Virus record (IMG/VR): IMGVR_UViG_3300049222_000252
Span: 1 to 58,995 of that record
DNA from: a virus
Lineage: Duplodnaviria; Caudoviricetes
Strand: one strand, 5' to 3'
Length of the DNA stretch: 58,995 nt
The translations under genes and the position numbers were made by a program. Below are positions 1 through 58,995 of this stretch, piece by piece (the first letter of the stretch is position 1; the number at the start of each line of letters is the position of its first letter). Under the pieces are notes generated by a model. It had not been told where the DNA came from. It saw only the letters and a program-made list of their open reading frames with translations, and did not search any database.

Positions 1-216
1 TTAGAAACTAAACCTACAGTTTCAAGATTAGATATATATTATGAAACATCTACAGCTGGTCTTGTATCAGATTTAAATTTAGCTGTTGTAGAAGAAACAG
101 GCGGCGCTACTGGTGTATTTAATTTTACTTATAACCATTCTGAAGCAGACGCGCCTGAAACAGTTATAGTAAATGAGTTTAGTTTTACAGATATACTAGA
201 TAACATAATAACACCT
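1..216. repeat. Terminal direct repeat, left copy (circular-assembly overlap)
   Basis: 1-216 matches 58780-58995 except one substitution (T89 vs G58868). It lies inside a continuous ORF. Confidence 0.97.
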
Positions 217-1854
217 AGTTCACTTCCAACAATACTTTCTGTGTTTGATAATTCTGGTATAAATCGAAATAATCAATTTGAGTTAGTGCAAGGAAGCACT
301 TCCAATACTTATGATTTAAAAACCAAGGCTGGTCAATATTTTTATTATGGAAGCAACGCTTCTACGCTTGAATCTTACACATTTACTTTTTCAGTAACAG
401 TATCAGGAACTACAACAGAGATAGAAGCAACTGGTGCTTTATCTAATGCAAATCCAACAATTACAAACGATAATAGTTCTACTATAGTTGTACAGCAAGG
501 CGCTACAGATGTACTTTTAAATTTACAAGGTAAAAATGGTTCTAATGATGGCAATCCAGATTCAAATATATATACTCAAGATCTTACGTTTAGTATTGAT
601 CAAGATTTATCTGCGGGTACTGGTGAAAACTGCATTGTTGTTGATAATAACAAAGTACAAAATACAGATCCAAACGCTGCTGGTAATGGAGTTTTTACAC
701 TTCAAATTACAGATGCAGGAGGCGCAACAGCTACTAAAGTGTTTAATGTTACATTTGGTCAACCAACAGTAGGTACTAGGTTTTCTAATTTTAGTGAGTT
801 AAGTTTCATAGACGGAGATGGCGCTGCTGTGTTTTTTGTAGACACAACAACAGGCTTAGATAGTACAAATATAGTTCCAGGTGGTTCAGGTCAAGCTAAT
901 AGACAAGTAGGTTATTCAACGCCAAGTGGAAGAGTAAATTCAGATACAGATCTTTGTAACGTAGGCCCTAATGATGCTCAATATTTTATTCGCATGCCAG
1001 AAAATTCTGGAACAGGAAAACTTACTCAAGGTACTTTTTATGTTATATTTGATATAAATAATGATTTTAAAGAAACACAAACATATCCAGTTTCAAATGT
1101 TAATTGGCAAATAGGTATTGAGTACAGGTCTAGCGATACAGCCCCTTGGTCTGCTGCTTTAGATGTTAATAATACAAGCCTTACAATAGAGGAGATTAAG
1201 GCGACTTGGCGAAGAGGAAGTAATGATGCTACCGCTGAAAATTATATGTATAATTTTGTAAATTCATACAATGGTATGCGCGTAGAGAATCAATATACAA
1301 TTAGTGAATTAACAGCTTTTGGTGGTTACGTATTTGCTTTTAGCGAGCCTGGAGAGTACAGAATAACTTGCGGTAATTTAGCTAGTACGTTTGGAGCTTT
1401 TGGAACTCAAGATTCTTCAAATGGGCAAGGTCTCCGTTGTGATTTATCACAAGATAATAAATCAAATAGTAGATTGAATATAGGTGATTTTAATTATCCA
1501 CCTTCTTCAATAGCACCTGATTTTAACACAAATCCAAATGTATATAGGTATCAAGTTGCTTCAAATATTTCTTGTTATAGTACATTTTCTGTAACTTCAA
1601 CAAGTTACTATGCTGCTGAGCCTTTTGCTAAATATATTACAAAGTTGTATACAGATGTAAATCTTACGCAAGTAGCAACAAGCGTGACTGGCACTCAAAG
1701 ATTTAGACGTATGAAATTTATAAACACTAGTAATTATACTATATATAATCCTGAATATACGGTAAACGGAGCTTACGTAGCTAATTTTACAGACGGAGTT
1801 TTAAACGGTATACCATTCCAATGCACAAGCGAATCAATACCTCAACCTCAGTAA
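1..1854 (+). CDS. C-terminal part of the junction-spanning tail protein (Ig/cadherin-like beta-rich region)
   Basis: Frame 1 is open from position 1 to TAA 1852-1854; the track's GTG start at 241 is internal. Contains 'FTLQITDAGGATATKVFNVT', an Ig-like strand pattern. Confidence 0.8.
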   Translation, partial: LETKPTVSRLDIYYETSTAGLVSDLNLAVVEETGGATGVFNFTYNHSEADAPETVIVNEFSFTDILDNIITPSSLPTILSVFDNSGINRNNQFELVQGSTSNTYDLKTKAGQYFYYGSNASTLESYTFTFSVTVSGTTTEIEATGALSNANPTITNDNSSTIVVQQGATDVLLNLQGKNGSNDGNPDSNIYTQDLTFSIDQDLSAGTGENCIVVDNNKVQNTDPNAAGNGVFTLQITDAGGATATKVFNVTFGQPTVGTRFSNFSELSFIDGDGAAVFFVDTTTGLDSTNIVPGGSGQANRQVGYSTPSGRVNSDTDLCNVGPNDAQYFIRMPENSGTGKLTQGTFYVIFDINNDFKETQTYPVSNVNWQIGIEYRSSDTAPWSAALDVNNTSLTIEEIKATWRRGSNDATAENYMYNFVNSYNGMRVENQYTISELTAFGGYVFAFSEPGEYRITCGNLASTFGAFGTQDSSNGQGLRCDLSQDNKSNSRLNIGDFNYPPSSIAPDFNTNPNVYRYQVASNISCYSTFSVTSTSYYAAEPFAKYITKLYTDVNLTQVATSVTGTQRFRRMKFINTSNYTIYNPEYTVNGAYVANFTDGVLNGIPFQCTSESIPQPQ

Positions 1855-1871
1855 TAATTTAGTTAAAAAAA

Positions 1872-3287
1872 ATGGGAGCAATAGTAGAAGTAAAATATTT
1901 TAACTCTTTTTTATTAAAGAAAACACACACTGGAACACCAACGAGCGTTATACCACCAACGTGGGACGGTAGTACTGGTGTGCCAGCAGGCGTGTCAGGT
2001 GCATATCCTGTAACAGCTAGACCCGCGTCTCAAGATGCTCAAGACGCTAGTTGGTTTATTGAAGAAGCTCGTATACGCGGTGGTTTTAATAATACCAATG
2101 TTGATTACGGAGTTAGAGCTTATTTAGTAGATGAAGAGCCTAAAGGTAGTCAAAGAGAAAACGCGCTTATTTATTCTGGTATATTTAACTCTAGAACTGG
2201 AATTAATGACACAAATGTATTTAGCGTTGGTAAAGATATTACTAAATCAGTAGATCCAGCTAATGGTAGTATACAAAAATTACACGCTGAAGATACAAAC
2301 TTAATTGTTTTTCAAGAAAACAAAGTTAATAGAGCGCTTATAGATAAAGATGCTATATATTCAGCTGAAGGTGGAGGTACTGTAACGTCTACAAATCTTG
2401 TTATTGGACAAATAACGCCTTACGCTGGTAGCTTTGGTATTAGTAAAAACCCAGAAAGCTTTGCTGTATACGGATATAGAAAATATTTTACAGATAAAAA
2501 CAGAAACGCTGTAATGCGTTTATCCCAAGACGGTCTTACTGAAATATCTAACTACGGTATGATAGATTATTTTAGAGACGAACTTAGCAATATTGATACG
2601 CCTACTGTTAAAGGTAAAGCTATAGGTGCTTGGGATATATACACAAAGCAATATGTTGTTAGTTTACAAGGTAGCAATGTTACAAATACATATCAAACAT
2701 TGTCTTATGATGAAAGCGTAAGAGGTTGGACAAGTAGGTTTACTTACGAACCAGAACAAGCATTTAGCGTAAAATCTAAATATTATAGCGTTAAAAATGG
2801 TAAGTTGTATGAGCATAATTATAGTACTAATCAAAATAATGATAGATCTATATTTTACGATATATACTCTGATTCAAGTATTACATTTGTTTTTAACCCA
2901 AATGTTAGCTTGTCTAAGAATTTTAAAACAGTTAATTACGAAGGATCTACTGGTTGGGAAGTATCGTCGTTTAATGCTAATAGAGAATTTGATATAGTTG
3001 ATACTTCTAACTTAGTTTATAGCTATGATGAAGGCGCTTACACTCAAAACGGTATACAATACTATGCTGGTTTTTATAACAAAGAAGGTAAATACAAAGC
3101 TAACCTTGTAAATAGCAGCGCAGCTACAAGTAAAGAAGTTATATTTGGCCCAAACATTTCAGGTGTAAAAGGTTACTATGCAACTGTAACTATAACAACA
3201 GATAGTAGTACACAAGTAACAAATGCTGGTGGTAAAACCCGTGAGCTTTTTGCTGTGTCATCTGAGTACGTAGAATCAGCTTATTAA
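1872..3287 (+). CDS. Tail nozzle/stabilisation protein (muzzle C-terminal-like beta-propeller)
   Basis: Motifs GSIQKLHAEDTNLIVFQENKV, FGISKNPESFAVYG, YFTD and VMRLSQDGLTEIS; position after ring/muzzle genes. Confidence 0.75.
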   Translation: MGAIVEVKYFNSFLLKKTHTGTPTSVIPPTWDGSTGVPAGVSGAYPVTARPASQDAQDASWFIEEARIRGGFNNTNVDYGVRAYLVDEEPKGSQRENALIYSGIFNSRTGINDTNVFSVGKDITKSVDPANGSIQKLHAEDTNLIVFQENKVNRALIDKDAIYSAEGGGTVTSTNLVIGQITPYAGSFGISKNPESFAVYGYRKYFTDKNRNAVMRLSQDGLTEISNYGMIDYFRDELSNIDTPTVKGKAIGAWDIYTKQYVVSLQGSNVTNTYQTLSYDESVRGWTSRFTYEPEQAFSVKSKYYSVKNGKLYEHNYSTNQNNDRSIFYDIYSDSSITFVFNPNVSLSKNFKTVNYEGSTGWEVSSFNANREFDIVDTSNLVYSYDEGAYTQNGIQYYAGFYNKEGKYKANLVNSSAATSKEVIFGPNISGVKGYYATVTITTDSSTQVTNAGGKTRELFAVSSEYVESAY

Positions 3288-3293
3288 AATTAA

Positions 3294-3704
3294 ATGGAAT
3301 TAAATATACGCCGTCTTCAAGAAGAAGACTGGGAGACGTTATGCTCTTGGTGGGATGCTTGGCCTGAATGGGTCAACCCGCCTAAAGACTTTTTACCTGA
3401 CAACGGCACTGGTGGCCTTATGGTTTACAAACATAATACACCGATTGTTGCGGGGTTTATATATTATACTAACTCTAAAGGAGCTTTGTTAGAGTATATA
3501 GTTTCTAATCCAAACTATAGAGAAGCTGATAGAAAACAAGCTGTAGAACTTTTAATAAACGCAGTTGAAGAAGTTTGTAAAGCAAACGGAGTTAAATATA
3601 TATTTAGTATAGGTAGAACAAAACCTTTGATAGAAACACATCGTAAATTAGGGTGGGGTATTGATGATAAACCATCTAATGAAATAATTAAAGTAATAAA
3701 TTAA
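3294..3704 (+). CDS. GNAT-like acetyltransferase preceding the ejection proteins
   Basis: Motif-A-like 'LEYIVSNPNYREADRKQAVELLINAVEEVCKANG', 'HRKLGW'; typical podovirus position. Confidence 0.7.
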   Translation: MELNIRRLQEEDWETLCSWWDAWPEWVNPPKDFLPDNGTGGLMVYKHNTPIVAGFIYYTNSKGALLEYIVSNPNYREADRKQAVELLINAVEEVCKANGVKYIFSIGRTKPLIETHRKLGWGIDDKPSNEIIKVIN

Positions 3705-3705
3705 T

Positions 3706-4440
3706 ATGGCAGCAATAACAACAGCGTTAGCAATAGGAGCGGGAGTATCAGCTATAGGCGGTGCGGTAGCTTCTAACCAAGCAAAACAAGCCGCTAAAGG
3801 AGCGAGAGGTGATAAAGCTAGAGCTGAAGCTAAAATAGAATCTTTAAGAAAATCTAGAAAGCAGGTTATAAACCCTTACGAAACAACAACTGATTTAAGT
3901 GAGTTAGCTCGAGATTTATCAGGTAATTTAACTAATCCATTTCAACAACTTGGCATAGCCACTCAAGCAGCTGAGATACAAATGGAACAAGCTGATATTG
4001 CGCTTGCAAATACGCTTGACACGCTTAGAGCTACAGGCGCTTCTGCTGGTGGCGCAACTGCTCTTGCTCAAGCTGCGCTTCAAAGTAAAAAAGGTATAGC
4101 TGCTAGTATTGAAGCTCAAGAAGTTCAAAATGAAAAACTAAGAGCGCAAGGTGAGGCTAATCTTCAGTCTCAAAAAATAGCAGAACAACAGAGACTTCAA
4201 TCAATTGCCATATCAGAAGGGCAAAGAGTTCAAGCTGCTGAAGCTGCTGGTAAACAATTTCAGTTCCAAACAGAAGAAAACAGAATTAATGCTGATCTTG
4301 ACAGAGCGTCAGGGCAAGAAAGACAAGCCGCTGCTAATCAAGCGTCTGCTAATCAAGCCAGAGCAAGTGCTATATCAGGTGGTTTCGGTGGCGTAACATC
4401 TATGATAGGCGCTGCCGCGGGTGGGGGTGCCTTTGGGTAA
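3706..4440 (+). CDS. Ejection/pilot protein
   Basis: Gly/Ala hydrophobic N-terminus, Ala/Gln coiled-coil body, Gly-rich C-terminus; follows the GNAT gene. Confidence 0.7.
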   Translation: MAAITTALAIGAGVSAIGGAVASNQAKQAAKGARGDKARAEAKIESLRKSRKQVINPYETTTDLSELARDLSGNLTNPFQQLGIATQAAEIQMEQADIALANTLDTLRATGASAGGATALAQAALQSKKGIAASIEAQEVQNEKLRAQGEANLQSQKIAEQQRLQSIAISEGQRVQAAEAAGKQFQFQTEENRINADLDRASGQERQAAANQASANQARASAISGGFGGVTSMIGAAAGGGAFG

Positions 4441-4513
4441 CACTGCTGCAAGATCTCAAGTAAGTACAGTTAGTACTTTAACACCTCAAGGTTATAGTTT
4501 TTAAAAAATAAAA

Positions 4514-6163
4514 ATGAGTTATAGAAATCCACAAATAATCGTTGACCGCTCAGCAGAAATATACGCTAAGATGGCTACAGCTGGTAGTGATGCTTTTAAT
4601 CAGTATATGAAGTATAGATCTGTAGCTGCTGAAAACGCTAGAAAGCAAGACGAGAGAATATTAAGCGTGCTTAATAAGGCTGAAGAAAGTGCTCAATCTA
4701 GGATAGACAAAGGTATTGAAGAATCTAAAATTACAGATCCTAGTCTAATAGAGCAGACGCAAGGGCTTTTAGGTAAGTATCTAGATGAAGGCAATATTGG
4801 TTTTTTAGAAGGTATGCCAAGTGTGCTTGATATGCAAGTTGCTGTAGAAATAGGTTCTGTTAAAGGTGAAACTCGTCGAGAATATAAAAAAGCAATACAG
4901 CGATACAAAGCTTTTGAAAACAAGACTATAGACACAGCTGGCGCCTACCAAGTACAGCTTGAAGAAGGTAAAAACATAAACTCTTCTACAATACAAGAGG
5001 GTTACACTATAGCAGGTGTTGGTTCTGAAAAGTTTGTAAATCTATCCAGCTATTTAACACTTAACAACCAAGAAGCTGACGGTGTTAATATCACTAGAAA
5101 AGTAGACGATGATGGCAGTATTGTTATAAACGGAACAATAGATACTAACGGTGAAGGTTATAAAAGATACGTAGAGAGTGGACTTATAGATCCTGAAGAC
5201 GGTATATTAACCTATAACGATGAAAATAATACAGCTTCGTTTACATGGAAAAGCTTATCTTCTAACCCAGCTAAAGAACTTATTTTAAAAAGATTAAAAG
5301 GTTTTGATGCTCAAGAAGCTTCTATAAATGCAGGTCTTGAAAATGAAAAAGGAGATTTAAGCAAAAGATTATATACAGGTGAAAGATCTTCAAGAGTTGA
5401 AAGATTTAAAGACGATCCAAGTAGAGAGCAAGATGTAACTAAGCTGTATATAGATCCTAGTGTTATTGAGAAAAATGTAACATTCAGAGGAGATGCTCAA
5501 GCTTTTGCAGAGCAGGTTAGAGTATCACCAGCATATCAAAGAGATGATTATATTTTAAGAACGCATGGTAAAGAAATTTTAGAAGAGTTTAAAAACGCAG
5601 ACTTTGCCAAGCAAGATGATATCATATACAGAGAGTTAATGCTAAGGAACTTAGAGAGACTAACAGGTGTTGGCGAAGGAAGTGGTCTTATAAAAAAAGA
5701 AGGTGATAAGTATTATATAGAAGAATACGGAACTCCTAGAAACGTTACTAAAGAAACTAAAGAAAAGCCTACTGTAGCAGAAAGGAAACAACAAGAAGCT
5801 GATAAAAAATTTGAAGCGTTAGAACCTAAAATAGACGAAATAGATATTAACGTAATGGATGTGCCAGGTGCTGTACCTTCTACAGATATAGTAGATCTTA
5901 GAGAAAAAGTAATAGATTTAGGTTTCGCACCGTTTTCTGAAGAAGAGTTTTCAGGTAAAGATGAGTTTAGTATTAAATCAAAAATGCAATCAGGCAAGAT
6001 GATTATACGAGCTGATGATTCAAAAGAAGTTATAGCTGGTAAGTTAAAAGCTGCATACACAGGTGATCCTAAATACTTAGTAACTGAACAACCAGTACCT
6101 ACACCAGGATTATTTGAAGTTCCTGCTGGACCAGAAGATTTTAGTATCTATAAAGTAAACTAA
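4514..6163 (+). CDS. Putative internal virion (ejected) protein
   Basis: 549-aa ORF between the pilot protein and the giant cargo protein. Confidence 0.55.
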   Translation: MSYRNPQIIVDRSAEIYAKMATAGSDAFNQYMKYRSVAAENARKQDERILSVLNKAEESAQSRIDKGIEESKITDPSLIEQTQGLLGKYLDEGNIGFLEGMPSVLDMQVAVEIGSVKGETRREYKKAIQRYKAFENKTIDTAGAYQVQLEEGKNINSSTIQEGYTIAGVGSEKFVNLSSYLTLNNQEADGVNITRKVDDDGSIVINGTIDTNGEGYKRYVESGLIDPEDGILTYNDENNTASFTWKSLSSNPAKELILKRLKGFDAQEASINAGLENEKGDLSKRLYTGERSSRVERFKDDPSREQDVTKLYIDPSVIEKNVTFRGDAQAFAEQVRVSPAYQRDDYILRTHGKEILEEFKNADFAKQDDIIYRELMLRNLERLTGVGEGSGLIKKEGDKYYIEEYGTPRNVTKETKEKPTVAERKQQEADKKFEALEPKIDEIDINVMDVPGAVPSTDIVDLREKVIDLGFAPFSEEEFSGKDEFSIKSKMQSGKMIIRADDSKEVIAGKLKAAYTGDPKYLVTEQPVPTPGLFEVPAGPEDFSIYKVN

Positions 6164-6178
6164 TAATAAAATATAATT

Positions 6179-9100
6179 ATGGCTAAATATAAGATTGGTA
6201 CGGATCTATATGATTTACCTGAAGAAAAAATAGAATCTTTTCTGTCTACATACCCTGACGCTGTAGAAGTTACAGACGAAATACAAGAACCTGTAACTGA
6301 GGGAAAGACAGACGATGTTGCAACAGTGGGTGCAGATGTAACATCGGAACCGGACACAGCATCCGAGACGCAAGGAACTCCAGAAATTACGGGATTCAAG
6401 TCGGCAGATACTTCTTTGGGTTCTCGATTTATAGATAGTGGTATAGAACTAGAAGGTTTTCAATTTGCTGATGGTATAGGTTTAGCTGGTGTTCAACTCC
6501 CTGAAGTTGTAGTCACTGCTAATCAATATAAAAATTTAGAACAGCAAATACAAAATGAAGGCGCAAAAAATATTACTGAACAACAAGAAGCTAGACAACA
6601 ACTTTTAGAAGAGCAAGTAGCTGAACTACCTAAAGCAGAACCTAGCGATACACCATTTACAAAACTTGTAAATTATTTATCTAAAAAAGGTAAAGAAGAT
6701 GTTGAAGAAACTGAAGATATAATAGCTGCTCAAAGTATTTATGGTAGCACTGTTAATTCATTAGTACAACTAAGCGGTGTTGATGATAGGGCGGATTATC
6801 TTTTAGCATCATTAATACAGCAAATACCTGATGATGTTTTTTTAAATGTATTAGGTGAAAACGCTGGTAAGAAAGCTATAAAATCTACCCAAGAAAACTT
6901 TTCAAGAGTAAATAAGCAAATTGATAATTTAAACAATTTAAACCTTCCAACTTTAGGATTTACTGACGTAGGACAAAAAGAAGGTTTTGATAAAGTAACC
7001 ACTGGTTTAGCTGCTACGTTTAATGGTTTAACAGCTTTTGGTACATCAGCGGTAACATCGCTAGCCACAGGCGGAGCTGGTTTAGCTAGCGATATGTTAT
7101 CTATGTCTATTAAAGATTTTAACGATACAAAAGCCGAGTCGTTAGGTATTACTGCAGAAGAATTATTTGCGTCTGGTCAAGGCGAGATATTAACGCCTTC
7201 AGCTATAGGTGCTGTTGGATATTCTTTAGAAAGATTTGGTATCAAAGGTGTTACTAAGTACATAAACAAAATGGGTAACAAGGCTTCTAAAAGTCTTTTT
7301 GCTTTTTTAAATACTGGTAATAGAGAAGGTTCAACTGAATGGGCTCAGTCAGGCTTAGAAGAGTTTAACAAAGCTATAGCTTCTGGGGTTTCAACAGACG
7401 AAGCAGCTAAAAAAGCTTGGAACTATATGACTTCTTCTGATGGTCTTGAAAATTACCTACAAGGATTTGCTGGTGGTTCAGGTTCTGGTGTTTTAGGTAG
7501 AGCAGCAAAGAATATAAGAAACAAAAATGAAAACGAAGCTTTATCTGAATCAATAAATAGATTAAACGAACTTGAAAATAGTAAGTATAGAAAAAATTTA
7601 AGCGCTGAAGATTTAAGCGTTATAAACACTGCTCAAGATGAAATAAGATTTAACTTAAGAGACATCGTTAATAAAAGCAACGAGCTTGTTGGTACTCTTA
7701 CTGATAAACAAATAGCAGATTTAAACGCTAACACAGATTTCATAACATCTAGTAGTGATCGTATAAACGAAATACAAAATTCTGAAGCTTATACAGATCA
7801 AGAAAAACAAGTATTAATAGATGCTGTTGATAAGCAAAGGGAAGCTGCTTCACAAAATATATATAATATAAGAAGTGAAGCTGATAAACTTCAAGCACAG
7901 ATTGAAACTGTAAAAGGTATAAGCGGTCTTGTTAAAGGTTTAAAAGTAGAAGAATCAGACACGGCTGCTGATGCTGAGAAATTTGCTGAAGATAACAATT
8001 TAGATATTAAATCATCTACATCTCAAGGGTATATACTTCAAAACCCTGAAACAGGCGAGCAAACAATTGTTATAAACAAAGAAACAGCATTAGATGAACA
8101 AGCTGTTAATGTTGCTGCTCACGAATTTTTACACGCTGTGTTATTTAATACTGTAAAAGACAGTCCACAAACTGCTATTAATTTAGGCAATGCTTTATTA
8201 TCTGAATTAAACAAAATAGATACAGCGCAGCTTAAAGATAGTAACTTCAAAAAACGCATGGAGCAATACAATGACGAATCGCGTGAAGTTAAAATGGAAG
8301 AAGCTCTTACTCTTTTTTCAGATGCTATAGCTACAGGTGATATTAAGTTTAATGAAAATGTATTTACTAAATTAGGTGATAGAGTTAGAAGAGTTACACG
8401 AAAATTTGGTGTTAATATTAAATTTAATACTGGCCGTGATGTATACAACTTCATAAAAGACTACAACAAAAGCATTGAAAAAGGTGATCTTAGTTTAGCT
8501 CAAGTACAAGCGGCTGCTAAAGGTGTTGAGGGTGAATTAGTAGCTCCAACAGAGCAACAAGCCGATGAATTAATAGTTAAAGAAGCTAAATCAGATGAAG
8601 CTTCGCAGCGTGTTCAAGAAATATACGAGCAGCAAGGCGAAGCAGGTACTTTCGACATTATAGAGCAGTTCAAACCTATTACAAGTAAACTTGTAGAGCG
8701 TAGAAAAGAAGCTCCTGGTTTTAACAGAGAAGATCTTACTTCTGAAATAGAAATAGGTAAGCGTGGTATTATAGATCTTATTAAAGAATATAAGCCAGAA
8801 TCAGGTGTGCCACTAGCGGCTTATATAAATAAGTTTTTACCAGCTCGAGCAATTGAAGCATCGAAAAGAGTTCTTGGTGAAGAGTTTACAGAAGACGTTA
8901 CTGAAGCAAGAGGTGTTGCGGCTGAAGAGGTTGTAACTGAAACCGCTATTAAACCAGAGGCAAAAGCTATTGATCCGTTTAGGATTATGCCTAATGTAAG
9001 AGAAGCCGCGGTAACAGAAGTACAAAAAAGCATTGCAGATAAAGACGTAGACGTTACAGAGGTTACATATAAGGAACTTAAAGACGTTGCGCCATACCAA

Positions 9101-12100
9101 ACAGTGGCAGACTTTTTTAACATACCTGTAAGTAGAATAAAAAATCCTAAAGATAATTTGCGTAAGTCAGATGACGTAGCAAATATACAGCGTTGGATAT
9201 TAAAAAACGAACCTACATTAAAGAATTTATTTACTGAAGCTAACAGAGATGTTATTGAAATAACTGAAGGCAATAGAGTTATACGTCAAGGTGGTGAACC
9301 AACTGCTATACCTAGAAACTTACTTAATAAGTTTTACACTAAAGGTGATCGTGTTGGTAATAACTTTCAATGGAAACTTAAACCTTACGATCGTACAACT
9401 TTCTTAGAAGCTGTAGGTATTAAAGACGGCAAGGTTGATCCTAACTTCACGCCACGCGCTGCTGAAGCTCAGACTATTAAAGGTATACTAGATATGTATA
9501 CTAGAAACTTAGGTAATGTAGCTGCGAGAGATATTATAGAAGGTCGTGAAGATATTGCACCGGCTGAAAAAGCTAGAGCAAAAGCTGAGGTTGCTAAGGG
9601 TAAACCACGTATTATGCTTAGTAAAGCTGCTAAGCAAGCTGCTGTAGACGAGATAAATCAGTTTATAGAAAAACAAGAATTTGTAAAAACTGAAGATGAA
9701 CTTGCTGCGGAAAATAAAGTTTGGAAATTTATAGCTAAGCAATTAGGAGTAAAACCTATTAGTTCTAAAAACCCAGATGATGTTGTAGAGTTTCAACAGT
9801 GGGTTAAAGATGTTCTTGCTCCTAGAATAGATAAATCTTTTTTTACAACTGGAACATTTGCAAACGCAGGTACTAGCGCTGCTAAAAGAAACTTTTATTT
9901 TACATCAGCGCAAGAATTAAATGATCTACTTGAAGGCGTACAGTTTGGACCTGAATCTAAAAACATACAGCAAGCTGTAAATAGAAAAACATATGTTACT
10001 GGTGGCGCTGAAGGTGTTGTTAGTAAAAAGTTTGTAAAAGAATTTAACAGTTCTGAGTTTAAAAAAGAACAACAAGAAAAACTTGACGGTTTAAAAGAAG
10101 TGTTTACGGTGTTTCAAGAATTAATGCAAGAAGATTCTAACAACACTAAATTTGTAATAGCTTTATTAACAAGCACTAGTCAAGGTATGGGGCATTTTGT
10201 TAGAACATCTGCACCTGTAAAGTTTTATTCTAAAAACATAGAAGGCGGTATAGTTGAAGAGCACACTATGCCAGCTAGTTTAGTAGCTAAATATTTATTT
10301 GGTCAAGCCGTGAACGGTACTATTGATCAAGGTTTCAAGCCTATAGAAAATAATTATTTTCAAGGAGCTTTAGGTAAAAATGATGATAAAAAGTTAAAAG
10401 GTAAAAAACCAGATGGTAAACCTTTTAACTACACATCAATGACTCCAGAGGGTTGGACGCTTAACGATAATATATGGGCTAGATATTTTAATGTAAATGT
10501 AGCTACAAATAATTTTGGTATAGATCCTAACAATATAGTTTTGTCTACGGGTAAAACTGTTTTTGAAACTTACGGTGTTAATAATTCTGGTGGTTTAGTA
10601 AGTAATAATTTTAACACTGAACAACAAAAAGCTGCTCAAATAAATAACAATAAAGTTCCTAAAAACTTTAGAGTTATGGCTAGTAAGTCTATGCCTAATA
10701 CACTAGATAAAATGTCTAATTTAGACGCACAAGCTGTGGAAGCTAATAAAGAATATTTTGATAGTGCTGATCTTGATAAAGGATTTAACGACTTACTAGA
10801 ACAAACAACTGGTATTGCATCGGAAAAAAGATACAAGCGTGTTAAAGCAGAAGTGGCAGGAGCTGCGCGTGGTAGAGCTTTAAGAGGTATACCTTATTCA
10901 GCGCAAGATCTTGTAGGTTTATTATATGAAACTCTTGGTAAAGGAAAACTAGGTGATGCGCAAATGGCATGGTGGACAGAAAACTTAATTAAACCTTATT
11001 CAAAAGCCATGAACGAAATCGATGCATCTAGAATTTCTATGATGCAAGATTATAGAGCTTTAAAGAAACAATTAAAAGTTGTTCCAAAAGATCTTCGTAA
11101 AAAAATACCAGGCGAGCCTTTTACTAGAGAGCAAGCTGTACGTGTTTATATATGGAACACGCAAGGTATGAAAGTTCCTGGCATTAGTGAAGCAGACTTA
11201 AAGGAGTTAACTAATTTTGTAAATAAAAACGAAGACTTAAAAACATTTGCAAATCAGCTTATATACATACAAAAAGGTGATCAATACGCTGCGCCAAAAG
11301 AAGGTTGGCCAGCTGGTAGTATAACAACTGATTTACTTGAAAATATAAACACAGTTAAGCGTGCTAAGTATTTAGAACAGTGGAAAGCTAATAAAGATAT
11401 TATATTTTCAGAAGAAAACTTAAACAAGCTTGAAGCTGCATATGGTAAAAAGTATCGTAAAGCTTTAGAAAATATGCTCGGTCGTATGGAAAGCGGTCGT
11501 AACAGAAACTTTTCAGATGATACTTTAACAGCTAGGTTTACAGACTGGTTGCAAGGTAGTATTGGTACTATAATGTTCTTTAACACTAGATCATCTTTAC
11601 TACAGACGTTATCTTCTATAAACTTTATAAACTTTACAGACAACAACCCGCTTGCCGCTGCTAAAGCTTTTGCAAACCAGAAACAATATTGGTCTGACTT
11701 TATGACGCTAATAAACTCTGACTTCCTTAAGGCTAGAAGATCAGGCTTACGTATGAACGTAAACGAAGCTGACATTGCTGACATGGCTAAGAAAGGTGGA
11801 CCCAAAGCTGTTATTGGTAAATTGCTACAGCTTGGTTTTGCACCAACACAAATAGCAGATAGTTTTGCTATTGCATCTGGTGGCGCTACTTTCTATCGCA
11901 ACAGAGTTAATACATACCAAAAACAAGGTATGTCAAAAGCTAAAGCTGAAGAAAAGGCATTTACAGACTTTAGAGAAAACGCTGAAGAGTCTCAGCAGTC
12001 AGCAAGGCCTGATAGAATATCTATGCAGCAAGCCGGTGGTTTAGGACGTCTTATATTAGCTTTCCAAAATACACCAGCTCAGTATGCTAGACTTATAGAT

Positions 12101-12784
12101 AAGTCTGTTAGAGATCTTAAGAATGGCAGAGGAGATGCTAAAACAAATATAAGCAAGATAGTATATTATTCTACAGTGCAAAACTTATTGTTTAACGCAT
12201 TGCAACAAGCTATGTTTGCTTTCGCTTTTGATGATGAAGAGCCTGAAGACAAGGAAAAGAAAGAAAAATATATTGATGTGGCCAACGGTATGATGGACTC
12301 GCTTCTTAGAGGTACTGGTCTTGCTGGTGGTATAGTGTCTGTAGCTAAAAATGCTATCATTAGAATAGTTGAAGAGTCTGAAAAAGATAGACCTAAGTTT
12401 GAAAAAGTTGGTGCTGACTTACTTAAGATAGCTCCACCTGTTTCATCTAAGCTTTCTAAAATAAATCAAGCAGCTAGATCGTATCAGTGGGATAAAAAAG
12501 AAATGCAAGAGAAAGGCTGGAGTTTAGATAACCCAGCTTACTTAGCGGCTGCAAATGTTATAGCAGCTACAACAAACGTACCATTAGATAGAATAGTTAA
12601 AAAAGGTAACAACGTTGCTAATGCAACTGACAGTGATTTAGAAACTTGGGAGAGATTAGCTTTGCTAGGCGGCTGGCAAGACTGGGAAATTGGTATTGAT
12701 GAAGAAAAACCCGCTAACAAACCTCAACCTAGAAAATCTAAATTTAAAAAGAGTGGATTTAAAAAGTCAGGATTTAAAAAGTAA
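6179..12784 (+). CDS. Giant polyvalent internal virion/cargo protein: zincin (HEFLH), ECF-sigma-like module, HNH-like module, conserved helical C-terminus
   Basis: 2201 aa. HEXXH at aa 648-652 with downstream EEA. Sigma region 2-like and HTH segments at aa ~805-990. Last gene of the ejection cluster. Confidence 0.75.
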   Translation: MAKYKIGTDLYDLPEEKIESFLSTYPDAVEVTDEIQEPVTEGKTDDVATVGADVTSEPDTASETQGTPEITGFKSADTSLGSRFIDSGIELEGFQFADGIGLAGVQLPEVVVTANQYKNLEQQIQNEGAKNITEQQEARQQLLEEQVAELPKAEPSDTPFTKLVNYLSKKGKEDVEETEDIIAAQSIYGSTVNSLVQLSGVDDRADYLLASLIQQIPDDVFLNVLGENAGKKAIKSTQENFSRVNKQIDNLNNLNLPTLGFTDVGQKEGFDKVTTGLAATFNGLTAFGTSAVTSLATGGAGLASDMLSMSIKDFNDTKAESLGITAEELFASGQGEILTPSAIGAVGYSLERFGIKGVTKYINKMGNKASKSLFAFLNTGNREGSTEWAQSGLEEFNKAIASGVSTDEAAKKAWNYMTSSDGLENYLQGFAGGSGSGVLGRAAKNIRNKNENEALSESINRLNELENSKYRKNLSAEDLSVINTAQDEIRFNLRDIVNKSNELVGTLTDKQIADLNANTDFITSSSDRINEIQNSEAYTDQEKQVLIDAVDKQREAASQNIYNIRSEADKLQAQIETVKGISGLVKGLKVEESDTAADAEKFAEDNNLDIKSSTSQGYILQNPETGEQTIVINKETALDEQAVNVAAHEFLHAVLFNTVKDSPQTAINLGNALLSELNKIDTAQLKDSNFKKRMEQYNDESREVKMEEALTLFSDAIATGDIKFNENVFTKLGDRVRRVTRKFGVNIKFNTGRDVYNFIKDYNKSIEKGDLSLAQVQAAAKGVEGELVAPTEQQADELIVKEAKSDEASQRVQEIYEQQGEAGTFDIIEQFKPITSKLVERRKEAPGFNREDLTSEIEIGKRGIIDLIKEYKPESGVPLAAYINKFLPARAIEASKRVLGEEFTEDVTEARGVAAEEVVTETAIKPEAKAIDPFRIMPNVREAAVTEVQKSIADKDVDVTEVTYKELKDVAPYQTVADFFNIPVSRIKNPKDNLRKSDDVANIQRWILKNEPTLKNLFTEANRDVIEITEGNRVIRQGGEPTAIPRNLLNKFYTKGDRVGNNFQWKLKPYDRTTFLEAVGIKDGKVDPNFTPRAAEAQTIKGILDMYTRNLGNVAARDIIEGREDIAPAEKARAKAEVAKGKPRIMLSKAAKQAAVDEINQFIEKQEFVKTEDELAAENKVWKFIAKQLGVKPISSKNPDDVVEFQQWVKDVLAPRIDKSFFTTGTFANAGTSAAKRNFYFTSAQELNDLLEGVQFGPESKNIQQAVNRKTYVTGGAEGVVSKKFVKEFNSSEFKKEQQEKLDGLKEVFTVFQELMQEDSNNTKFVIALLTSTSQGMGHFVRTSAPVKFYSKNIEGGIVEEHTMPASLVAKYLFGQAVNGTIDQGFKPIENNYFQGALGKNDDKKLKGKKPDGKPFNYTSMTPEGWTLNDNIWARYFNVNVATNNFGIDPNNIVLSTGKTVFETYGVNNSGGLVSNNFNTEQQKAAQINNNKVPKNFRVMASKSMPNTLDKMSNLDAQAVEANKEYFDSADLDKGFNDLLEQTTGIASEKRYKRVKAEVAGAARGRALRGIPYSAQDLVGLLYETLGKGKLGDAQMAWWTENLIKPYSKAMNEIDASRISMMQDYRALKKQLKVVPKDLRKKIPGEPFTREQAVRVYIWNTQGMKVPGISEADLKELTNFVNKNEDLKTFANQLIYIQKGDQYAAPKEGWPAGSITTDLLENINTVKRAKYLEQWKANKDIIFSEENLNKLEAAYGKKYRKALENMLGRMESGRNRNFSDDTLTARFTDWLQGSIGTIMFFNTRSSLLQTLSSINFINFTDNNPLAAAKAFANQKQYWSDFMTLINSDFLKARRSGLRMNVNEADIADMAKKGGPKAVIGKLLQLGFAPTQIADSFAIASGGATFYRNRVNTYQKQGMSKAKAEEKAFTDFRENAEESQQSARPDRISMQQAGGLGRLILAFQNTPAQYARLIDKSVRDLKNGRGDAKTNISKIVYYSTVQNLLFNALQQAMFAFAFDDEEPEDKEKKEKYIDVANGMMDSLLRGTGLAGGIVSVAKNAIIRIVEESEKDRPKFEKVGADLLKIAPPVSSKLSKINQAARSYQWDKKEMQEKGWSLDNPAYLAAANVIAATTNVPLDRIVKKGNNVANATDSDLETWERLALLGGWQDWEIGIDEEKPANKPQPRKSKFKKSGFKKSGFKK

Positions 12785-12829
12785 AAAAACAAGCTAATTA
12801 AGTAACTAATAAATTATAAACAAATAACA

Positions 12830-13003
12830 ATGGATTTACAACAGCTTAGACTATATTTTATAAATGGTAGCACACTAGGCGTAACAACTTTTGCACAATT
12901 AGAAATGAGTCTTAAAATTATACTTTTATTAGTTACTATAGGATATACTGTAACTAAGTGGATAGACCTTAAAAAGAATAAAAATGGCGATAAAAAGAAC
13001 TAA
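12830..13003 (+). CDS. Small membrane protein, holin-like (57 aa)
   Basis: MDLQQLRLYFINGSTLGVTTFAQLEMSLKIILLLVTIGYTVTKWIDLKKNKNGDKKN: TM segment plus basic tail. Below the track cutoff. Confidence 0.6.
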   Translation: MDLQQLRLYFINGSTLGVTTFAQLEMSLKIILLLVTIGYTVTKWIDLKKNKNGDKKN

Positions 13004-13139
13004 GATTAGTCCTGCTTGTAAGACTGCCGCAAAGAAAAAATTTAAAGTATGGCCATCAGCTTACGCTTCAGGCTGGGGTGTGCGTTGTACTAAAGCAGGT
13101 GGGCCTGGTAAAATGGGTAAGAAAAAGAAAAATAAATAG
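12984..13139 (+). CDS. Small basic protein with WPSAYASG motif (51 aa)
   Basis: MAIKRTKISPACKTAAKKKFKVWPSAYASGWGVRCTKAGG...; read manually. Confidence 0.75.
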   Translation: MAIKRTKISPACKTAAKKKFKVWPSAYASGWGVRCTKAGGPGKMGKKKKNK

Positions 13140-13141
13140 TT

Positions 13142-13264
13142 ATGGATAAGAATTTAAAATCAGTGGTTGCTGAATTAAAAAAAGCATCACGTATGCATGC
13201 TGCTCAAGCTAAAAAAATTGAAGGGCATATTAAAGCTATGCAGAAAATGAGTAAGAAAAAGTAA
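13142..13264 (+). CDS. Small basic helical protein (40 aa)
   Basis: MDKNLKSVVAELKKASRMHAAQAKKIEGHIKAMQKMSKKK; TAATG overlap with the next gene. Confidence 0.65.
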   Translation: MDKNLKSVVAELKKASRMHAAQAKKIEGHIKAMQKMSKKK

Positions 13265-13449
13265 TGGCTAAAGCTTATAGAGGTGTTTTAAAAGCTCGTA
13301 TAAATAAATTATATGGAGGTGACGTTACTTGTAGTAAAGTTAAAAAACTAAAAGCCAGACGTGAAGCTACTAGCAGAGATAAGCAACTAGCTAACTGGTT
13401 TATAAACATGCAAGACTGTAATGGCAGATCCAAAAAAAGGAACAGGTAA
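13264..13449 (+). CDS. Small basic protein
   Basis: 61-aa Lys/Arg-rich ORF in a tightly packed cluster. Confidence 0.7.
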   Translation: MAKAYRGVLKARINKLYGGDVTCSKVKKLKARREATSRDKQLANWFINMQDCNGRSKKRNR

Positions 13450-13708
13450 AAAACCTAAAGGCTCAGGGCGTAGATTATATACAGACGAAAATCCTAAAGA
13501 TACAGTTAAAATAAAGTATGCAACTGAAGCAGATGCTAAAGCTACTTGTAGTAAAGTTTTAAATATAAATAAACCATTTGCTCGTAAAATACAGATACTA
13601 ACTGTAATGGAGCAAAGATCTAGATTTGGTAAAAAACCTAAGCAAGCTGCTATAGCTAAAGCTTGTAAAAATAAAGTACGTAAAAAACATGGCAAAAAAA
13701 AGACCTGA
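13421..13708 (+). CDS. Small basic protein (GTGKKPKGSGRRLYTDENPKDTV type)
   Basis: 95-aa Lys-rich ORF overlapping its neighbours. Confidence 0.75.
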   Translation: MADPKKGTGKKPKGSGRRLYTDENPKDTVKIKYATEADAKATCSKVLNINKPFARKIQILTVMEQRSRFGKKPKQAAIAKACKNKVRKKHGKKKT

Positions 13709-13931
13709 GTGGAAAGACTCAAAGTACGCAGACGCGGAAGGAAAATTTAAAGATTTAGGTTGCGAAGCCTTAGCTGATTGGCTTATTAAAAGTCGTAAAG
13801 GAAATAAAAAAGCTATTGTTGGTAGTCTTAATCAACAAATAGTTTTTAATCGTAAGAAAAATCCTACGTATGCTAAAAAAATGAAGTGTGCTAGAAATAA
13901 AGCAATGAAAAAATTAAGTAAAGATGAATAA
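13689..13931 (+). CDS. Small basic protein
   Basis: 80-aa Lys-rich ORF. Confidence 0.7.
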   Translation: MAKKRPEWKDSKYADAEGKFKDLGCEALADWLIKSRKGNKKAIVGSLNQQIVFNRKKNPTYAKKMKCARNKAMKKLSKDE

Positions 13932-14328
13932 AAAAAGTCCATTAGCACATTGTTATGCAAGTGTTTTACATAATCCAGAAACAAATAAAATGAGAAAGCG
14001 AGTTGCTCAATACGGTAAAGGCACTGGCAATGATAAGGCTTTAGCAGATGCAGAATCTAAAAGATCACCGCTTGCTAAAAAATCTAAAGTAAAAGGTGGA
14101 GGTACAACTAAAGTATGTTTGCCTGCTTCAAAAGTAAAATCAATGAGCGCTGCGGAAAAGAAAAAAGTAATTGCAGCTAAAAAATCTGCAGCGGCCAAAG
14201 GCAAGTATAAGCGTTCTAGTAAATCAAACGTTAAAGGTGCTCGTAAGAAAGGAGCAACACTTCGTGATTGGTTTGAAAAAGAAAATTGGGTAAACGTTGC
14301 AACGGGAAAACCGTGTGGTGAAGATTAA
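13924..14328 (+). CDS. Basic protein with LRDWFEKENWVNV...PCG motif and SPLA repeats
   Basis: 134-aa Lys-rich ORF; last gene of the late arm. Confidence 0.75.
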   Translation: MNKKSPLAHCYASVLHNPETNKMRKRVAQYGKGTGNDKALADAESKRSPLAKKSKVKGGGTTKVCLPASKVKSMSAAEKKKVIAAKKSAAAKGKYKRSSKSNVKGARKKGATLRDWFEKENWVNVATGKPCGED

Positions 14329-14374
14329 GGAACAAAAATAAATAGGCGTACCATACCTAATAGTTCCTGTAACC

Positions 14375-14411
14375 AAGAAGGGGCCCTCAAACGAGGACCC
14401 CTTTTTTTTTT
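14375..14411 (+). terminator. Intrinsic terminator between the convergent arms (possibly bidirectional)
   Basis: AAGAAGGGGCCCTC-AAAC-GAGGACCCC followed by a long T run. Confidence 0.85.
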
Positions 14412-14412
14412 A

Positions 14413-16176
14413 TTATCCATCACAACTCAAGCAGTCTGAGTCCATAGCGCTTGCCGCTATATCACCTCTTAATACTGATTCAGTACGCATATAGTATAAG
14501 GTTTTAACACCTTTTTTCCATGCATCTAAATGAACTTGGTTAATCCATTTAGGTGTTGCTTCAGAAGGAAACGCTAGGTTTAAACTAACAGACTGATCTA
14601 CATACTGTTGCCGTATACCAGCTTGATTAACTAACTCTAATTGATTTATTTCCTTGAAGGTTTTAAATACATCTTTGACTTTATCAAAGCCTGTAGCTTC
14701 TAAATCATCTTGCTCGGATAACACTACTAACCTCCTATTGACATATCCAAAGTCATCTAATGGTAGATCCTGAATACTACCGCCATCAGCCATTATCTTA
14801 TCCCAAGTTTCTTTAGTATTGATACTAGCTTTTCTTAAGACTTTTTCGAGCTCTTTGTTCTTCCTAATGAACGTACCCTTCGCGCTTTGTTCAGTGAAAA
14901 CATTAGCGGCCCAAGGCTCAATGCCAGGACTAACATTACCGGCAAGCTTACTATTAGACACAGTAGGAGCAATAGCCCTGAGATGAGTGTTGCGCATGCC
15001 AGTGCCAACACACCAAAGAGGTTCGCCATAAAGTTCAGCCAAATCCCTAGAAGCCCTTTCACTTTCAATTTTGATTTGAGAAAATATACGTCTAGTTTCG
15101 AACTGTGCTTGTAATCCTTCGAATGGTATTCCGTTTCTTTGTAGGTATGTGTGCCAGCCCAATACTCCGAGGCCAAGCGCTCTACCTTTTTCCGCTGATC
15201 TAACTGAGTTCGCAAATCCGACTTTGCCTTTTGCTTTTTGTATAAACTCTTCAAGTACACCATCAAGAAACCATATAGCGTCATATATGAGGTTCGTGTT
15301 TTTCCATTCTTCATATTTAGATATATTTAAACTTGATAAGCAACAAACAAAGCTATGACTTTCATCTGTATGTAATGTAATCTCACTACAGATATTTGTC
15401 ATATGTACTTTTAACGCATTGTCTTTGTACGCTTTTGGATTTGCTTTGTTAGTATTTCCTTTAAAGAGTATATACGGTTCTCCAGTTGCTTTTCGTTTTC
15501 TAATAAGTTTACTCCATCGAGACCTAGCGTCTGCATCTCCTTGTTCAAGGCGACGCATAAATTTATCACCAACAACTGCGCACTGATGTAAATTAAGCGA
15601 TTGTCTGTTGACATCTCCTTTAGGTTCTCTAATTTCAAGCCACTCCTCAAAATCGTTGTGCTCAATGTTGATGTTAACTGAGGCTGCCCCTCGTCTAACA
15701 GACCCTTGATTAGTAGCGAGTATTGTTGAATCATAAATTTTGCAAAATGGTACGACTCCGTCTGATGTTCCATTACCTGTAATTTTAGCGCCAGCGGGTC
15801 TAATCTGATTGATACCAATGCCAACTCCACCGCCGTGCTTAGCGAGCAGCATCATCTCTAAATTTTTAGCACCGATATCATGTATACTATCTGCAACATC
15901 GATACCAAAACAACTAATCGGTAAACCTCTATCTGTACCTGTATTAGATAACACAGGGCTTGCTAAGTTCAACCAGCCTTTCCAAATATAATTGAAAAAT
16001 GTTTCAGCTAACTCTGGCCTGTCAAGTCTACGCGCAACTGTTTTGCATACTCGCTGGTATGCATCTCTTGGCGACTCGTCGTAGAGTAAATATCCCCCGG
16101 ATATAGTCTTCTTGTATACGTCTGTTTCTCCCCACTCTGGGTAATCAATTCCTTTTTTCCACTCATTATTCCACAT
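14413..16176 (-). CDS. nrdA: Class I ribonucleotide reductase alpha subunit (no ATP cone)
   Basis: ASPVLSN, PISCF, GGGVG, TNICSEI, IAPTVSNS, KTLYY, C-terminal CLSCDG. Confidence 0.97.
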   Translation of the reverse strand: MWNNEWKKGIDYPEWGETDVYKKTISGGYLLYDESPRDAYQRVCKTVARRLDRPELAETFFNYIWKGWLNLASPVLSNTGTDRGLPISCFGIDVADSIHDIGAKNLEMMLLAKHGGGVGIGINQIRPAGAKITGNGTSDGVVPFCKIYDSTILATNQGSVRRGAASVNINIEHNDFEEWLEIREPKGDVNRQSLNLHQCAVVGDKFMRRLEQGDADARSRWSKLIRKRKATGEPYILFKGNTNKANPKAYKDNALKVHMTNICSEITLHTDESHSFVCCLSSLNISKYEEWKNTNLIYDAIWFLDGVLEEFIQKAKGKVGFANSVRSAEKGRALGLGVLGWHTYLQRNGIPFEGLQAQFETRRIFSQIKIESERASRDLAELYGEPLWCVGTGMRNTHLRAIAPTVSNSKLAGNVSPGIEPWAANVFTEQSAKGTFIRKNKELEKVLRKASINTKETWDKIMADGGSIQDLPLDDFGYVNRRLVVLSEQDDLEATGFDKVKDVFKTFKEINQLELVNQAGIRQQYVDQSVSLNLAFPSEATPKWINQVHLDAWKKGVKTLYYMRTESVLRGDIAASAMDSDCLSCDG

Positions 16177-16178
16177 AT

Positions 16179-16451
16179 TTATTTAAAAAATAATAACGCG
16201 TATGCTATCATCACGTTTAAATTAACTAATACTAAATTCCATTGCTTTGCAACCCAAACTTGTGGTGTACAAAACAAACCTGCTAAAAAATATATTACCA
16301 CGCCTGGTGTTTCAGGAAGTAAATGGGGAGCGGTTATAAAAAAACCAGTCCCCATATACCCTAATCTATTAGCTATCCTCTCTACTGGAGAAAGCTTCCT
16401 CTGTTTCACTAGGCTCTTCAGCCACTTTCTTTTTAAGCTCTTCGATTGCAT
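16179..16451 (-). CDS. Small multi-TM membrane protein (start uncertain)
   Basis: Three hydrophobic segments; 'QVWVAKQWNLVLVN'. Confidence 0.6.
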   Translation of the reverse strand: MQSKSLKRKWLKSLVKQRKLSPVERIANRLGYMGTGFFITAPHLLPETPGVVIYFLAGLFCTPQVWVAKQWNLVLVNLNVMIAYALLFFK

Positions 16452-16605
16452 CTTCGTAACCTTCTAATTGTTTGATTATTTCTTGTTGGCCAAAGACCAT
16501 TGTTTTTAAATTATCTACTTCGTTTATTAAATGCTGCAGTACGTTTGTTACTGCGGCCATACGCTTCTCAAGCGCTTCAGTTCTACTCTGTTTCTGTCCT
16601 TTCAT
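16369..16605 (-). CDS. Hypothetical coiled-coil protein
   Basis: 78-aa ORF between nrdB and nrdA. Confidence 0.6.
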   Translation of the reverse strand: MKGQKQSRTEALEKRMAAVTNVLQHLINEVDNLKTMVFGQQEIIKQLEGYEDAIEELKKKVAEEPSETEEAFSSREDS

Positions 16606-16640
16606 ATAATTCTTTTTCTAGTTCTTGTTCACTAATCAGT

Positions 16641-17609
16641 TTACCAAATGTCTTCGAAGTCTTCGCCTTCGTTAGCCTTTGAATAATCCGTCGGCCGAAC
16701 TGCGAAAAAATCAGTATGAGTGAGCCCCCCGGTAAGATGATAGAACCAATCAAGATTAGCTGCTGCGTTCTCGTCATACGGGAAGTACGAACCAAGATCA
16801 ACGTAACCCAGTTCAACCAGTTTTTCATTTGTTCTTTTCTTTATAAAGTGTTTTAAATCATTTGCTTTAATGCCTTCGATGTCACCCATCTCAAACATTT
16901 TATCTATATACTTAGTCTCAAGCTTAATCATTGTTTCAGCTGCAACTACTATATCATTACGGCATAGGTCTAACAACTGATTGTTCTCATCACACATATC
17001 GCGGAATAACTTACAACCCATTTTACTATGAAGTGATTCATCACGAACACTCCATTTCATTTGCTGTCCGATACCCTTGAGTAAATTGCGTAACTGAAAA
17101 CTATATAAAACAGCAAAAGCTGAATAGAGGCTAACGCCTTCGGCGAAAGCAGAAAACACTGCCAAAGACTTTCCAATACCAACAGCATTTGTACCGTTGT
17201 AAGCGACCAAATTGTCAAACCTTTCCGCTGTAGCGGGCTCATGTAAAAACGCTTCATAATTTTCTAATCCTAATGTTTCATTTAAATAACTATAAGCAAC
17301 TGCATGTATTGTTTCTTGCGATCCAAACATCATTGCCATTTGTTGTATCTCGTGTTTTGGAAACCAACCAACAACCTTTTGTGTCCAGTAATCTGATACT
17401 GCACACTCTGTCTGAGCAAAACCTAGTAGTATATTACCTACTAAGTTCTTCTCTTCTGGTGTTAGCTTTTCTTTCCAGTCTTTGACATCACCTTGCATCG
17501 GTATTTCAGTGTGTAACCAAAATGCCTGTGCTTGTTTCAACCAGCCTTCAGTGTAGTACTCAGGGTACTCAAACGGTTTGTACGCTACGCGCTCATCAAA
17601 CAATCCCAT
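16641..17609 (-). CDS. nrdB: Ribonucleotide reductase beta subunit
   Basis: FWLHTEI, ETIHAVAYS, AEGVSLYSAF, RDESLH, DFFAVRPTDY. Confidence 0.97.
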   Translation of the reverse strand: MGLFDERVAYKPFEYPEYYTEGWLKQAQAFWLHTEIPMQGDVKDWKEKLTPEEKNLVGNILLGFAQTECAVSDYWTQKVVGWFPKHEIQQMAMMFGSQETIHAVAYSYLNETLGLENYEAFLHEPATAERFDNLVAYNGTNAVGIGKSLAVFSAFAEGVSLYSAFAVLYSFQLRNLLKGIGQQMKWSVRDESLHSKMGCKLFRDMCDENNQLLDLCRNDIVVAAETMIKLETKYIDKMFEMGDIEGIKANDLKHFIKKRTNEKLVELGYVDLGSYFPYDENAAANLDWFYHLTGGLTHTDFFAVRPTDYSKANEGEDFEDIW

Positions 17610-17773
17610 TACTTATAAATTTCATAAGCAACGTCAATAAAAGGCAAATAAAAAACGTAAGCAGTTTGTTTATCTTCTTCATAAGTTCTCATTCCTAATA
17701 ATATTCCTGGGTAAAACCCAAATGATAGTGACCATGTTGGCTTATCGCCCTTGCCCTCTGTTGCGCTTGACAT
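17609..17773 (-). CDS. Hypothetical protein (54 aa)
   Basis: MSSATEGKGDKPTWSLSFGFYPGILLGMRTY...; TAATG coupling to nrdB. Confidence 0.65.
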   Translation of the reverse strand: MSSATEGKGDKPTWSLSFGFYPGILLGMRTYEEDKQTAYVFYLPFIDVAYEIYK

Positions 17774-17876
17774 AATTTTTACTGTTTTTATTGTTACTAC
17801 TCTTGCTCTTTGCGTGTACGCCCTTACGTCGTACTTTAATTTTCTCTTTGTATGCTGATAAAGTTAACTTAGCCAT
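17742..17876 (-). CDS. Small basic peptide ending RGQGR (44 aa)
   Basis: MAKLTLSAYKEKIKVRRKGVHAKSKSSNNKNSKNYVKRNRGQGR; read manually. Confidence 0.7.
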   Translation of the reverse strand: MAKLTLSAYKEKIKVRRKGVHAKSKSSNNKNSKNYVKRNRGQGR

Positions 17877-18042
17877 ATACTTTTATATTAAGTTTATCTT
17901 GTAGTTCAACTAATTCTCTATATAATATTTTACCTCTAGCTTCCCAAGACCACTTAACCCATTTGTCAACTTGACGTTCAGCATACTTCTGCCTCGCTAC
18001 TTGTTTCGCGAGTTGAGGATTAACCTTATTGTTTCGTCGCAT
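17869..18042 (-). CDS. Hypothetical protein (57 aa)
   Basis: Likely start MRRNNKV within the track ORF 17869..18096. Confidence 0.5.
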   Translation of the reverse strand: MRRNNKVNPQLAKQVARQKYAERQVDKWVKWSWEARGKILYRELVELQDKLNIKVYG

Positions 18043-18455
18043 TCTTTTTGATTTTGTGGTTTGTATAAAGTTATACCCGGCATATGCTCTGTACAATACT
18101 TCTTAAACATTTTCCAACGCAGTGGAAATGATTCATTAGCTCTACCTTTAGTTTCAATAATGAACTCATCTCCTATAAAGTCAGGTGTGTATTTAATGTT
18201 AAGTATCTTTTTACTACCTCTGTTTTTGTACTCGCCTTTGCCGTTGGCACAACGTTCATAAGCTTTATTTGTAAAGTTGAAGCCAGAAAAAATTTCATAT
18301 GTTTCACCTTCGTAAGCAGCTTTGATCTTATGCTTTTTAAGTTGCATATACATATACCGCTCAAGGCCAGAGGCAAAGTTGATACCATCATATGATATCT
18401 TCTTCGCCTGCACAGGTCCTTTTTTCTTTTTCTTTCTTGTTTTATTCCTTATCAT
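17997..18455 (-). CDS. T7 endonuclease I-like PD-(D/E)XK nuclease/resolvase
   Basis: FASGLE, YEGE, YTPDF, IIETKG; start probably at MIRNK. Confidence 0.85.
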   Translation of the reverse strand: MIRNKTRKKKKKGPVQAKKISYDGINFASGLERYMYMQLKKHKIKAAYEGETYEIFSGFNFTNKAYERCANGKGEYKNRGSKKILNIKYTPDFIGDEFIIETKGRANESFPLRWKMFKKYCTEHMPGITLYKPQNQKECDETIRLILNSRNK

Positions 18456-18741
18456 AATGTAAACCGTCGTTACCGTTTTGTGCAATAATGTTTATTCGGT
18501 TTAACATTGCTTCTTCTACTTCATCTTGCAGGCAATACCTAGCAGCTTCAATATAAAGCAATGCATCCATTAGTTCTTCCTGCACATCGATTAAAAACCT
18601 ATCTAAGTCCTTGACTTCGTTATTAATCTCACCCATCATTGTAGCTCCGTACTTTTCTTGACCAACAAGACTACGCTCGTCCATCTTAGCTAGTACTCTA
18701 CGTACAACTTCATCTTTAGTTTTAATCTGCATCTTTAACAA
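18442..18741 (-). CDS. All-alpha NTP-pyrophosphatase-like protein
   Basis: RSLVGQEKYG...DVQEELMDALLY (EExxD metal motif). Confidence 0.65.
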   Translation of the reverse strand: MLKMQIKTKDEVVRRVLAKMDERSLVGQEKYGATMMGEINNEVKDLDRFLIDVQEELMDALLYIEAARYCLQDEVEEAMLNRINIIAQNGNDGLHYDKE

Positions 18742-19513
18742 ATGTACCGTTAACCATTTTACCAGTGCGTTTGGCTATAACATTATACGCTGAATCAATA
18801 CAGTCTTCAATAAGCATATCTTCGAACTTAGCAATGCTCGTAAGCACTACAACCATATCGCCGATAGCATCTTTGATCTCTGCTTTATTTTTCTTAAGTA
18901 AGGCTTCTGCAAGCTCGCCTGCTTCTTCGATGAGCTTAAGGTATTGAATGCCGCTACTACCGCTATCATATATACCTTTTTCTTTAGCCCACTCTCTAAT
19001 TAATTCAAACTGATCGTGGTGCGAGTATAGTCTTTCTGTTTTATGTGGTAGCGCTGGCTCAGCTATGAAAGCTTCGTAGTACGCTTTGTTGTATATGTAG
19101 CTACGTCCTTCGTTGTACATAGACATTTTAGCATTAGCCATTATCCATGGTATCGTTTGCTCGTTAATTTCGAACTGGCCGTGACCAAAGCCACTTATAT
19201 TTACCCGCCATTGTAAACCTATGTTATCCATTAAATGACCTTTCAGTTTGTTTAAAGGTACCGGGAATGTTGAGGTTTGTTCTGTTGCGTTTATCTTCAT
19301 TTTATTAAATAAATTTTTATACAATTTTCTATCTGTCTTATAGCCATAAGACTTTTGAAGTTCTATTTCGCGGTCTGATATATAATCTATATCGTCTGAC
19401 TGCTCAAGAACTTCATACTCACTCTCCTTATATCCTTGTATAAGGGTTACACGGGTATTAAGATCACGCGTGACGCCTATCTTTTTACCCGGTATGTGAT
19501 ACAAATAATACAT
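18722..19513 (-). CDS. GIY-YIG-like domain fused to a MazG-like dNTP pyrophosphatase
   Basis: N-terminal YYLYHIPGKKIGVT..R..E; C-terminal KLIEEAGELAEA...IKDAIGDMVVVL...AYNVIAKRTGKMVNGTFVKD. Confidence 0.85.
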   Translation of the reverse strand: MYYLYHIPGKKIGVTRDLNTRVTLIQGYKESEYEVLEQSDDIDYISDREIELQKSYGYKTDRKLYKNLFNKMKINATEQTSTFPVPLNKLKGHLMDNIGLQWRVNISGFGHGQFEINEQTIPWIMANAKMSMYNEGRSYIYNKAYYEAFIAEPALPHKTERLYSHHDQFELIREWAKEKGIYDSGSSGIQYLKLIEEAGELAEALLKKNKAEIKDAIGDMVVVLTSIAKFEDMLIEDCIDSAYNVIAKRTGKMVNGTFVKDAD

Positions 19514-20167
19514 CTATTTTAATTTATCGTTATACAAATGTAAGTTGTGGGCGTGGTGGTAATACCAGCCAGTTGGTATAGACAATCTATCTGCAACCAT
19601 TTCCTGCAATGATGCAAACTGATACTGATCATTACAGAAGCCGTACCAGAGATCATTAGATCGCATATAGACAGACATACAAAGCTTACCATCTACAATG
19701 CTAAACTGAACTGCATATGTACAAGGTGTGTCGTTGTCATATTTGTGCATCTCTTTAGCGTCATATATACTAATAGCTGCTTGTCTTGTATTTGGTATTT
19801 CACGTAATAAATTAACTACGTTATCTAATTGATCACAACGTTTCCATTGATAACCATAGTTAGAGTTTACCTCACCGTTTTCATCAGCCATACGTTCCCA
19901 TATAGGAGGTATACTACCATATAACTCACCTAACTTACTTACATGTGGATCACCAGATAGATACCAAGCCCACTCGGCTGCAGCATATTTCTGATTCCAC
20001 TTTCTATATCCTGCTTTTATCTGTTTATCAGAAGGGTTGTGAATATAAAACCCAACATTAAACAAAGCTTTAGTATTATCAAACTCTACACCTTTGTCTT
20101 TGATCTTGATGTAGAAATAATCGAAAGCCTCGCTTGCTGTTTTAAAATTACTTTTTGTACTTATCAT
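19514..20167 (-). CDS. Thymidylate-synthase-superfamily enzyme, dCMP hydroxymethylase/methylase type
   Basis: VNSNYG, catalytic PCT, MRSNDLWYGFCND, NLHLY. Has Asp rather than Asn at the substrate-specificity position, as in T4 gp42. Confidence 0.85.
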   Translation of the reverse strand: MISTKSNFKTASEAFDYFYIKIKDKGVEFDNTKALFNVGFYIHNPSDKQIKAGYRKWNQKYAAAEWAWYLSGDPHVSKLGELYGSIPPIWERMADENGEVNSNYGYQWKRCDQLDNVVNLLREIPNTRQAAISIYDAKEMHKYDNDTPCTYAVQFSIVDGKLCMSVYMRSNDLWYGFCNDQYQFASLQEMVADRLSIPTGWYYHHAHNLHLYNDKLK

Positions 20168-20402
20168 AATAATATTTATAAAACTTATAAATGTTCTCCC
20201 ATATCATATCTTTAATATATATGTTAGGGGATCTGTTTATTTTACCGTTTAGTATTATATCTATATACCATTCAGCTGGGCCTTTAGCAAAAGGTGATAT
20301 GTATATTTTATTTCGTATACACCATAACCTAGCTTCAACTTCTTCTTCAGTAGCTTGATAGCTACCCATATCCCACTCTTTACTTTTCTTATGCCAAGCC
20401 AT
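20148..20402 (-). CDS. Hypothetical protein
   Basis: 84-aa ORF coupled between the helicase and the TS-like gene. Confidence 0.65.
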   Translation of the reverse strand: MAWHKKSKEWDMGSYQATEEEVEARLWCIRNKIYISPFAKGPAEWYIDIILNGKINRSPNIYIKDMIWENIYKFYKYYYDKYKK

Positions 20403-22115
20403 TTATTCCCATGGCATTTTTTCTTCATTGCCTATAGCATGTTGCACGTGCGGCGCAAACCGGCCTGATGCTGGCTGCCATTTGAAATGGGCTTCAGCTC
20501 CGTTCTCACCTAGGTTTTGAAACTTTACTTTAAGTATCTTTGCCTTAACGGTTTTCTCTTCGTAGTTCCTGTGAACTAATATACCGTGGTAACTAGCATC
20601 GTACCATTCACCACCACCTTTTATATTGTACATAGTCGGTTCTTCAATCTTACCGTCTTTGTCTTTGTACATCTTAGTTGGGTGTGCTACAATAAATACT
20701 AGTACATCATACTTTTTAGCAAACATTTCTATCTTCTGAAGATAGTCCATAGTATATCTATTAACATCTTCAGTTTTAGAATCAACGTCTCTTATTTTGT
20801 TAAATGGATCGATAACAAGGCATTTAATACCTTTACGCTTTACTAGCTCAGCGCCTTTACGTAGTACTGATTCCAACGTATACTTTTCCATATCAATAAA
20901 AAAGAAGTTATCATTAACATGCTCAGCAGTTTGTTTCCATTTGTCTGTACCAATATCTGCTTTTGTTGGCATGTCACCCCAAACTTTACGCATTAACTTG
21001 TGCGCGTGTAAATAAGTCGGTGCATTCTCAGGTGAAGCAAACGCCGTTTTCCAACCATAATTTGCGTTATACCCGACAACCATTTGATCGACAAAGTCTG
21101 ATTTCCCAGAACTCGGTATGCCAGTAACAGTAATGAATTGACCAGTATAAGTTGAAAATATGTCATCGAAATTTTGAAGACCGATTTGATACCCTGGCTT
21201 GAAGCCGTTCGTAACAAAGTCGGTAATTTCATTTTCAATATCTTTGAACGTTGTAACGTTCTCCAACGGTACAGGTCTTGCTCTGCTAACACGCTCTGCC
21301 AGTTTTTGTTTTCCATATTTAACTAAGTATTCATTAGCATCTTTACACTCTTCGAAGTCTGCTAAAAAACAAACTTCAGCACCAAGTCTTCTAACTAACT
21401 CTTGTTGTAAAGCCTGACCAGCATCATCAGAATCAACTGCTAGTATTACTTTTTCTTTATCATCAAAGTAATCTATACAGTTATCTAAATAATCTAGGTT
21501 GTTGTTACCAAGCGTAGCGCCATTAGGAACTGATACTACATTTTTAATACCAGCTTCGTGAAAAGCTAGCACATCCATTTCGCCTTCAGTAATTACACAA
21601 TACTCATAACCAATGACACTGTTAATATTGTAGAATATTTTTTCAGCACCTTTGTATAGCTTAAAGTTTTTGCGACCATCTCTGTATTTAACATTGATAA
21701 CTTGATCGCCCATCATGTAATTAAACTGAATCGTATTCTCGGTTTTTCCGGTCTGTGGCATCCACTCAAGACCTTGACTAACATTTAAGTCGTCAAGAGT
21801 CTTTTGTGATATACCTCGTGATTCAAACCATTCAGTTACTTTGTCTTTAACAGGTTCGAGTACTATATTGTCAGGTCTTACATAGACCTTTTCACTAGCA
21901 CCTTTACGCTGATAAGTATGTAACTGAAAAGTTGTATTACAATTATGACAAGTACCGAGACCACGTTCCCAATCATAAGAAGCACATTCTGCTTTTTGAT
22001 TCTTGGGTTGTCTATCGTGAGAGCATAGCGGGCATATGCCTTGTGCTTTGCCTTCTTTAAGACTGTATTGATTGAACTCGTCAATCAAATATCCATTGAT
22101 CTCTGTTGTCTGCAT
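20403..22115 (-). CDS. Bifunctional primase-helicase (T7 gp4/Twinkle-like)
   Basis: Zn finger CPLC...CHNC; TOPRIM EGEMD and DSDDAG; Walker A GIPSSGKS; Walker B LVIDP; VAHP. Confidence 0.95.
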   Translation of the reverse strand: MQTTEINGYLIDEFNQYSLKEGKAQGICPLCSHDRQPKNQKAECASYDWERGLGTCHNCNTTFQLHTYQRKGASEKVYVRPDNIVLEPVKDKVTEWFESRGISQKTLDDLNVSQGLEWMPQTGKTENTIQFNYMMGDQVINVKYRDGRKNFKLYKGAEKIFYNINSVIGYEYCVITEGEMDVLAFHEAGIKNVVSVPNGATLGNNNLDYLDNCIDYFDDKEKVILAVDSDDAGQALQQELVRRLGAEVCFLADFEECKDANEYLVKYGKQKLAERVSRARPVPLENVTTFKDIENEITDFVTNGFKPGYQIGLQNFDDIFSTYTGQFITVTGIPSSGKSDFVDQMVVGYNANYGWKTAFASPENAPTYLHAHKLMRKVWGDMPTKADIGTDKWKQTAEHVNDNFFFIDMEKYTLESVLRKGAELVKRKGIKCLVIDPFNKIRDVDSKTEDVNRYTMDYLQKIEMFAKKYDVLVFIVAHPTKMYKDKDGKIEEPTMYNIKGGGEWYDASYHGILVHRNYEEKTVKAKILKVKFQNLGENGAEAHFKWQPASGRFAPHVQHAIGNEEKMPWE

Positions 22116-22189
22116 TTAATTTAATTAATCTTCTATTAGTGTTACATTACCATCATTATCCGTCTGGATATTGATGTAGTCATTCTCAT

Positions 22190-22306
22190 CTACCATTCTT
22201 CATTGTCTCTACATTCTGGGCATATATCGCAGAAGTCATATTCTTCTTGCGACATACCAGCGTGACACATTTGACACGCGAGTTCGCCATTGTTTCTATA
22301 GTGCAT
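22190..22306 (-). CDS. Small Cys-rich zinc-finger peptide (38 aa)
   Basis: MHYRNNGELACQMCHAGMSQEEYDFCDICPECRDNEEW. Confidence 0.55.
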   Translation of the reverse strand: MHYRNNGELACQMCHAGMSQEEYDFCDICPECRDNEEW

Positions 22307-22626
22307 TAAAACGGTAGGTCATCTACAGGCGCTGCGGCTGTTTGACCAACTGGAGCAGCTTGCTGTGGTTGATCTTGTCTAGGCGCTGTACCTACGTTAT
22401 CACCATTTGTCCACACAACTTGCACGTTACCAAGATATGTTTTACCTTGTTTAGCATCACGTTCTTCTTTGGTTTGTGCTACAACGATAGGACCTTGATT
22501 TCCAAATTGATCCGGCTCGTCGTTTAATGTAATTGTAATAGGTAAATACTTACCTTTTTTACCATCAATAATTTTATCTTTTGGTACTTCAGATAAATTG
22601 ATACTTGCTTTAATTATACTTGCCAT
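22306..22626 (-). CDS. Single-stranded DNA-binding protein
   Basis: Short beta domain, Q/A/P linker and acidic DDLPF tail. Confidence 0.85.
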   Translation of the reverse strand: MASIIKASINLSEVPKDKIIDGKKGKYLPITITLNDEPDQFGNQGPIVVAQTKEERDAKQGKTYLGNVQVVWTNGDNVGTAPRQDQPQQAAPVGQTAAAPVDDLPF

Positions 22627-22805
22627 TATGCGTAGTTATTAATTTGGTTAAACATGCGCTGCAACTGATCTTTCGTTGCATTAGTATTACGACGTAAGTT
22701 ATCTACAGCTTTAATGTGGTTTTGATTTGTGTAAAAATTATCTACACTTGTTTCAATACCTGTTACTGTACATACTTTAGTCTGTGGTTTTCTATTTCTA
22801 GCCAT
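22626..22805 (-). CDS. Hypothetical protein (59 aa)
   Basis: Start MARNRKPQ; TAATG coupling to the SSB gene. Confidence 0.6.
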   Translation of the reverse strand: MARNRKPQTKVCTVTGIETSVDNFYTNQNHIKAVDNLRRNTNATKDQLQRMFNQINNYA

Positions 22806-22815
22806 AATAATGGTT

Positions 22816-23544
22816 TTAAAGGGTTTCGTTAATAAAAAATTGTGAAGGATCAAAACCTTCTTGTCTATAAAATAATTGGTATTGATCAACTGCTTTCTTA
22901 ACTTTATCAGCACCGCGCTGTAAAAATTCAGGTGAGCAATCAAATATACCGATTTGATGTGTTGTTTTATCTATTGCGATAAACACCATATCGTAACCAA
23001 ACAACTGTTGGTATATGTAAGCTTGACTGTCGTAGTTATACTTAGATGCTGACCATCTAAACTTTTCGATATCGGCTGTTGTCTTTAAATCAATGATAAG
23101 TTTCTCATCGTGATTTAATATATCAGCTTTACCTTTCCACAACTCATTTTCAAGCTCACCGATACCAGGTGTTTCATAGTCGCAGTTGCCTTTGATAAGA
23201 CCTCTACATATATCGTTTGCTAAAATCTTTTCAGTCATAAGCTCGATCATATCGACTTCAGACTTTAACAAACATAATTCACCACCTGATATTTCCTTAT
23301 ATGCTTTAGTATTCCTGTTAGACGATTCTATAACCTTAAAGTTTTTAAGCTTTTCAGGTTCTAGTATTGCCGTGTGGAAATACCCACCAATTAAAAAGGC
23401 GGGTATTTGCTTTGACGGTTTACCTAAAGATAAAGGATCTTTTAAAAGCGTAGATATGTCTGAGTTACTAAGGTATTGTTTACCAAACTCTCCGTAGTAA
23501 TGCTCATCATCTCTTAGCTTATCTATTATCTCATTTTTGCTCAT
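22816..23544 (-). CDS. RecE/exonuclease VIII-like PD-(D/E)XK exonuclease
   Basis: LSNS, GGYFHTAILEP, KGKADI, IIDLKTT, YDSQAYIY. Confidence 0.88.
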   Translation of the reverse strand: MSKNEIIDKLRDDEHYYGEFGKQYLSNSDISTLLKDPLSLGKPSKQIPAFLIGGYFHTAILEPEKLKNFKVIESSNRNTKAYKEISGGELCLLKSEVDMIELMTEKILANDICRGLIKGNCDYETPGIGELENELWKGKADILNHDEKLIIDLKTTADIEKFRWSASKYNYDSQAYIYQQLFGYDMVFIAIDKTTHQIGIFDCSPEFLQRGADKVKKAVDQYQLFYRQEGFDPSQFFINETL

Positions 23545-24085
23545 GTTTCTTGAGTTCAGCTTTTGCTGTTATAGAAACGTTGTACTTAGCATTGATAGCT
23601 TGTATAGAGCCACCTGCTTTGATATAATCTTTAGCTTTTGTAAAAGCTTCAGTGTTTATATCCAACGTTGGTTTAGACTTACCTGCGGTTTTTCCGTGGG
23701 TATTTGACGCATCTGAGTCTTGCGTGTCATCTATTAGGAATAAATTACCTAACGCGTACTTCTTACCATAACTTGAAGCAGAACCAAACTGTTGAGGTAC
23801 TTGCATACCTTTCTGGCCAAGGTCAACACCAACCACAGCTGTAGCTGATATTTCAGTTTCGCCATCAGATAATGTAGCAGTCGACTCAATCATAGGTACG
23901 TTATCAAATAGAACACGTACTTCTTCATTTATCGTTACTGATACTCCTAACTCAAGTAGAAAGGGTTTTGTTGCTTCAAGAATGTCTTCGGCTGATCTGA
24001 AGTAATATTTGCCGAATGAATTAAACCTACTTTTTTTCGATTTAAATTTAGTCTGGATAGTAGCCAGCTTTTCGTTTAATGTCAT
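23531..24085 (-). CDS. ERF-family single-strand annealing protein
   Basis: NSFGKYYFRSAEDILEA, QQFGSASSYGKKYALGNLFLIDDTQDSD. Confidence 0.9.
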   Translation of the reverse strand: MTLNEKLATIQTKFKSKKSRFNSFGKYYFRSAEDILEATKPFLLELGVSVTINEEVRVLFDNVPMIESTATLSDGETEISATAVVGVDLGQKGMQVPQQFGSASSYGKKYALGNLFLIDDTQDSDASNTHGKTAGKSKPTLDINTEAFTKAKDYIKAGGSIQAINAKYNVSITAKAELKKHEQK

Positions 24086-24148
24086 TGGTATATTGGTTTT
24101 TACTTATTAATATAATTACACATAAAAATACAGTTTTACACGAGTAAA

Positions 24149-24907
24149 CTACAGATAATCAATCACTTGAGAGTGATCTACGTTATCGATAAGCTTTTGT
24201 ACAGCAGCCCGTTTAAGCTCGCTTACGCGTACATAATTGCTTGTACCTTCAATATTTAATTTAGCCGCGATATCTTTAGCTGAATACTTATCGCAGTCAA
24301 GTCCATAGCTTAAACGTAACACTTCATATTCTTTTTCATCTAAGTGTTTTTGTAATAAACTTTTCAGATAACTATTAAGCAAAGCTATATTATATGGCTC
24401 AGACTTATCTTGTATCTGGTGTATCATACTCTCGCCTTCGTCGTTTGAAGGTTGAGCATCTATTGATAAAAATATAGAGTTGAAAAACATTTCAACCATC
24501 TTTTTGTCTTTAGGATTTTTACGTATCTCGTTCATCTTATGCTCAGGTATACGTATATCGCCTCTGTGCATATCGATTCTACGACGTATTGCGCCTTTAA
24601 TACGTTTGCTGAAGAAACTTTTTAAAGTCTTTTCTATATCATCAGACTCTTCAAGAGTTTTCCACTCAAGCTTATCAACAGCTTTTACCAAAGCATAACC
24701 GCCTTCTTGTATTAGATCGTTAATACTAAGCACACCTGATGCTTGCTGCGTAGTTGAAAACTTACGTGCTAAATTTTCTACAAGAGGTAGAAACTTAACA
24801 ACAAGCTCATTACGCGTGTAATCTTTAAAATCCCAATTACCTTCAGGCATAGACCGTTTAAGATCTTCTTTGTATCTTATGTAGTTTTGTACATTGTACT
24901 TTTTCAT
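24149..24907 (-). CDS. Phage sigma-70 family factor (free sigma)
   Basis: Region 2: LPLVENLARKF...DLIQEG...AVDK...IKGAIRR...IRIP. Region 4: LDEKEYEVLRLSYGL...DIAAKL...RVSELKRAAVQKL. Confidence 0.92.
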   Translation of the reverse strand: MKKYNVQNYIRYKEDLKRSMPEGNWDFKDYTRNELVVKFLPLVENLARKFSTTQQASGVLSINDLIQEGGYALVKAVDKLEWKTLEESDDIEKTLKSFFSKRIKGAIRRRIDMHRGDIRIPEHKMNEIRKNPKDKKMVEMFFNSIFLSIDAQPSNDEGESMIHQIQDKSEPYNIALLNSYLKSLLQKHLDEKEYEVLRLSYGLDCDKYSAKDIAAKLNIEGTSNYVRVSELKRAAVQKLIDNVDHSQVIDYL

Positions 24908-25521
24908 AGTTGTTGATTAAGTAATTCTTTTTCTTTTTTAAGTTCGTTACTCATATTTCTGTATATAGTTCTTGTTGAACAATCTAACAAACCTGCTATT
25001 CTGCCTATGGTAATCTTCTTACCAAAGTGATTTAAATCTAACATGCATTGATAGATATCATCTTCACCTACGCGAGATGATCTACCTATTATACTACCTA
25101 CAATCTTTAGTTTTTCAGATGGTGTAAGCATGCATGTGTCTTTAAAAATAATCTTACGTAGTTTGTTACGTGGAGGTTCTTCTAAATCATACATGCTAAC
25201 TTCATATATAATGTTCTTTAATAGCTGATCTGATACATTAAAAGTTACAAAGCCATTTACTTTATCGCAAAGGTTTGTAGCTACATATTCAAACTCATCT
25301 TGATCCATAGCAGGGTTTAAATACCACATAACTAGTAGATGCCATTTCAATGAACGATACGTAGTAATCTTAGCTTTTGTTCTAAACAAGTCGTAACACT
25401 CATGCGTACCGTCATAATATACAAAGCCCCACTCATGTACTTCGTCTGGTTTATCATTTATAGGATCTCTACGATATATAATATGGTTTTGATCTAAAAA
25501 CTTGGTATTTCGGTGTGACAT
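24904..25521 (-). CDS. C-terminal HTH DNA-binding protein (possible replication initiator/regulator)
   Basis: KITIGRIAGLLDCSTRTIYRNM HTH; the start codon lies inside a palindromic site. Confidence 0.75.
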   Translation of the reverse strand: MSHRNTKFLDQNHIIYRRDPINDKPDEVHEWGFVYYDGTHECYDLFRTKAKITTYRSLKWHLLVMWYLNPAMDQDEFEYVATNLCDKVNGFVTFNVSDQLLKNIIYEVSMYDLEEPPRNKLRKIIFKDTCMLTPSEKLKIVGSIIGRSSRVGEDDIYQCMLDLNHFGKKITIGRIAGLLDCSTRTIYRNMSNELKKEKELLNQQL

Positions 25522-25559
25522 TAGGCCCTTACTCTTTATTATTAGGGGCTGTTGTCACA
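25514..25559. promoter_or_regulatory. Palindromic site A (TGTGACA-N32-TGTCACA)
   Basis: Overlaps the HTH gene start; closely related to the site at 33529-33575. Confidence 0.7.
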
Positions 25560-25956
25560 GTCCCCTCTGGTTTCAATGTGCATATAATAATATGCTCTTT
25601 TAAAAATTCGTCTTCTTCACGTAATCTCATAAATAAATCTTTTGTTCTACCCATTATTTTAAAAATGTTATTAACTTTAATCTTTTCTGATATTTGTGAA
25701 ACAAATTTATCTTTTGCTCATTTATTTGATAGCTAAGTGCATCGTTAAGTATACTATATTTTAGATCCCACAAGGTTGTCTTCAGATACTTTACGTGGCT
25801 TAGCTTTCTTTTGTAGTTTTTTAATCTTATTTGTAATATTGCCATAATTAGTTGATTTAATGTGATCGTATATTTTCTTACTCATAGTGTTTATCTAATA
25901 AAATGTTAGCAACTTCTTCGCTTATTAAGTTTTCGTTGTATAATTTCCATATTAAT

Positions 25957-26787
25957 TTACTCATAATCTCTAATTGTTTTGTATAGTGGATGTCTGTAGC
26001 TACCAGCTTTTGTGCGTTCGAAGTACGTAAATGTAGCAACTTTACCGATATAGTCGTGAATATTTTCTAGTATATAACGACGATCAGAGTAGTTGTAACC
26101 TTTACCGATTGGACAACCGAACTCGTTACCATCATCATCTAACATCAAAAACTTGCCAATGAGACCTGTGAACTTACCTTTACCGGCTTCATAGCCAATA
26201 ATAGTAGCTTCGGTATCACTGAAGTCTTTGAATTTTTGTAAGTTGTAGCTACGTTTTTGCTCATAAGGACCATTTAGTCTTAGTATAGAGCCTTCGTAGC
26301 CTTTATTTAAAAATACTTTATGTACAACTTCAGCGCCGTTGTAACCGTGAACTTCGAGAGTATCAACAGATATAACAGAGTCTGACCACAAGTTTTTACT
26401 TGATAATAGCCAGTTAAGTCTGTCTTCATAACTAGGACCTTCGGCTATCATATCGTATACATGGTATTGTATTAGTTTATGTGCGTTTAGACGATCCTCG
26501 TCAGTTGGTTTTTGTTTTCTGACTAATGATATTATTTGTTCGAAATCGTCTCTTAGATCGTGATTATACAGCTCACCATCAAGTACAGCGTTAGGCTGAT
26601 CTTCAAAGAACTTTTCAAGATCTATCTTGATATGTTGTAAGTTGTGAAACTCTTTGCCGGTACGTGAGTACGCACCGTCTTTTGTAAATATACAGCGCAC
26701 GCCATCGAGCTTAGGTTGTATAAAAACCTTCTCTGAGAAATCAATTTTGTTCTCATTTACTTTGTGCGCTAGCATTGGTTTAATCAT
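25957..26787 (-). CDS. ATP-dependent DNA ligase
   Basis: KPMLA, QPKLDGVR, LDGELY, EGSILR, KRSYNLQKFK, OB-fold C-terminus. Confidence 0.95.
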   Translation of the reverse strand: MIKPMLAHKVNENKIDFSEKVFIQPKLDGVRCIFTKDGAYSRTGKEFHNLQHIKIDLEKFFEDQPNAVLDGELYNHDLRDDFEQIISLVRKQKPTDEDRLNAHKLIQYHVYDMIAEGPSYEDRLNWLLSSKNLWSDSVISVDTLEVHGYNGAEVVHKVFLNKGYEGSILRLNGPYEQKRSYNLQKFKDFSDTEATIIGYEAGKGKFTGLIGKFLMLDDDGNEFGCPIGKGYNYSDRRYILENIHDYIGKVATFTYFERTKAGSYRHPLYKTIRDYE

Positions 26788-27131
26788 AAGTTTTTTAATT
26801 TATTTTCTATATGTTTTATTTTTCCGTTAATTATAGCAGCTTTTTCATACTGCTCTTTCTCTTCGTAAGATGACAATAGGGTCATAAGTCTAGCTAGTTC
26901 TGACAAAAGTACTTCTTCATCTGAAGCATTTTGTTGCATACCAAAGTAAGGTTGTAGACTTACATCAACATCAGCACCTGACTGTTTTACCTGCTCGATA
27001 AACTGCTCATCAAGTTCTTTCTGTCTTTCCATTATTAGTTTGAATACTTTTTCTGCTAATATATCAGCAAAGTCATTCATTTCTTCTTGTGTCATACTAT
27101 TGTTCTTTATCATATTTTTTAAGCGCAGCAC
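26784..27131 (-). CDS. Hypothetical protein with UVR-like C-terminal motif
   Basis: YEEKEQYEKAAII; start probably MTQEEM. Confidence 0.6.
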   Translation of the reverse strand: MLRLKNMIKNNSMTQEEMNDFADILAEKVFKLIMERQKELDEQFIEQVKQSGADVDVSLQPYFGMQQNASDEEVLLSELARLMTLLSSYEEKEQYEKAAIINGKIKHIENKLKNL

Positions 27132-27552
27132 CTGGTTTACCTACAAAGATAACTTTTTCTTCACGCGTATCGTATATAGTCATATAAGTCTCGTGACCTT
27201 CTTTAGGTAGTAAAGTGTATATGTAATCAACCCAACCTTCATCGTTATCGATTGGGTGTAAATACAAACCGCCAGGGCGATCTTTAAAGTGTTTTATAAA
27301 CTGAGCCGCGAAACAACCAGGCCCATTTGCATATCTATTAAGCTCTGGATCTCCGATGTATTTTTGAAAAGCTAAACCGTTTCCTATGCTAATACCTTCT
27401 AGCCATTTAGCATATTCTACTGCCATATACGAAGGATAACCATCATATTGCTGATAAATATTCACAAGCGCAAGCTCTGCTCTTTTATGTGCTACATCAT
27501 ACGCCAAACCTTCTTGACGCGGTATAATTCGCGTTAGTGATCTTGTTCCCAT
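27097..27552 (-). CDS. Hypothetical early protein (MGTRS... YxxYDGYP type)
   Basis: Better start at MGTRSLT, after an AT-rich leader. Confidence 0.7.
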   Translation of the reverse strand: MGTRSLTRIIPRQEGLAYDVAHKRAELALVNIYQQYDGYPSYMAVEYAKWLEGISIGNGLAFQKYIGDPELNRYANGPGCFAAQFIKHFKDRPGGLYLHPIDNDEGWVDYIYTLLPKEGHETYMTIYDTREEKVIFVGKPGAALKKYDKEQ

Positions 27553-27684
27553 ATTATTTAAATTTAGCTGCAACTTCACGTATTTCTTCTTTGTCATCGC
27601 TGTCAAGCCCAGGTGTTTGCTGAGCATACATACGTAGTACATAGTGAACAAATGTGCAATCGCTATCTGTTAGTTCAATTGTTT

Positions 27685-27900
27685 TCATAATCCTGATTTT
27701 TTAAGGAAGTAATTGTATACTTCTGGTATGTGTTTTTTGTAGTAAGGTTGCTCTGATGCAACCCAGCTTTTTAACGCTTTTTTATTTGGAAAACTCCAGT
27801 TTTTAGCATTACCGCTGTTTACCATATCAAACGTAGGTTCTATATCGTCAATGAAGTCACCGACTGTCCAACCTTCCCATATGTGTTTATCTCTATTCAT
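27685..27900 (-). CDS. Hypothetical early protein
   Basis: 71-aa ORF, HIWEGWTVGDFI...QPYYKKHIPEV. Confidence 0.7.
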   Translation of the reverse strand: MNRDKHIWEGWTVGDFIDDIEPTFDMVNSGNAKNWSFPNKKALKSWVASEQPYYKKHIPEVYNYFLKKSGL

Positions 27901-28505
27901 TAGTGAAATATTAATCCTATTTTTTTGTTTTTACTAAACCATTTTGTTGCCATCAAATCAATGTTAGAAGCATCCACATAACCGTTAGATAACAGATCGC
28001 TATTAGTAGAAAATATTTTGGTGTGTCTATGTTTTCTTTCATTTATCATATGTTTTTGTTTGCCAGAATCACTAAATATAATATCGTAATTATCTGGTAA
28101 TGAAGTATTTAACATCATATCAACCATATTAGTATATGAATAAAACTTAACACTAGGATTTTGTTTAGCAATTGTTATCCACTTTTGTAGATATGCTTTG
28201 CTGTAGTAATCGCCAGAATCATGTACACGTACATAGTCTGGTTTCTTACGTTTTATTTCAGTGTTCATTGCGTCTACAAATTCGTCTGTCTTGCTTAGCT
28301 CATAGCGCTTTTCGAAAGCAGGTTTTACATTGCTCCAGATATATGCGCCTTTTTTAGCATAACAAAACTTTACACAGTCTTTAGCCATTGGGCATGTTAG
28401 TTTACCACTGGCTGATTTGTACGCAGGTATACCAAAGTTAAAAACTCTAACACCAAGTTCTTTACTTGTTTTCTTTAATTTAGTATTTTGTGTTAGTAAA
28501 TTCAC
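27900..28505 (-). CDS. Gp88-like protein (radical-SAM-like Cys cluster)
   Basis: NTKLKK, TCPMAKDCVKFCYA, RVHDSGDY, YSYT. Confidence 0.75.
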   Translation of the reverse strand: MNLLTQNTKLKKTSKELGVRVFNFGIPAYKSASGKLTCPMAKDCVKFCYAKKGAYIWSNVKPAFEKRYELSKTDEFVDAMNTEIKRKKPDYVRVHDSGDYYSKAYLQKWITIAKQNPSVKFYSYTNMVDMMLNTSLPDNYDIIFSDSGKQKHMINERKHRHTKIFSTNSDLLSNGYVDASNIDLMATKWFSKNKKIGLIFH

Positions 28506-28699
28506 AAGTTATTATCTAGTATATTAGTAATTTTATCTTCCATATCTACTATATCTTTAGCAAGCTCAAGTATAGTATCGAGACCTCTTAACTCTTCTTT
28601 GCTAAGGTCTACGTCTACATTTGTGTCGAATAGTGTATCGACTACATCTTGCATATCAATCGAGGTATTTTGATACCTGCAATAGCTCATATTTGGCAT
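28502..28699 (-). CDS. Hypothetical early protein (MPNMSYCRYQNT)
   Basis: 65-aa ORF directly downstream of tRNA-like element 1. Confidence 0.7.
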   Translation of the reverse strand: MPNMSYCRYQNTSIDMQDVVDTLFDTNVDVDLSKEELRGLDTILELAKDIVDMEDKITNILDNNL

Positions 28700-28719
28700 A
28701 ATTTATAATTTAAAGTTAG

Positions 28720-28810
28720 AAGGCGTGGCAGGAATCGAACCTGCCTAACATAGTGTAGGTTGCTCTTATTTGCATTTATCCTCAAACACACTACTGACCA
28801 TTTCACGCCT
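28720..28810 (-). ncRNA. tRNA-like element 1 (no D-stem; internal stem with 31-nt insert)
   Basis: AGGCGTG/CACGCCT acceptor stem, AAATGGTCA loop, GTAGTGT/ACACTAT stem, GCAGG-TTCGATT-CCTGC T-arm; intergenic. Confidence 0.8.
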
Positions 28811-28818
28811 GGTCCACA

Positions 28819-29085
28819 CTAATCTAATAGTGTCATGTAAGCTGACGGGTTTGCTACTCGAAACCAGTCTAAACCTTTGCGGTGATCGTTCATAATCTTT
28901 TGAGATCTGTAACCTGTGCTCTCTAGTATCATGGTTGCACCCATAATAAAGTCATACATACTAAGCTCATTTGCATTTAACTCTGCAGGTTCGCCTGTAA
29001 ATATGTTTTCTACTGTACCACCTTCTGGATATACATCTCCATTAAACCATTTCGGTAGTGGCTTCATCTGCGTTTTCGTACTCAT
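28819..29085 (-). CDS. Hypothetical early protein
   Basis: ORF ending NPSAYMTLLD; start uncertain. Confidence 0.65.
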   Translation of the reverse strand: MSTKTQMKPLPKWFNGDVYPEGGTVENIFTGEPAELNANELSMYDFIMGATMILESTGYRSQKIMNDHRKGLDWFRVANPSAYMTLLD

Positions 29086-29506
29086 ATCCTTGTTCTATTA
29101 GTTCGTTTTCTATTTTTTCTTTAATATCGTTTACCATATTTCTATAGGACTCTTCAACAGCGTCTATAAATGGGTGCCAATCTAAGTCGTCGATATACAT
29201 ATTGTAGCCTTCTTGTATTGCTTCTGCAATTTCATCTGACAAATCATTTTCATAGTAGTGTATATCTTCACCAACACAAATGCTGTCAGTGTTGTTAGTA
29301 GCAATAAACACTTCATAACCGTCTGCAGTTGTTTCAGAGTAGCAATAAAAATCAAAGTGTTTGTTAGTCCATTGGTCTGAAACTTCGCAGTCATAATGCT
29401 TTTCAAGCAAGTTCCAAGCTTTAGTTTCGTCCATATCGTGGTACTCTAAGTACCCTTTAGCCTCTAACTTATCAGTTATCAGCTTATCTGTTATTATTTT
29501 TGCCAT
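29042..29506 (-). CDS. Acidic early protein
   Basis: 154 aa, strongly Asp/Glu-rich. Confidence 0.7.
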   Translation of the reverse strand: MAKIITDKLITDKLEAKGYLEYHDMDETKAWNLLEKHYDCEVSDQWTNKHFDFYCYSETTADGYEVFIATNNTDSICVGEDIHYYENDLSDEIAEAIQEGYNMYIDDLDWHPFIDAVEESYRNMVNDIKEKIENELIEQGYEYENADEATTEMV

Positions 29507-29841
29507 TGTTTATTGTAGTAGTTTTTAAGTATATAATTGAATATAAAGTCAATACGGTTTTTTTCACCATATATCATCATACGTTTTCTGTTTGTCCAAG
29601 ATTTAAGCTCACCATACGTGCTTACAAACTTGTAAGGTACTTCGTAAGTTGGATTTATTTGATATCTTGCGTGGCAGTTTCTGTCAATCCTTACATAACC
29701 TGATTGATAAGAGGCTATTGTCACCTGCTTACCTCTTACCCTGTAAGGTAAAGCAAACTCTCTAGTGCCATTATTTCGCTGTTTAGGCGTCGTAATTTCC
29801 TCTACTCCCAAGTATTTCATCAGCGTAGTCGTATTTTCCAT
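29494..29841 (-). CDS. Hypothetical early protein
   Basis: 115-aa ORF in the packed operon. Confidence 0.65.
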   Translation of the reverse strand: MENTTTLMKYLGVEEITTPKQRNNGTREFALPYRVRGKQVTIASYQSGYVRIDRNCHARYQINPTYEVPYKFVSTYGELKSWTNRKRMMIYGEKNRIDFIFNYILKNYYNKQWQK

Positions 29842-30067
29842 AGTCTAATTCTATTAGTTTAAATATATAATTCCAAGTTTCTAGCTCACGCTTTGATGCG
29901 TCGAGACATAATTCTAGCTCATGAAGCGTTACAGCGCCTGTATTTTTGCGCTCAATATCATATTCTAACTTTCTAATCTCAATTTGTTTTGCATTGATTT
30001 TAGAAAAAGCTTTATCATGTGCTTTTAATTTAATTACTTCCTTCATAGTTGTCAAAGATTTCGTCAC
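29783..30067 (-). CDS. Hypothetical early protein
   Basis: Coiled-coil ORF; start probably MKEVIK. Confidence 0.55.
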   Translation of the reverse strand: MTKSLTTMKEVIKLKAHDKAFSKINAKQIEIRKLEYDIERKNTGAVTLHELELCLDASKRELETWNYIFKLIELDYGKYDYADEILGSRGNYDA

Positions 30068-30284
30068 CCCAAATGATTGAGATAGCTGATTGGTCTACAT
30101 AGCTCGTGTCAGAGAACATATGAACTCTTCTCATATCATCGATAGTTAGATCACCAATGAAGTATGTACTTTCAAGTTTGGCAATTACTTGCCTAACAGA
30201 TGAGCTGTATTTGCCTTCGTTTTCTTTGAGCTTAGCTCTAACTCTAGGCTTTAGCCTATTGTAAAGTGTAGGTATTTTAGTCAT
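30030..30284 (-). CDS. Hypothetical early protein
   Basis: 84-aa ORF directly downstream of tRNA-like element 2. Confidence 0.65.
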   Translation of the reverse strand: MTKIPTLYNRLKPRVRAKLKENEGKYSSSVRQVIAKLESTYFIGDLTIDDMRRVHMFSDTSYVDQSAISIIWGDEIFDNYEGSN

Positions 30285-30300
30285 ATTTATTTAATTTTAG

Positions 30301-30387
30301 TGGACGTGGCAGGAATCGAACCTGCGTTTGAAGCATTTGGACTCGGTAACCCGTTATTTATTCGCTTCATCTAACCATTTCACGCCC
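30301..30387 (-). ncRNA. tRNA-like element 2, tmRNA-TLD-like with G3.U70 and A73
   Basis: GGGCGTG/CACGTCC-A acceptor, AAATGGTTAGA loop, TGAAGC/GCTTCA stem, AAC-GCAGG-TTCGATT-CCTGC T-arm. Confidence 0.82.
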
Positions 30388-30390
30388 ATA

Positions 30391-30554
30391 AGGCAGCAGT
30401 TGCGGACTGGTAGTTAACTAGTATTGTCATTTATCCGCTCTTTCTGTTTTATTGAAGGTATGACTGAGACGCTCTAAGGAATACTCGTTCGATGAGTCTT
30501 ACACTCCGTTTCGTCTTAACCCTTTCAACTAACGTGACCAGTATGCCGCCGCCT
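30391..30554 (-). ncRNA. ~164-nt structured intergenic RNA
   Basis: Nested stems AGGCGGCGG/CTGCTGCCT, ACTGGT/ACCAGT, AGTTGA/TTAACT, AGACG/CGTCT, ACTC/GAGT; no track ORF. Confidence 0.6.
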
Positions 30555-30741
30555 ATTTACGTCGCCAAGACCTGTGTACACTTGCAGACACTTCTTGGCT
30601 GACGATTTGAATTGTATTGCCTGTTTTGTGCTCAATGATAGGTATATAGCTGTAAGTTTTAGCTGTTGAACAATCAACACAAGTGTTATATCCTAGTTTT
30701 TGTCGCACTGGGTGCACATCATTTCCGCATCTACAATACAT
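30553..30741 (-). CDS. Small zinc-finger protein (DksA/TraR-type Cys spacing)
   Basis: CRCG...R..LGYNTCVDCS. Confidence 0.7.
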   Translation of the reverse strand: MYCRCGNDVHPVRQKLGYNTCVDCSTAKTYSYIPIIEHKTGNTIQIVSQEVSASVHRSWRRK

Positions 30742-30756
30742 AATTTGTTTATTTTA

Positions 30757-30793
30757 TATTATTATCCAACGGTGTTCGTATTTTGTTTGTAAA
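30757..30793 (-). promoter_or_regulatory. Early promoter motif copy P5
   Basis: TTTACAAACAAAATAC-GAACACCGT-TGGATAATA upstream of ATG 30741. Confidence 0.8.
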
Positions 30794-30995
30794 GGATTTC
30801 AATAGTTTTACTAACCACTGCTTCCAATGCATCATAATAATCATCACCACTTAATTTATCTAGCGATGTACCATCAATAGCCCACTCTGCGTTTTGCATT
30901 AGTGTTTCTTTAGCTGTTGTAGCCATAAAATCTGCTACTTGCTCTATTTCTTTCATCTTACCCATATTAAAAGTAGTATATTTCGTTATCAGCAT
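30762..30995 (-). CDS. Hypothetical early protein (start probably MGKMKE)
   Basis: ORF track plus AT-rich leader. Confidence 0.6.
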   Translation of the reverse strand: MLITKYTTFNMGKMKEIEQVADFMATTAKETLMQNAEWAIDGTSLDKLSGDDYYDALEAVVSKTIEILYKQNTNTVG

Positions 30996-31212
30996 GAGAC
31001 ATCCAGTTCACTTCGTCTAGTCTATAACCTTCAGAGGTAATAAACTCTTCAAAGTCTTCAGTTTGAAATGAAGATAACTGCTCATCGTTGAAGTGATCTT
31101 GCAAGTCATACTGGTCGACAGTGCCATTAGCGTAGTCTAGTATTGTTAAATAGTGCATTTTTTTATTTGTTTTAGTTGTTCGACTGAATATTGTTTGCTC
31201 GTCTCGCGCCAC
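30967..31212 (-). CDS. Acidic hypothetical early protein (start probably MHYLTILDY)
   Basis: ORF track. Confidence 0.6.
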   Translation of the reverse strand: MARDEQTIFSRTTKTNKKMHYLTILDYANGTVDQYDLQDHFNDEQLSSFQTEDFEEFITSEGYRLDEVNWMSHADNEIYYF

Positions 31213-31403
31213 ATACGGTGGTGAGTGAACTTACGAGCTTTAGCAAAACTCGATTTCTGACTGTGTTTAATACGAGTGTATTCTTTGTCAGTTAGTCCAC
31301 TGCACCTGCCTTCGTGGGCAAACTTGCGTCTATGCTCCGCAGCTCGCTGTTTTCTCATGAACGAAGAGTATTCGCATAGCTCTTTCATAGTTGTTACGCC
31401 CAT
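31146..31403 (-). CDS. Basic hypothetical early protein
   Basis: ORF track; start probably MKELCEY. Confidence 0.55.
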   Translation of the reverse strand: MGVTTMKELCEYSSFMRKQRAAEHRRKFAHEGRCSGLTDKEYTRIKHSQKSSFAKARKFTHHRMWRETSKQYSVEQLKQIKKCTI

Positions 31404-31597
31404 GGGTTGTCTGATTTAGGTACATAGGTTAGACCTTTGTAGTTGAACCATTGATATATACCTTCTTGGATATCGCCATTACCGGTTAGTCTTTGTTTAA
31501 AGCCAAATGATGGAGGTAGATTACCTACACTGTAAGGTTTATAAATTTCGCCGTTAAGCTTGATTGTCTTATCAGATAAGAATTTGATTGATTGCAT
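31394..31597 (-). CDS. Hypothetical early protein
   Basis: 67-aa ORF immediately after promoter P4. Confidence 0.7.
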   Translation of the reverse strand: MQSIKFLSDKTIKLNGEIYKPYSVGNLPPSFGFKQRLTGNGDIQEGIYQWFNYKGLTYVPKSDNPWA

Positions 31598-31613
31598 AGT
31601 TTGTAATTGTTTA

Positions 31614-31650
31614 TTATATTATCCAGTAAGTGTCGTATTTTATTTGTAAT
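31614..31650 (-). promoter_or_regulatory. Early promoter motif copy P4
   Basis: ATTACAAATAAAATAC-GACACTTAC-TGGATAATA. Confidence 0.8.
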
Positions 31651-31783
31651 AATTTTGCTGCCATTGTGGAATACCTGAGTTATAGCGCTCATAATACTCA
31701 CGCTCAAACGCTTCTATTTGAGCTCTAGTTAGCTTTGCAAAAGTTAATCTAGTTCGTCTTCTTGTAGATTTGCTTCTATCCAT
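31640..31783 (-). CDS. Hypothetical peptide (47 aa)
   Basis: MDRSKSTRRRTRLTFAKLTRAQIEAFEREYYERYNSGIPQWQQNYYK; fills the gap before P4. Confidence 0.5.
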   Translation of the reverse strand: MDRSKSTRRRTRLTFAKLTRAQIEAFEREYYERYNSGIPQWQQNYYK

Positions 31784-31983
31784 TCGTTTTCTTCTTTTAG
31801 TACTTTATATTCTATTTTAACTATCAAGTCATTAAATAAATCTTGAGTAGTTTCACCGTCTTCTAAGTCACATTCATGAGTTACAAAGCTTAGTACTCTC
31901 TGTGATACGTGAGCCCAACCGTTTAAGTCGTATAGCTCAGCGAAGTAGTCTATTGTTTCTTCGTTCCAAGTAAATTCTTTCAT
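31744..31983 (-). CDS. Acidic hypothetical early protein
   Basis: Start MKEFTWNE within the track ORF. Confidence 0.6.
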   Translation of the reverse strand: MKEFTWNEETIDYFAELYDLNGWAHVSQRVLSFVTHECDLEDGETTQDLFNDLIVKIEYKVLKEENEWIEANLQEDELD

Positions 31984-32177
31984 ATTGTTTCTTTGTTTAT
32001 AGCTTCGAGCATTTGCTCTAACACCCATTTAATTTCTTTTATACTATTACCGCCTACTGTAGCTCCTTTAGATGTATATCCATTGATTTTACCATCTTCA
32101 CTGTAATATACTTCGTGTATTTGATAGAAATCATCTTCACCATCTTTAGTTTTAATTACTCTGTAGTTCCAACTCAT
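31980..32177 (-). CDS. Hypothetical protein (MSWNYRV... QIHEVYY type)
   Basis: Start MSWNYRVI within the track ORF. Confidence 0.7.
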   Translation of the reverse strand: MSWNYRVIKTKDGEDDFYQIHEVYYSEDGKINGYTSKGATVGGNSIKEIKWVLEQMLEAINKETI

Positions 32178-32178
32178 A

Positions 32179-32436
32179 TTAGTCGCCTTGATATCTAGTT
32201 GTGTCTGCATAATAAGCAGCAGCACTTGCAGTAGATAGCTCGCGACGGTATTCGTATAGCGCTCGGTTATCTAAGTAGTCATCGATTCTATGAATCATAT
32301 CTTGTTCTAGTTCTGTAGAGAACGATTGAATATGGTATGGGTGGAAGTTAAAATACTCGCATGAGTAACCACTTGCTTTGTTACCTTTATAGGTAGTCCA
32401 CTCGTGATATTCGTAAGGTATATTCCTGTGTTGCAT
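32179..32436 (-). CDS. Hypothetical early protein
   Basis: 85-aa ORF immediately after P3. Confidence 0.7.
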   Translation of the reverse strand: MQHRNIPYEYHEWTTYKGNKASGYSCEYFNFHPYHIQSFSTELEQDMIHRIDDYLDNRALYEYRRELSTASAAAYYADTTRYQGD

Positions 32437-32451
32437 AGTATTATTATTTTA

Positions 32452-32488
32452 TATTATTATCCAGTTAGTTTCGTATTTTATTTGTAAA
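32452..32488 (-). promoter_or_regulatory. Early promoter motif copy P3
   Basis: TTTACAAATAAAATAC-GAAACTAAC-TGGATAATA. Confidence 0.8.
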
Positions 32489-32624
32489 TACCAAAGTCTG
32501 CATCGAGCTTTCCGGTAATAAGACCGAAGATTAAGAAACCAATTCCTGATATTACCATTGTAGTTAAACCAATTGCAGTTGCATAAGTGATAGCCATGAT
32601 AGCTTTGTGAGTAAACTTTCTCAT
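32478..32624 (-). CDS. Small single-pass membrane peptide (48 aa)
   Basis: MRKFTHKAIMAITYATAIGLTTMVISGIGFLIFGLITGKLDADFGIYK. Confidence 0.6.
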   Translation of the reverse strand: MRKFTHKAIMAITYATAIGLTTMVISGIGFLIFGLITGKLDADFGIYK

Positions 32625-32755
32625 TTGTTAGTTGATTTATAGTAGTTAATTCTTTCTAATATTTCTTGTCTTTCTATAAGACCTTCCATTTGTTGTAGTA
32701 TGTCGCTTGACATATCTATCTGTTTCCCGTTAGGGCAAGTTAGTATATATTGCAT
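32621..32755 (-). CDS. Hypothetical peptide (44 aa)
   Basis: MQYILTCPNGKQIDMS..., 14 nt after tRNA-like element 3. Confidence 0.6.
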   Translation of the reverse strand: MQYILTCPNGKQIDMSSDILQQMEGLIERQEILERINYYKSTNK

Positions 32756-32769
32756 AGTTATTATTTTAG

Positions 32770-32810
32770 AAGTCACGGTGAGAATCGAACTCACATTAAC
32801 CATTGTGACT
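32770..32810 (-). ncRNA. tRNA-like element 3 (41-nt minihelix: acceptor stem + GG loop + T-arm)
   Basis: AGTCAC-AATGGTTAAT-GTGAG-TTCGATT-CTCAC-C-GTGACT-T. Confidence 0.75.
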
Positions 32811-32901
32811 AGTTTACCGCTTGCTCGTTTTATTTTATGTCGCTAAGGCGATAGCTCAACTACGACATTAGTTATACTGAATTTAAGCAGTTTGTTTCAA
32901 G

Positions 32902-33132
32902 TTATAGTACTTCAGCATTTTGTAGTACTTTTGGAACAGAAGTTGATGAAGTGTACGAGTTGTACTTTAACCAACATGATAAGTGTTCAAGATTTTCAGA
33001 CATTAGCTCATAAGCTTTATCATGATTGTATTTGAAAGTTTTGCCATTTTTGAATGTAACTTCGATGATAGCATTTTGATTGATTAGAGATTTACGAATG
33101 ACGAATCTTTTTGATTGAATTGAATTTTGCAT
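32902..33132 (-). CDS. First early gene, hypothetical
   Basis: 76-aa ORF after P2. Confidence 0.75.
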   Translation of the reverse strand: MQNSIQSKRFVIRKSLINQNAIIEVTFKNGKTFKYNHDKAYELMSENLEHLSCWLKYNSYTSSTSVPKVLQNAEVL

Positions 33133-33163
33133 AGTTATGAATTTAAGTATTTATATTTGTTTA

Positions 33164-33200
33164 TTATATTATCCAGTTGTTACTGTATTTTGTTTGTAAA
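33164..33200 (-). promoter_or_regulatory. Early promoter motif copy P2
   Basis: TTTACAAACAAAATAC-AGTAACAAC-TGGATAATA. Confidence 0.8.
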
Positions 33201-33290
33201 GAGTGTAGTTTTATTTATTACTAGTTTTTGTTAGGTAGTTATTACACTACACCTCTTTGTGTATAACTAATTAGTATTTGTTAGTTACAT

Positions 33291-33327
33291 TATTATTATC
33301 CAAATGGTGTTGTATTATGTCTGTAAA
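33291..33327 (-). promoter_or_regulatory. Early promoter motif copy P1
   Basis: TTTACAGACATAATAC-AACACCATT-TGGATAATA. Confidence 0.78.
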
Positions 33328-33329
33328 GT

Positions 33330-33640
33330 ATAATAATTAGCTTAGTAACATGTGTAGAAAAAGTCAAAACATTCTACGTAAATGGCTGAAAATCTGATAT
33401 ATATACGTAAAATTGTGGAAAAGTTGGGGGGCCCGGAAAAATTAAAAACGTTTTTGTAAATTGTTGATAATCAATAACATAGGGGGTAACACAAAACCCC
33501 TATATTTCTAACGTAATTTTTTCAGAACTGTGACATTAGGGTTATAAGTATATAGAGTAAGGGGCTATTGTCACACTTTTAACCATTTGTAAACAATCAC
33601 TTTCCTATGTAAGTATATAGAATATAAAAGAATTTAGAAA
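33330..33640. other. Non-coding divergence region (candidate origin / physical genome end)
   Basis: Strand switch point. Contains TACGTAAA direct repeats, a GGGGGGCCCGG tract, a TAGGGG/CCCCTA hairpin and palindrome B. Confidence 0.55.
33529..33575. promoter_or_regulatory. Palindromic site B (TGTGACA-N33-TGTCACA)
   Basis: Its reverse complement matches site A at 24 of 27 positions over the first arm. Confidence 0.7.
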
Positions 33641-33642
33641 AT

Positions 33643-34101
33643 ATGGCAATAATTTATTCATACCCTGCTATTGACAATGTATCATCAGGTGATTTAATAC
33701 TAATATCAGACTCTAGCAAGTCAAACGCAACAAAATCAGCCACAGTTAACCAACTGTCAGCTTACATTGTACCTGGTATTAATGTTTATGACTCTTATAC
33801 AGCGTTGTTAACACAAACGAGTACCAATGCTCCTGTAGCTACAGTACTGTCAAATAACCTAACAGCTACGCTCACTTGGGCACGCACAGGCGTGGGGGTT
33901 TATACGTTGACAGCTAGCGCAGCTACTTTTACAGCTAATAAAACGATAGTATTTTTAAATGCAGGTTCAGGCATACCACTTATTTCTGCAGAAAGAACAA
34001 GTGACACTGTTTTAACAGTAAAAACATTTGTACCTAGTAGTGGCGCCGCTGTTGACGCTTCTATAACAAACGGAGCTTTTGAAGTAAGAATCTACTCTTA
34101 A
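33643..34101 (+). CDS. Short fibre/structural protein (MAIIYSYP anchor)
   Basis: YTALLTQTSTNAP...WARTGVGVY...FEVRIY; shares its N-terminus with the next gene. Confidence 0.7.
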   Translation: MAIIYSYPAIDNVSSGDLILISDSSKSNATKSATVNQLSAYIVPGINVYDSYTALLTQTSTNAPVATVLSNNLTATLTWARTGVGVYTLTASAATFTANKTIVFLNAGSGIPLISAERTSDTVLTVKTFVPSSGAAVDASITNGAFEVRIYS

Positions 34102-34111
34102 CAAATAACAC

Positions 34112-35185
34112 ATGGCAATAATTTATTCATACCCTTTAGTAACGAGTTTATCTGACTCAGATCTTATGCTTATAACATCTAGAGATAACGATAATGAGCT
34201 ATTTACTGGTAGCGTTAAGTATGAAACGCTAAAAGACAGTATATTATCTAGCTTTAACGGTACAGATAATTACATACCTAAGTTTTCTCAAGGAGCTCTT
34301 GTTAACTCTAATATATATCAAAGCGGAACAAACATCGGTATTGGAACTAATAGCCCTAATAACTTATTAGAAATAGAAACAGAAGATGGATCAGGCGTTA
34401 CGGGCAATGATGGCATATTTGTAAAAACTCCACAACCTGGCGTAGCGCCTATTATAGGTTATAAACAACCATTTATATCGATAGGTACGTCTGACGAAAC
34501 CGGAGCAACTTCCACGATTTATTTAGGCGAGGACGCCACGGCGACAGGCCAAGAAACTAAAATTGAATACGATCGAGATAGTGATACTTTAGGTATATTT
34601 GCTAAAGGGCAAGGAACATACAGAGAGCACGTGAGATTTGGAAATCCAAGTAGTACTTCCCCAAGAACTTATTTTTCTGGTGACGTAGGTATTGGAACAA
34701 ACGCTCCTTCTCAAAAATTAGATGTAGTTGGATCTATCGAGGTTAGCGATGGTATTTATATTGGCGGCACTGCTGCTGCTAACAAATTAGACGATTATGA
34801 AAAAGGTGAGTTTACACCTCAACTTACTACAAGCGGTACAGAACCAAGTATAACTACTAAACAAGGAAGATATACTAAAATAGGTGATACTGTATTTGTT
34901 GAAATTAGAATAAGGGACTTTGTTTCTGAAAACGAATCAAACGCTGTAACAGGTTGCACTAACTTACCTTTCACTGTTTTAGATACACTCTCAAGCACGT
35001 TTGTTACTGGTAGTGCTTTTGGTAGTAATTACTCAAGTAACTCAACTTATGCGGGTAGGCAATATGTTTATGCGCTTGATAATACAACAACTCTAACATT
35101 TAGAAATGGAGAATTACTTGGGATAGGCTTTGAGTCGGATAACACTTCAGAAGTTTCAGCGTCTATAATTTACAAAACAGCATAA
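34112..35185 (+). CDS. Tail fibre protein
   Basis: NIGIGT/DVGIGT repeats; ANKLDDYEKGEFTP...GRYTKIGDTV tip. Confidence 0.85.
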   Translation: MAIIYSYPLVTSLSDSDLMLITSRDNDNELFTGSVKYETLKDSILSSFNGTDNYIPKFSQGALVNSNIYQSGTNIGIGTNSPNNLLEIETEDGSGVTGNDGIFVKTPQPGVAPIIGYKQPFISIGTSDETGATSTIYLGEDATATGQETKIEYDRDSDTLGIFAKGQGTYREHVRFGNPSSTSPRTYFSGDVGIGTNAPSQKLDVVGSIEVSDGIYIGGTAAANKLDDYEKGEFTPQLTTSGTEPSITTKQGRYTKIGDTVFVEIRIRDFVSENESNAVTGCTNLPFTVLDTLSSTFVTGSAFGSNYSSNSTYAGRQYVYALDNTTTLTFRNGELLGIGFESDNTSEVSASIIYKTA

Positions 35186-35195
35186 ATAAATAAAA

Positions 35196-35438
35196 ATGGC
35201 ATTAGCAAAAACAAGAACATTAAATAAAATAGAAATTGTAGGAAGTCTTAAACACCTACAAGCGCGTTACGAAATTAAAGTAACAGACGGAGAAGAAGTA
35301 GTAGCAACATCTTACGAAAGAGAAAGCTACGCACCAAACACGTCGATAGCAAGTTTACCAACAGAGCTACAACCATATGCTACAACAGCATGGACAAGCG
35401 ATGTTGTATCTGCTTACAACGATCATATAGCAGAGTAA
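35196..35438 (+). CDS. Tail-fibre-associated small protein
   Basis: KIEIVG...AWTSDVVSAY; follows the fibre gene. Confidence 0.65.
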   Translation: MALAKTRTLNKIEIVGSLKHLQARYEIKVTDGEEVVATSYERESYAPNTSIASLPTELQPYATTAWTSDVVSAYNDHIAE

Positions 35439-35523
35439 AAATTACTTAAATCAAGTAAGTATATAAAATATACCCGGCCAGGGAAATGGCAACCAAATAA
35501 ACTAATATAAAAACCAAAACCAA

Positions 35524-35811
35524 ATGACACTATATTATAGGACTCAATCGTGGTCTAGTCAACCACAACCATCTGATAAAACCGTAGAATACTGGAAGCA
35601 CGCCGCTGAAAAGAAAAACTGGCGTATTGTACAATTGCCAAACGGATTTTATCAAACCGAATGCCAAGATCCTAATAAAGAAACTTGGATCGACGTAACA
35701 AGACGCGAAACCATAGAAGGAGCTGAAGCTGCAATAGATGCATCGATAGAGCATTACGAAAAAAAGCTAGGCTTTTTACGCGGACCGCAAGTTGTTAAAA
35801 CGTTTGAATAA
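35524..35811 (+). CDS. Hypothetical protein upstream of groEL
   Basis: WRIVQLPNGFYQTE...WIDVTRRETIEGAE. Confidence 0.75.
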   Translation: MTLYYRTQSWSSQPQPSDKTVEYWKHAAEKKNWRIVQLPNGFYQTECQDPNKETWIDVTRRETIEGAEAAIDASIEHYEKKLGFLRGPQVVKTFE

Positions 35812-35838
35812 ACAATCAATATAATTTAATTAAATCTA

Positions 35839-37392
35839 ATGTCAGACGCAATAGTAAAAAACCTTAACTTCGGTGAGCAAGCCCGAGCTGAAGTATTTGA
35901 AGGTATTGAAAAGTTAACACAAGCCGTTAGCTCTACACTCGGGGCTAGCGGTAAGTGTGTAATGCTTGAAGATGGGCAAGGTAAACCTGTTATTACAAAA
36001 GACGGTGTTACAGTAGCAGATAGTATTATTCTTTTAGATCCTGTAGAAAACATGGGTGCTACGCTTTTAAAAGAAGCCGCGCGAAAAACCGTAAAAGAAG
36101 CAGGCGACGGAACTACTACAGCTACAGTGTTAGCACATGCTATATTACAGCACGCTAACAACAGAGATGATGTTAATACACGTGATATGAAAAACGGTAT
36201 TGATTTAGCTGTAAAGAAAGTTGTAACGTATCTAGAAAACGCTTCTGTAGAAGTTACAGATGATATGTTAGATCATGTAGCAACGATTAGTTGCAATAAC
36301 GACGTTGAGCTTGGTAAGATCATAGGCGATGCGTTTAGATCTGTAGACAGAACAGGTGTTGTAATGATGGAAGCAACTGAAGACAATGAAACATCAGTTG
36401 AAATAGTAGAAGGAATTGAGTACGACAAAGGACTTGTTAATTCACATTTTATTACAAGTAAAACCAAACGTGCTGCCGAACTAGAAAACCCTCTAGTATT
36501 AATTGTAGAATCACCAGTTGAGAATATACGTAAAATACAAAGTGTACTCGAGTTTGTGATTAAAAACAACAAAGCGCTTTTAATTATTGCCGACTGTGAG
36601 CAAGCTGTCACATCAGCTCTTGCGATGAATAAAGTAAAAGGCAATATTAAAGTAAATGTAATCAATGCGCCTACATATGGCGTAAGTAAAAAAGATACGC
36701 TTTCAGATTTAGCATTGCTAACCGGAGCTACTGTAATCAATGAAGATCTTGGTGATGATATGGATTTAATCCAACCAGAATACTTAGGTCAAGCAGTTAA
36801 AAGTGTAACAACAGACACTGAAACAATAATTCAAGTTGATACAGATAACCCTAAAATCGACGAGCTTATATCTAGTTTAAAAGAACAATTAGTTAAAACA
36901 AAAAATCCTAATAAAGTTACTAAACTAGAAAAAAGACTTGCTCGCGTCTCTGGTAAAGTTGCTATTGTAAAAGTTGGGGCAAATTCTGAAATTGAATTAA
37001 AAGAAAAACAAGATAGAGTCGAAGACGCTATTTGTGCTACTAAAGCCGCTGTTAAAGAAGGTATTGTATCTGGTGGTGGTATTGCTCTTTTGAATGCTTC
37101 ACAAAATATAGAAGCAAGTAGTAAAGCCGAGCAGGTGTTACTTGATTCTATTCAAGCACCGTTCAAAACTATACTGAGCAATGCTGGTATTGAATCTTAC
37201 AAGATGCCTGATGCTGTGGGTGAAGGTTTAAATGTGGTTACAGGAAATATGGTAAATATGATACAGTCCGGTATCATAGACCCACTGCTCGTAACTAAGA
37301 GCGCTCTTCGGAACGCGGCTTCTGTAGCTACAACAATATTATCTACCGATTGTGTAATTAATAATCTTAGAATTAATGAAGGCAATAGGTAG
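35839..37392 (+). CDS. groEL: Group I chaperonin GroEL (no GGM tail)
   Basis: ITKDGVTVA, AGDGTTTATVLA, DRVEDAICATKAA, GIIDP. Confidence 0.97.
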   Translation: MSDAIVKNLNFGEQARAEVFEGIEKLTQAVSSTLGASGKCVMLEDGQGKPVITKDGVTVADSIILLDPVENMGATLLKEAARKTVKEAGDGTTTATVLAHAILQHANNRDDVNTRDMKNGIDLAVKKVVTYLENASVEVTDDMLDHVATISCNNDVELGKIIGDAFRSVDRTGVVMMEATEDNETSVEIVEGIEYDKGLVNSHFITSKTKRAAELENPLVLIVESPVENIRKIQSVLEFVIKNNKALLIIADCEQAVTSALAMNKVKGNIKVNVINAPTYGVSKKDTLSDLALLTGATVINEDLGDDMDLIQPEYLGQAVKSVTTDTETIIQVDTDNPKIDELISSLKEQLVKTKNPNKVTKLEKRLARVSGKVAIVKVGANSEIELKEKQDRVEDAICATKAAVKEGIVSGGGIALLNASQNIEASSKAEQVLLDSIQAPFKTILSNAGIESYKMPDAVGEGLNVVTGNMVNMIQSGIIDPLLVTKSALRNAASVATTILSTDCVINNLRINEGNR

Positions 37393-37636
37393 AAACTTAA
37401 TAGTAAACAAACATAAGGTAGGGGCTGCTAAAACAAAAGGCGGCCTTATCTTGGCTGAAAAACAAAGAGATGACATTAGGTATATAACTGCTGATGTAGT
37501 CTCTGTTGGTGATGAAGTCGCAGGCATAAACAAAGGCGATAAAATATATTACGACAAACACGCTGGTCACGGTATAGAGTTTGAAGATGAAAAATATATT
37601 GTTATTAAAATACAAGACGTTGTTGTAGTTCTATGA
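37376..37636 (+). CDS. groES: Co-chaperonin GroES
   Basis: KTKGGLIL mobile loop; VVSVGD; KGDKIYY; QDVVVVL. Confidence 0.92.
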   Translation: MKAIGRNLIVNKHKVGAAKTKGGLILAEKQRDDIRYITADVVSVGDEVAGINKGDKIYYDKHAGHGIEFEDEKYIVIKIQDVVVVL

Positions 37637-38079
37637 AAAGGCTAGAGGCAAGGGATATCAAAGATATGAACTTGTTAAAACACTATCGAATAATAAGACG
37701 GTGGGCTTGTAGAAACAACAACCTTTTAGATGCAGATCTAGAAGTGTTAATATATCTTGATTGTTTTGGTCTTTTTAATAAACAAGATTTTAAGCTAGGT
37801 ATATATTCTTATAGCTGGGACAATAGGCGTTTTAATAGATTACTTAAAGAAGGTTGGATTACTGTTTGGAGAGAAAGAAACAGGACCACGCAAAAGTATA
37901 ATATATATAAAACATCTTTTAAATGTCAACAGCTTATACAACGTATATACCGTATGATGCTAGGCGAAGAAGATATACCAACAAGCACAAGAAGAAACAG
38001 TATAATGAAAGGTGGTAGTTACTCTGATAAAGTTTTAATTACTGCTATTAAAAATGTTAACAACGATAAAAATAGATAA
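37633..38079 (+). CDS. Winged-helix-like protein
   Basis: DLEVLIYL...RLLKEGWITVW...IYKTS; MarR-like pattern. Confidence 0.55.
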   Translation: MKRLEARDIKDMNLLKHYRIIRRWACRNNNLLDADLEVLIYLDCFGLFNKQDFKLGIYSYSWDNRRFNRLLKEGWITVWRERNRTTQKYNIYKTSFKCQQLIQRIYRMMLGEEDIPTSTRRNSIMKGGSYSDKVLITAIKNVNNDKNR

Positions 38080-38081
38080 TT

Positions 38082-38486
38082 ATGCCTAAAAAAGGAATGC
38101 AGTACGATTACAAAGAAGCGTACAATAAAAATTTAAAACCGTCTGCGAGACTACACTATTTAGAAAATGCTAGGCATGATAAAGACTCTGCAGCTAAACT
38201 TGTAGATCCAATGATGGCTTCTGTAGGTATTGAACCTCAAATGACTTTTCAACCTCCCATGCCTGCTAACCAAATGGGTACAGCTAAACCTTTATTTAAT
38301 CCTAAAACGCAAGCATCAGCTGAGACTATATATGGAACGCCTGAGCAAAGACAAATGTCAGTTAACTCTGCGTTTATGATGGAATCACCTTTAGAAGGAA
38401 ACGCTTTTATTGGCGCTAAAATGGCTGCGGAAAAAGCTGGTGAATCTACTTTTGAAGTTGATGGAAAAACATTTAAAGTAAAATAA
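38082..38486 (+). CDS. Hypothetical late protein
   Basis: ORF track; Met/Pro-rich; C-terminal TFEVDGKTF. Confidence 0.65.
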   Translation: MPKKGMQYDYKEAYNKNLKPSARLHYLENARHDKDSAAKLVDPMMASVGIEPQMTFQPPMPANQMGTAKPLFNPKTQASAETIYGTPEQRQMSVNSAFMMESPLEGNAFIGAKMAAEKAGESTFEVDGKTFKVK

Positions 38487-38492
38487 ATAATT

Positions 38493-38702
38493 ATGAAACA
38501 CTCAATAGATAAAATAATTAAAACACCTGTACTTGAAGGGCAAGTAGGAGAAAATGCTTTATGGGAAGGACCTTTAGATACTGCAGGTTTCCCAATGGGT
38601 AAAGGCAGTAGCTCGGGCAAGAGTGGTATGCAAGTTAAAAAATATCCTTGCAAGTCTTATGACTTACAACCACCTATTACGCAGCGCGCGAAAATGGGTT
38701 AA
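38493..38702 (+). CDS. Hypothetical late protein
   Basis: 69-aa ORF coupled to the endolysin gene. Confidence 0.65.
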   Translation: MKHSIDKIIKTPVLEGQVGENALWEGPLDTAGFPMGKGSSSGKSGMQVKKYPCKSYDLQPPITQRAKMG

Positions 38703-39055
38703 TGAAGTATTTTAATTATGAAGAATTTGACTCGCCTGATGTACAGGGCTCAGGTCAAATGATGAGTAAAAAACTACTTGACATATTAGACAAAGTAAGA
38801 AAAAGTTTTGGTAAACCTATTGTTATAAACTCTGGGTATCGAACGCTTGCGCATAACGAATCTGTAGGCGGGACTGAAAATTCTTCTCATTTAAAAGGGT
38901 TAGCGGTTGATATTGCGTGTAATAATAGTATTGATAGATATACACTAACAAAGCTTTTAATGTTTCACGGTGTTAATAGGTTTGGTATAGCTAAAACATT
39001 TATACATGTTGATATGGATCCTGATAAATCACCTAATGTAATCTGGACGTACTAA
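38702..39055 (+). CDS. Peptidase M15A-type endolysin
   Basis: INSGYRT..HN..VGG..NSSHLKGLAVDI...FIHVD. Confidence 0.92.
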   Translation: MKYFNYEEFDSPDVQGSGQMMSKKLLDILDKVRKSFGKPIVINSGYRTLAHNESVGGTENSSHLKGLAVDIACNNSIDRYTLTKLLMFHGVNRFGIAKTFIHVDMDPDKSPNVIWTY

Positions 39056-39324
39056 TGGCTGTAGATAAAAAAACACTTAAGTGTAATAAGCCTCGGCGTA
39101 CGCCAGGCCATAAAACAAAATCTCACATCGTAAAGGCTTGCGAAAGTGGCATAGAAAAAATTATACGCTTTGGTCAGCAAGGCGTTAAAACAGCTGGTAA
39201 ACCTAAAGAAGGTGAGTCAGCAAAGCAAAAAGCAAGACGTGCAAGTTTTAAAGCACGCCATGCTAAAAATATTAAAAAAGGTAAAATGTCTGCCGCATAT
39301 TGGGCTGACAAAGTAAAATGGTAA
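39055..39324 (+). CDS. Small basic protein (IRFGQQG...RRASFKARH...AAYWA..KW)
   Basis: 89-aa Lys/Arg-rich ORF. Confidence 0.8.
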   Translation: MAVDKKTLKCNKPRRTPGHKTKSHIVKACESGIEKIIRFGQQGVKTAGKPKEGESAKQKARRASFKARHAKNIKKGKMSAAYWADKVKW

Positions 39325-39388
39325 ACAGATTAGGACTGTACAAACCTAGCCTAACACAAACACTAACACTAACATAAACACAAACACA

Positions 39389-39682
39389 ATGGCAAAATTT
39401 ATTGAGATTAAATCAAGCGGATCAGGTCTTGCAGGAGGTAATATTCTTATCAACGCAGACGAAGTTCTTTTAGTCGCAGCTGCTTCAGCTACTACAACTA
39501 CACTTACAATGTCTAGCGCTTCCACTGGTGGCGATGTAATTACAGTTACACACGCTAGCGTTGGAACTACTCCTTCAGTTCGTGATGCTATCAATGCTGC
39601 ACTTACTGCTAACCCAGGAGGCGTAAAAGCTAAAGTACAATTACCAACTGGAATCACTGTTTCAGGTATTGCAATTGCATAA
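39389..39682 (+). CDS. Small beta-rich virion protein (decoration-like)
   Basis: Ala/Thr/Gly-rich 97 aa. Confidence 0.6.
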   Translation: MAKFIEIKSSGSGLAGGNILINADEVLLVAAASATTTTLTMSSASTGGDVITVTHASVGTTPSVRDAINAALTANPGGVKAKVQLPTGITVSGIAIA

Positions 39683-39684
39683 TT

Positions 39685-39840
39685 ATGAAATCTAGAGGTT
39701 TAGGAGACGACATAGAAAAGTTTTTTAAGCGCACTGGAGTTAAAACAGTAGTAGATCAAGTCAGCGAGGGATTAAACATCCCTTGCGGCTGTTCTGCTAG
39801 AAAAGAGTGGTTTAATAAAAAATTTCCACATAGAGAATAA
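39685..39840 (+). CDS. Small protein with GLGD...CGC..RKEW motif (51 aa)
   Basis: MKSRGLGDDIEKFFKRTGVKTVVDQVSEGLNIPCGCSARKEWFNKKFPHRE. Confidence 0.75.
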   Translation: MKSRGLGDDIEKFFKRTGVKTVVDQVSEGLNIPCGCSARKEWFNKKFPHRE

Positions 39841-40148
39841 TGGCTTTTAAAATAACACCACCTTATAAACTGGAAAACACTCCTATATACCATGTAGACA
39901 TGGAAGATGGTGTTCTTGGTAAAGCTAATAATAACGGGACGATTATCATAAATAAAGACGTTCCGCCAAGTAGATTAAAAGAAGTGATTGATCACGAAAT
40001 GGTGCACATCGATCAAATGCGTCGTGGTGATTTAGACTACAATGCAACTCACGTCTTTTGGAAAGGTAAATACTACCCGAGATCAGAAATGAAAGAGGGT
40101 AGCAAAACTTTACCTTGGGAAAAAGAAGCTTATAATAAAACAACTTAA
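39840..40148 (+). CDS. Small zincin metallopeptidase
   Basis: HEMVHIDQ...PWEKEAY. Confidence 0.8.
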   Translation: MAFKITPPYKLENTPIYHVDMEDGVLGKANNNGTIIINKDVPPSRLKEVIDHEMVHIDQMRRGDLDYNATHVFWKGKYYPRSEMKEGSKTLPWEKEAYNKTT

Positions 40149-40158
40149 AAACAAAACA

Positions 40159-40431
40159 ATGCCTTATAATAATTCACCAATGAAAAAATCTTCATGCATT
40201 AAGATGTATGATAAAAAAGGAAAACCATCTGGACTTATGATGGAAGGATCTGTAGCTCACATGGAGTCTACGTCTCAAGAAAAGAAAAACTTAATGAAAG
40301 ACATGCCTGTTGATTCTAAAGCTTCAGCGATGGAAATGTCTCCATACAAAATGGAGCATGGATCTGCAGCTAAAATGAATCATGGATCTGCAGCTAAAAT
40401 GTCTCCATACAAGATGAATTATAAAAAATAA
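40159..40431 (+). CDS. Met/Lys-rich repeat protein (S-P/A-x-K-M units)
   Basis: SPYKM x2, HGSAAKM x2; 24-nt tandem duplication near 40357-40404. Confidence 0.7.
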   Translation: MPYNNSPMKKSSCIKMYDKKGKPSGLMMEGSVAHMESTSQEKKNLMKDMPVDSKASAMEMSPYKMEHGSAAKMNHGSAAKMSPYKMNYKK

Positions 40432-40827
40432 ATGAAAAAACTAATTCAATTAATAACTGGAGGTCTCATTAAAGATGTTGGTAAAGTTATAGATGACTTA
40501 ACAACTACAGATGAAGAAAGACTTGCAGCTAAACAAAAAATTGAAGAGTTATTAGAGCAAGCTGATAAAGATGCTCAAGATCAAGTAACAGAACGTTGGA
40601 AACTTGATATGGTATCTGACTCTTTTCTATCTAAAAATATTCGACCGCTCGTGCTTATATACTTAACAGTTGTATTTACAGTGTTATCTTTTTTTGATGG
40701 TAATATCGCAGGTTTTAAAGTAGATGAAGCTTACGTGCCAATATTTCAATCATTATTAATAACAGTATATGGTGCTTACTTTGTAGGACGTACGTGGGAA
40801 AAAAATAAAAAATCAAATAACAAATAA
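40432..40827 (+). CDS. Holin, GTA 3TM-like
   Basis: RWKLDMVSDSFLSKNIRP, TM segments, YFVGRTWEK. Confidence 0.85.
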   Translation: MKKLIQLITGGLIKDVGKVIDDLTTTDEERLAAKQKIEELLEQADKDAQDQVTERWKLDMVSDSFLSKNIRPLVLIYLTVVFTVLSFFDGNIAGFKVDEAYVPIFQSLLITVYGAYFVGRTWEKNKKSNNK

Positions 40828-40829
40828 TT

Positions 40830-41081
40830 ATGGGACAATACGGAAATCAACCTGACTTTGCAACTGAAGCGCAATCAGTTTCGCCTGGCGTTACAGGTTT
40901 AAAATCAGCAGCACTTTATATAGGAACAAGTGGAGACTTAGAAGTTCAACCAGTTGGTAACACTGCTGGCTCTACTGTTGTATTTAGAAACATTCCTAGC
41001 GGTAGCTTTTTACCTGTTATTGTAACTGGTATTATATCAGGCGGAAACTCTACAGCTCAAGATATCATAGCTTATTATTAA
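40830..41081 (+). CDS. Small structural protein
   Basis: ALYIGTSGDLEV...FRNIPSGSFLPV. Confidence 0.7.
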   Translation: MGQYGNQPDFATEAQSVSPGVTGLKSAALYIGTSGDLEVQPVGNTAGSTVVFRNIPSGSFLPVIVTGIISGGNSTAQDIIAYY

Positions 41082-41087
41082 TATATT

Positions 41088-42908
41088 ATGCCACTAACTA
41101 CCAAAGAAGTAGGTGTTAGCTCTTTTACTGAAGAAATAAGTTCTTTAGATAGAAGAAGTACGTATGTAGAAAACAGGGCATACGCAAACGTATTAGAAAA
41201 TAACTTCACTACTCCATATACGTTAAATAATAAATCTAGTATTATAAACGTACCTGCTGGGTATAGTGACGGCGCTTTAGCTAGCTTAAGACCTTCTTCA
41301 GGCGCTAATCTAAATGTAAGTTTTGCTAATCAAAACGGATGGAGTTGGGATGGTTCTGTTTTGTCTGCAAGTCCTGCAAGTGGTCAAGCACCTTTTAATG
41401 ATGATAGATTTTTGAGACAAAAAACCTATCTTATTACATTTAAGGTGTTATCCTACACAAGTGGTAGTTTAGGTTACAGATTTGGTGGTGGTAATGTTGA
41501 AAATGGTTATTTTAACAACGATTTAATAGAGGGTAACATAATAAGTTTTCAAGTTAAGTCAGATGCTATCGTAAATAATTTTCAGTTTACAACAAATGAT
41601 TTTAATGGGAGTTTATCTGAAATATCTTTTACTGAATTAGACACAGCTGACTTTGACTTTACAAGAGCATCTGTTGCTACAAGAGTAAACGAGCAAGGAC
41701 TTATAGAACAAGTTGCGATTGATATTCCAAGAATAGATTACACAGATGGTACAGGTAGTTGGTTGTTCGAGCCACAGAGTACTAATATAGTTACCGACAG
41801 TGAAGCATTAACTTATTTTAATTCAATATCAAATGCTACAACTTCGTCTGTCAGTATTACAAACCCAAAAGGCGAAAGCGCTGCGATTAAGTATATTCCC
41901 AATAGTGGAACAGGTGGAAACAGAAGTATTGGAAGATCTGTTTCAGGGTTAAGCGAATTACACACATTTTCTGTATTTGCTAAAAAAGATGAGTTAAGGT
42001 ATTTGTTTTTAAGAATGAGAAACTCACCTTCAGATATGGCTGTTTTTGATTTACAAGATGGTGTTGTGTCTGACACAAAACAAACAACTCAATTAGTTGC
42101 TAATAGTCCTAAAATAGAAAACTATGGTAATGGTTGGTATAGGTGTAGTGCTACATTCGACCCAAGTGGTTCTGATACAGTAGGTACATTATTTTTTAGT
42201 TTTAGTGCAGACAATACAGGTTCTCAAACAAGTAGCTTTAACGGAGATGGTGTTTCTGGTTTATTTTTATGGGGTGCGCAAATAGAAGCAGAAAGCTACG
42301 CTACTTCGTACATTATAACAAGCGGCGCAACCGTAACACGCTCGGCTGATGTAGCAAACAATAGCGGTAATGCTGACTTGTTTAATGATAGTGAGGGTGT
42401 GCTATATGCAGAGATTGCAGCTTTAGCTGATGATGGTACTTTAAGACGATTAAGTATATCAGATGGAACTAATAACAATAGGGTTTTTATTGGATATTCT
42501 TCTTCAAATAGATTTCAATTTGTTGTTGCTGATGGCGGTAGTGTGGTGGTAAATAAATTAGTTACAGTTAGTGATATTGCCTTACAAAATAAAGTGGCTT
42601 TTAAATATAAGCTAAACGACTGTGCAATTTGGATAAATGGATATGAAGTTGATACCGATACAGTAGCTACAATGCCAAGTGGATTGGACACACTTAATTT
42701 TGACCAAGGTAATGGAGGAAATGATTTATACGGAAAAGCAAAAGAACTTGCAGTATTTAAACAAGCATTAACAGATGCAGAGCTTGCTCAAATAACCTCA
42801 ACTACACAACAAGAAGTTTTTTACGCTATGCGTGATCGTATGAATATGAAAAACTATGATTACTACGAGTTTGATGATTATACAACAAGACTTAAAAAAT
42901 TATTTTAA
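41088..42908 (+). CDS. Spike/fibre with carbohydrate-binding and LamG-like domains (paralog 1)
   Basis: FTRASVATRVNEQGLIE, PRIDY, EPQSTN, YGNGWYR, WGAQIE, ATSYI, EGVLYAEI. Confidence 0.8.
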   Translation: MPLTTKEVGVSSFTEEISSLDRRSTYVENRAYANVLENNFTTPYTLNNKSSIINVPAGYSDGALASLRPSSGANLNVSFANQNGWSWDGSVLSASPASGQAPFNDDRFLRQKTYLITFKVLSYTSGSLGYRFGGGNVENGYFNNDLIEGNIISFQVKSDAIVNNFQFTTNDFNGSLSEISFTELDTADFDFTRASVATRVNEQGLIEQVAIDIPRIDYTDGTGSWLFEPQSTNIVTDSEALTYFNSISNATTSSVSITNPKGESAAIKYIPNSGTGGNRSIGRSVSGLSELHTFSVFAKKDELRYLFLRMRNSPSDMAVFDLQDGVVSDTKQTTQLVANSPKIENYGNGWYRCSATFDPSGSDTVGTLFFSFSADNTGSQTSSFNGDGVSGLFLWGAQIEAESYATSYIITSGATVTRSADVANNSGNADLFNDSEGVLYAEIAALADDGTLRRLSISDGTNNNRVFIGYSSSNRFQFVVADGGSVVVNKLVTVSDIALQNKVAFKYKLNDCAIWINGYEVDTDTVATMPSGLDTLNFDQGNGGNDLYGKAKELAVFKQALTDAELAQITSTTQQEVFYAMRDRMNMKNYDYYEFDDYTTRLKKLF

Positions 42909-44185
42909 TGGCAAATTTATATAATAAAGCAGGACTTGTAAACATACCAATCGGGTATAGCGATGGTTTTTTATATAATATAAAACCTGTAGATGATACT
43001 TTAGCATTTAGATTTAATAGAGATTCTTCAGCTACTAGGGTAAATGAACAAGGTTTAATCGAAACAGTAGCGATAGACAAACCGCGTATTGACTATACAG
43101 ATTCACTTACATCTCCTAGTTTTTTGTTAGAGCCACAGAGTACTAATTTGTTTCAAAGGTCAGAAGAATTTGACAATTCTTATTGGACTAAAAACAATCT
43201 ATCTGTTACGCCAAATCAATTAGCCTCTCCTAACGGAAGCACTAATGCAGACAAGGTTATATTAGATAGTGGAACTAACAACATAAATGGTGGATTGTAT
43301 CGTGAAATTAGCACAACAGCATCTACTCAATACGCATTTTCAATTTTTGCTAAAAAAGGCGAATATAGATACGGTACAATAGGTTTTGGTTCAAATGCTT
43401 CTAATGGTTTTAATTTTGATTTAGAACAAGGTATAATTTTAAGTGAATTTAACGCTTCATCTCAATACACAAACGTTTCTAAAGAAATGATTGATTACGG
43501 GAATGGTTGGTACAAATTGATTGTTGTAACGACAGATGATATTGGTTCAAATAGATTTATAGGAATACGACCACACAACACAGTACCTACTGCAACTAAC
43601 AACAACTACCCTTCAACAGGAGATGGAACAAGTGGTATTTACGTATGGGGTGCGCAATTAGAACAAAAATCCTTTGCCACTTCATACATACCCACATTAG
43701 GAAGTGCTGTAACAAGGAGTGCGGAAACTTGTAATAATGCAGGTAACTCAACTGTGTTTAACGATACCGAGGGTGTGTTATATGCAGAGATTGCTGCACT
43801 TGCTGATGACTTAACAAACAGAGTTATTTCAATAAGTGATAGCTCAAATGATAATGCAGTTACGCTTCGTTTTAAAAACAATACAAACCAATTAAATTTT
43901 CAGGTAAGGGCAAATGATGCAAATGAAATATTTAGGAATATTACAGTAAGCGACATTACTGAATTTGCCAAAGTTGCTTTTAAATACAAGTCAGGAGAAA
44001 GTTCTGTTTTTGTAAATGGAACTAAAGTTCTTTCAATAAGTGAAACCTTTACATTTACTAATACGTTAAACCAACTTCGTTTTGAAGCCGCATCAACTGC
44101 AGACGACTTTTACGGTAAAACAAAAAGCGTTTACGTTTTTAACGAAACTCTTACAGACGACGAACTTCAACAACTAACAAGTTGA
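42908..44185 (+). CDS. Spike/fibre (paralog 2)
   Basis: Same motif series as paralog 1. Confidence 0.8.
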   Translation: MANLYNKAGLVNIPIGYSDGFLYNIKPVDDTLAFRFNRDSSATRVNEQGLIETVAIDKPRIDYTDSLTSPSFLLEPQSTNLFQRSEEFDNSYWTKNNLSVTPNQLASPNGSTNADKVILDSGTNNINGGLYREISTTASTQYAFSIFAKKGEYRYGTIGFGSNASNGFNFDLEQGIILSEFNASSQYTNVSKEMIDYGNGWYKLIVVTTDDIGSNRFIGIRPHNTVPTATNNNYPSTGDGTSGIYVWGAQLEQKSFATSYIPTLGSAVTRSAETCNNAGNSTVFNDTEGVLYAEIAALADDLTNRVISISDSSNDNAVTLRFKNNTNQLNFQVRANDANEIFRNITVSDITEFAKVAFKYKSGESSVFVNGTKVLSISETFTFTNTLNQLRFEAASTADDFYGKTKSVYVFNETLTDDELQQLTS

Positions 44186-44207
44186 TAAAAACAATAATAA
44201 AATAATA

Positions 44208-44591
44208 ATGAACAAAGTAGGTAAATATGAATTTGCTTCAAATCAAGAAGCACTTGAAGCTATAAGATCGCTAGGCGTTTCAACTGATGAAGAAACGAAT
44301 CAAGAATATCCAACGCATGAACACAGCGTAGTAGATCTTGGTAACATTGTTTTAACACAAGGTGAATACGACGAAGAAGGAAATGAATTAATAGCACCCG
44401 TGCTTTCAGAAAATTATCACGTAGATGTAATGTGGAAAAACTTAGTTGCAGACGAAGAAACAGGGGAATACTCAGAGCCAGATAATTGGAAATCTAAAAG
44501 AGCGTTATTAGAGCCCGGATCAGAAGGTATACACGGTTTTTTTGGCGTTAGCTATATATCACAAGGATTTGGTCAAGCTGTAAGTGAGTAA
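44208..44591 (+). CDS. Spike-associated acidic protein
   Basis: GEYDEEGNELIAPV...YHVDVMW...GIHGFFG. Confidence 0.65.
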   Translation: MNKVGKYEFASNQEALEAIRSLGVSTDEETNQEYPTHEHSVVDLGNIVLTQGEYDEEGNELIAPVLSENYHVDVMWKNLVADEETGEYSEPDNWKSKRALLEPGSEGIHGFFGVSYISQGFGQAVSE

Positions 44592-44637
44592 AAAAATATG
44601 TAACTATTTACATATCAATTAAATTAAATTAAATCAA

Positions 44638-44877
44638 ATGGCAAAAATTACAAAAGAACAATTAGACGCAGTTGTAAAACAACAGCAAGAGCTTAACAAG
44701 TTAGTAAATGAAATAGGTGTTTTAGAAACACGCAAGCACGCATCGCTACATAAAATAGCAAGCGTAAATGAAGATATTGAAGCTACTAAAGTTGAGCTTG
44801 AAAAAGAATATGGTAATATAAGTATTGACCTTGAAACAGGCGAATATACTACCATAGAAAAAGAAACAAAAGAATAA
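44638..44877 (+). CDS. Coiled-coil hypothetical protein
   Basis: LEKEYGNISIDLETGEY. Confidence 0.7.
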   Translation: MAKITKEQLDAVVKQQQELNKLVNEIGVLETRKHASLHKIASVNEDIEATKVELEKEYGNISIDLETGEYTTIEKETKE

Positions 44878-45104
44878 TGGAAACTGTTATAAGAAAAATC
44901 AGTATTGGTTCTGATTATAAAAATGACGCGATGCATTATTCTGTAGGCCAAGAGGTTTATGGCGGTCATAAGATTGCATACATTTTATTTAACAATACTG
45001 ATAATTCTTATAATATTCATATAAAGAAAAACAATGAGGTATTGCCTTGGAAAAAGTTTAATTCTAACATGGCAATATCTATTGAATATGATTTAGAATA
45101 TTAA
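44877..45104 (+). CDS. Hypothetical protein
   Basis: IRKISIGSDYKNDAMHYSVGQ; TAATG coupling on both sides. Confidence 0.75.
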   Translation: METVIRKISIGSDYKNDAMHYSVGQEVYGGHKIAYILFNNTDNSYNIHIKKNNEVLPWKKFNSNMAISIEYDLEY

Positions 45105-45709
45105 TGAGAAGTGTATATGATTTTATAATCAAACCACTTGGCGAGAGGTACGACAACAAGCTTAAAGTTGGAGATAAGAAGTTAATACTTAACTCTAAAA
45201 TAGAAAGCCATAAGTTTGTGAACAATAAAGCTATTGTAGTGTCTACCCCTTTAGCGATTACAACACCTATTGAAGTAGGTGATACAGTTATAGTGCATCA
45301 TAATATATTTAGAAGATATTACAACCATCAAGGTAAAGAAGTTAATAGTAGTAAATATTTTAAAGATGACATGTATTTCTGTCAACTAGACCAAATATAT
45401 CTATACAAACGCATAGAGCAATGGCGCCCGTTTAATAATAGGTGCTTTGTAGCTCCTATAGTTAATAAGGACGATCTAGATTTATCTAAAGAAAAAAAGC
45501 ATCTTGGGATATTAAAGCACGGAAATAAATCGCTAGAGAGTAAAAATATAAAACCCGGTGATATAGTTGGGTTCACGCCTAATAGTGAGTTTGAGTTTGT
45601 TGTAGACAATGAGCTGCTGTATTGCATGCGAACAAAAGATATTGTAATTAAATATGAACACAAAACAAGCGAAACTCAATATAATCCAAGCTGGGCAAAA
45701 AGCAGTTAA
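45104..45709 (+). CDS. Tandem two-domain GroES-like co-chaperonin
   Basis: Two Cpn10-like units: FIIKP...EVGDTVIV and CFVAPI...KPGDIVGF...EFVVDNELLYCMRTKDIV. Confidence 0.65.
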   Translation: MRSVYDFIIKPLGERYDNKLKVGDKKLILNSKIESHKFVNNKAIVVSTPLAITTPIEVGDTVIVHHNIFRRYYNHQGKEVNSSKYFKDDMYFCQLDQIYLYKRIEQWRPFNNRCFVAPIVNKDDLDLSKEKKHLGILKHGNKSLESKNIKPGDIVGFTPNSEFEFVVDNELLYCMRTKDIVIKYEHKTSETQYNPSWAKSS

Positions 45710-45929
45710 TGAGCTTATTAAAGTAGCAGAAGAACAGATTATTACTAACACTGAAGATGATGTTTCTGCAGATCGTTTAAAAAATGCTGCTGCTACTAAA
45801 AAGCTAGCTATATTCGATGCGTTTGAAATACTTACGCGAATCGAAGAAGAAAAAGCTATGCTTGAAGAAACAAATAAAGAGACTAAGCAAAAAAGCTTTA
45901 AGGGTTTTGCTGAAGGAAGATCTAAGTAA
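45654..45929 (+). CDS. Probable terminase small subunit
   Basis: Helical 91 aa, TAATG-coupled to the large subunit. Confidence 0.55.
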   Translation: MNTKQAKLNIIQAGQKAVNELIKVAEEQIITNTEDDVSADRLKNAAATKKLAIFDAFEILTRIEEEKAMLEETNKETKQKSFKGFAEGRSK

Positions 45930-48142
45930 TGTACGAGCAAACTTTAGTTAAAACGCTTACAGACCACATTAAACCGTCTATTATAAAGAAAAATAATAGA
46001 TATAAAAAATGGAAGTATGGTTACGATGTAGAACATGATGTAGTTATTATAAGTAAAGACGGTACAATAGGTGAAATAATTGAAATACAAAATTTAATTA
46101 TAGCACTTCCATCTGCGCCTGATAATATTTATAAAAACGAAAGTAATAAGTGGAGTAAGCTTAAATACCCTAAAGAGCTTGAAAAAATTAAAAGTGTTTT
46201 TGATTGGGATAAATATCCTGTAAATTTTAAAGAAAAGTATTACGATTATATAGATGAAGAGTTTAAAAGACGCGATGAAGGATTTTGGTTCTATAATAAA
46301 AGTTTGGCTACTTACATCACTGGTTCTCACTATATGTTCTTGCAGTGGAGTAAAATTGATGTTGGGGCAGCAGATTATAGGGAGTCAAACAGATTATTCT
46401 TTATATTCTGGGAAGCTTGCAAAGCCGACCAAAGATGTTATGGAATGTGCTACCTCAAAAACCGACGCTCTGGTTTTTCCTTTATGGCATCTTCAGAGCT
46501 CGTTAATCAAGCAACAATAAGTTCTGATTCAAGATTTGGTATATTATCAAAATCTGGTGGTGATGCAAAGAAAATGTTTACTGATAAGGTTGTACCGATA
46601 TCTGTTAACTATCCTTTCTTTTTTAAACCAATACAAGACGGTATGGACCGTCCAAAAACAGAGCTCGCGTATAGAGTACCTGCTTCAAAGCTAACGCGTA
46701 GAAAGTTAGACGCAGGTGAGGCAGTAGAAGAGCTCGAAGGACTTGATACAACTATTGACTGGAAAAATACAGGTGATAATAGTTATGACGGTGAAAAATT
46801 AAAGCTGCTAGCACACGATGAGAGCGGTAAGTGGGAAAGACCTGATAATATTTTAAATAACTGGAGAGTTACTAAAACCACGCTTCGTTTAGGTAAAAAA
46901 GTTGTTGGTAAGTGTATGATGGGTAGTACATCAAACTCTCTTGATAAAGGTGGTGATAACTTTAAAAAATTATACTATGCGTCAGACGTTACGCAAAGAA
47001 ACCGCAATGGACAGACTAGCTCAGGATTATATTCTTTGTTCATACCTATGGAGTGGAATTACGAAGGATTCATTGACTCTTATGGAATACCTGTATTCGA
47101 CAACCCAGAAAAACCAATTAAAGATCCGCAAGGTGATTTAATTTACACAGGCGTTATTGAGCACTGGGAAAACGAAGTAGAGGGATTAAAAGACGATCAA
47201 GATAGTTTAAACGAATATTATCGTCAGTTTCCTAGAACTGAAAAACATGCTTTCAGAGACGAAGCTAAATTATCTTTATTTAATCTAACTAAAATATATG
47301 AGCAAATAGATTTTAATGAAGGTGTAAAAAATAAATCATTAATTACGCGTGGTAGTTTTCAGTGGGAAGGTGACGTACAAGATACAAGAGTTAGATTTGT
47401 TCCTAACAACAATGGTAGATTTTTAGTATCATGGGTACCACCTTTAAATCTACAAAATCGTGTAATAATAAAAAATGGAGTGAAGCACCCGGGTAACGAG
47501 CACGTAGGTGCTTTTGGTTGTGACTCATACGATATATCTGGTACTGTTGATAAGCGCGGATCAAAAGCTGCTTTTCACGGGCTTACTAAATTTAGTATGG
47601 AAGAAGCTCCAGCTAATATGTTTTTTTTAGAATATATAGCAAGACCTCAAACAGCTGATTTGTTTTTTGAAGATATACTCATGGCATTACATTTTTATAG
47701 TATGCCGTTACTTGCAGAAAACAATAAGCCAAGGCTTTTATATTATTTAAAACGTAGAGGTTACAGGCAGTTTTCAATAAACAGACCTGATAAAATATAC
47801 AGCAAGCTTTCAGTTGCTGAAAAAGAAATAGGTGGTATACCTAACTCGTCTGAAGACATAAAGCAAGCGCATGCGGCTGCTGTTGAATCGTATATAGAAG
47901 ATTATGTTGGAGCTGCAAAAAACGGTTATGGTCAAATGTATTTTCAACGTACGCTCGAGGACTGGGCTAAATTTAATATAAACAATAGAACAAAGCACGA
48001 TGCTACTATTAGCTCTGGCTTAGCTATTATGGCTTGCAATAAAAATAAATACACACCGGTTTATAAACAACAAAAACAAGCTGTTCAGTTATCATTTAAA
48101 AAATATAATAACGACGGTAATATTTCAAAAATAATAAAATAG
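45929..48142 (+). CDS. terL: Terminase large subunit
   Basis: KNRRSGFS, HDESGKW, MGST, RNaseH-like GCDSYD, ENNK, KHDATISSG. Confidence 0.93.
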   Translation: MYEQTLVKTLTDHIKPSIIKKNNRYKKWKYGYDVEHDVVIISKDGTIGEIIEIQNLIIALPSAPDNIYKNESNKWSKLKYPKELEKIKSVFDWDKYPVNFKEKYYDYIDEEFKRRDEGFWFYNKSLATYITGSHYMFLQWSKIDVGAADYRESNRLFFIFWEACKADQRCYGMCYLKNRRSGFSFMASSELVNQATISSDSRFGILSKSGGDAKKMFTDKVVPISVNYPFFFKPIQDGMDRPKTELAYRVPASKLTRRKLDAGEAVEELEGLDTTIDWKNTGDNSYDGEKLKLLAHDESGKWERPDNILNNWRVTKTTLRLGKKVVGKCMMGSTSNSLDKGGDNFKKLYYASDVTQRNRNGQTSSGLYSLFIPMEWNYEGFIDSYGIPVFDNPEKPIKDPQGDLIYTGVIEHWENEVEGLKDDQDSLNEYYRQFPRTEKHAFRDEAKLSLFNLTKIYEQIDFNEGVKNKSLITRGSFQWEGDVQDTRVRFVPNNNGRFLVSWVPPLNLQNRVIIKNGVKHPGNEHVGAFGCDSYDISGTVDKRGSKAAFHGLTKFSMEEAPANMFFLEYIARPQTADLFFEDILMALHFYSMPLLAENNKPRLLYYLKRRGYRQFSINRPDKIYSKLSVAEKEIGGIPNSSEDIKQAHAAAVESYIEDYVGAAKNGYGQMYFQRTLEDWAKFNINNRTKHDATISSGLAIMACNKNKYTPVYKQQKQAVQLSFKKYNNDGNISKIIK

Positions 48143-50563
48143 ATGGTATATACTAATGTTAATAGTTCTTTCCCAAGTCAGGTAGTACCTGATGCAGAAA
48201 AGTCTACAATGGAATATGGTTATGCCGTAGGTAGAGCTATTGAAAACGAATGGTTTAGAGGCGATCGCGGACTCGGTGTTGGTGGTCGTTTTGGAAATAA
48301 CTGGCAGTACTTTCATCAATTACGCTTATATGCTAGAGGTGAGCAGTCAGTTCAAAAATATAAAGATGAACTATCTATTAACGGTGATTTGTCTTATTTA
48401 AATTTAGATTGGAAACCTGTAGCTACGCTATCTAAGTTTGTTGATATTGTAGTAAACGGTATGACTGATAAAGGTTATAAAATAAAATCTTACGCTACGG
48501 ATCCATTTGCTATAGCTGAAAGAACTAATCACGCTAATGCAGTTGCTAAAGATGCTTTTGCAAAAGATTTAATTCAAAACGCAAAGCAAAATTTAGGTAT
48601 AGATTTAAGCAGCACTAGCATACCAGAAGATCAACTGCCTAAAAGTAAAGAAGAGTTAGAGCTTCACATGCAATTATCTTACAAACAAGCTATAGAAATA
48701 GCAGAAGAAGAGCTAATTGAAAATGTTTTTGATTATAACAAATACGAAGAAATTAAAAAACGTGTAGCTTATGATCTAACTGTTTTAGGCATTGGCGCTA
48801 CTAAAACTGATTTCAACTTAGCTAACGGTATTACAACTCATTACGTAGATCCAACAAATCTTGTTTATTCATATACTGAAGATCCAAACTTTGAAGATAT
48901 ATACTACGTTGGAGAAGTTAAATCAATGAGTTTGCAAGAAGTTAAAAAATTATTTCCTTATTTAACTGATGCAGATCTTTCAGAGATAGAAAAATACCCA
49001 GGTGATGTAAACTATACTAGAGGTTATTACGGTATAGATGATGATTACAATAACGTTCAAGTTTTATTTTTTGAATACAAAACATACAACAATCAGGTGT
49101 TTAAAATAAAACAAACAGATCAAGGTCTTGAAAAAGCCCTTGAAAAACCTGACACGTTTAATCCACCTGAAAACGATAACTTTGAAAAAGCTCATAGAGC
49201 TATAGAGGTTTTATACAGCGGGGCTAAAATACTTGGATTTGAAAAAATGCTTAAATGGGAGCTTGCTGAAAACATGACTCGTCCTTATAGCGATCAAACT
49301 AAAGTAGAAATGAATTATACTATTTCTGCTCCTAGAATGTATAAGGGTCGTATAGAAAGTGTTGTAAGCAAGTGTATTGGATTTGCTGATATGATTCAGT
49401 TAACACATTTAAAAATACAACAAGTACTAGCTCGTATGGTACCAGATGGTGTGTTTGTTGACGTTGATGGTTTAGCGGAAGTTGATCTTGGAAATGGAAC
49501 TACATACAATGCTCAAGAAGCTTTAAATATGTATTTCCAAACTGGTAGCATAGTTGGTAGAAGTTTAACTCAAGATGGTGATCCTAACAGAGGTAAAGTA
49601 CCTATTCAAGAGTTGCAAACGTCTTCTGGTATGGCTAAAATACAAGCGCTTGTACAAACATATCAGTATTATCTACAGATGATACGTGACGTGACCGGGC
49701 TTAACGAAGCTAGAGACGGTAGTCAACCGTCAAATGATTCACTTGTAGGTTTACAAAAACTAGCAGCCGCAGCATCTAACACAGCTACTAAACATATACT
49801 ACAGTCACTAATGTATATAACAGTTAGAACCGCTGAGAACATTAGTCTTCGCGCTGCTGACGCTTTGAGTTTTCCATTGCTTAAAAATGCACTTATGAAT
49901 AGCATAAGTACGTTTAACGTTGATACGTTAGAGCAGATAGAAAACTTGAACATGCACGAGTTTGGTATATTCTTAGAGTTAGAGCCTGAGGAAGAAGATA
50001 AGCAAGTGCTAGAGCGCAACATACAAATAGCTTTGCAAAACGGAGGTATTGATCTTGAAGATGTAATAGATATTAGAGAAATATCTAATATTAAACTTGC
50101 CAATCAAATGCTTAAAATAAAACGTAAGCATAAGCAAGAACGCGATCAACAAATTGCTCAAGCTAATATACAGGCTCAAGCGCAAGCAAACGCACAAGCA
50201 GCTGAAAAAGCAGCTTTAGCAGAAATGCAAAAGCAACAAGCTCTCACTGAAACTAAATTGCAGTTAGAACAAGGTAAGTCTCAGTTTGAAATACAACGCA
50301 TGCAAACAGAAGCTGAAATTAAAAAACAGTTAATGGCTGAAGAGTTTAATTATAATATTCAACTCGCACAAGCTAGAGCTAAAGTAGAAAAAGAAAAAGA
50401 AAAAGAAATAGAAGATCGCAAAGACGAGCGAGCTAGAATTATAGGCACGCAGCAATCAGAAATGATTTCACAGCGTCAAAACGATGAGCTACCTAAAAAC
50501 TTTGAGTCATCAGGATTTGACTCGCTAGGAGGATTTGGACTTGAACAGTTTGAACCTCGTTAA
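48143..50563 (+). CDS. Portal protein
   Basis: 806 aa after terL; RDVTGLNEARDG; Gln/Ala-rich barrel coiled coil. Confidence 0.9.
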   Translation: MVYTNVNSSFPSQVVPDAEKSTMEYGYAVGRAIENEWFRGDRGLGVGGRFGNNWQYFHQLRLYARGEQSVQKYKDELSINGDLSYLNLDWKPVATLSKFVDIVVNGMTDKGYKIKSYATDPFAIAERTNHANAVAKDAFAKDLIQNAKQNLGIDLSSTSIPEDQLPKSKEELELHMQLSYKQAIEIAEEELIENVFDYNKYEEIKKRVAYDLTVLGIGATKTDFNLANGITTHYVDPTNLVYSYTEDPNFEDIYYVGEVKSMSLQEVKKLFPYLTDADLSEIEKYPGDVNYTRGYYGIDDDYNNVQVLFFEYKTYNNQVFKIKQTDQGLEKALEKPDTFNPPENDNFEKAHRAIEVLYSGAKILGFEKMLKWELAENMTRPYSDQTKVEMNYTISAPRMYKGRIESVVSKCIGFADMIQLTHLKIQQVLARMVPDGVFVDVDGLAEVDLGNGTTYNAQEALNMYFQTGSIVGRSLTQDGDPNRGKVPIQELQTSSGMAKIQALVQTYQYYLQMIRDVTGLNEARDGSQPSNDSLVGLQKLAAAASNTATKHILQSLMYITVRTAENISLRAADALSFPLLKNALMNSISTFNVDTLEQIENLNMHEFGIFLELEPEEEDKQVLERNIQIALQNGGIDLEDVIDIREISNIKLANQMLKIKRKHKQERDQQIAQANIQAQAQANAQAAEKAALAEMQKQQALTETKLQLEQGKSQFEIQRMQTEAEIKKQLMAEEFNYNIQLAQARAKVEKEKEKEIEDRKDERARIIGTQQSEMISQRQNDELPKNFESSGFDSLGGFGLEQFEPR

Positions 50564-50596
50564 AAATAAATTTTATTAATTTTATATTATTATATT

Positions 50597-51799
50597 ATGG
50601 CTGAAGAAACAGTAAAACAAGAGGGAGAGTTTTCATTAAAAAACAAGAAAACAAAACCAAAACAATTAGGTAAATCTTCTGATGAACCTATTAAAGTTAA
50701 CATGAAAGAACCTTTAGTAGAATTACCAGAACAGGAAATAACTAAAGTAATAATTAAAGAAGAAGATGCCACTAAAGAGCAAAGCACAGATGAAGTACTT
50801 GTTCGCGACGAATCCAAAGTTAGCGAAAAAGTTTCTGAAGAAAACATCGAAACAACAGCTGAAGAACCTACCACAGAAGGTGAGTCCCCTATCACTATTG
50901 TACAAGATAATGAAGAAGAAGTAAAAACAAGTGAAACACCTGTAACTACAGAAGTAGAGCAAGCTGTACAAGAGCAAAAGGTTCTACCAGAAAATATTGA
51001 AAAACTTGTTTCTTTTATGGAAGAAACTGGTGGTAGCGTTGAAGACTATGTTAGGCTTAACGCTGATTATACCAACGTAGATAACAACACGCTTATACGT
51101 GAGTACTACAAACAAACTAAACCACATCTTGATTCTGAAGATATAAGTCTTTTGTTAGAAGATTTTGATTATGATGAAGACATAGATGAACCAAAAGATA
51201 TACGCAAAAAGAAAATTGCGTTTAAAGAGGAAGTTTCTAAGGCCAAAAACTTTTTAGAAGGCTTAAAGAGTAAATACTACGACGAGATCAAGTTGAGACC
51301 GGGCGTAACTCAAGAGCAACAAAAAGCAATGGACTTTTTTAACAGATACAATGAAGAACAAAAAGCAGTAGCTAATCAACACAAAGGTTTTGTAGAACGT
51401 ACTAATAATTTACTAAACGATAATTTTAAAGGTTTTGATTTTAAAGTTGGTGAAAATAAATTTAGATACGGTATTAAAAATCCTAAACAAACAGCTGAAG
51501 CACAATCAGATATAACTAACTTCATTAAGACGTTCTTAAATGACAAAGGTGAAATATCAGATATGCAAGGCTATCACAAAGCATTATATGCTGCTAGAAA
51601 CGCTGATACAATAGCGCAACACTTTTATGAGCAAGGCAAAGCTGATGCTGTTAAAGATGTTATGGTTAAGTCAAAAAATATTTCAACTGAACCTAGAAAA
51701 ACTACTTCAGGTGATGTATTTATTGGTGGCTTAAAAGTTAAAACTATTAGCGGGCTTGATTCTTCAAAATTAAAAATCAAAACTAAAAAATTTAACTAA
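50597..51799 (+). CDS. Scaffolding protein (putative)
   Basis: Very acidic N-half; lies between portal and capsid genes. Confidence 0.7.
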   Translation: MAEETVKQEGEFSLKNKKTKPKQLGKSSDEPIKVNMKEPLVELPEQEITKVIIKEEDATKEQSTDEVLVRDESKVSEKVSEENIETTAEEPTTEGESPITIVQDNEEEVKTSETPVTTEVEQAVQEQKVLPENIEKLVSFMEETGGSVEDYVRLNADYTNVDNNTLIREYYKQTKPHLDSEDISLLLEDFDYDEDIDEPKDIRKKKIAFKEEVSKAKNFLEGLKSKYYDEIKLRPGVTQEQQKAMDFFNRYNEEQKAVANQHKGFVERTNNLLNDNFKGFDFKVGENKFRYGIKNPKQTAEAQSDITNFIKTFLNDKGEISDMQGYHKALYAARNADTIAQHFYEQGKADAVKDVMVKSKNISTEPRKTTSGDVFIGGLKVKTISGLDSSKLKIKTKKFN

Positions 51800-51813
51800 T
51801 AAAACTATTTAAA

Positions 51814-53265
51814 ATGGCTTTATCTCCACAATTTGGATCAATTACTCCATCACAAAGACAAGAAATTTTAGCGGACAACTTTTTGACGTTCGACGCTTCT
51901 ACTGGTGGTGGAACTTTCGCCGCGCAATATTTGCCGGAAATTTATGAACAAGAAGTAGAGCGTTATGGAAACAGAACGCTATCAGGCTTCTTACGTATGG
52001 TAGGCGCTGAAATGCCTATGACATCTGATCAGGTTATCTGGTCTGAGCAAAACCGTTTACACATCGCTTATAATAGCGTAACTGTTGTTGACGCTTCTGC
52101 TAACACTATTGATATTAACCCAGGTGGTTCTGGTGATACTTTTAAAGAAAACGTTATTTCTGTAAATGACACAATAGTAATTCTTGACGCTAACGGTAAC
52201 GAAGCAAAATGTTTAGTAACTGCATCTAACAATTCTTCAGGTGCTATCACTGCTGAGCCTTTTACTGCTGCTGGTCTTGATGACTTAGGATTTACAGATT
52301 CTCAAACAGGTGCTAAGGTATTTGTTTACGGTTCTTCTTATCAAAAAGGATCTACTCTTCCTAACGCTACTGGTACTCCTGGTGCTCAAACTGGTTACAT
52401 TAGTGTTCAGCCTTCTTTCACTCAATTCTCTAATACGCCTGTTATTATCCGAAGCAAATATGTTGTTTCTGGTTCTGACACCGCGCAAATTGGTTGGGTA
52501 GAAGTTGCTACTGAAGACGGTACTTCTGGTTACTTATGGTACTTAAAAGCTGAGTCTGAAACTCGTTTACGTTTTGAAGATTATTTAGAAATGTCAGTTG
52601 TTGAAGGTGAAAAGAAAGCTGCAACTTCTGTAATTTCTGAAAGCTTTCCAGGTACTGAAGGTTTATTCGCTGCTATTGAATCTCGTGGTAACGTAAACAC
52701 TGGGTTTACTGCAGCTGCTGGACTTGATGCTTTCGATGAAATCCTTAAGAACTTAGATACTCAAGGTGCTATTGAAGAAAACATGTTGTTCTTGCAACGT
52801 CAAACATCTCTTGATTTTGACGATATGCTAGCGGCTACTTCTAGCGGTGCACAAGGTGGTACTGGTTATGGATTATTCGAAAACTCTGAAGAAATGGCAT
52901 TGAACTTAGGTTTCTCAGGATTCCGCAGAGGTTCTTATGATTTCTACAAAACAGATTGGAAATACTTAAACGATGCTTCTACTCGTGGAGCTATCGATGG
53001 TGTTAACTCAATCGAAGGTGTATTAATCCCAGCTGGTACTTCAACTGTATACGATCAAATCCTTGGTACTAACATCCGTCGTCCATTCTTGCACGTACGA
53101 TATAGAGCATCACAAACTGATGATCGTCGTATGAAGCAATGGTTGACTGGTTCTGTTGGTGGTGCGTTCACTAGTGATCTTGACGCTATGGAAGTAAACT
53201 TCCTATCTGAAAGATGTCTATGTGTACAAGGTGCTAACAACTTTGTATTATTCAAAGGAGTGTAA
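51814..53265 (+). CDS. Major capsid protein
   Basis: 483 aa; biased high-expression codons; GTEGLFAAIESRG; followed by a strong hairpin. Confidence 0.88.
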   Translation: MALSPQFGSITPSQRQEILADNFLTFDASTGGGTFAAQYLPEIYEQEVERYGNRTLSGFLRMVGAEMPMTSDQVIWSEQNRLHIAYNSVTVVDASANTIDINPGGSGDTFKENVISVNDTIVILDANGNEAKCLVTASNNSSGAITAEPFTAAGLDDLGFTDSQTGAKVFVYGSSYQKGSTLPNATGTPGAQTGYISVQPSFTQFSNTPVIIRSKYVVSGSDTAQIGWVEVATEDGTSGYLWYLKAESETRLRFEDYLEMSVVEGEKKAATSVISESFPGTEGLFAAIESRGNVNTGFTAAAGLDAFDEILKNLDTQGAIEENMLFLQRQTSLDFDDMLAATSSGAQGGTGYGLFENSEEMALNLGFSGFRRGSYDFYKTDWKYLNDASTRGAIDGVNSIEGVLIPAGTSTVYDQILGTNIRRPFLHVRYRASQTDDRRMKQWLTGSVGGAFTSDLDAMEVNFLSERCLCVQGANNFVLFKGV

Positions 53266-53271
53266 TCAAAC

Positions 53272-53325
53272 AGGTAATGCTTACCCCTGATACAACGTCA
53301 GGGGTAACATTTACCTTTATTATTT
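53272..53325 (+). terminator. Long hairpin/terminator after the capsid gene
   Basis: AGGTAATGC-TTACCCCTGA-N7-TCAGGGGTAA-CATTTACCT followed by a T-rich tract. Confidence 0.75.
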
Positions 53326-53343
53326 ATTTAATTTTATTATATC

Positions 53344-54108
53344 ATGACAAAAACAAAACAAGCTCCAGTTAATACCTGGGAAATAAAAGATAGGGTATAT
53401 GTTCTTAGAAACAATAAATCACCATTAACATTTACAATACCCTCAAAACACACGCGTAAACATTCACTATTATATTTTGATATAGAGCAAAATAAACAAC
53501 GTGAATTAAGATATGCAACTAACCAACCCACGCCGTTTGTAGATGAGCAGAAAGGTGAAGCTACAATGGGTCATATTATTTTTAAAGATGGTACATTAGT
53601 TGTAGACAAATCAAATCAAGCACTTCAAAAACTTTTATCTTTATATCACCCTTTAAAAAATAAAGTGTATAATGAATTTGATAAAGTAGAAATAGCAGAA
53701 GACGAGCTTGATACATTAAACTTACAAATAGATGCTTTAAATGCAGCTAAGCAAATGGATGTAGATCACGCTGAAGCTGTATTAAGAACTGAGCTTGGCT
53801 CTAAAGTATCTAACATGAGTTCTAAAGAATTAAAAAGAGATTTGATGCTATTTGCTAAATCAAATCCAAAGTTATTTTTAGATCTTGCAAACGATGAAAA
53901 TGTTCAACTTAGAAACTTTGCTGTAAGAGCAGCTGAGTTAAACATCGTTAAATTATCAGATGATCAACGTTACTTTAAATGGGGAAGTAATGGTAGAAAG
54001 TTAATGGAAGTTCCTTTCGATGAAAACCCATATTCAGCCTTTGCTGCTTTCTTAAAAACAGATGAAGGTGTAGAAGTTTTCAAGTCTATTGAGAAAAAAC
54101 TTCAATAA
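53344..54108 (+). CDS. Conserved virion protein downstream of the MCP
   Basis: 254-aa ORF, RELRYATNQ... Confidence 0.7.
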   Translation: MTKTKQAPVNTWEIKDRVYVLRNNKSPLTFTIPSKHTRKHSLLYFDIEQNKQRELRYATNQPTPFVDEQKGEATMGHIIFKDGTLVVDKSNQALQKLLSLYHPLKNKVYNEFDKVEIAEDELDTLNLQIDALNAAKQMDVDHAEAVLRTELGSKVSNMSSKELKRDLMLFAKSNPKLFLDLANDENVQLRNFAVRAAELNIVKLSDDQRYFKWGSNGRKLMEVPFDENPYSAFAAFLKTDEGVEVFKSIEKKLQ

Positions 54109-54124
54109 TATGTAACAATAATAT

Positions 54125-54151
54125 AAGGCGGTTTAGGCCGCCTTTTTATTT
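54125..54151 (+). terminator. Intrinsic terminator-like hairpin
   Basis: AAGGCGGT-TTAG-GCCGCCTT-TTTATTT. Confidence 0.75.
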
Positions 54152-54165
54152 AAACAAAAATATAA

Positions 54166-54927
54166 ATGGCAATAAACGTAAATCAAGTATATCAAACCGT
54201 TTTGCTAATACTCAATAAAGAACAAAGAGGTTATATAACACCTGATGAGTTTAACAAAACAGCCACACAAGTTCAATTAGATATATTTGAACAATACTTT
54301 GATGACTTAAATCAACAGCTACGTGTGCCGCAAGCGGATATTGATTATGCTGATAGGCAAATGAATATCGATGAAAAAATAGCTACATTTAAAGCTATTG
54401 GTGATTGTAGTTATACAAGTAGTTATTTCAGTCTTCCTACTACAGACGATATAACTCAAAACACTGTTGTTTATAACGACAATCCGGGGACAAATCAATT
54501 TTCTTTTTATAGGTTAGGCGCTGTTACTTATGAGCCTAACAATACAGATCCAGTTGAACTTCAAAGACTTCAAAGGTTTAACTTTTACAATATTGAAAAA
54601 TCAAAACTAACAAAAGCTACAACTAATTTTCCTACATATTTATATGAAGCAGGTAGATTATACGTAAGACCTACTAGTATACAGTCTGATGTTAAGGCTT
54701 CTTTTATTAGAAAACCTTTAAATGTAAACTGGACTTTTACTCAAGGAAATTTAGGTCAATATGTATATGATGAAGTTAATTCTCAAAACTTTGAATTGTT
54801 ACCTTCTGAACAAATTGAAGTTGTACTTAGAATACTTCAATACTCTGGTATAATTATAAGAGATCCACAAATAGTTCAAGCCGCTGCTAGTGAAATACAA
54901 CAAAACGAAATTAATCAAAAAAGTTAA
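54166..54927 (+). CDS. Tail ring/adaptor protein 1
   Basis: LNKEQRGYITPDEFN...Q, FIRKP, FEL; crAss-like ring position. Confidence 0.7.
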   Translation: MAINVNQVYQTVLLILNKEQRGYITPDEFNKTATQVQLDIFEQYFDDLNQQLRVPQADIDYADRQMNIDEKIATFKAIGDCSYTSSYFSLPTTDDITQNTVVYNDNPGTNQFSFYRLGAVTYEPNNTDPVELQRLQRFNFYNIEKSKLTKATTNFPTYLYEAGRLYVRPTSIQSDVKASFIRKPLNVNWTFTQGNLGQYVYDEVNSQNFELLPSEQIEVVLRILQYSGIIIRDPQIVQAAASEIQQNEINQKS

Positions 54928-54930
54928 TAG

Positions 54931-56133
54931 ATGGCGCTACTTACAGAAAACAACAGGCAGTATTACGAAGGCGCGCAAGGCTTTCGAGGTAACGGCACGA
55001 ATACTTCGTTTACAACTACTTTTAACACCGCTTTAATATACGATGCTAATAACACTAGTTTAAATAACTTTAAGCTATATGAAAGCAACACAGGAACGCC
55101 TGGTACTTGGTCAGAAGTTACTAGCGGATTTACTGTGAGCAATAGCGTTATTACATATTCTGTAGCACCAGCTGATGGTAAGTATATAGTTGTACAGCTT
55201 AATAAATTAGATGGTGGTAATTATGGGTCTGAAAATGAAAAAGCATATGGCACAACTGTAGAAAAAAATTATGGCAACTATGCTTATATAAGTCTTAACG
55301 ATGTAATTAATAACTTTATTGTAGCTTACGTAGGTGATGGTAAACTTATACCTAGCGCAAAACGTACAGATGTAATATTTCACGCTAAACGCGGGCTTCA
55401 AGAATTTAGTTATGACACGCTTAAAAGCATTAAGTCTCAAGAACTTACCGTACCTACAAGTTTAAGTATACCGCTTCCACAAGATTATGTAAATTATACA
55501 AGTGTTTATAGAATAGATGAATCTGGCGCTATGCACATTATAATGCCAGCTAACAATATAACTACGTCTCCATATACTTTACCTGTGCAGGATGCTAAAG
55601 GCGTACCTACACAAGACTCTAACAACAACGACATACAAGCTTCAAACTCTATAACAGAAGATCGTTGGAAAAATAATGATTTAAAAAATAGATTATCTAG
55701 TGATCTTATAGACGATACGATACTAGCGTCGTTTTATTATAATTATGATTTTCCTAACTTAGGCTATGGTGAGCTGTACGGTCTTGAACCTCAATATGCT
55801 AATGTTAATGGCTATTGGTTTATAAACGAGCGTGAAAATAAAATGTCTTTTTCAAATGATCTTGTAGATAAAGTTATTGTATTTGAGTATATATCTGATG
55901 GTCTTGCTATTGATCTAGACACGCGTGTTCCTAAAATGGCTGAAGAAGCTTTGTACGCGCATATATCGCATGCTATTATTGCATCGAGAATAAATCAACC
56001 AGAGTATATTGTAAATCGTTTAAAACGTGAGCGCAGTGCTAAGCTTAGAAATGCTAAGATAAGATTATCTAATATAAAACTAAACGAATTTGTTCAGGTT
56101 ACTAGAGGTAAATCTAAATGGATAAAACACTAA
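54931..56133 (+). CDS. Tail ring/tubular protein 2
   Basis: AKRGLQEF, LPQDYVNY, FEYISDG, VPKMAEEALY. Confidence 0.7.
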   Translation: MALLTENNRQYYEGAQGFRGNGTNTSFTTTFNTALIYDANNTSLNNFKLYESNTGTPGTWSEVTSGFTVSNSVITYSVAPADGKYIVVQLNKLDGGNYGSENEKAYGTTVEKNYGNYAYISLNDVINNFIVAYVGDGKLIPSAKRTDVIFHAKRGLQEFSYDTLKSIKSQELTVPTSLSIPLPQDYVNYTSVYRIDESGAMHIIMPANNITTSPYTLPVQDAKGVPTQDSNNNDIQASNSITEDRWKNNDLKNRLSSDLIDDTILASFYYNYDFPNLGYGELYGLEPQYANVNGYWFINERENKMSFSNDLVDKVIVFEYISDGLAIDLDTRVPKMAEEALYAHISHAIIASRINQPEYIVNRLKRERSAKLRNAKIRLSNIKLNEFVQVTRGKSKWIKH

Positions 56134-56139
56134 AATTAA

Positions 56140-58995
56140 ATGGCTGAAGTAAAAAATGCGTTCATCAAATCTAAGATGAACAAAGACCTTGATGCTAGAC
56201 TTATACCACAGGGTGAATATCGAGATGCTGTAAATATACAAGTTAGCAAATCAGAAGGTGATGACGTAGGTGCTTTGGAAAACATTTTAGGTAACTCAGA
56301 AGTTGTAAACGGTGATTTTGCTGATGACTCCGGAGTTACAGATCTTGAATGTATAGGTTATTTTGCTGACGAATCTAATAATACAGTTTATTTGTTTTTT
56401 ACAAACTATACAGACCTATACAACGGTAACACTCAATCCTATAGTGCTTCTGCTGATAATTTTATATACTCATATAATACTTTAAGTAATGAAAGAGTTA
56501 AATTAGTAGAAGGTGCTTTTCTTAATTTTTCAACTAACCGCCCTATAATAGGCGTTAATATATTAGAAGAATTTTTATTTTTTACTGATAATAGAAATCA
56601 ACCTAGAAAAATAAATGTTAATTTAGCCAACCCTAATAATTTAATTACACCTACATATTACACAACAGAAGATAATATATCTGTTGCAAAGTATTATCCT
56701 TATCAAGCTGTAAATGTTTTTAAAACAAGTGGTTATAATACTAATACTTCAGGTGCTGAAGTTGCTACAGCAGATGTTAACGGAGCTGTTACTAATTCTA
56801 AAACAATTGTAGTTGATAATGTTGTTGGAACAATAGATGAAGGTTTAGGTATATTGTTAGCTACAGGTGATAAAGATATATTTGCTTATGTTACAAATGT
56901 AAATGGAAATACTATAACATTAAATAGGGAAGTAACACTTGCAGATGATACAGCTTTAAAATTTAATGGATTAGAAACATCTATGTACGATGCTTTTAGC
57001 GTTAATTTACCTGATGGTTCTACATCTAATCCTTACGCATATCCGCAAGACACTTTTCCAGGTGATCCACAATTTTTAGAAGATAAATTCGTAAGATTTA
57101 GTTATAGATTTAAATTTACAGATGGTGAATATTCTCTTATAGCTCCATTTACACAACCTTGTTTTATACCTAAGCAAGATGGTTATTTTTTAGAAGGTGA
57201 TGAAAAACAAACTTTTTTTTCTACTGTGGTTGAATTTATGGAAAACAAAGTAAACAAAATTGATTTACAAATTCCACTACCATCAAAAATAAGCGAATTA
57301 GAAACTAATTTTCATATATCAGAAATAGATATTATATACAAAGAATCTGATGCTTTAGCTATGCAAGTTGTAGAAACTATACCATATAGTTCTATTGAAA
57401 AACAATTAACACAAGGCGATATAGATGATTATCCTTTTTATGAATATATTTATTTATCTCAAAAACCATATAAAACATTACCTTCAGATGAAATCACAAG
57501 GGTGTATGATAAAGTTCCAGTTAAAGCTTTAGGACAAGAAATTATATCTAACCGTGTTGTTTATGCAAATTTTCAAAATAAACATACAGCACCATTGCTT
57601 TTAGATTATCAAGTTTCTGCTAGTGAAAAATATGAAACAAACAACACTCAGGCTTTTCCAGCTTTATCGAGAGTTGAATATCCAAACCATTCTTTAAAAG
57701 AAAATAGAAACTACCAGGTAGGTATTGTGCTCGCTGATAGATATGGCAGACAATCTACTACTATATTATCAAACAACATAGATGATAGAGTAGGCGGATT
57801 TGGCGCAGATACAGTTTATTTACCATATAGAACAATTGATGATTCTATAGATTTTGCTGGTGATTCTTTAAAAGTATTATTCAATCAAGTAATTAGTAGT
57901 ACTAAAAATGAAAATACTTTTACGCCTGGGTTGTATAATAATAACATTTCTTCTGGCAAAGCAAAAGCCTTAAGTATAACCGCTCTTGGCAATAGCTATC
58001 AAAATGACACTTATTCCACGACTAATGTAATTGGTAGTGGTTCTGGTCTTACAGTTGCAATAACTCAAACAGGAGGTTTTATAAATAGTGCAACTATTGT
58101 AGCTCCTGGTGATGGCTACAAAATAGGAGATTTAGTAAATGTTGTAGCTAGTGGAGGACAAACAGGCCTTCAAGGAACCTTAACAATAACTGATATTACT
58201 ATACCATATAATCCAACTGGTTGGTATAGCTACAAAATAGTAGTAAAGCAAGTAGAGCAAGATTATTATAACGTATACACGGGAGGTGCTATAAAAGGAA
58301 GTCCATACTATAGCACTACTACAAATCCTACTGTTCCTCTTTCAGATCCAAACGCTACGTTTATAACATTGTTAAATGACAATATAAATAAAGTACCTAG
58401 AGATTTAACAGAAGTTGGAGCTCAAGACAAGCAATTTAGAAGTTCAGTTCAGCTTTTTGGTAGAGTTGTAAATACAGATAGAGCTTTTAGTAATATAGGT
58501 AACGAACAATATTTTCCAGGAAGAAAATCTTTTACTGTAAATCAAATTGAAGATTTGTTTGACGCTTTCGACGTGTTACAACTTAAAAACAACAGTGGAG
58601 ATATAATACCAATTACTAGTCCTAAAAGTCCTTATTACGCTTTTTTTAGATCTGAATCAAATCCTTTTATAGCAGAATTTGTTACTTCACAAACAACAGC
58701 AGATCAATTTGGTATTGTTAATTTAGAGTATCAAAACAATGGTAATACAGATTATTTAAAATTTGAAAACTTAAATGTTTTAGAAACTAAACCTACAGTT
58801 TCAAGATTAGATATATATTATGAAACATCTACAGCTGGTCTTGTATCAGATTTAAATTTAGCTGTTGGAGAAGAAACAGGCGGCGCTACTGGTGTATTTA
58901 ATTTTACTTATAACCATTCTGAAGCAGACGCGCCTGAAACAGTTATAGTAAATGAGTTTAGTTTTACAGATATACTAGATAACATAATAACACCT
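56140..58995 (+). CDS. Large tail stabilisation/muzzle-like protein, N-terminal part (continues across the junction to 1854; ~1497 aa total)
   Basis: ATG at 56140, MAEVKNAFIKSKMNKDLDARLIPQGEYRDAVNIQVSKSEGDDVGALENILGN, resembles crAss-like muzzle/stabilisation N-termini. The frame is open to the window end and in frame with position 1. Missing from the ORF track. Confidence 0.8.
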   Translation, partial: MAEVKNAFIKSKMNKDLDARLIPQGEYRDAVNIQVSKSEGDDVGALENILGNSEVVNGDFADDSGVTDLECIGYFADESNNTVYLFFTNYTDLYNGNTQSYSASADNFIYSYNTLSNERVKLVEGAFLNFSTNRPIIGVNILEEFLFFTDNRNQPRKINVNLANPNNLITPTYYTTEDNISVAKYYPYQAVNVFKTSGYNTNTSGAEVATADVNGAVTNSKTIVVDNVVGTIDEGLGILLATGDKDIFAYVTNVNGNTITLNREVTLADDTALKFNGLETSMYDAFSVNLPDGSTSNPYAYPQDTFPGDPQFLEDKFVRFSYRFKFTDGEYSLIAPFTQPCFIPKQDGYFLEGDEKQTFFSTVVEFMENKVNKIDLQIPLPSKISELETNFHISEIDIIYKESDALAMQVVETIPYSSIEKQLTQGDIDDYPFYEYIYLSQKPYKTLPSDEITRVYDKVPVKALGQEIISNRVVYANFQNKHTAPLLLDYQVSASEKYETNNTQAFPALSRVEYPNHSLKENRNYQVGIVLADRYGRQSTTILSNNIDDRVGGFGADTVYLPYRTIDDSIDFAGDSLKVLFNQVISSTKNENTFTPGLYNNNISSGKAKALSITALGNSYQNDTYSTTNVIGSGSGLTVAITQTGGFINSATIVAPGDGYKIGDLVNVVASGGQTGLQGTLTITDITIPYNPTGWYSYKIVVKQVEQDYYNVYTGGAIKGSPYYSTTTNPTVPLSDPNATFITLLNDNINKVPRDLTEVGAQDKQFRSSVQLFGRVVNTDRAFSNIGNEQYFPGRKSFTVNQIEDLFDAFDVLQLKNNSGDIIPITSPKSPYYAFFRSESNPFIAEFVTSQTTADQFGIVNLEYQNNGNTDYLKFENLNVLETKPTVSRLDIYYETSTAGLVSDLNLAVGEETGGATGVFNFTYNHSEADAPETVIVNEFSFTDILDNIITP
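58780..58995. repeat. Terminal direct repeat, right copy
   Basis: Identical to 1-216 apart from one base; implies a 58,779-bp circular map. Confidence 0.97.

What the first reader, a model, noticed from the sequence alone, without database searches (positions are those of the whole stretch)
8576..9628. ECF-sigma-like module embedded in the giant ejected protein: a candidate virion-injected sigma factor
Seen: aa ~805-900 of the 2201-aa protein read SQRVQEIYEQQGEAGTFDIIEQFKPITSKLVERR...NREDLTSEIEIGKRGIIDLIKEYKPESGVPLAAYINKFLPARAIEASKR. About 75 aa later comes PYQTVADFFNIPVSRIK. Known: this tracks sigma-70/ECF region 1.2-2.4 (..EDL..E...G...A...FDP.RG..F.TY) and the region 4.2 HTH (SYEEIAE.L.IP.GTVK). 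crAss-like phages and N4 inject a whole virion RNA polymerase from large internal virion proteins; this genome has no RNAP. Inference: the phage injects a sigma factor that reprograms host core RNAP to read the five early promoters before any phage protein is made. The second, free sigma (24149-24907) would then drive middle/late genes. I am not aware of a described virion-delivered sigma, but I could not search the literature.
Basis: partly seen in the sequence, partly recalled or inferred. Interest (0 to 1): 0.9.

Follow-up and report, generated by a model that had tools for sequence, protein, structure and literature searches.

The report
Sigma-like domain inside giant phage protein
A giant protein that this uncultured marine flavobacterial phage probably carries in its particle contains a very conserved look-alike of the sigma-factor part that grips bacterial RNA polymerase, so the phage may bring its own transcription starter, but no experiment shows this yet.

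Summary
The quoted residues are in the 2201-aa ORF (6179-12784) as described. Residues ~805-901 are predicted to fold like sigma-factor domain 2. Most top structure matches are sigma chains, though only at Z 5-7. A protein-language-model search gives Sigma70_r2 at 0.96. One PHROG sigma family matches weakly. Pfam, NCBIfam and profile searches see no sigma. This stretch is the best conserved part of the protein family.

The proposed region-4.2 HTH is not supported. Residues 933-1145 form a confident, basic alpha/beta domain with no sigma-4 or other known match.

The giant gene closes the structural module. Its N-terminal third is homologous to Cellulophaga phage phi40:1 gp101, which that record annotates as found in virions by MS/MS.

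The module, a free sigma gene and a conserved non-host promoter-like motif upstream of that gene occur together. The free sigma is in 8 of 8 module carriers and 0 of 3 related phages without the module. The motif is in 7 of those 8 and in 0 of 3.

A complex prediction with flavobacterial beta' gave weak support (0.53, best control 0.00).

Ejection, polymerase binding and promoter reading are untested. This scan noted the same module before in other genomes. My literature searches found no description of it.

The parts
6179..12784 (+). Giant ORF of 2201 aa (244 kDa, no cysteine). It is the last gene of the structural module and a probable internal virion or ejection protein.
   Evidence: Context: terminase 45929-48142, portal 48143-50563, then virion structural proteins. 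Gene order is colinear with phi40:1 gp091-gp101.
6311..7969 (+). N-terminal region (aa ~45-597), variable within the family but homologous to the N-terminal part of Cellulophaga phage phi40:1 gp101.
   Evidence: an HMM of aa 1-620 built from 46 family members hits gp101 residues 64-748 at 30.0 bits, E 8.5e-11 among 4 sequences; the record annotates gp101 as 'structural protein; annotation based on experimental MS/MS proteomics analysis'.
8036..8548 (+). Zincin-like region (aa 620-790) with HExxH at aa 648-652 (nt 8120-8134).
   Evidence: H648, E649 and H652 are kept in 43, 44 and 44 of 46 aligned representatives; the HMM of this region hits Elemovirus gp18 aa 1537-1673 (32.4 bits) and the MW202828 giant aa 2478-2593 (15.2 bits). 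Pfam is silent.
8591..8881 (+). Sigma-factor domain-2-like helical domain (aa ~805-901, acidic, pI 5.1). It is the most conserved part of the giant protein.
   Evidence: fold; language-model features; phrog_1025; identity 0.51-0.90 with no gaps across 46 representatives; aa 876-900 at 0.90; weak complex support; pI.
8882..8974 (+). Acidic linker predicted disordered (aa ~902-932, pI 4.2).
   Evidence: pLDDT below 50 for model residues 123-150; pI.
8975..9613 (+). Basic alpha/beta domain (aa ~933-1145, pI 9.4) with no known fold match.
   Evidence: pLDDT 82.5, pTM 0.82; best VIA Z 4.1, none at Z>=5; best Foldseek E 1.3; the only BFVD hit with E<=0.001 is a piece of a large protein of an uncultured virus. 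Atlas gives no usable hit; pI.
10754..12703 (+). Conserved C-terminal region (aa 1526-2175) of unknown function, with no classical transmembrane helix.
   Evidence: identity 0.33-0.65 across 46 representatives; highest 19-residue Kyte-Doolittle mean is 1.33; no family match.
24149..24907 (-). Free sigma-70-family factor (252 aa) with regions 2 and 4.
   Evidence: TIGR02937, 51.8 bits, cut-off 42.9. (Sigma70_r2 7.3e-5, Sigma70_r4 0.0017, both just under Pfam's cut-offs). (phrog_351 9e-20)..
30760..30793 (-). Promoter-like site 1: TTTACA..AATACGA-N7-TGGATAATA.
31617..31650 (-). Promoter-like site 2.
32455..32488 (-). Promoter-like site 3.
33167..33200 (-). Promoter-like site 4.
33294..33327 (-). 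Promoter-like site 5.

Best explanation
The 2201-aa protein is a mosaic virion protein of an uncultured marine phage. The phage is related, through its portal and structural module, to podoviruses of Flavobacterium, Cellulophaga and Tenacibaculum.

Shown:
- Residues ~805-901 are predicted to fold like domain 2 of sigma-70-family factors. That domain docks on the beta' clamp helices of core RNA polymerase and reads and opens the -10 element.
- An acidic disordered linker follows, then a basic alpha/beta domain of no known fold.
- This block is the most conserved part of a family of some 260-315 protein clusters, almost all giant proteins.
- In the genomes examined it occurs together with a free sigma gene and, in all but one incomplete record, with a cluster of conserved non-host promoter-like sites (AATACGA-N7-TGGATAATA) that lie upstream of that sigma gene.

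Inferred, in order of decreasing certainty:
1. The protein is packed in the virion.
2. It is ejected with the DNA.
3. The sigma-2-like module, perhaps freed by proteolysis, binds host core RNA polymerase.
4. It directs that enzyme to the early promoter-like sites through their -10-like GGATAATA box. It would act as a sigma-2-only factor like T4 gp55, with the basic domain possibly reading the upstream box. Early genes and the free sigma gene would then be transcribed before any phage protein is made.
5. The free sigma then takes over.
For: Fold:
- In the VIA search against 48,161 chains, 13 of the 15 best rows are sigma-factor chains aligned over model residues ~25-125. Examples are 8x6g_H SigB (Z 7.0, rmsd 2.9, 87 aligned), 9m84_F (6.6), 7d7d_F (6.5, rmsd 3.0, 90 aligned) and 8b3z_A SigE N-terminal domain (6.1, 80 of 80 aligned).
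- Most of the 49 Foldseek rows shown are sigma chains, by my reading of the entry titles. 8b3z_F has probability 0.99, TM 0.67 on the target and 24% identity.

Independent method: ESM features put the segment with PF04542 clusters (27 of 30 hits, best 0.96) and with viral 'sigma factor' clusters (0.95).

Weak profile signal: phrog_1025 at E 0.001, seen in 11 of 23 members at E<=1.

Selection: the segment is the best conserved of the whole protein. Identity is 0.90 over aa 876-900, with no gaps, in 46 representatives.

Virion location:
- The gene closes the structural module.
- Gene order is colinear with phi40:1 gp098-gp101. The N-terminal HMM hits gp101 at 30 bits, and the 136-aa neighbour hits gp098 at E 1e-10.
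- The record annotates gp101 as found by MS/MS.
- There is no cysteine in 2201 aa, nor in gp101.

System logic:
- The free sigma (TIGR02937) is present in the window and in 7 of 7 module-carrying relatives examined, and in 0 of 3 related phages without the module: Elemovirus NC_055853, phi40:1 and MW202828.
- The motif, at up to 1 mismatch, occurs 3-9 times on one strand in 6 of those 7 relatives and 5 times in the window, upstream of the sigma gene. It occurs 0 times in the 3 non-carriers. The reversed-pattern control gave 0 in five of these seven carriers and 3 in G001 and G004.
- No exact host-type TTTG-N17-23-TAnnTTTG site (consensus recalled) lies on the minus strand of the early arm.

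Architecture: acidic domain, acidic disordered linker, then a basic domain (pI 5.1, 4.2, 9.4).

Docking: the complex prediction with residues 150-420 of F. johnsoniae beta' scored 0.53 (runs 0.50-0.54) against a best control of 0.00. The verdict was 'weak support'. The mark was reached by 58 of 80 solved complexes and 2 of 110 mismatched pairs. At 0.60 or under it was reached by only 7 of those 80 and by both mismatches that passed. The runs agree in at least 44% of contacts and the partner's pLDDT is at least 71. Sigma-2 with beta' is a solved textbook pair, so the pass may reflect likeness only.
Against: No curated sigma profile sees the segment: Pfam (0 of 23 members), NCBIfam, and a six-frame PF04542 scan.

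A profile of the core searched against 1.84 billion proteins found only 315 proteins at E<=0.001. The 150 listed all score better than 1e-39 and are mostly giant proteins, so canonical sigma factors are not reached.

hhalign finds nothing:
- against the phage's own sigma, probability 0.3;
- against a 15-sequence sigma alignment I built, one row of which was a wrong-strand artefact, probability 0.4;
- against the corrected sigma-2-only alignment, probability 0.1-0.2.
A profile search of PDB sequences found no sigma.

The fold Z scores are all below 8. The tool warns that this is a range where helical bundles can match by common arrangement.

No sigma-4 was found.

The free sigma has regions 2 and 4, which suits a two-box promoter. 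It is as conserved as the module: 0.67-0.84 identity against 0.66-0.73 in the same three relatives. It co-occurs with the motif equally strictly, so it or a host sigma may read the five sites.

G001, a module carrier, shows no motif at up to 1 mismatch, but the record is only 82% complete.

The host is not identified. The beta' used is a stand-in.

There are no virion, binding or transcription data for this phage.
Confidence: 0.4

Rival explanations
1. The module does dock on host RNA polymerase but is not a promoter-specificity factor. One possibility is that it competes with host sigma for the beta' clamp helices and shuts off the host at entry. Another is that it tethers polymerase to the entering DNA end so that transcription pulls the genome in, as host polymerase does for T7 (recalled).
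For: This rival rests on the same fold and docking evidence as the best explanation. It needs no sigma-4, which fits. The module sits in a protein whose relatives carry other cargo-like domains, namely PF06414/PF13671 and PF01476 in some family members.
Against: The most conserved stretch is the last helix (aa 876-900, identity 0.90). In sigma-2, by the model's helix order, that helix corresponds to the DNA-reading part (regions 2.3-2.4) rather than the beta'-binding helix. This mapping is my inference and not a residue-level alignment. A blocker of the clamp helices would also block the phage's own free sigma, which always accompanies the module. The strict co-occurrence with a conserved -10-like box has no explanation under this rival.
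Confidence: 0.2
2. The segment only resembles sigma-2 as a compact helical bundle, or is an ancient sigma-2 derivative that has lost polymerase binding. It would serve another role, such as a structural or packing element of the internal virion protein, or a decoy that binds some other host protein, as the sigma-like domain of PhyR binds the anti-sigma NepR (abstract of PMC5830050 in the listing; details recalled).
For: All sequence-profile tests for sigma are negative. The fold Z scores are below 8. The complex verdict is only 'weak' and may come from memory of solved complexes.
Against: Sigma chains fill 13 of the 15 best VIA rows out of 48,161 chains. An independent language-model search gives the same family in 27 of 30 hits. 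The controls in the complex test scored 0.00. The co-occurrence with a free sigma and a promoter-like motif would be a coincidence.
Confidence: 0.2
3. The module acts inside the infected cell from newly made protein rather than from the incoming virion. It might act late as a sigma-like or anti-sigma-like regulator before the giant protein is packaged. Its place in a virion protein would then be incidental.
For: The gene lies in the structural module, which is presumably expressed late. Nothing here shows ejection into the cytoplasm.
Against: This does not explain why the domain is kept fused inside a 244-kDa virion protein in nearly all of the 150 best family members, when a free sigma gene already exists. 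It does not solve who first reads the non-host sites upstream of the free sigma gene.
Confidence: 0.1

Closest known systems
Sigma-70 family, domain sigma-2 (regions 1.2 and 2.1-2.4; Pfam PF04542), for example SigB 8x6g_H, sigma-28 6pmj_F, sigma-32 8hkc_E and the SigE N-terminal domain 8b3z
   Same: The predicted fold and helix order match. The language-model features match. The domain is acidic and is followed by an acidic flexible linker. The sequence pattern ..DL..E...G......Y.P......L..Y.......A is visible in the translation.
   Different: It is not recognised by any curated sigma profile. It is embedded at position ~800 of a 2201-aa virion protein. No sigma-3 or sigma-4 was detected. The aromatic-rich melting motif of group-1 sigmas is not evident by eye; that comparison is recalled and not tested.
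T4 gp55, a late sigma made of a sigma-2-like domain only. I take chain F of 7d7d to be gp55; the tool gives only the entry title.
   Same: It is a phage factor with sigma-2 likeness and no sigma-4, and it reads a -10-only element (TATAAATA, recalled). It is among the best fold matches: Z 6.5, rmsd 3.0, 90 aligned.
   Different: gp55 is a free 185-aa (recalled) late protein that works with gp33 and the sliding clamp. Here the domain sits in a virion protein, would act first rather than last, and is followed by a basic domain. phrog_1025, the PHROG family that weakly matches the segment, finds nothing in the T4 genome.
phiEco32 gp36 and related free phage sigma factors. I take chain F of 9m7y to be this sigma, going by the abstract of PMC12276001 in the listing.
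   Same: It is a phage-encoded sigma that redirects host core RNAP to phage promoters with a -10-like motif (tAATGTATAtA; passages of PMC4281155). Fold match: Z 6.1, rmsd 3.4, 87 aligned.
   Different: It is free-standing and made after infection. In phage SU10 its orthologue was seen with a single peptide in a preparation that also held DNA polymerase and other non-structural proteins (passage of PMC4281155). That is no evidence of packaging.
Virion-packaged RNA polymerases: N4 gp50, and the large virion protein of crAss-like phages such as Cellulophaga phage phi14:2
   Same: These are giant internal virion proteins that are ejected with the DNA and start early transcription (abstracts of PMC13434306 in the listing and of 10.1101/2020.03.07.982082 in the listing). 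The position is the same, at the end of the structural module of a podovirus-type genome.
   Different: Those carry a whole polymerase. Here no polymerase family was found. The module would borrow the host's core enzyme instead.
Cellulophaga phage phi40:1 gp101 and Elemovirus gp18, the syntenic giant 'structural proteins'
   Same: They have the same gene position and neighbours. They share the N-terminal region (phi40:1 gp101, 30 bits) or the zincin-like region (Elemovirus gp18, 32.4 bits). gp101 is annotated as found in virions by MS/MS.
   Different: They have no sigma-2-like module. Their genomes have no free sigma and no AATACGA-N7-TGGATAATA motif.

Membership tests
Sigma-70 family (domain sigma-2, PF04542 / TIGR02937) | Match to the curated sequence profile above its cut-off | tested here: not met
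   Pfam gives no sigma family for the segment, the whole protein, or any of 23 family members. NCBIfam gives none. The six-frame PF04542 scan of the genome finds only the free sigma. Only phrog_1025 matches weakly, at E 0.001.
Sigma-70 family (domain sigma-2, PF04542 / TIGR02937) | Sigma-2 fold (helical bundle of regions 1.2-2.4) | tested here: met
   The AF2 model has pLDDT 79-90 over residues 21-120. 13 of the 15 best VIA rows are sigma chains at Z 5.7-7.0, though all Z are below 8. Foldseek lists mostly sigma chains, none at E<=0.001. ESM features give PF04542 at 0.96.
Sigma-70 family (domain sigma-2, PF04542 / TIGR02937) | Binding to the beta' clamp helices of core RNA polymerase | tested here: inconclusive
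   The complex prediction with F. johnsoniae beta' 150-420 scored 0.53 against a best control of 0.00, verdict 'weak support'. It may reflect memory of solved sigma-beta' complexes. The host is unknown.
Sigma-70 family (domain sigma-2, PF04542 / TIGR02937) | Recognition and melting of a -10 element | not testable with these tools
   There is only a correlation. The invariant TGGATAATA box co-occurs with the module, and equally with the free sigma.
Complete sigma factor (sigma-2 plus sigma-4) | Sigma-4 profile match (PF04545 / PF08281) | tested here: not met
   No region-4 family appears in the segment or in any of 23 members at E<=10. The free sigma does show Sigma70_r4.
Complete sigma factor (sigma-2 plus sigma-4) | Sigma-4 / HTH fold downstream of the linker | tested here: inconclusive
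   The domain aa 929-1144 was folded alone (pLDDT 82.5). No sigma-4 or HTH chain appears among the 50 VIA rows (best Z 4.1) or the Foldseek rows shown (best E 1.3). A small HTH inside a larger domain could be missed.
T4 gp55-type sigma-2-only factor | Sigma-2-like domain without sigma-4, acting at a -10-only promoter with co-activators | tested here: inconclusive
   Fold match to 7d7d_F at Z 6.5. Sequence relation to gp55 was not tested directly. phrog_1025 has no match in T4. Co-activators were not looked for.
Internal virion / ejection protein of podoviruses | Gene in the structural module, with the product present in virions | tested here: met
   Position after terminase, portal and structural genes. 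Colinearity and N-terminal homology with phi40:1 gp101, which its record annotates as MS/MS-detected. Presence in this phage's own virion is not testable here.
Internal virion / ejection protein of podoviruses | Ejection into the host cell with the DNA | not testable with these tools
   This is inferred from analogy only. The absence of cysteine is compatible with it but proves nothing.
Virion RNA polymerase (N4 or crAss type) | Polymerase catalytic domain | tested here: inconclusive
   PF00623 finds no match, and its control rings in 14 of 14 genomes. PF00940 finds no match, but its control rang nowhere. Very divergent polymerases would escape both. The conserved C-terminal 650 aa were not folded.

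The most novel reading that the evidence does not exclude
This phage clade delivers a sigma-like initiation factor inside its virion. The giant protein is ejected with the DNA. Its sigma-2-like module, with the following basic domain standing in for sigma-4, binds host core RNA polymerase. It fires the conserved AATACGA-N7-TGGATAATA early promoters before any phage protein exists, including those that lead to the phage's free sigma gene. That would be the first virion-delivered sigma factor. It would be a third way, besides host-sigma promoters and packaged polymerases, for a phage to start its programme.
Probability: 0.3. Interest if true: 0.9.

Novelty: new variant of a known kind. Interest (0 to 1): 0.7.

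Why it matters
Phages are known to start transcription in two ways. Some use promoters that the host holoenzyme reads. Others inject a complete RNA polymerase (N4, crAss-like and phiKZ-like phages).

A packaged sigma-like module that borrows the host's core enzyme would be a cheaper third solution. It would explain how a phage can have early promoters unlike the host consensus, placed upstream of its own sigma gene.

The family is large in marine metagenomes. One search found 896 clusters at 90% identity and one search found 315 at 50% identity. The mechanism, if real, would therefore be common among phages of marine Flavobacteriia, which are major degraders of algal bloom carbon.

It would also give a minimal sigma-2 domain of very divergent sequence with an invariant DNA-reading helix and an invariant -10-like box. 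That pairing would be useful for studying promoter recognition.

The idea is directly testable with recombinant protein and flavobacterial RNAP, even though the phage is uncultured.

Tried and rejected
Searches that found nothing useful:
- Sequence searches of the phage collection (blastn and tblastn with the segment, the whole protein and the zincin region) found nothing. Cultured relatives were reached only through the portal.
- A PDB sequence-profile search with A1 gave 5 hits at E<=10, none a sigma.
- hhalign of the core (A2) against the phage's free sigma gave probability 0.3.
- hhalign against a 15-sequence alignment gave probability 0.4. That alignment held 11 sigma stretches from two MAGs plus 4 phage sigmas, and one row was a wrong-strand artefact. 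After I corrected that row and trimmed to sigma-2, probability was 0.1-0.2. The query alignment has low diversity (Neff 1.66).
- The big profile search lists only the best 150 of 315 hits, so the roughly 55 weak hits between 1e-10 and 1e-3 were not seen. 17 of the 150 listed are under 600 aa. I did not check whether these are fragments at contig ends.
- A scan of genome contigs for a host gave only two short MAG contigs, labelled Parvibaculum and Arcobacter. Other contigs of the second MAG encode the phage-type free sigma. I read these as mis-binned phage DNA and not as host evidence.
- phrog_1025 found no match in T4, Elemovirus, phi40:1, or two module carriers in six-frame mode, so the PHROG signal is weak and patchy.
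- I looked by k-mer counts and by eye for a second, late promoter motif upstream of the plus-strand genes. Nothing was clear, and the ORF mask was faulty at the window ends.
- RNA runs: all 24 holders are kept as contigs with shares of 0.20 or less. Laying four of them gave fragments of related phages in three runs and none in the fourth. They show no starts and no proof of transcription.
- Literature: searches found no paper describing a sigma or sigma-like domain in a virion, internal or ejection protein. The exact phrases 'virion-associated sigma', 'packaged sigma factor' and 'virion sigma factor' had 0 occurrences in every listed row. I read only listings and abstracts, plus passages of PMC4281155. 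Subscription journals are not covered, and supplements were not consulted.

Considered and rejected:
- The module as a recent duplicate of the free sigma. No similarity was found.
- An alternative register that puts aa 876-905 on sigma regions 2.1-2.2. It arose in a forced global hhalign. I rejected it because a disordered linker follows, and because the fold alignments span the whole sigma-2.

Full report
WHAT IS THERE. The window is a whole IMG/VR virus record of 58,995 bases. It is linear and CheckV estimates it 92% complete. The ORF at 6179-12784(+) encodes 2201 aa. The free sigma at 24149-24907(-) is a true sigma-70-family member: TIGR02937 scores 51.8 bits against a cut-off of 42.9, and phrog_351 scores 9e-20.

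CONTEXT.
- PHROG scans place the large terminase at 45929-48142 and the portal at 48143-50563. Several 'virion structural protein' families follow downstream. The record's ends cut through a large structural gene. The giant gene is the last of this module.
- The portal finds 87 phage records by tblastn, all under 60% identity. They are 68 Flavobacterium Elemovirus records, 15 Cellulophaga, 2 Tenacibaculum, 1 Maribacter and 1 uncultured. The host is therefore very probably a member of the Flavobacteriaceae. No host genome was identified.
- In Cellulophaga phage phi40:1 the order portal ... gp098 (132 aa), gp099 (200 aa), gp100 (549 aa), gp101 (1691 aa) mirrors the window's order of 136 aa, 244 aa, 549 aa and 2201 aa. 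The record annotates gp101 as 'structural protein; annotation based on experimental MS/MS proteomics analysis'.
- An HMM of the N-terminal 620 residues of the P0001 family hits gp101 residues 64-748 at 30.0 bits. The 136-aa neighbour hits gp098 at E 1e-10.
- The zincin-like region carries HExxH at aa 648-652, kept in 43-44 of 46 representatives. This region is shared with the syntenic 3694-aa 'structural protein' gp18 of Elemovirus (32.4 bits), and weakly with the 3859-aa giant of MW202828 (15.2 bits).
- I conclude that the protein is a mosaic giant virion protein. Its ejection into the cell is inferred by analogy only.

THE SIGMA-2-LIKE DOMAIN.
- Family size: 896 giant proteins (1210-3852 aa) match aa 780-1180 at E<=0.001, and 38 viral contigs encode relatives.
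- Conservation: in an alignment of the window plus 22 of those loci, the stretch FDIIEQFKPI...VPLAAYINKFLPARAIEAS.RVLGEEFT.DVTE is nearly invariant. Across 46 representatives at 50% clustering, aa 801-925 is the best conserved part of the whole protein. Identity is 0.51-0.90 with no gaps, and aa 876-900 reach 0.90.
- Model: the AlphaFold2 model of aa 780-1180 has mean pLDDT 71, and 79-90 over model residues 21-120. It has helices at model residues 27-51, 53-61, 71-80, 85-91 and 100-120, followed by a stretch with pLDDT below 50 at residues 123-150.
- Foldseek against the PDB gives no hit at E<=0.001. Most of the 49 rows shown are sigma-factor chains by their titles. They include 8b3z_F, the SigE N-terminal domain, at probability 0.99, TM 0.67 on the target, rmsd 2.7 and 24% identity.
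- VIA-align against 48,161 representative chains gives 29 chains at Z>=5 and none at Z>=8. Of the 15 best rows, 13 are sigma chains aligned to model residues ~25-125. They include SigB at Z 7.0, 7d7d_F at 6.5, sigma-28 at 6.2, sigma-32 at 6.2, 9m7y_F at 6.1, the SigE N-terminal domain at 6.1 and an RpoS region-2 fragment at 6.0. By my count at least 27 of the 50 rows are sigma chains. The tool warns that Z below 8 can arise from common helical arrangements. The enrichment for one family is what carries weight here.
- The ESM-Atlas feature search is independent of the model. It puts aa 800-930 with clusters carrying PF04542 in 27 of 30 hits (best 0.96), and with viral 'sigma factor' clusters (0.95).
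- phrog_1025, named 'RNA polymerase sigma factor', matches at E 0.001. It matches 11 of 23 members at E<=1.

Against sigma homology, every curated or self-made sequence profile is silent:
- Pfam (0 of 23 members), NCBIfam, and the six-frame PF04542 scan.
- The PDB sequence-profile search.
- hhalign against the free sigma and against sigma alignments that I built from two MAGs, at probabilities 0.1-0.4.
- A profile search of 1.84 billion proteins, which found 315 proteins at E<=0.001. The 150 listed are all strong hits and mostly giant proteins, so canonical sigma factors are not reached.

My reading is that the fold is sigma-2-like with good probability. Homology is remote and not shown by sequence.

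NO SIGMA-4.
Folded alone, aa 929-1144 gives a confident alpha/beta model with pLDDT 82.5 and pTM 0.82.
- The best VIA Z is 4.1, with none at Z>=5. The best Foldseek PDB E-value is 1.3. No sigma-4 or HTH protein appears among the rows shown. The Atlas gives no usable hit.
- In BFVD the only hit at E<=0.001 is a piece of a large protein of an uncultured virus (TM 0.65 on the query). I take it to be a family member.
- The domain is basic (pI 9.4). The sigma-2-like domain is acidic (pI 5.1) and so is the linker (pI 4.2). This charge layout recalls sigma-2, linker and DNA-binding domain, but that is only a resemblance.

A THREE-PART SYSTEM.
- Five sites on the minus strand (30760-33327) share TTACARAYAWAATAC-N9-TGGATAATA. 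TGGATAATA occurs exactly six times in the window. Five are these sites, and the sixth is at 14411-14419.
- No exact host-type site TTTG-N17-23-TAnnTTTG (consensus recalled) lies on the minus strand of the early arm. The window has 8 such sites against 4.3 expected. One, at 33126-33159(+), points into the rightward arm.

The table below compares module carriers with related phages that lack the module. Motif counts are at up to 1 mismatch.

| Genome | Module | Motif copies | Free sigma (TIGR02937) |
|---|---|---|---|
| Window | yes | 5 | yes |
| G001 (82% complete) | yes | 0 | yes |
| G002 | yes | 4 | yes |
| G003 | yes | 7 | yes |
| G004 | yes | 9 | yes |
| G007 | yes | 7 | yes |
| G008 | yes | 3 | yes |
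| G009 | yes | 6 | yes |
| Elemovirus NC_055853 | no | 0 | no |
| phi40:1 | no | 0 | no |
| MW202828 | no | 0 | no |

- In carriers the copies are nearly all on one strand. The reversed-pattern control gave 0 in five of the seven relatives and 3 in G001 and G004.
- The sigma-like core of G002-G004 is only 66-73% identical to the window's.
- Where both were found (window, G003, G004, G007, G008, G009), the motif cluster lies upstream of the sigma gene on the same strand.

This co-occurrence argues that the module belongs to a phage-specific transcription programme. It cannot say which sigma reads the sites. The free sigma is as conserved as the module: 0.67-0.84 identity in the same three relatives. 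It also has both regions 2 and 4, which suits a two-box promoter. The argument for the module is positional. The free sigma gene lies downstream of these sites and cannot be the first to fire them, unless a host promoter that I did not recognise primes it.

DOCKING TEST. A complex prediction of the core (alignment A2) with residues 150-420 of Flavobacterium johnsoniae beta' scored 0.53 (three runs, 0.50-0.54). The three controls all scored 0.00. The verdict was 'weak support'. The mark was reached by 58 of 80 solved complexes and by 2 of 110 mismatched pairs. At 0.60 or under it was reached by only 7 of those 80 and by both mismatches that passed. The runs agree in at least 44% of contacts and the partner's pLDDT is at least 71. 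Sigma-2 with the beta' clamp helices is a much-solved pair, so the pass may show likeness and not binding. The beta' is a stand-in for an unknown host.

MECHANISM AND ODDS.
- Best reading (0.4): a virion-carried sigma-2-like module engages host core RNAP at entry and starts early transcription at the conserved sites, in the manner of the sigma-2-only factor T4 gp55. The free sigma acts afterwards.
- Rival 1 (0.2): docking without promoter specificity, either as host shut-off or as a tether for transcription-driven DNA entry.
- Rival 2 (0.2): a fold look-alike or a decoy with no polymerase role.
- Rival 3 (0.1): action from newly made protein rather than from the virion.
- Conserved boundary motifs flank the 347-aa block: K-E-[SA]-[KR]-S near aa 801 and M-[FL]-S-K near aa 1146. 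The latter recurs at aa 1500. These and the conserved HExxH leave room for proteolytic release. That was not tested.

COMPARISON WITH WHAT IS KNOWN. Free phage sigma factors (T4 gp55, phiEco32 gp36) and packaged polymerases (N4, crAss-like phages) are known. A sigma-like module inside a virion protein was not found in my literature searches. Those searches covered listings and abstracts only. The nearest claim in print that I checked is the sigma of phage SU10. It was seen with one peptide in a preparation that also contained DNA polymerase and other non-structural proteins (passages of PMC4281155). That is not evidence of packaging. No polymerase family was found in this genome.

EARLIER NOTES OF THIS SCAN. 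Look-alike stretches were noted in 16 windows of 16 genomes. Several follow-ups reached the same partial verdict. I used them as leads only, and the tests above are my own.

VERDICT. I class this as a new variant of a known kind, with interest 0.7.

Noticed in passing
window 8120-8134 (aa 648-652 of the giant protein): HExxH (HEFLH) is kept in 43-44 of 46 family representatives. The surrounding region (aa 620-790) is the only part shared with the syntenic giant proteins of Elemovirus (32.4 bits) and MW202828 (15.2 bits). Pfam does not recognise it.
   Followed up: partly
window 6179-12784; L065 32303-37378: The 2201-aa protein has no cysteine at all. Neither does the 1691-aa gp101 of phi40:1.
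   Followed up: no
window ~8579-8593, 9614-9625 and 10676-10687 (aa ~801-805, 1146-1149, 1500-1503): Conserved short boundary motifs bracket blocks of about 350 aa. They are K-E-[SA]-[KR]-S before the sigma-like block and M-[LFA]-S-K after it, and the latter recurs 354 aa later. They may be processing sites of a polyprotein.
   Followed up: partly
proteins P0086, P0091, P0110, P0106-P0108: Some giant proteins of the same family carry precomputed Pfam labels: PF06414/PF13671 (zeta-toxin-type kinase / AAA_33) or PF01476 (LysM). This suggests the giants are carriers of exchangeable cargo domains.
   Followed up: no
window 33126-33159 (+): This is the only exact host-type TTTG-N-TAnnTTTG site in the divergent intergenic region. 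It points into the rightward arm (genes from 33643, including a GroEL homologue at 35839-37392). The consensus is recalled.
   Followed up: no
window 14376-14419 (-): A sixth exact TGGATAATA lies at the 3' end of the ribonucleotide reductase gene (14413-16176). It has no upstream box and is followed by an A-run and a G+C-rich inverted repeat, so it looks like a terminator region rather than a promoter.
   Followed up: no
window 1-1854 and 56140-58995: Both ends of the record cut open reading frames. The 3'-open ORF matches the start of phrog_14478 (a 1474-position virion structural protein), and ORF 1872-3287 matches its later part. The linear record is probably a nearly complete circular or permuted genome opened inside a structural gene.
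   Followed up: partly
L044, L056, L058, L060 (one MAG labelled Arcobacter); L043 (a MAG labelled Parvibaculum): Short contigs of two bacterial MAGs encode the giant-protein core. In the first MAG, other contigs also encode the phage-type free sigma (scores 332-409 bits against my phage-sigma HMM). This is most likely phage DNA binned with bacteria, not host evidence.
   Followed up: partly
window 24149-24907 (-) and relatives: The free sigma family is very abundant. 8000 of 8000 scored candidates matched at E<=0.001, and the 120 listed are at least 83% identical. One cluster has 426 member sequences.
   Followed up: no

What the first reader, a model, noticed from the sequence alone, without database searches (positions are those of the whole stretch)
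28720..32810. Family of three D-stem-less tRNA-like RNAs in early intergenic spaces
Seen (- strand): elements at 28720-28810, 30301-30387 and 32770-32810. All share an acceptor stem, an unpaired AATGGTYA D-loop-like segment, a 5-bp T-stem with TTCGATT loop, and a trailing N73-CTAA (no encoded CCA). Stem sequences differ with pairing retained (GCAGG/CCTGC vs GTGAG/CTCAC; AGGCGTG, GGGCGTG, AGTCAC). None has a D-stem or a 7-nt anticodon loop, and each ends 14-20 nt before a start codon. Known: acceptor + T-arm + GG elbow is what RNase P, RNase Z, CCA-adding enzyme, EF-Tu and SmpB recognise. Inference: non-decoding tRNA mimics. They could be processing/punctuation signals that cut early transcripts and release small RNAs, or decoys for tRNA-targeting or tRNA-sensing defences.
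Basis: partly seen in the sequence, partly recalled or inferred. Interest (0 to 1): 0.85.

Follow-up and report, generated by a model that had tools for sequence, protein, structure and literature searches.

The report
Anticodon-less tRNA-like RNAs in phage
A marine flavobacterial phage carries three small tRNA-shaped RNA modules that cannot read codons; one is a message-less copy of the tRNA-like end of the bacterial ribosome-rescue RNA (tmRNA), a kind known from one mycobacteriophage, and the other two are stripped-down relatives of it.

Summary
They share a motif that is absent from 100 shuffles. They are the window's only matches to a covariance model built from relatives.

They belong to a conserved family in uncultured marine podophages related to Flavobacterium and Cellulophaga phages. 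In the minimal form, 12 of 12 pairs covary.

- **Element 2** is a tag-less, TLD-only mini-tmRNA. It has G3·U70 and A73, a stemless GG D-loop, helix 2 and a T-arm. Copies in the same genomic position in two relatives pass Rfam's tmRNA cut-off (64.9 and 51.0 bits, cut-off 47). The published mycobacteriophage DS6A RNA has the same build.
- **Elements 1 and 3** are paralogues without alanine identity. Element 3 also lacks helix 2.

All three sit 14-20 nt before a start codon. In relatives, real tRNAs occupy the same slots.

Most likely they are cut out by RNase P and RNase Z and then act as tmRNA/tRNA top-half mimics, for example by titrating SmpB. None of that function is tested. This scan found the same family earlier on other DNA. 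It is a new variant of a known kind.

The parts
28720..28810 (-). Element 1 (family B), 91 nt including N73. Acceptor AGGCGTG/CACGCCT (A1-U72, G3-C70), D-loop AAATGGTCA, helix 2 (about 7 bp) with a loop of about 29 nt, T-arm GCAGG-TTCGATT-CCTGC, N73 = U. No alanine identity.
   Evidence: Sequence and fold. Model R1 gives 46.2 bits, E 7e-8. Its 3' half is 86% identical to that of element 2. Relatives L119 and L114 keep the fold with a changed T-stem, ATAGG/CCTAT.
28716..28719 (-). CTAA trailer after N73 of element 1. The same trailer follows elements 2 (30297-30300) and 3 (32766-32769).
   Evidence: In family A relatives, CTA follows A73 in 66 of 72 copies and CCA in 2 of 72. Real tRNAs of relatives also carry N73-CTA.
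30301..30387 (-). Element 2 (family A), 87 nt including N73: a TLD-only mini-tmRNA. Acceptor GGGCGTG/CACGTCC with G3·U70, A73, D-loop AAATGGTTAG, helix 2 TGAAGC/GCTTCA with a loop of about 29 nt, linker AAC, T-arm GCAGG-TTCGATT-CCTGC.
   Evidence: Rfam tmRNA 35.5 bits (gathering score 47), matched at both ends of the model. R1 gives 59.3 bits. Fold. Family statistics. Copies in relatives L008 and L017 pass Rfam's gathering score. DS6A comparison.
32770..32810 (-). Element 3 (family C, minimal form), 41 nt including N73. Acceptor of 6 bp, AGTCAC/GTGACT, plus an A·C mismatch; D-loop ATGGTTAAT; T-arm GTGAG-TTCGATT-CTCAC; N73 = U. No helix 2.
   Evidence: R1 gives 35.5 bits. The exact 26-mer occurs in 25 IMG/VR stretches. 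Covariation over 15 distinct relatives shows 12 of 12 pairs with changes on both sides.
28697..28699 (-). Start codon of the 65-aa ORF downstream of element 1, 20 nt after N73.
   Evidence: In 28 of 44 related contexts, no tRNA or tRNA-like element lies between the preceding gene and the next one; in the L004-L014 type (about 11 contexts) the same MPNMSYC gene directly follows.
30282..30284 (-). Start codon of the 84-aa ORF downstream of element 2, 16 nt after N73.
32753..32755 (-). Start codon (ATGCAATAT...) of the ORF downstream of element 3, 14 nt after N73.
   Evidence: the ORF listing extends this frame to an ATG inside the element. The inner ATG is the likely start, by analogy with the ATGCAA starts behind the early promoter repeats.
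30391..30554 (-). ORF-free, GC-richer stretch that ends 3 nt before element 2. It may be a separate structured RNA whose 3' end would be set by RNase P cleavage at element 2.
   Evidence: Relatives carry alternative upstream RNAs in this place. There is no Rfam match. Not analysed further here.

Best explanation
The three elements are genes, or modules, for anticodon-less tRNA-like RNAs built like the tRNA-like domain (TLD) of tmRNA. Each has an acceptor stem, a stemless GG-bearing D-loop that can lock onto a canonical T-loop, an optional 'helix 2' in place of the anticodon arm, and a T-arm.

They lie inside the early polycistronic transcript.

Inferred steps:
1. Host RNase P cuts at position 1.
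2. RNase Z cuts after N73.
3. CCA is then added.
4. This releases small stable RNAs and leaves the next cistron with a 14-20 nt leader.

Element 2 keeps the alanine identity set (G3·U70, A73). It is a tag-less 'TLD-only' mini-tmRNA of the kind described in mycobacteriophage DS6A. It is probably alanylated and probably binds SmpB in competition with host tmRNA, which would damp or redirect trans-translation.

Elements 1 and 3 are paralogues that have lost alanine identity. Element 3 has also lost helix 2. They would act as unchargeable top-half decoys, as cutting signals, or as both.

My estimates for each step:
- Real, selected structured RNAs: about 0.95.
- Element 2 belongs to the TLD-only tmRNA kind: about 0.8.
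- Excision by RNase P and RNase Z: about 0.65.
- SmpB titration as the trans function: about 0.35-0.4.
For: Structure and conservation:
- All three elements match model R1, which was built from relatives only.
- All 41 matches in 794 kb lie on the early-gene strand.
- There are 114 more matches in 602 kb of loci fetched by an exact 22-mer.
- There is 1 match in 466 kb of unrelated viral DNA.

Minimal family (15 distinct sequences):
- 90% of cells are paired, against 63% when shuffled (0 of 500 shuffles reach the observed value).
- 12 of 12 pairs change on both sides.
- Slid controls pair at 31-48%.

Family A:
- 72 distinct full copies.
- G3·U70 in 71 of 72.
- A73 in 72 of 72.
- CCA is encoded at the expected place in 2 of 72.

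Helix 2 always sits between the D-loop and the AAC linker. It has 51 different 5' strands. It averages 5.67 contiguous bp, against 3.44 when shuffled.

tmRNA likeness:
- Element 2 scores 35.5 bits on RF00023 through both ends of the model.
- The copies in L008 and L017 score 64.9 and 51.0 bits, above the gathering score of 47.
- L008 shares its upstream flank with L003, and its downstream flank with L060, both of the GGGCGTG type. L017's positional correspondence was not checked.
- Their D-loop, ACCTGGTATTGAC, is close to ACCGGTTTTGAC of a Bacteroidetes MAG tmRNA.
- Ordinary tRNA-Ala genes cross-hit the tmRNA model at only 27-28 bits.
- The published DS6A TLD-only RNA scores 43.2 bits. It has the same order of parts, including an AATGGT D-loop and A73-CTA.

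Literature (passages read):
[quoted passage not shown] Layout:
- An ORF start lies within 30 nt after N73 in 86 of 140 elements, against about 13% of random positions. The peaks are at 2 nt (CTATG) and 13-25 nt.
- There is no terminator-like site on the - strand in 28300-33400.
- Real tRNA-Met and tRNA-Gln genes with the same N73-CTA trailer occupy the slot of element 1 in 10 of 44 related contexts.
Against: - No RNA end, CCA addition, charging or SmpB binding was observed. The RNA runs available were contigs only.
- The window's own element 2 is below Rfam's cut-off (35.5 against 47).
- Five of seven relatives tested at gathering threshold also fail it.
- Elements 1 and 3 lack G3·U70. Element 1's best Rfam match is tRNA-Sec, 19.1 bits at E 3.4, and element 3 has none up to E 10.
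- Element 3 lacks helix 2, so SmpB binding is doubtful for it.
- The slot of element 1 holds no tRNA or tRNA-like element in 28 of 44 related contexts. Cutting there is therefore not needed to express the neighbouring genes.
- The cultured Flavobacterium phage elemoE_6-9C has none of these elements.
- The phage encodes no SmpB and no CCA-adding enzyme. Everything would depend on host factors that were not examined.
Confidence: 0.5

Rival explanations
1. These are pure cis-acting punctuation marks, like plant-mitochondrial t-elements. They exist only to direct RNase P and RNase Z cuts that separate early cistrons and create short-leader or leaderless mRNAs. The released RNAs have no job, and G3·U70 in element 2 is a relic of its origin.
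For: - Tight coupling to the next start codon: 86 of 140 elements have one within 30 nt, and 15 have ATG only 2 nt after position 73.
- The early promoter repeats in the same region also place ATG 14-30 nt downstream.
- There are no terminators between genes.
- Real tRNAs and mimics are interchangeable in one slot.
- The acceptor sequence of the minimal family varies freely as long as it pairs.
- t-elements are a documented precedent (PMC1920247, abstract and passages read).
Against: - The family A acceptor stem is frozen at the nucleotide level (69 of 72 GGGCGTG), with the wobble G3·U70 kept in 71 of 72 and A73 in 72 of 72. A mere cutting signal does not need this.
- The element 1 slot is empty in 28 of 44 contexts. 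The elements therefore behave as accessory cassettes and are not required processing sites.
Confidence: 0.25
2. These are trans-acting decoys for some other tRNA-binding host factor, not SmpB. An example would be a defence toxin or sensor that recognises the acceptor/T-arm top half or the tRNA elbow.
For: - What is conserved in all three families is only the top half plus the elbow.
- The elements are accessory cassettes with high turnover in the early region.
- The acceptor stem and inner arm diversify quickly, as arms-race targets might.
Against: - No defence gene or counter-defence partner was linked to the elements in any call.
- Anticodon-directed nucleases, which are the best known tRNA-targeting defences (recalled knowledge), could not be decoyed by RNAs without an anticodon loop.
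- This rival does not explain the alanine identity.
Confidence: 0.12
3. These are uncleaved 5'-UTR structures that stabilise the downstream mRNA or help translation start in a host that does not use Shine-Dalgarno pairing.
For: They have a constant position just upstream of start codons.
Against: - Bona fide tRNA genes, which must be excised to work, sit in the same slots with the same trailer.
- In 15 elements the ATG is 2 nt after N73. The start codon would then be buried next to a stable helix.
Confidence: 0.07
4. These are decaying pseudo-tRNAs with no function.
For: They cannot decode, and they are absent from many relatives.
Against: - Compensatory changes occur in 12 of 12 pairs of the minimal family.
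- Helix 2 is kept through 51 different sequences.
- Ends are invariant over 72 distinct family A copies.
- The exact motif is present in 64 (family A) and 25 (family C) IMG/VR stretches.
Confidence: 0.03

Closest known systems
TLD-only ('CDS-less') tmRNA of Mycobacterium phage DS6A (tmRNA Website; Hudson et al. 2014, PMC4131195; Nawrocki et al. 2025, PMC11915505; original test in Mao et al. 2009, RNA Biol, not held)
   Same: - Both are phage-encoded.
- The order of parts is the same: 7-bp acceptor with G3·U70, stemless D-loop containing AATGGT, helix 2 with a short variable loop, a short linker ending in AC, T-arm with TTCGATT, and A73 followed by CTA instead of CCA.
- The length is similar: 83 nt against 87 nt.
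- The Rfam tmRNA score range is similar: 43.2 bits for DS6A, 35.5 for element 2 and 51-65 for two relatives.
   Different: - The host phylum differs: Bacteroidota-type marine podophages against an actinobacteriophage.
- Here it is a large family with a hypervariable inner arm (36-94+ nt) and frozen ends.
- It is accompanied in the same genome by two paralogues without alanine identity, one of them a 41-nt form without helix 2.
- It sits 16 nt before a start codon inside an operon.
Bacterial one-piece tmRNA (SsrA, Rfam RF00023)
   Same: The tRNA-like domain is shared: G1-C72, G2-C71, G3·U70, A73, stemless D-loop, helix 2 and T-arm. The L008-type D-loop is nearly the same as in Bacteroidetes MAG tmRNAs.
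   Different: There is no mRNA-like domain, no tag reading frame and no pseudoknots. About 300 model positions are replaced by 11-43 nt. CCA is not encoded. It therefore cannot tag proteins.
t-elements of plant mitochondria and the mitochondrial tRNA-punctuation mode of transcript processing (Forner et al. 2007, PMC1920247)
   Same: Both are non-canonical tRNA-like folds that keep the GGTTCRANYCC T-arm motif. Both are placed next to mRNA ends, where RNase P and RNase Z would cut. Real tRNAs serve the same role at other sites.
   Different: For t-elements the ends were mapped experimentally. Here no ends are known. The setting is a bacterial virus. One member carries a full alanine/tmRNA identity set, which t-elements do not need.
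Canonical phage tRNA genes (for example tRNA-Met CAT and tRNA-Gln TTG of the related contigs)
   Same: They occupy the same slots in the early region, on the same strand, with the same N73-CTA trailer and the same distance to the next ATG.
   Different: The three elements have no D-stem and no anticodon stem-loop. ARAGORN and Rfam tRNA do not call them.

Membership tests
tmRNA (Rfam RF00023): element 2 | Alanine identity in the acceptor stem (G3·U70 with A73) | tested here: met
   GGGCGTG/CACGTCC gives G1-C72, G2-C71 and G3·U70, and N73 is A. This is kept in 71 of 72 and 72 of 72 family copies. That these are the AlaRS determinants is textbook knowledge, recalled.
tmRNA (Rfam RF00023): element 2 | Score at or above Rfam's gathering threshold (47 bits) | tested here: not met
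   The window copy scores 35.5 bits. Copies in L008 and L017 score 64.9 and 51.0 bits and pass. Copies in L003, L005, L006, L010 and L028 do not.
tmRNA (Rfam RF00023): element 2 | mRNA-like domain with a tag reading frame, and pseudoknots | tested here: not met
   Only 43 nt lie between the two TLD halves. No consistent reading frame was seen in the inner arms of relatives (inspection).
tmRNA (Rfam RF00023): element 2 | Binds SmpB and is charged by AlaRS | not testable with these tools
   No RNA-protein tool is available. The phage has no SmpB gene of its own.
TLD-only tmRNA (DS6A type): element 2 | A tmRNA tRNA-like domain with helix 2 and nothing else, encoded by a phage | tested here: met
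   Part-by-part match with the DS6A RNA. Viral contig.
TLD-only tmRNA (DS6A type): elements 1 and 3 | Alanine identity (G3·U70, A73) | tested here: not met
   Element 1 has G3-C70 and U73. Element 3 has U3-A70 and U73. Element 1's best Rfam match is tRNA-Sec, 19.1 bits at E 3.4, and element 3 has none up to E 10. According to PMC4131195, chargeability was not needed for inhibition in the one test reported.
Canonical tRNA: all three elements | Cloverleaf with a D-stem and a 7-nt anticodon loop | tested here: not met
   ARAGORN finds 0 genes. There is no Rfam tRNA call. The folds show no D-stem or anticodon loop.
t-element / tRNA-punctuation signal: all three elements | tRNA-like fold with a conserved T-arm motif placed at cistron borders | tested here: met
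   GGTTCGATTC(C/T) is present in all three. They lie 14-20 nt before the next ATG, and element 1 lies 8 nt after the previous stop.
t-element / tRNA-punctuation signal: all three elements | Transcript ends coincide with the ends of the element | tested here: inconclusive
   Only Logan contigs of RNA runs could be laid. They cannot show ends.

The most novel reading that the evidence does not exclude
This phage clade runs a mitochondrion-like tRNA-punctuation system built from anticodon-less, tmRNA-TLD-derived modules. Host RNase P and RNase Z cut the early message into near-leaderless mRNAs. The same cuts release a cocktail of up to three top-half mimics (one alanylatable, two not). Together these take SmpB, and possibly EF-Tu, away from host tmRNA and shut down ribosome rescue and tagging during infection. 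The hypervariable inner arm would be a swappable module under diversifying selection.
Probability: 0.2. Interest if true: 0.8.

Novelty: new variant of a known kind. Interest (0 to 1): 0.55.

Why it matters
Tag-less TLD-only tmRNAs have so far been a curiosity, reported from one mycobacteriophage and a few organelles.

What this window adds:
- One window shows a whole set of them: an alanine-type copy plus two derived, uncharged forms, the smallest only 41 nt.
- The set belongs to a family present in dozens of uncultured marine phages of Bacteroidota-type hosts.

What could follow:
- If the RNAs are excised and bind SmpB, phages would have a cheap RNA-only way to switch off bacterial ribosome rescue. 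That is directly testable with SmpB binding and non-stop reporter assays.
- If they mainly act as cutting signals, this would be tRNA punctuation in a bacterial virus.
- Either way they are unannotated genes that standard tRNA and tmRNA finders miss.
- The 41-nt form is a natural minimal tRNA elbow, which may be useful for RNase P, RNase Z and CCA-enzyme studies.

Tried and rejected
RNA evidence:
- The look-up of sequencing runs listed 24 runs, all kept as Logan contigs, none holding half of the words.
- I laid X1, X2, X7 and X10. Contigs cover parts of the region, but they cannot show ends, strand or CCA.
- The high summed depth at 30304 in X2 reflects many related contigs piling on the conserved T-arm.
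- No conclusion on expression or processing is drawn.

Mini tag ORF:
- The inner arm of element 2 contains GCGAATAAATAA, which could read Ala-Asn-Lys-stop.
- The motif recurs in L004 and L037, and lies outside the element in L008.
- Other family members have unrelated inner arms without a common frame. I dropped the idea.

Host copy:
- The exact family A 22-mer occurs in only 6 stretches of GTDB genomes. All are MAG contigs that look like binned phage DNA. The element is therefore not a copy of a host tmRNA or tRNA end.

Cultured relatives:
- Flavobacterium phage elemoE_6-9C has no R1 match.
- MW202828.1 has only weak matches (15.5 and 13.8 bits).

Uninformative or failed searches:
- The pattern AGGCGTGAAATGGTNNG matched 57 viral stretches. 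None of the 55 new ones has an R1 match at that place, so these are chance-level hits. That scan says nothing about the spread of family B.
- Two window patterns were mis-written and found nothing. The corrected pattern is.
- MAFFT misaligned short and long members. I built the model from 11 cleanly aligned sequences.

Phage-encoded partners:
- The six-frame search of the window finds no SmpB or CCA-enzyme family.
- Of 29 ORFs scanned (10 against PHROGs only, 19 against Pfam), none matches a tRNA-related family.

Literature:
- Searches found no paper that describes this flavobacterial-phage family.
- Supplements are closed, and Mao et al. 2009 is not held. Its result is known to me only through the two citing papers.
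- PMC11662646 and PMC11090510 were read in passages and do not bear on these elements.

Full report
**What is in the sequence**

| Element | Coordinates | Acceptor | D-loop | Centre | T-arm | N73 and trailer |
|---|---|---|---|---|---|---|
| 1 | 28810-28720 | AGGCGTG/CACGCCT | AAATGGTCA | helix plus large loop | GCAGG-TTCGATT-CCTGC | U, then CTAA |
| 2 | 30387-30301 | GGGCGTG/CACGTCC | AAATGGTTA | helix TGAAGC/GCTTCA | same T-arm as element 1 | A, then CTAA |
| 3 | 32810-32770 | AGTCAC/GTGACT plus an A·C mismatch | ATGGTTAAT | no central helix | GTGAG-TTCGATT-CTCAC | U, then CTAA |

- The next ATG follows N73 by 20, 16 and 14 nt.
- RNAfold returns these structures as the MFE.
- ARAGORN calls nothing in the window, and Rfam at gathering thresholds calls nothing.
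- The shared motif GTTCGATTC-N12-CTAA occurs three times in the window and never in 100 shuffles.

**Whose genome this is**

- The window is a 58,995-bp IMG/VR viral record, estimated 92% complete, with about 35% G+C.
- Its large terminase is 44-61% identical to those of Flavobacterium 'elemo' podophages, Cellulophaga phages and one uncultured podovirus. A Bacteroidota (Flavobacteriia-type) host is therefore likely.
- The elements lie in the small-ORF early region of the - strand module, which also holds primase-helicase, RNR and ligase genes.

**The family in relatives**

- A gp88-like protein (PF17338) next to the region served as bait. It fetched 47 related loci, oriented like the early genes.
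- I built a covariance model from 11 relatives. It specifies only the acceptor and T-arm pairs and includes no window sequence.
- The model found 41 matches in 794 kb, all on the early-gene strand. In the window it found exactly the three elements, at 59.3, 46.2 and 35.5 bits. For element 3 the full-length alignment ran to 32844.
- The exact 22-mer of the 3' end of element 2 occurs in 64 IMG/VR stretches. It occurs in only 6 stretches of 185,579 species genomes, all MAG contigs.
- The loci gave 114 more model matches.
- As a negative control, 466 kb of unrelated viral DNA gave one match, and 32 kb of phage elemoE gave none.
- Together the 155 matches are 128 distinct sequences. ARAGORN of them tRNAs: Met-CAT, Gln-TTG, and one evident mis-call.

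**Three recurrent types**

- *Family A (element 2).* There are 72 distinct full copies of 67-148 nt.
  - 69 have GGGCGTG/CACGTCC.
  - G3·U70 is present in 71 of 72, and A73 in 72 of 72.
  - CTA follows A73 in 66 of 72, and CCA in 2 of 72.
  - The D-loop is mostly AAATGGTTAG, and the linker to the T-arm mostly (A/T)AAC.
  - Between them is always a helix, with 51 different 5' strands. It averages 5.67 contiguous bp against 3.44 when shuffled.
  - That helix encloses an inner part of 9-90 nt that differs completely even between close relatives.
- *Family B (element 1).* It is also found in L119 and L114. The ends are like family A, but with A1-U72 and U73, and the T-stem is changed in a compensatory way.
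- *Family C (element 3).* It occurs with or without a central hairpin.
  - The exact 26-mer of the minimal form is in 25 IMG/VR stretches.
  - In 15 distinct minimal copies, 90% of cells pair against 63% in shuffles (0 of 500 shuffles reach the observed value).
  - All 12 pairs show changes on both sides.
  - Sliding the partners drops pairing to 31-48%.
  - Pair 7:66 is unpaired in 13 of 15.

These RNAs are under selection for structure. They are not decaying pseudo-tRNAs.

**Element 2 is a TLD-only mini-tmRNA**

- In a permissive Rfam search, element 2 matches tmRNA through both ends of the model at 35.5 bits. About 326 middle positions are replaced by 43 nt.
- That alone is weak. Ordinary tRNA-Ala genes cross-hit the same model at 27-28 bits.
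- The copy in relative L008 scores 64.9 bits and the one in L017 scores 51.0 bits, above the curated cut-off of 47.
- The L008 copy shares its upstream flank with the GGGCGTG-type copy of L003, and its downstream flank with that of L060. It therefore occupies the same position; L017's correspondence was not checked.
- The D-loop of the L008 and L017 copies, ACCTGGTATTGAC, is nearly the ACCGGTTTTGAC of a Bacteroidetes MAG tmRNA.
- Five other relatives' copies stay below the cut-off.
[quoted passage not shown] PMC11915505 repeats this. The primary paper (Mao et al. 2009) is not held.
- I located the DS6A RNA at JN698994.1 28478-28560. It scores 43.2 bits and is unannotated in the record.
- It has the same order of parts: G3·U70 acceptor, AATGGT-containing stemless D-loop, helix 2 with a 20-nt loop, linker ending in AC, TTCGATT T-loop, and A73 followed by CTA.

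**Elements 1 and 3**

- Element 1 is a paralogue of element 2. The 5' 16 nt and the 3' half are nearly the same.
- The differences fall on the identity positions: A1-U72, G3-C70 and U73.
- The inner arm of family B in L119 is homologous to that of a family A copy in L027. B therefore arose from A.
- Element 3 keeps only the acceptor, the GG loop and the T-arm.
- In family C the acceptor sequence and N73 (A or U) vary freely. That argues against any aminoacyl identity. What is selected is the top half plus the elbow.

**Layout**

- An ORF of at least 35 codons starts within 30 nt after N73 in 86 of 140 elements, against about 13% of random positions. The peaks are at 2 nt (N73-CT-ATG) and 13-25 nt. 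That set includes the true tRNAs.
- The early promoter-like repeats of the same region also put the ATG 14-30 nt downstream.
- No terminator-like site lies on the - strand between 28300 and 33400. That scan is a sigma-70 and intrinsic-terminator consensus and may not fit Bacteroidota.
- The slot of element 1, behind the gene ending ...AYM(T/V)LLD, has the following content in 44 distinct contexts:
  - no tRNA or tRNA-like element in 28,
  - tRNA-Met in 8,
  - tRNA-Gln in 2,
  - a tRNA-like element in 6.
- The elements are therefore optional cassettes that share landing sites, strand and trailer with real tRNA genes. Real tRNA genes must be excised by RNase P and a 3' nuclease in order to work.

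**Mechanism**

*Shown:* the fold, its conservation, the alanine identity of family A, the tmRNA-TLD likeness, and the position.

*Inferred from established tRNA biology (recalled):* RNase P, RNase Z and the CCA-adding enzyme act on acceptor/T-arm top halves. AlaRS needs G3·U70. SmpB binds the TLD.

I therefore propose three steps:
1. The elements are excised from the early transcript.
2. CCA is added.
3. The released RNAs act as tmRNA/tRNA top-half mimics. Element 2 would be an alanylatable SmpB competitor, as proposed for the DS6A type.

Excision would, as a by-product, give the next cistron a short leader.

The main rival is pure t-element-like punctuation (PMC1920247, abstract and passages read). 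It explains the layout. It does not explain the frozen alanine-type acceptor of family A, and it does not explain why the slot is usually empty.

The decoy-for-defence, uncleaved-UTR and pseudo-tRNA readings are less likely, as set out in the Rival explanations section.

Nothing was observed about RNA ends, charging or binding. The RNA runs available were contigs only. The phage brings no SmpB or CCA enzyme of its own.

**Novelty**

- Element 2 is a new member of a described but obscure kind.
- The three-member set, with two non-alanine paralogues and a natural 41-nt minimal form, appears undescribed. So does the family's spread in marine Bacteroidota-type podophages with a hypervariable inner arm. 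The library searches found no paper on it.
- Notes of this scan show that the same family, and similar anticodon-less modules, were already met on other DNA. Those notes agree with my reading, but they are not independent evidence.
- I rate the finding a new variant of a known kind, of moderate to good interest.

Noticed in passing
window 30391-30554 (- strand): An ORF-free, GC-richer stretch of about 164 nt ends 3 nt before element 2. Relatives carry several alternative upstream RNAs in that place. Many share a TAAATGAC motif. Others have a larger tRNA-like 'family D' (T-arm plus 3' strand CTAGTTA, N73 = C) that ends 2-4 nt before the family A element. There is no Rfam match.
   Followed up: partly
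window, upstream of the ATGs at 33132, 32436, 31597 and 30741 (- strand): A repeated promoter-like motif, AAATAC(G/A)-...-TGGATAATA(A)TAT, lies 14-30 nt before start codons of early ORFs. The sigma-70 consensus scan finds promoter-like sites only at chance level.
   Followed up: no
L003:9660-9732, L010:8401-8473, L004:8418-8492, L012:8603-8677 and others: Related phages carry real tRNA-Gln(TTG), tRNA-Thr(TGT) and tRNA-Met(CAT) genes in the same early-region slots. The tRNA-Gln and tRNA-Met genes are followed by N73-CTA instead of CCA; tRNA-Thr (L004) is not.
   Followed up: partly
JN698994.1 28478-28560 (L135:1501-1583): The published TLD-only tmRNA of mycobacteriophage DS6A is not annotated in the GenBank record. 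It scores 43.2 bits, below Rfam's cut-off. It has A73 followed by CTA, as in the family studied here.
   Followed up: yes
window 24149-24907 (- strand): A 252-aa ORF has weak sigma-70 region 2 and region 4 hits, both below Pfam's cut-offs. It may be a phage sigma-like factor.
   Followed up: no
L050-L055 (GTDB MAG contigs): Contigs of two Bacteroidetes MAGs and one 'Aliivibrio sp.' MAG carry family A elements. They look like phage DNA binned into MAGs. L055 and L122 hold two family A copies about 100 nt apart, and one of them encodes CCA.
   Followed up: partly
L027:2069-2165: ARAGORN calls this family A copy a 97-nt tRNA-Gln(ctg). By its G3·U70/A73 frame and its inner arm it is an anticodon-less family A member.
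   Followed up: partly
L041-L044, just downstream of the gp88-like gene: More distant relatives (52-58% identical bait protein) carry a fourth type. It has acceptor GTGAGTG/CACTCAC, A73-CTAA and a 95-116 nt body.
   Followed up: no

What the first reader, a model, noticed from the sequence alone, without database searches (positions are those of the whole stretch)
30301..30387. Element 2 looks like a tmRNA tRNA-like domain without an mRNA domain
Seen: GGGCGTG-AAATGGTTAGA-TGAAGC-(29 nt)-GCTTCA-AAC-GCAGGTTCGATTCCTGC-CACGTCC-A, giving G1-C72, G2-C71, G3.U70 and A73. Known: these are the AlaRS identity elements. A stemless D-loop followed by helix 2a and a 3-nt linker into the T-arm is tmRNA TLD architecture. 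Tag-less tmRNAs are known from jakobid mitochondria. Inference: an alanylatable mini-tmRNA that could titrate SmpB or alter ribosome rescue. Elements 1 and 3 lack G3.U70, so their functions may differ.
Basis: partly seen in the sequence, partly recalled or inferred. Interest (0 to 1): 0.75.

Follow-up and report, generated by a model that had tools for sequence, protein, structure and literature searches.

The report
Phage tag-less mini-tmRNA gene
This marine phage carries a small RNA gene that copies only the alanine-accepting, tRNA-like end of the bacterial ribosome-rescue RNA (tmRNA), a kind of molecule so far reported from one phage and here found to be a large family.

Summary
On the minus strand at 30387..30301 there is a 7-bp acceptor stem with G3.U70 and A73, a stemless D-loop, a 6-bp helix, a 29-nt insert, an AAC linker and a canonical T-arm. 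It is not chance. Rfam's tmRNA model matches both ends at 35.5 bits, E 1e-11, below the gathering score of 47. The tRNA model matches only the T-arm (14.5 bits). ARAGORN calls nothing. Two IMG/VR pattern scans gave a large family with near-invariant ends, a covarying helix 2 and a hypervariable middle. Among 78 unique non-tRNA relatives with U70, position 3 is G in 76 and A in 2. Four of 13 relatives' loci pass Rfam's tmRNA cut-off although only about 80-105 nt long. The published 'TLD only' tmRNA of mycobacteriophage DS6A is recognised by my family model at 41.8 bits. The phage has no SmpB gene and no integrase. Best reading: a CDS-less tmRNA homologue, charged by host AlaRS, that acts on host SmpB or trans-translation. 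Charging, SmpB binding and the effect are untested. It is a new member of a known kind. In 16 of 81 loci, including this window, a conserved unexplained structured RNA sits directly 5' of it.

The parts
30298..30387 (-). Element 2: CDS-less tmRNA-like RNA (tRNA-like domain only), 87 nt to A73 plus the encoded CUA tail
   Evidence: Sequence read; fold; Rfam RF00023 35.5 bits, E 1e-11; family model R1 74.1 bits
30381..30387 (-). Acceptor stem, 5' strand (GGGCGUG)
   Evidence: Pairs with 30302-30308. All 7 pairs are standard in 32 of 32 aligned relatives; pair 4:69 covaries CG 25, GC 5, UA 2
30370..30380 (-). Stemless D-loop with the GG dinucleotide
   Evidence: Aligned to the tmRNA D-loop by Rfam. 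GG lies within 13 nt of the acceptor in 77 of 78 unique relatives
30329..30369 (-). Helix 2 (30364-30369 with 30329-30334) closing a 29-nt insert (30335-30363)
   Evidence: Every one of 32 relatives forms a helix here from a different sequence. All 5 modelled pairs show changes on both sides. The same insert recurs, with one base changed, in L027 and L016
30326..30328 (-). 3-nt linker AAC
   Evidence: NAC in 72 of 78 unique relatives. AC also stands in the Rfam tmRNA consensus before the T stem
30309..30325 (-). T-arm (5 bp, 7-nt loop UUCGAUU)
   Evidence: All 5 pairs are standard in 32 of 32 relatives; 3 pairs show changes on both sides
30301..30308 (-). Acceptor 3' strand (CACGUCC) and discriminator A73
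   Evidence: G3.U70 is kept in 76 of 78 unique relatives. The same 3' half ends 84 of 121 bacterial matches that ARAGORN calls tRNA-Ala
30388..30553 (-). Upstream structured RNA domain (three-way junction), function unknown, ending 3-4 nt before G1
   Evidence: A 28-nt core with 0-2 changes in 11 loci, always 20-25 nt before G1. RNAalifold gives 25 pairs, 7 with compensatory changes. Model R2 finds it in 16 of 81 sources. No Rfam match
30553..30741 (-). 62-aa four-cysteine protein gene, the conserved upstream neighbour
   Evidence: Upstream on the same strand in 19 of 33 loci and found in 35 of 106 further loci. The 4 Cys are invariant. No Pfam or PHROG family
30030..30284 (-). 84-aa protein gene that starts 16 nt after A73, the conserved downstream neighbour
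   Evidence: A homologue lies within 1.5 kb in 22 of 33 loci. No Pfam or PHROG family
30743..30792 (-). One of five copies of a ~50-nt repeat before minus-strand genes (candidate early promoter of the operon that holds element 2)
   Evidence: the repeat finder family D1/D2. That it is a promoter is inference
28720..28810 (-). Element 1: paralogue with the same D-loop and T-arm but A1-U72, G3-C70 and U73
   Evidence: R1 64.3 bits. RF00005 19.4 bits, below its cut-off of 29
32770..32810 (-). Element 3: acceptor/T-arm minihelix (6-bp acceptor, 10-nt loop, T-arm), with no helix 2
   Evidence: R1 20.9 bits, E 0.0015. Relatives with covarying acceptor stems lie in L018, L028, L012 and L054

Best explanation
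Element 2 is a working phage gene for a CDS-less tmRNA homologue that keeps only the tRNA-like domain (TLD). SHOWN: the fold, its homology to tmRNA TLDs, its family, the conservation of the AlaRS identity set, the lack of a tag frame, and the absence of a phage SmpB gene. INFERRED, step 1: it is transcribed inside the minus-strand operon of small genes, because there is no promoter-like site just upstream and no terminator-like site after it. INFERRED, step 2: it is cut out by host tRNA-processing enzymes (RNase P at G1, 3' trimming after A73) and receives CCA from the host CCA-adding enzyme, because CUA is encoded. INFERRED, step 3: it is charged with alanine by host AlaRS through G3.U70 and A73. 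INFERRED, step 4: it binds host SmpB and EF-Tu. Without a resume codon it cannot template a tag. It would therefore compete with host tmRNA for SmpB and for stalled ribosomes, blocking or re-routing trans-translation during infection. My odds: TLD-only tmRNA-type RNA gene 0.85; alanylated 0.65; acts through SmpB or trans-translation 0.45.
For: The architecture was read directly and is reproduced by the MFE fold. Rfam tmRNA aligns both ends at 35.5 bits, E 1e-11. The tRNA model gives only a local T-arm hit of 14.5 bits. ARAGORN finds neither a tRNA nor a tmRNA. The family model separates 37 hits at 58.6 bits or more from ordinary tRNAs at 33.7 bits or less, and gives 69 further hits at E <= 1e-6 in 100 loci. 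Covariation: 91.9% of cells are paired against a shuffled mean of 76.5 (0 of 500 shuffles reach it); slid controls pair 40-54%. G3.U70 stands in 29 of 32 relatives and in 76 of 78 unique non-tRNA relatives. The same acceptor 3' half belongs to ARAGORN-called tRNA-Ala genes in 84 of 121 bacterial matches. Relatives pass the tmRNA gathering score in 4 of 13 loci, and 10 of 13 match at E <= 0.01. Nine phage tmRNAs with canonical tags share the same 3' end. The DS6A 'TLD only' tmRNA has the same architecture and the same CUA tail; it scores 43.2 bits with RF00023 and 41.8 bits with R1. The literature (passages read) says a DS6A-like molecule inhibits endogenous tmRNA in E. coli, perhaps by titrating SmpB. 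The 33-nt 3' part is 100% identical in L008, L012, L023 and L024, although their neighbouring 62-aa genes are 70-81% identical in DNA. The phage has no SmpB gene.
Against: The Rfam score is below the gathering score (35.5 against 47). In the control, sub-threshold tmRNA hits also appear in 4 archaea that have no tmRNA. The mt-tmRNA model does not match. The acceptor could equally derive from tRNA-Ala, since 84 of 121 bacterial matches are tRNA-Ala, so the G3.U70 evidence does not tell tmRNA ancestry from tRNA-Ala ancestry. According to the passage read, a TLD-only molecule inhibits tmRNA whether or not it can be charged; simple SmpB titration therefore does not explain why G3.U70 is kept so strictly. 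The hypervariable middle with subtype-specific conservation is not explained by titration either. There is no evidence of expression, processing, CCA addition, charging or SmpB binding. Both collection scans stopped at, or were shaped by, fixed sequence patterns, so the sample is biased towards the window's own motifs.
Confidence: 0.55

Rival explanations
1. It is an alanine-accepting tRNA-Ala/TLD mimic that acts outside trans-translation. The constant acceptor/T-arm would be a handle for host enzymes (AlaRS, CCA-adding enzyme, EF-Tu). The hypervariable middle would be a specificity module that binds a phage or host protein or RNA, or a decoy for a host defence factor that senses or cuts tRNA-like RNAs.
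For: The acceptor 3' half is identical to that of many bacterial tRNA-Ala genes (84 of 121 matches). The middle ranges from about 20 to over 100 nt and differs completely between loci, yet it is kept within subtypes and recurs as shuffled hairpin modules. The same operon holds two more tRNA-like RNAs with other acceptor identities. Strict retention of G3.U70 is not needed for mere SmpB titration (passage read).
Against: The stemless D-loop, the NAC linker and helix 2 fit the tmRNA model, not the tRNA model. Relatives pass Rfam's tmRNA cut-off. No partner protein is identified; the conserved neighbours have no known family.
Confidence: 0.2
2. It is mainly a processing signal. The tRNA-like fold recruits RNase P and 3' processing enzymes to cut the polycistronic early transcript between the 62-aa and 84-aa genes, or to stabilise the flanking mRNAs. 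The released RNA would have no function of its own.
For: It lies inside a same-strand operon 16 nt before the next start codon, with no promoter-like site directly upstream and no terminator-like site. Three tRNA-like elements punctuate the same gene cluster. The position between the two genes is syntenic in many loci.
Against: A processing signal needs the fold, not the AlaRS identity set. Yet G3 is kept opposite U70 in 76 of 78 unique relatives where A would pair better, and A73 and the D-loop GG are kept. The 3' half is more conserved than the neighbouring coding DNA.
Confidence: 0.1
3. It is a decayed tRNA gene, or a fragment of a host tmRNA or tRNA gene left by integration (an attP-type remnant).
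For: ARAGORN and the Rfam gathering thresholds call nothing here. Phages often carry 3' pieces of ssrA as attachment sites (stated in a passage of PMC9004378).
Against: Both acceptor strands are present and pair. Helix 2 and the T stem covary across dozens of loci. The phage has no integrase match. The window has no ordinary tRNA genes from which a pseudogene could stem.
Confidence: 0.03

Closest known systems
TLD-only (CDS-less) tmRNA of Mycobacterium phage DS6A (Hudson, Lau and Williams 2014, PMC4131195; Nawrocki, Petrov and Williams 2025, PMC11915505; passages read)
   Same: Phage-encoded and about 83-87 nt. A 7-bp acceptor with G3.U70 and A73, followed by encoded CUA. A stemless D-loop with GG. 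A short helix 2 closed by a small hairpin. A 3-nt linker ending in AC. A T-arm. No tag frame. Sub-threshold Rfam tmRNA score (43.2 bits against 35.5 here). The family model R1 finds it at 41.8 bits.
   Different: DS6A is a temperate actinobacterial phage with an integrase. This is a marine phage whose primase/helicase is closest to those of Flavobacteriia phages, with no integrase match. The acceptor sequence differs (GGGGCCG against GGGCGUG). Here the element belongs to a large family with a hypervariable middle, has two tRNA-like paralogues in the same operon, and in some loci has a conserved upstream RNA domain.
Bacterial one-piece tmRNA (Rfam RF00023)
   Same: Acceptor with G3.U70 and A73, stemless D-loop, helix 2, AC linker, T-arm. 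Both ends align to the model. Phage tmRNAs with canonical tags share the same 3' end.
   Different: No pseudoknots, no resume codon, no tag reading frame and no helix 5; 326 of 374 model positions are deleted. The score is below the gathering score.
Mitochondrial tmRNA of jakobids (Rfam RF02544) and the ~65-bp plastid forms
   Same: CDS-less tRNA-like remnants of tmRNA (passage of PMC11915505).
   Different: The RF02544 model gives no match at the element. Those forms are organellar rather than viral.
Bacterial tRNA-Ala
   Same: The 7-bp acceptor stem, A73 and a very similar T-arm occur in tRNA-Ala genes of several phyla (84 of 121 matches).
   Different: No D stem, no anticodon arm and no anticodon. 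RF00005 gives only a local T-arm hit of 14.5 bits. ARAGORN calls no tRNA.

Membership tests
tmRNA (RF00023) | Acceptor stem with G3.U70 and discriminator A73 (AlaRS identity) | tested here: met
   Read. Kept in 29 of 32 and 76 of 78 relatives
tmRNA (RF00023) | tRNA-like domain: stemless D-loop with GG, helix 2 in place of the anticodon arm, short AC linker, T-arm | tested here: met
   Rfam alignment. Helix 2 in 32 of 32 constrained folds. GG in 77 of 78 and NAC in 72 of 78
tmRNA (RF00023) | mRNA-like domain with resume codon, tag reading frame and stop codon | tested here: not met
   ARAGORN finds no tmRNA or tag. The insert is 29 nt. Relatives' middles share no frame; 6 of 78 have no stop in any frame. 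The upstream domain's candidate frame is not conserved
tmRNA (RF00023) | Pseudoknots PK1-PK4 | tested here: not met
   326 of 374 model positions are deleted; there is no room in 29 nt
tmRNA (RF00023) | Score at or above Rfam's gathering score (47 bits) | tested here: not met
   35.5 bits. Relatives in 4 of 13 loci pass at 48.8-71.7 bits
tmRNA (RF00023) | Binds SmpB and is charged with alanine | not testable with these tools
   No RNA-protein or charging tool. No phage SmpB gene, so the partner would be the host's
CDS-less / TLD-only tmRNA (DS6A type) | Complete TLD of about 65-90 nt, helix 2 closed by a short insert, no tag frame | tested here: met
   DS6A folded for comparison. R1 finds DS6A at 41.8 bits
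CDS-less / TLD-only tmRNA (DS6A type) | Inhibits endogenous tmRNA when expressed | not testable with these tools
   Reported for the DS6A-like molecule in passages of PMC4131195 and PMC11915505, both citing Mao et al. 2009, which I did not read
mt-tmRNA (RF02544) | Match to the family model | tested here: not met
   No match at the element. The only hit, 14.6 bits, lies at 38888-38940
tRNA (RF00005), tRNA-Ala | Cloverleaf with D stem and an anticodon arm with a 7-nt loop | tested here: not met
   RF00005 gives only model positions 43-63 at 14.5 bits. ARAGORN finds 0 genes

The most novel reading that the evidence does not exclude
The element is one part of a phage RNA toolkit that reprograms ribosome rescue or tRNA-dependent processes. 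The constant alanine-accepting handle carries a fast-evolving, modular middle domain that gives target specificity. In about a fifth of loci, including this window, a highly conserved three-way-junction RNA is fused 3-4 nt upstream of G1. That domain may sense a ligand or protein and gate the release or charging of the mini-tmRNA. Two further tRNA-like RNAs with other acceptor identities (a U73 type and a bare acceptor/T-arm minihelix) would work alongside it.
Probability: 0.12. Interest if true: 0.85.

Novelty: new member of a known kind. Interest (0 to 1): 0.55.

Why it matters
What CDS-less tmRNAs do is an open question. They are on record from jakobid mitochondria, two plastids and a single phage, DS6A (passage of PMC11915505). 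This element shows the form is not a one-off in phages. It belongs to a family of dozens to hundreds of members in seawater phages. Its AlaRS identity set is strictly kept, its middle is hypervariable, and its gene neighbourhood is conserved. That comparative material lets charging, SmpB binding and effects on trans-translation be tested on many natural variants. It also argues that charging matters, which simple SmpB titration does not predict. For annotation, ARAGORN and Rfam at default thresholds miss these genes. The searches behind the statement that the family is not in print were made, plus the passages read. They cover open-access papers only, and supplements were not seen.

Tried and rejected
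1. Known RNA families. The Rfam gathering scan of the window gave 0 matches and ARAGORN gave 0 genes. The E-value scan gave only the tmRNA hit, plus chance-level hits (tRNA-Sec on element 1, Plastid-ycf2 on the opposite strand, SNORD25, tmRNA_permuted at 16.3 bits).

2. Cultured relatives. blastn of 5 kb around the element, of the element itself and of a tagged phage tmRNA against 50,697 phage records found only T-arm-sized pieces. tblastn of the 62-aa protein found nothing.

3. Host by tmRNA or tRNA likeness. It returned mostly tRNA-Ala genes of phyla unrelated to the likely host. The two family members in bacterial bins (L080, a 1737-bp contig; L165, a 609-bp contig) are too short to name a host.

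4. Expression. All 24 runs found are kept as contigs. I laid four RNA-library runs. Contigs cover the conserved 3' part (30281-30330) and the stretch 30393-30614, but nothing covers 30342-30375. No loose end shows CCA in place of CUA. Contigs cannot show ends, strand or level, and DNA may be present in RNA libraries. I draw no conclusion on transcription, processing or CCA addition.

5. Upstream domain as a displaced mRNA-like domain. A five-codon frame (four codons and a stop) follows an AUAAAU motif like the one before the resume codon of two tagged phage tmRNAs. The frame is lost in L250, L040 and L255. ARAGORN and the permuted-tmRNA model give nothing there. Rejected for now.

6. Promoter reading of the conserved 28-nt core. 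It occurs once in the window, and no sigma-70-like site is called there. Its flanks covary as RNA helices, which favours an RNA role.

7. attP remnant: no integrase match.

8. Neighbour proteins: no Pfam or PHROG family for the 62-aa and 84-aa proteins. I did not fold them or run the large protein searches.

10. Rows dropped. Of the 53 loci, 32 passed my filter on acceptor positions 1-3. The other 21 were mostly ordinary long-arm tRNAs or unclear, and were not aligned. L029 and L031 were left out of alignment A1 as near-duplicates. In one search, 29 of 130 matches had no 5' acceptor within 140 nt (some are full-length tmRNAs), and 5 of 83 unique sequences called tRNA by ARAGORN were removed. 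In one search, 100 of the 106 new loci were searched. In one search, 81 chosen loci were searched.

Full report
WHAT IS THERE. The window is a whole IMG/VR virus record of 58,995 bp, estimated 92% complete. The element lies on the minus strand. Read 5' to 3' from 30387 to 30301 it has these parts:
- a 7-bp acceptor stem (GGGCGUG with CACGUCC), giving G1-C72, G2-C71 and G3.U70;
- an 11-nt D-loop without a stem;
- a 6-bp helix enclosing 29 nt;
- the linker AAC;
- a 5-bp T stem with the loop UUCGAUU;
- A73, followed by CUA rather than CCA.
The coordinates and all parts match the finding. The unconstrained fold gives this structure at -29.2 kcal/mol, z -3.2, with 0 of 200 shuffles as good.

DETECTORS. 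ARAGORN reports no tRNA or tmRNA in the window. Rfam at gathering thresholds reports nothing. With E-value thresholds the only strong match is tmRNA RF00023. It scores 35.5 bits against a gathering score of 47, with E 1e-11 on 5 kb and 1.2e-10 on the whole window. Both ends align and 326 of 374 model positions are deleted. In the control genomes this model also gives sub-threshold hits in archaea, so the hit alone is not proof. The tRNA model RF00005 sees only the T-arm (14.5 bits, model positions 43-63). The mitochondrial tmRNA model RF02544 does not match.

RELATIVES. A pattern scan of IMG/VR, anchored on the D-loop and the T-loop, gave 53 loci. Of these, 32 carry an element with the same ends. 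The remaining 21 were mostly ordinary long-arm tRNAs.

I aligned 30 of the 32 with the window's elements 2 and 1 (alignment A1). All 7 acceptor pairs and all 5 T-stem pairs are standard in 32 of 32 rows. Pair 3:70 is G.U in 29 rows, G-C in 2 and A-U in 1. Pair 4:69 covaries (CG 25, GC 5, UA 2). For the whole structure 91.9% of cells are paired against a shuffled mean of 76.5 (0 of 500 shuffles reach it). The covariation score is 0.412 against 0.130, and slid controls pair only 40-54%.

Constrained folds show that every member has a helix directly after the D-loop, built from a different sequence each time. A variable middle of about 25-60 nt follows. A covariance model of A1 (R1) separates 37 hits at 58.6 bits or more from ordinary tRNAs at 33.7 bits or less. 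It also found copies that the pattern had missed, in L046, L016 and L054, all with G3.U70.

It yielded 78 unique non-tRNA elements of 57-131 nt. Position 3 is G in 76 and A in 2, although A would give a Watson-Crick pair. Other counts on these 78:
- GG in the D-loop in 77;
- an NAC linker in 72;
- the tail after A73 is CUA in 53, and CCA in 3.
R1 hits 69 places at E <= 1e-6 in 100 of the 106 new loci.

tmRNA OR tRNA-Ala? Of 121 matches, ARAGORN tRNA-Ala. So this exact acceptor is a genuine alanine acceptor, but G3.U70 cannot tell tmRNA descent from tRNA-Ala descent.

Four things point to tmRNA:
- The stemless D-loop, helix 2 and AC linker fit the tmRNA model and not the tRNA model.
- Relatives in the same model family pass Rfam's tmRNA gathering score in 4 of 13 loci (71.7, 64.7, 62.7 and 48.8 bits) although they are only about 80-105 nt long. 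Ten of the 13 match at E <= 0.01.
- Nine phage tmRNAs with canonical tags, several ending in ALAA or LLAA, share the same 3' end, some with the same CUA tail.
- The one published phage example behaves the same way. The 'TLD only' tmRNA of mycobacteriophage DS6A (passages of PMC4131195, and PMC11915505) lies at 28478-28560 of JN698994. It scores 43.2 bits with RF00023 and 41.8 bits with R1. It folds into the same architecture, with G3.U70, A73 and a CUA tail.

CONTEXT. The element sits in a minus-strand cluster of small genes. A 62-aa four-cysteine protein gene (30741-30553) lies upstream. An 84-aa gene (30284-30030) starts 16 nt after A73. This order is syntenic. A 62-aa homologue lies upstream on the same strand in 19 of 33 loci, and an 84-aa homologue lies nearby in 22 of 33. 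The 62-aa protein is found again in 35 of 106 further loci. Neither protein has a Pfam or PHROG family.

A ~50-nt repeat occurs five times before minus-strand genes, once at 30743-30792. No sigma-70-like site lies directly before the element and no terminator-like site after it. I therefore infer co-transcription and release by processing.

The 33-nt 3' part is 100% identical in L008, L012, L023 and L024, whose neighbouring 62-aa genes are only 70-81% identical in DNA. This argues for strong purifying selection on the RNA.

The phage encodes ribonucleotide reductase, primase/helicase, DNA ligase, an exonuclease and a GroEL-like chaperonin. It has no SmpB match and no integrase match. Its primase/helicase is closest to those of Cellulophaga, Tenacibaculum, Riemerella and Flavobacterium phages, at 43% identity at best. 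A marine Flavobacteriia host is therefore likely, but this is inference. The DNA is held by seawater and marine metagenome runs.

MECHANISM. Shown: fold, family, covariation, the conserved AlaRS identity set, tmRNA-type TLD features, absence of a tag frame, absence of phage SmpB.

Inferred from established knowledge (recalled, not from a call): RNase P and 3' processing free tRNA-like RNAs; the CCA-adding enzyme completes ends that lack CCA; AlaRS charges any acceptor helix with G3.U70; SmpB binds the TLD's D-loop side; and EF-Tu delivers Ala-tmRNA to stalled ribosomes.

Without a resume codon the molecule cannot template a tag. It would therefore compete with host tmRNA for SmpB and for stalled ribosomes. 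Two papers state that a DS6A-like TLD-only RNA inhibits endogenous tmRNA in E. coli, perhaps by titrating SmpB, whether or not it can be charged (passages read). They cite Mao et al. 2009, which I did not read.

That last point cuts against pure titration here, because G3.U70 is kept in 76 of 78 relatives. I therefore think charging matters. One possibility is entry into the A site, transfer of the nascent chain, and release without a degradation tag. I cannot test this.

RIVALS. There are three:
- An alanine-accepting mimic working outside trans-translation, with the hypervariable middle as a specificity module (0.2).
- A mere processing signal (0.1). This is weakened by the conservation of identity nucleotides that processing does not need.
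- A pseudogene or attP remnant (0.03). This is contradicted by the covariation and by the lack of an integrase.

THE UPSTREAM DOMAIN. Between the 62-aa gene and G1 lie 165 nt (30553-30388) that are not a simple spacer. A 28-nt core is kept with 0-2 changes in 11 loci, always 20-25 nt before G1, while the mini-tmRNA middles downstream differ completely. RNAalifold on 10 sequences gives a three-way junction with a closing helix, a variable hairpin, and a helix closing the conserved loop. Seven of its 25 pairs show compensatory changes. A model of it (R2) finds 16 of 81 sources. Rfam has no match. A short frame in its conserved loop is not kept in three variants. I leave it unexplained. It does not change the reading of element 2, because most family members lack it.

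NOVELTY AND SCORE. CDS-less tmRNAs are known from jakobid mitochondria, two plastids and phage DS6A. Element 2 is a new member of that kind. What is new is the scale and the form: a large family in seawater phages, a hypervariable middle, paralogues with other acceptor identities, and an optional upstream domain. My literature searches and the passages read found no description of this family. They cover open-access text only, without supplements. Interest 0.55.

Noticed in passing
window 30388-30553 (-): A conserved three-way-junction RNA lies directly 5' of the mini-tmRNA. It has a near-invariant 28-nt loop core and covarying helices. It is present in 16 of 81 related loci and has no Rfam match. 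Its function is unknown.
   Followed up: partly
window 28720-28810 (-): Element 1 has the same D-loop and T-arm as element 2 but A1-U72, G3-C70 and U73, so it lacks an alanine identity set. Relatives lie in L046, L054 and L242. It sits between the 88-aa and 65-aa genes.
   Followed up: partly
window about 32770-32810 (-): Element 3 is a bare acceptor/T-arm minihelix: a 6-bp acceptor, a 10-nt loop containing UGG, and a T-arm, with no helix 2. Relatives in L018, L028, L012 and L054 have covarying acceptor stems and an ACUAA-type tail. In L255 a similar minihelix follows a copy of the upstream domain at about 100 nt.
   Followed up: partly
window 30743-30792, 31600-31649, 32438-32487, 33150-33199, 33277-33326: Five copies of a ~50-nt AT-rich repeat stand before minus-strand small genes. 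They are candidate phage early promoters.
   Followed up: no
window 30553-30741 (-): A 62-aa protein with four invariant cysteines (CxC...CxxC) and a conserved basic C-terminus is always the gene upstream of the mini-tmRNA. It has no Pfam or PHROG family and no tblastn match in cultured phages.
   Followed up: partly
L179:8140-8387 (-) and the matching place in L197: Compact phage tmRNAs of about 244 nt carry canonical tags (ARAGORN: AKQNQFALAA and ANKNQFALAA). They have the same acceptor 3' strand and CUA tail as the CDS-less family, but lie in phages without the window's neighbour genes.
   Followed up: partly
L067, L068, L154, L162, L164, L171, L071 (genome contigs): Short TLD-like elements with the same acceptor but other middles occur on contigs binned to Acidobacteriota, Paceibacterota, Peribacteria and Actinomycetes. 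They may be prophage-borne CDS-less tmRNAs.
   Followed up: no
L031:2267-2343 (+): A type II hammerhead ribozyme match above Rfam's gathering score (45.8 bits against 37) lies on a contig that also carries a TLD-only tmRNA.
   Followed up: no
window 35839-37392 (+) and 6179-12784 (+): A GroEL-like chaperonin gene (PHROG 5725, E 6e-131), and a 2201-aa ORF with no PHROG match.
   Followed up: no
L014:2370-2443 (+), L005:537-610 (-): In some relatives an ordinary tRNA gene lies next to the mini-tmRNA; in L014 it starts 2 nt after the Rfam tmRNA match to the mini-tmRNA ends (2262-2368). The window itself has no ordinary tRNA gene.
   Followed up: no
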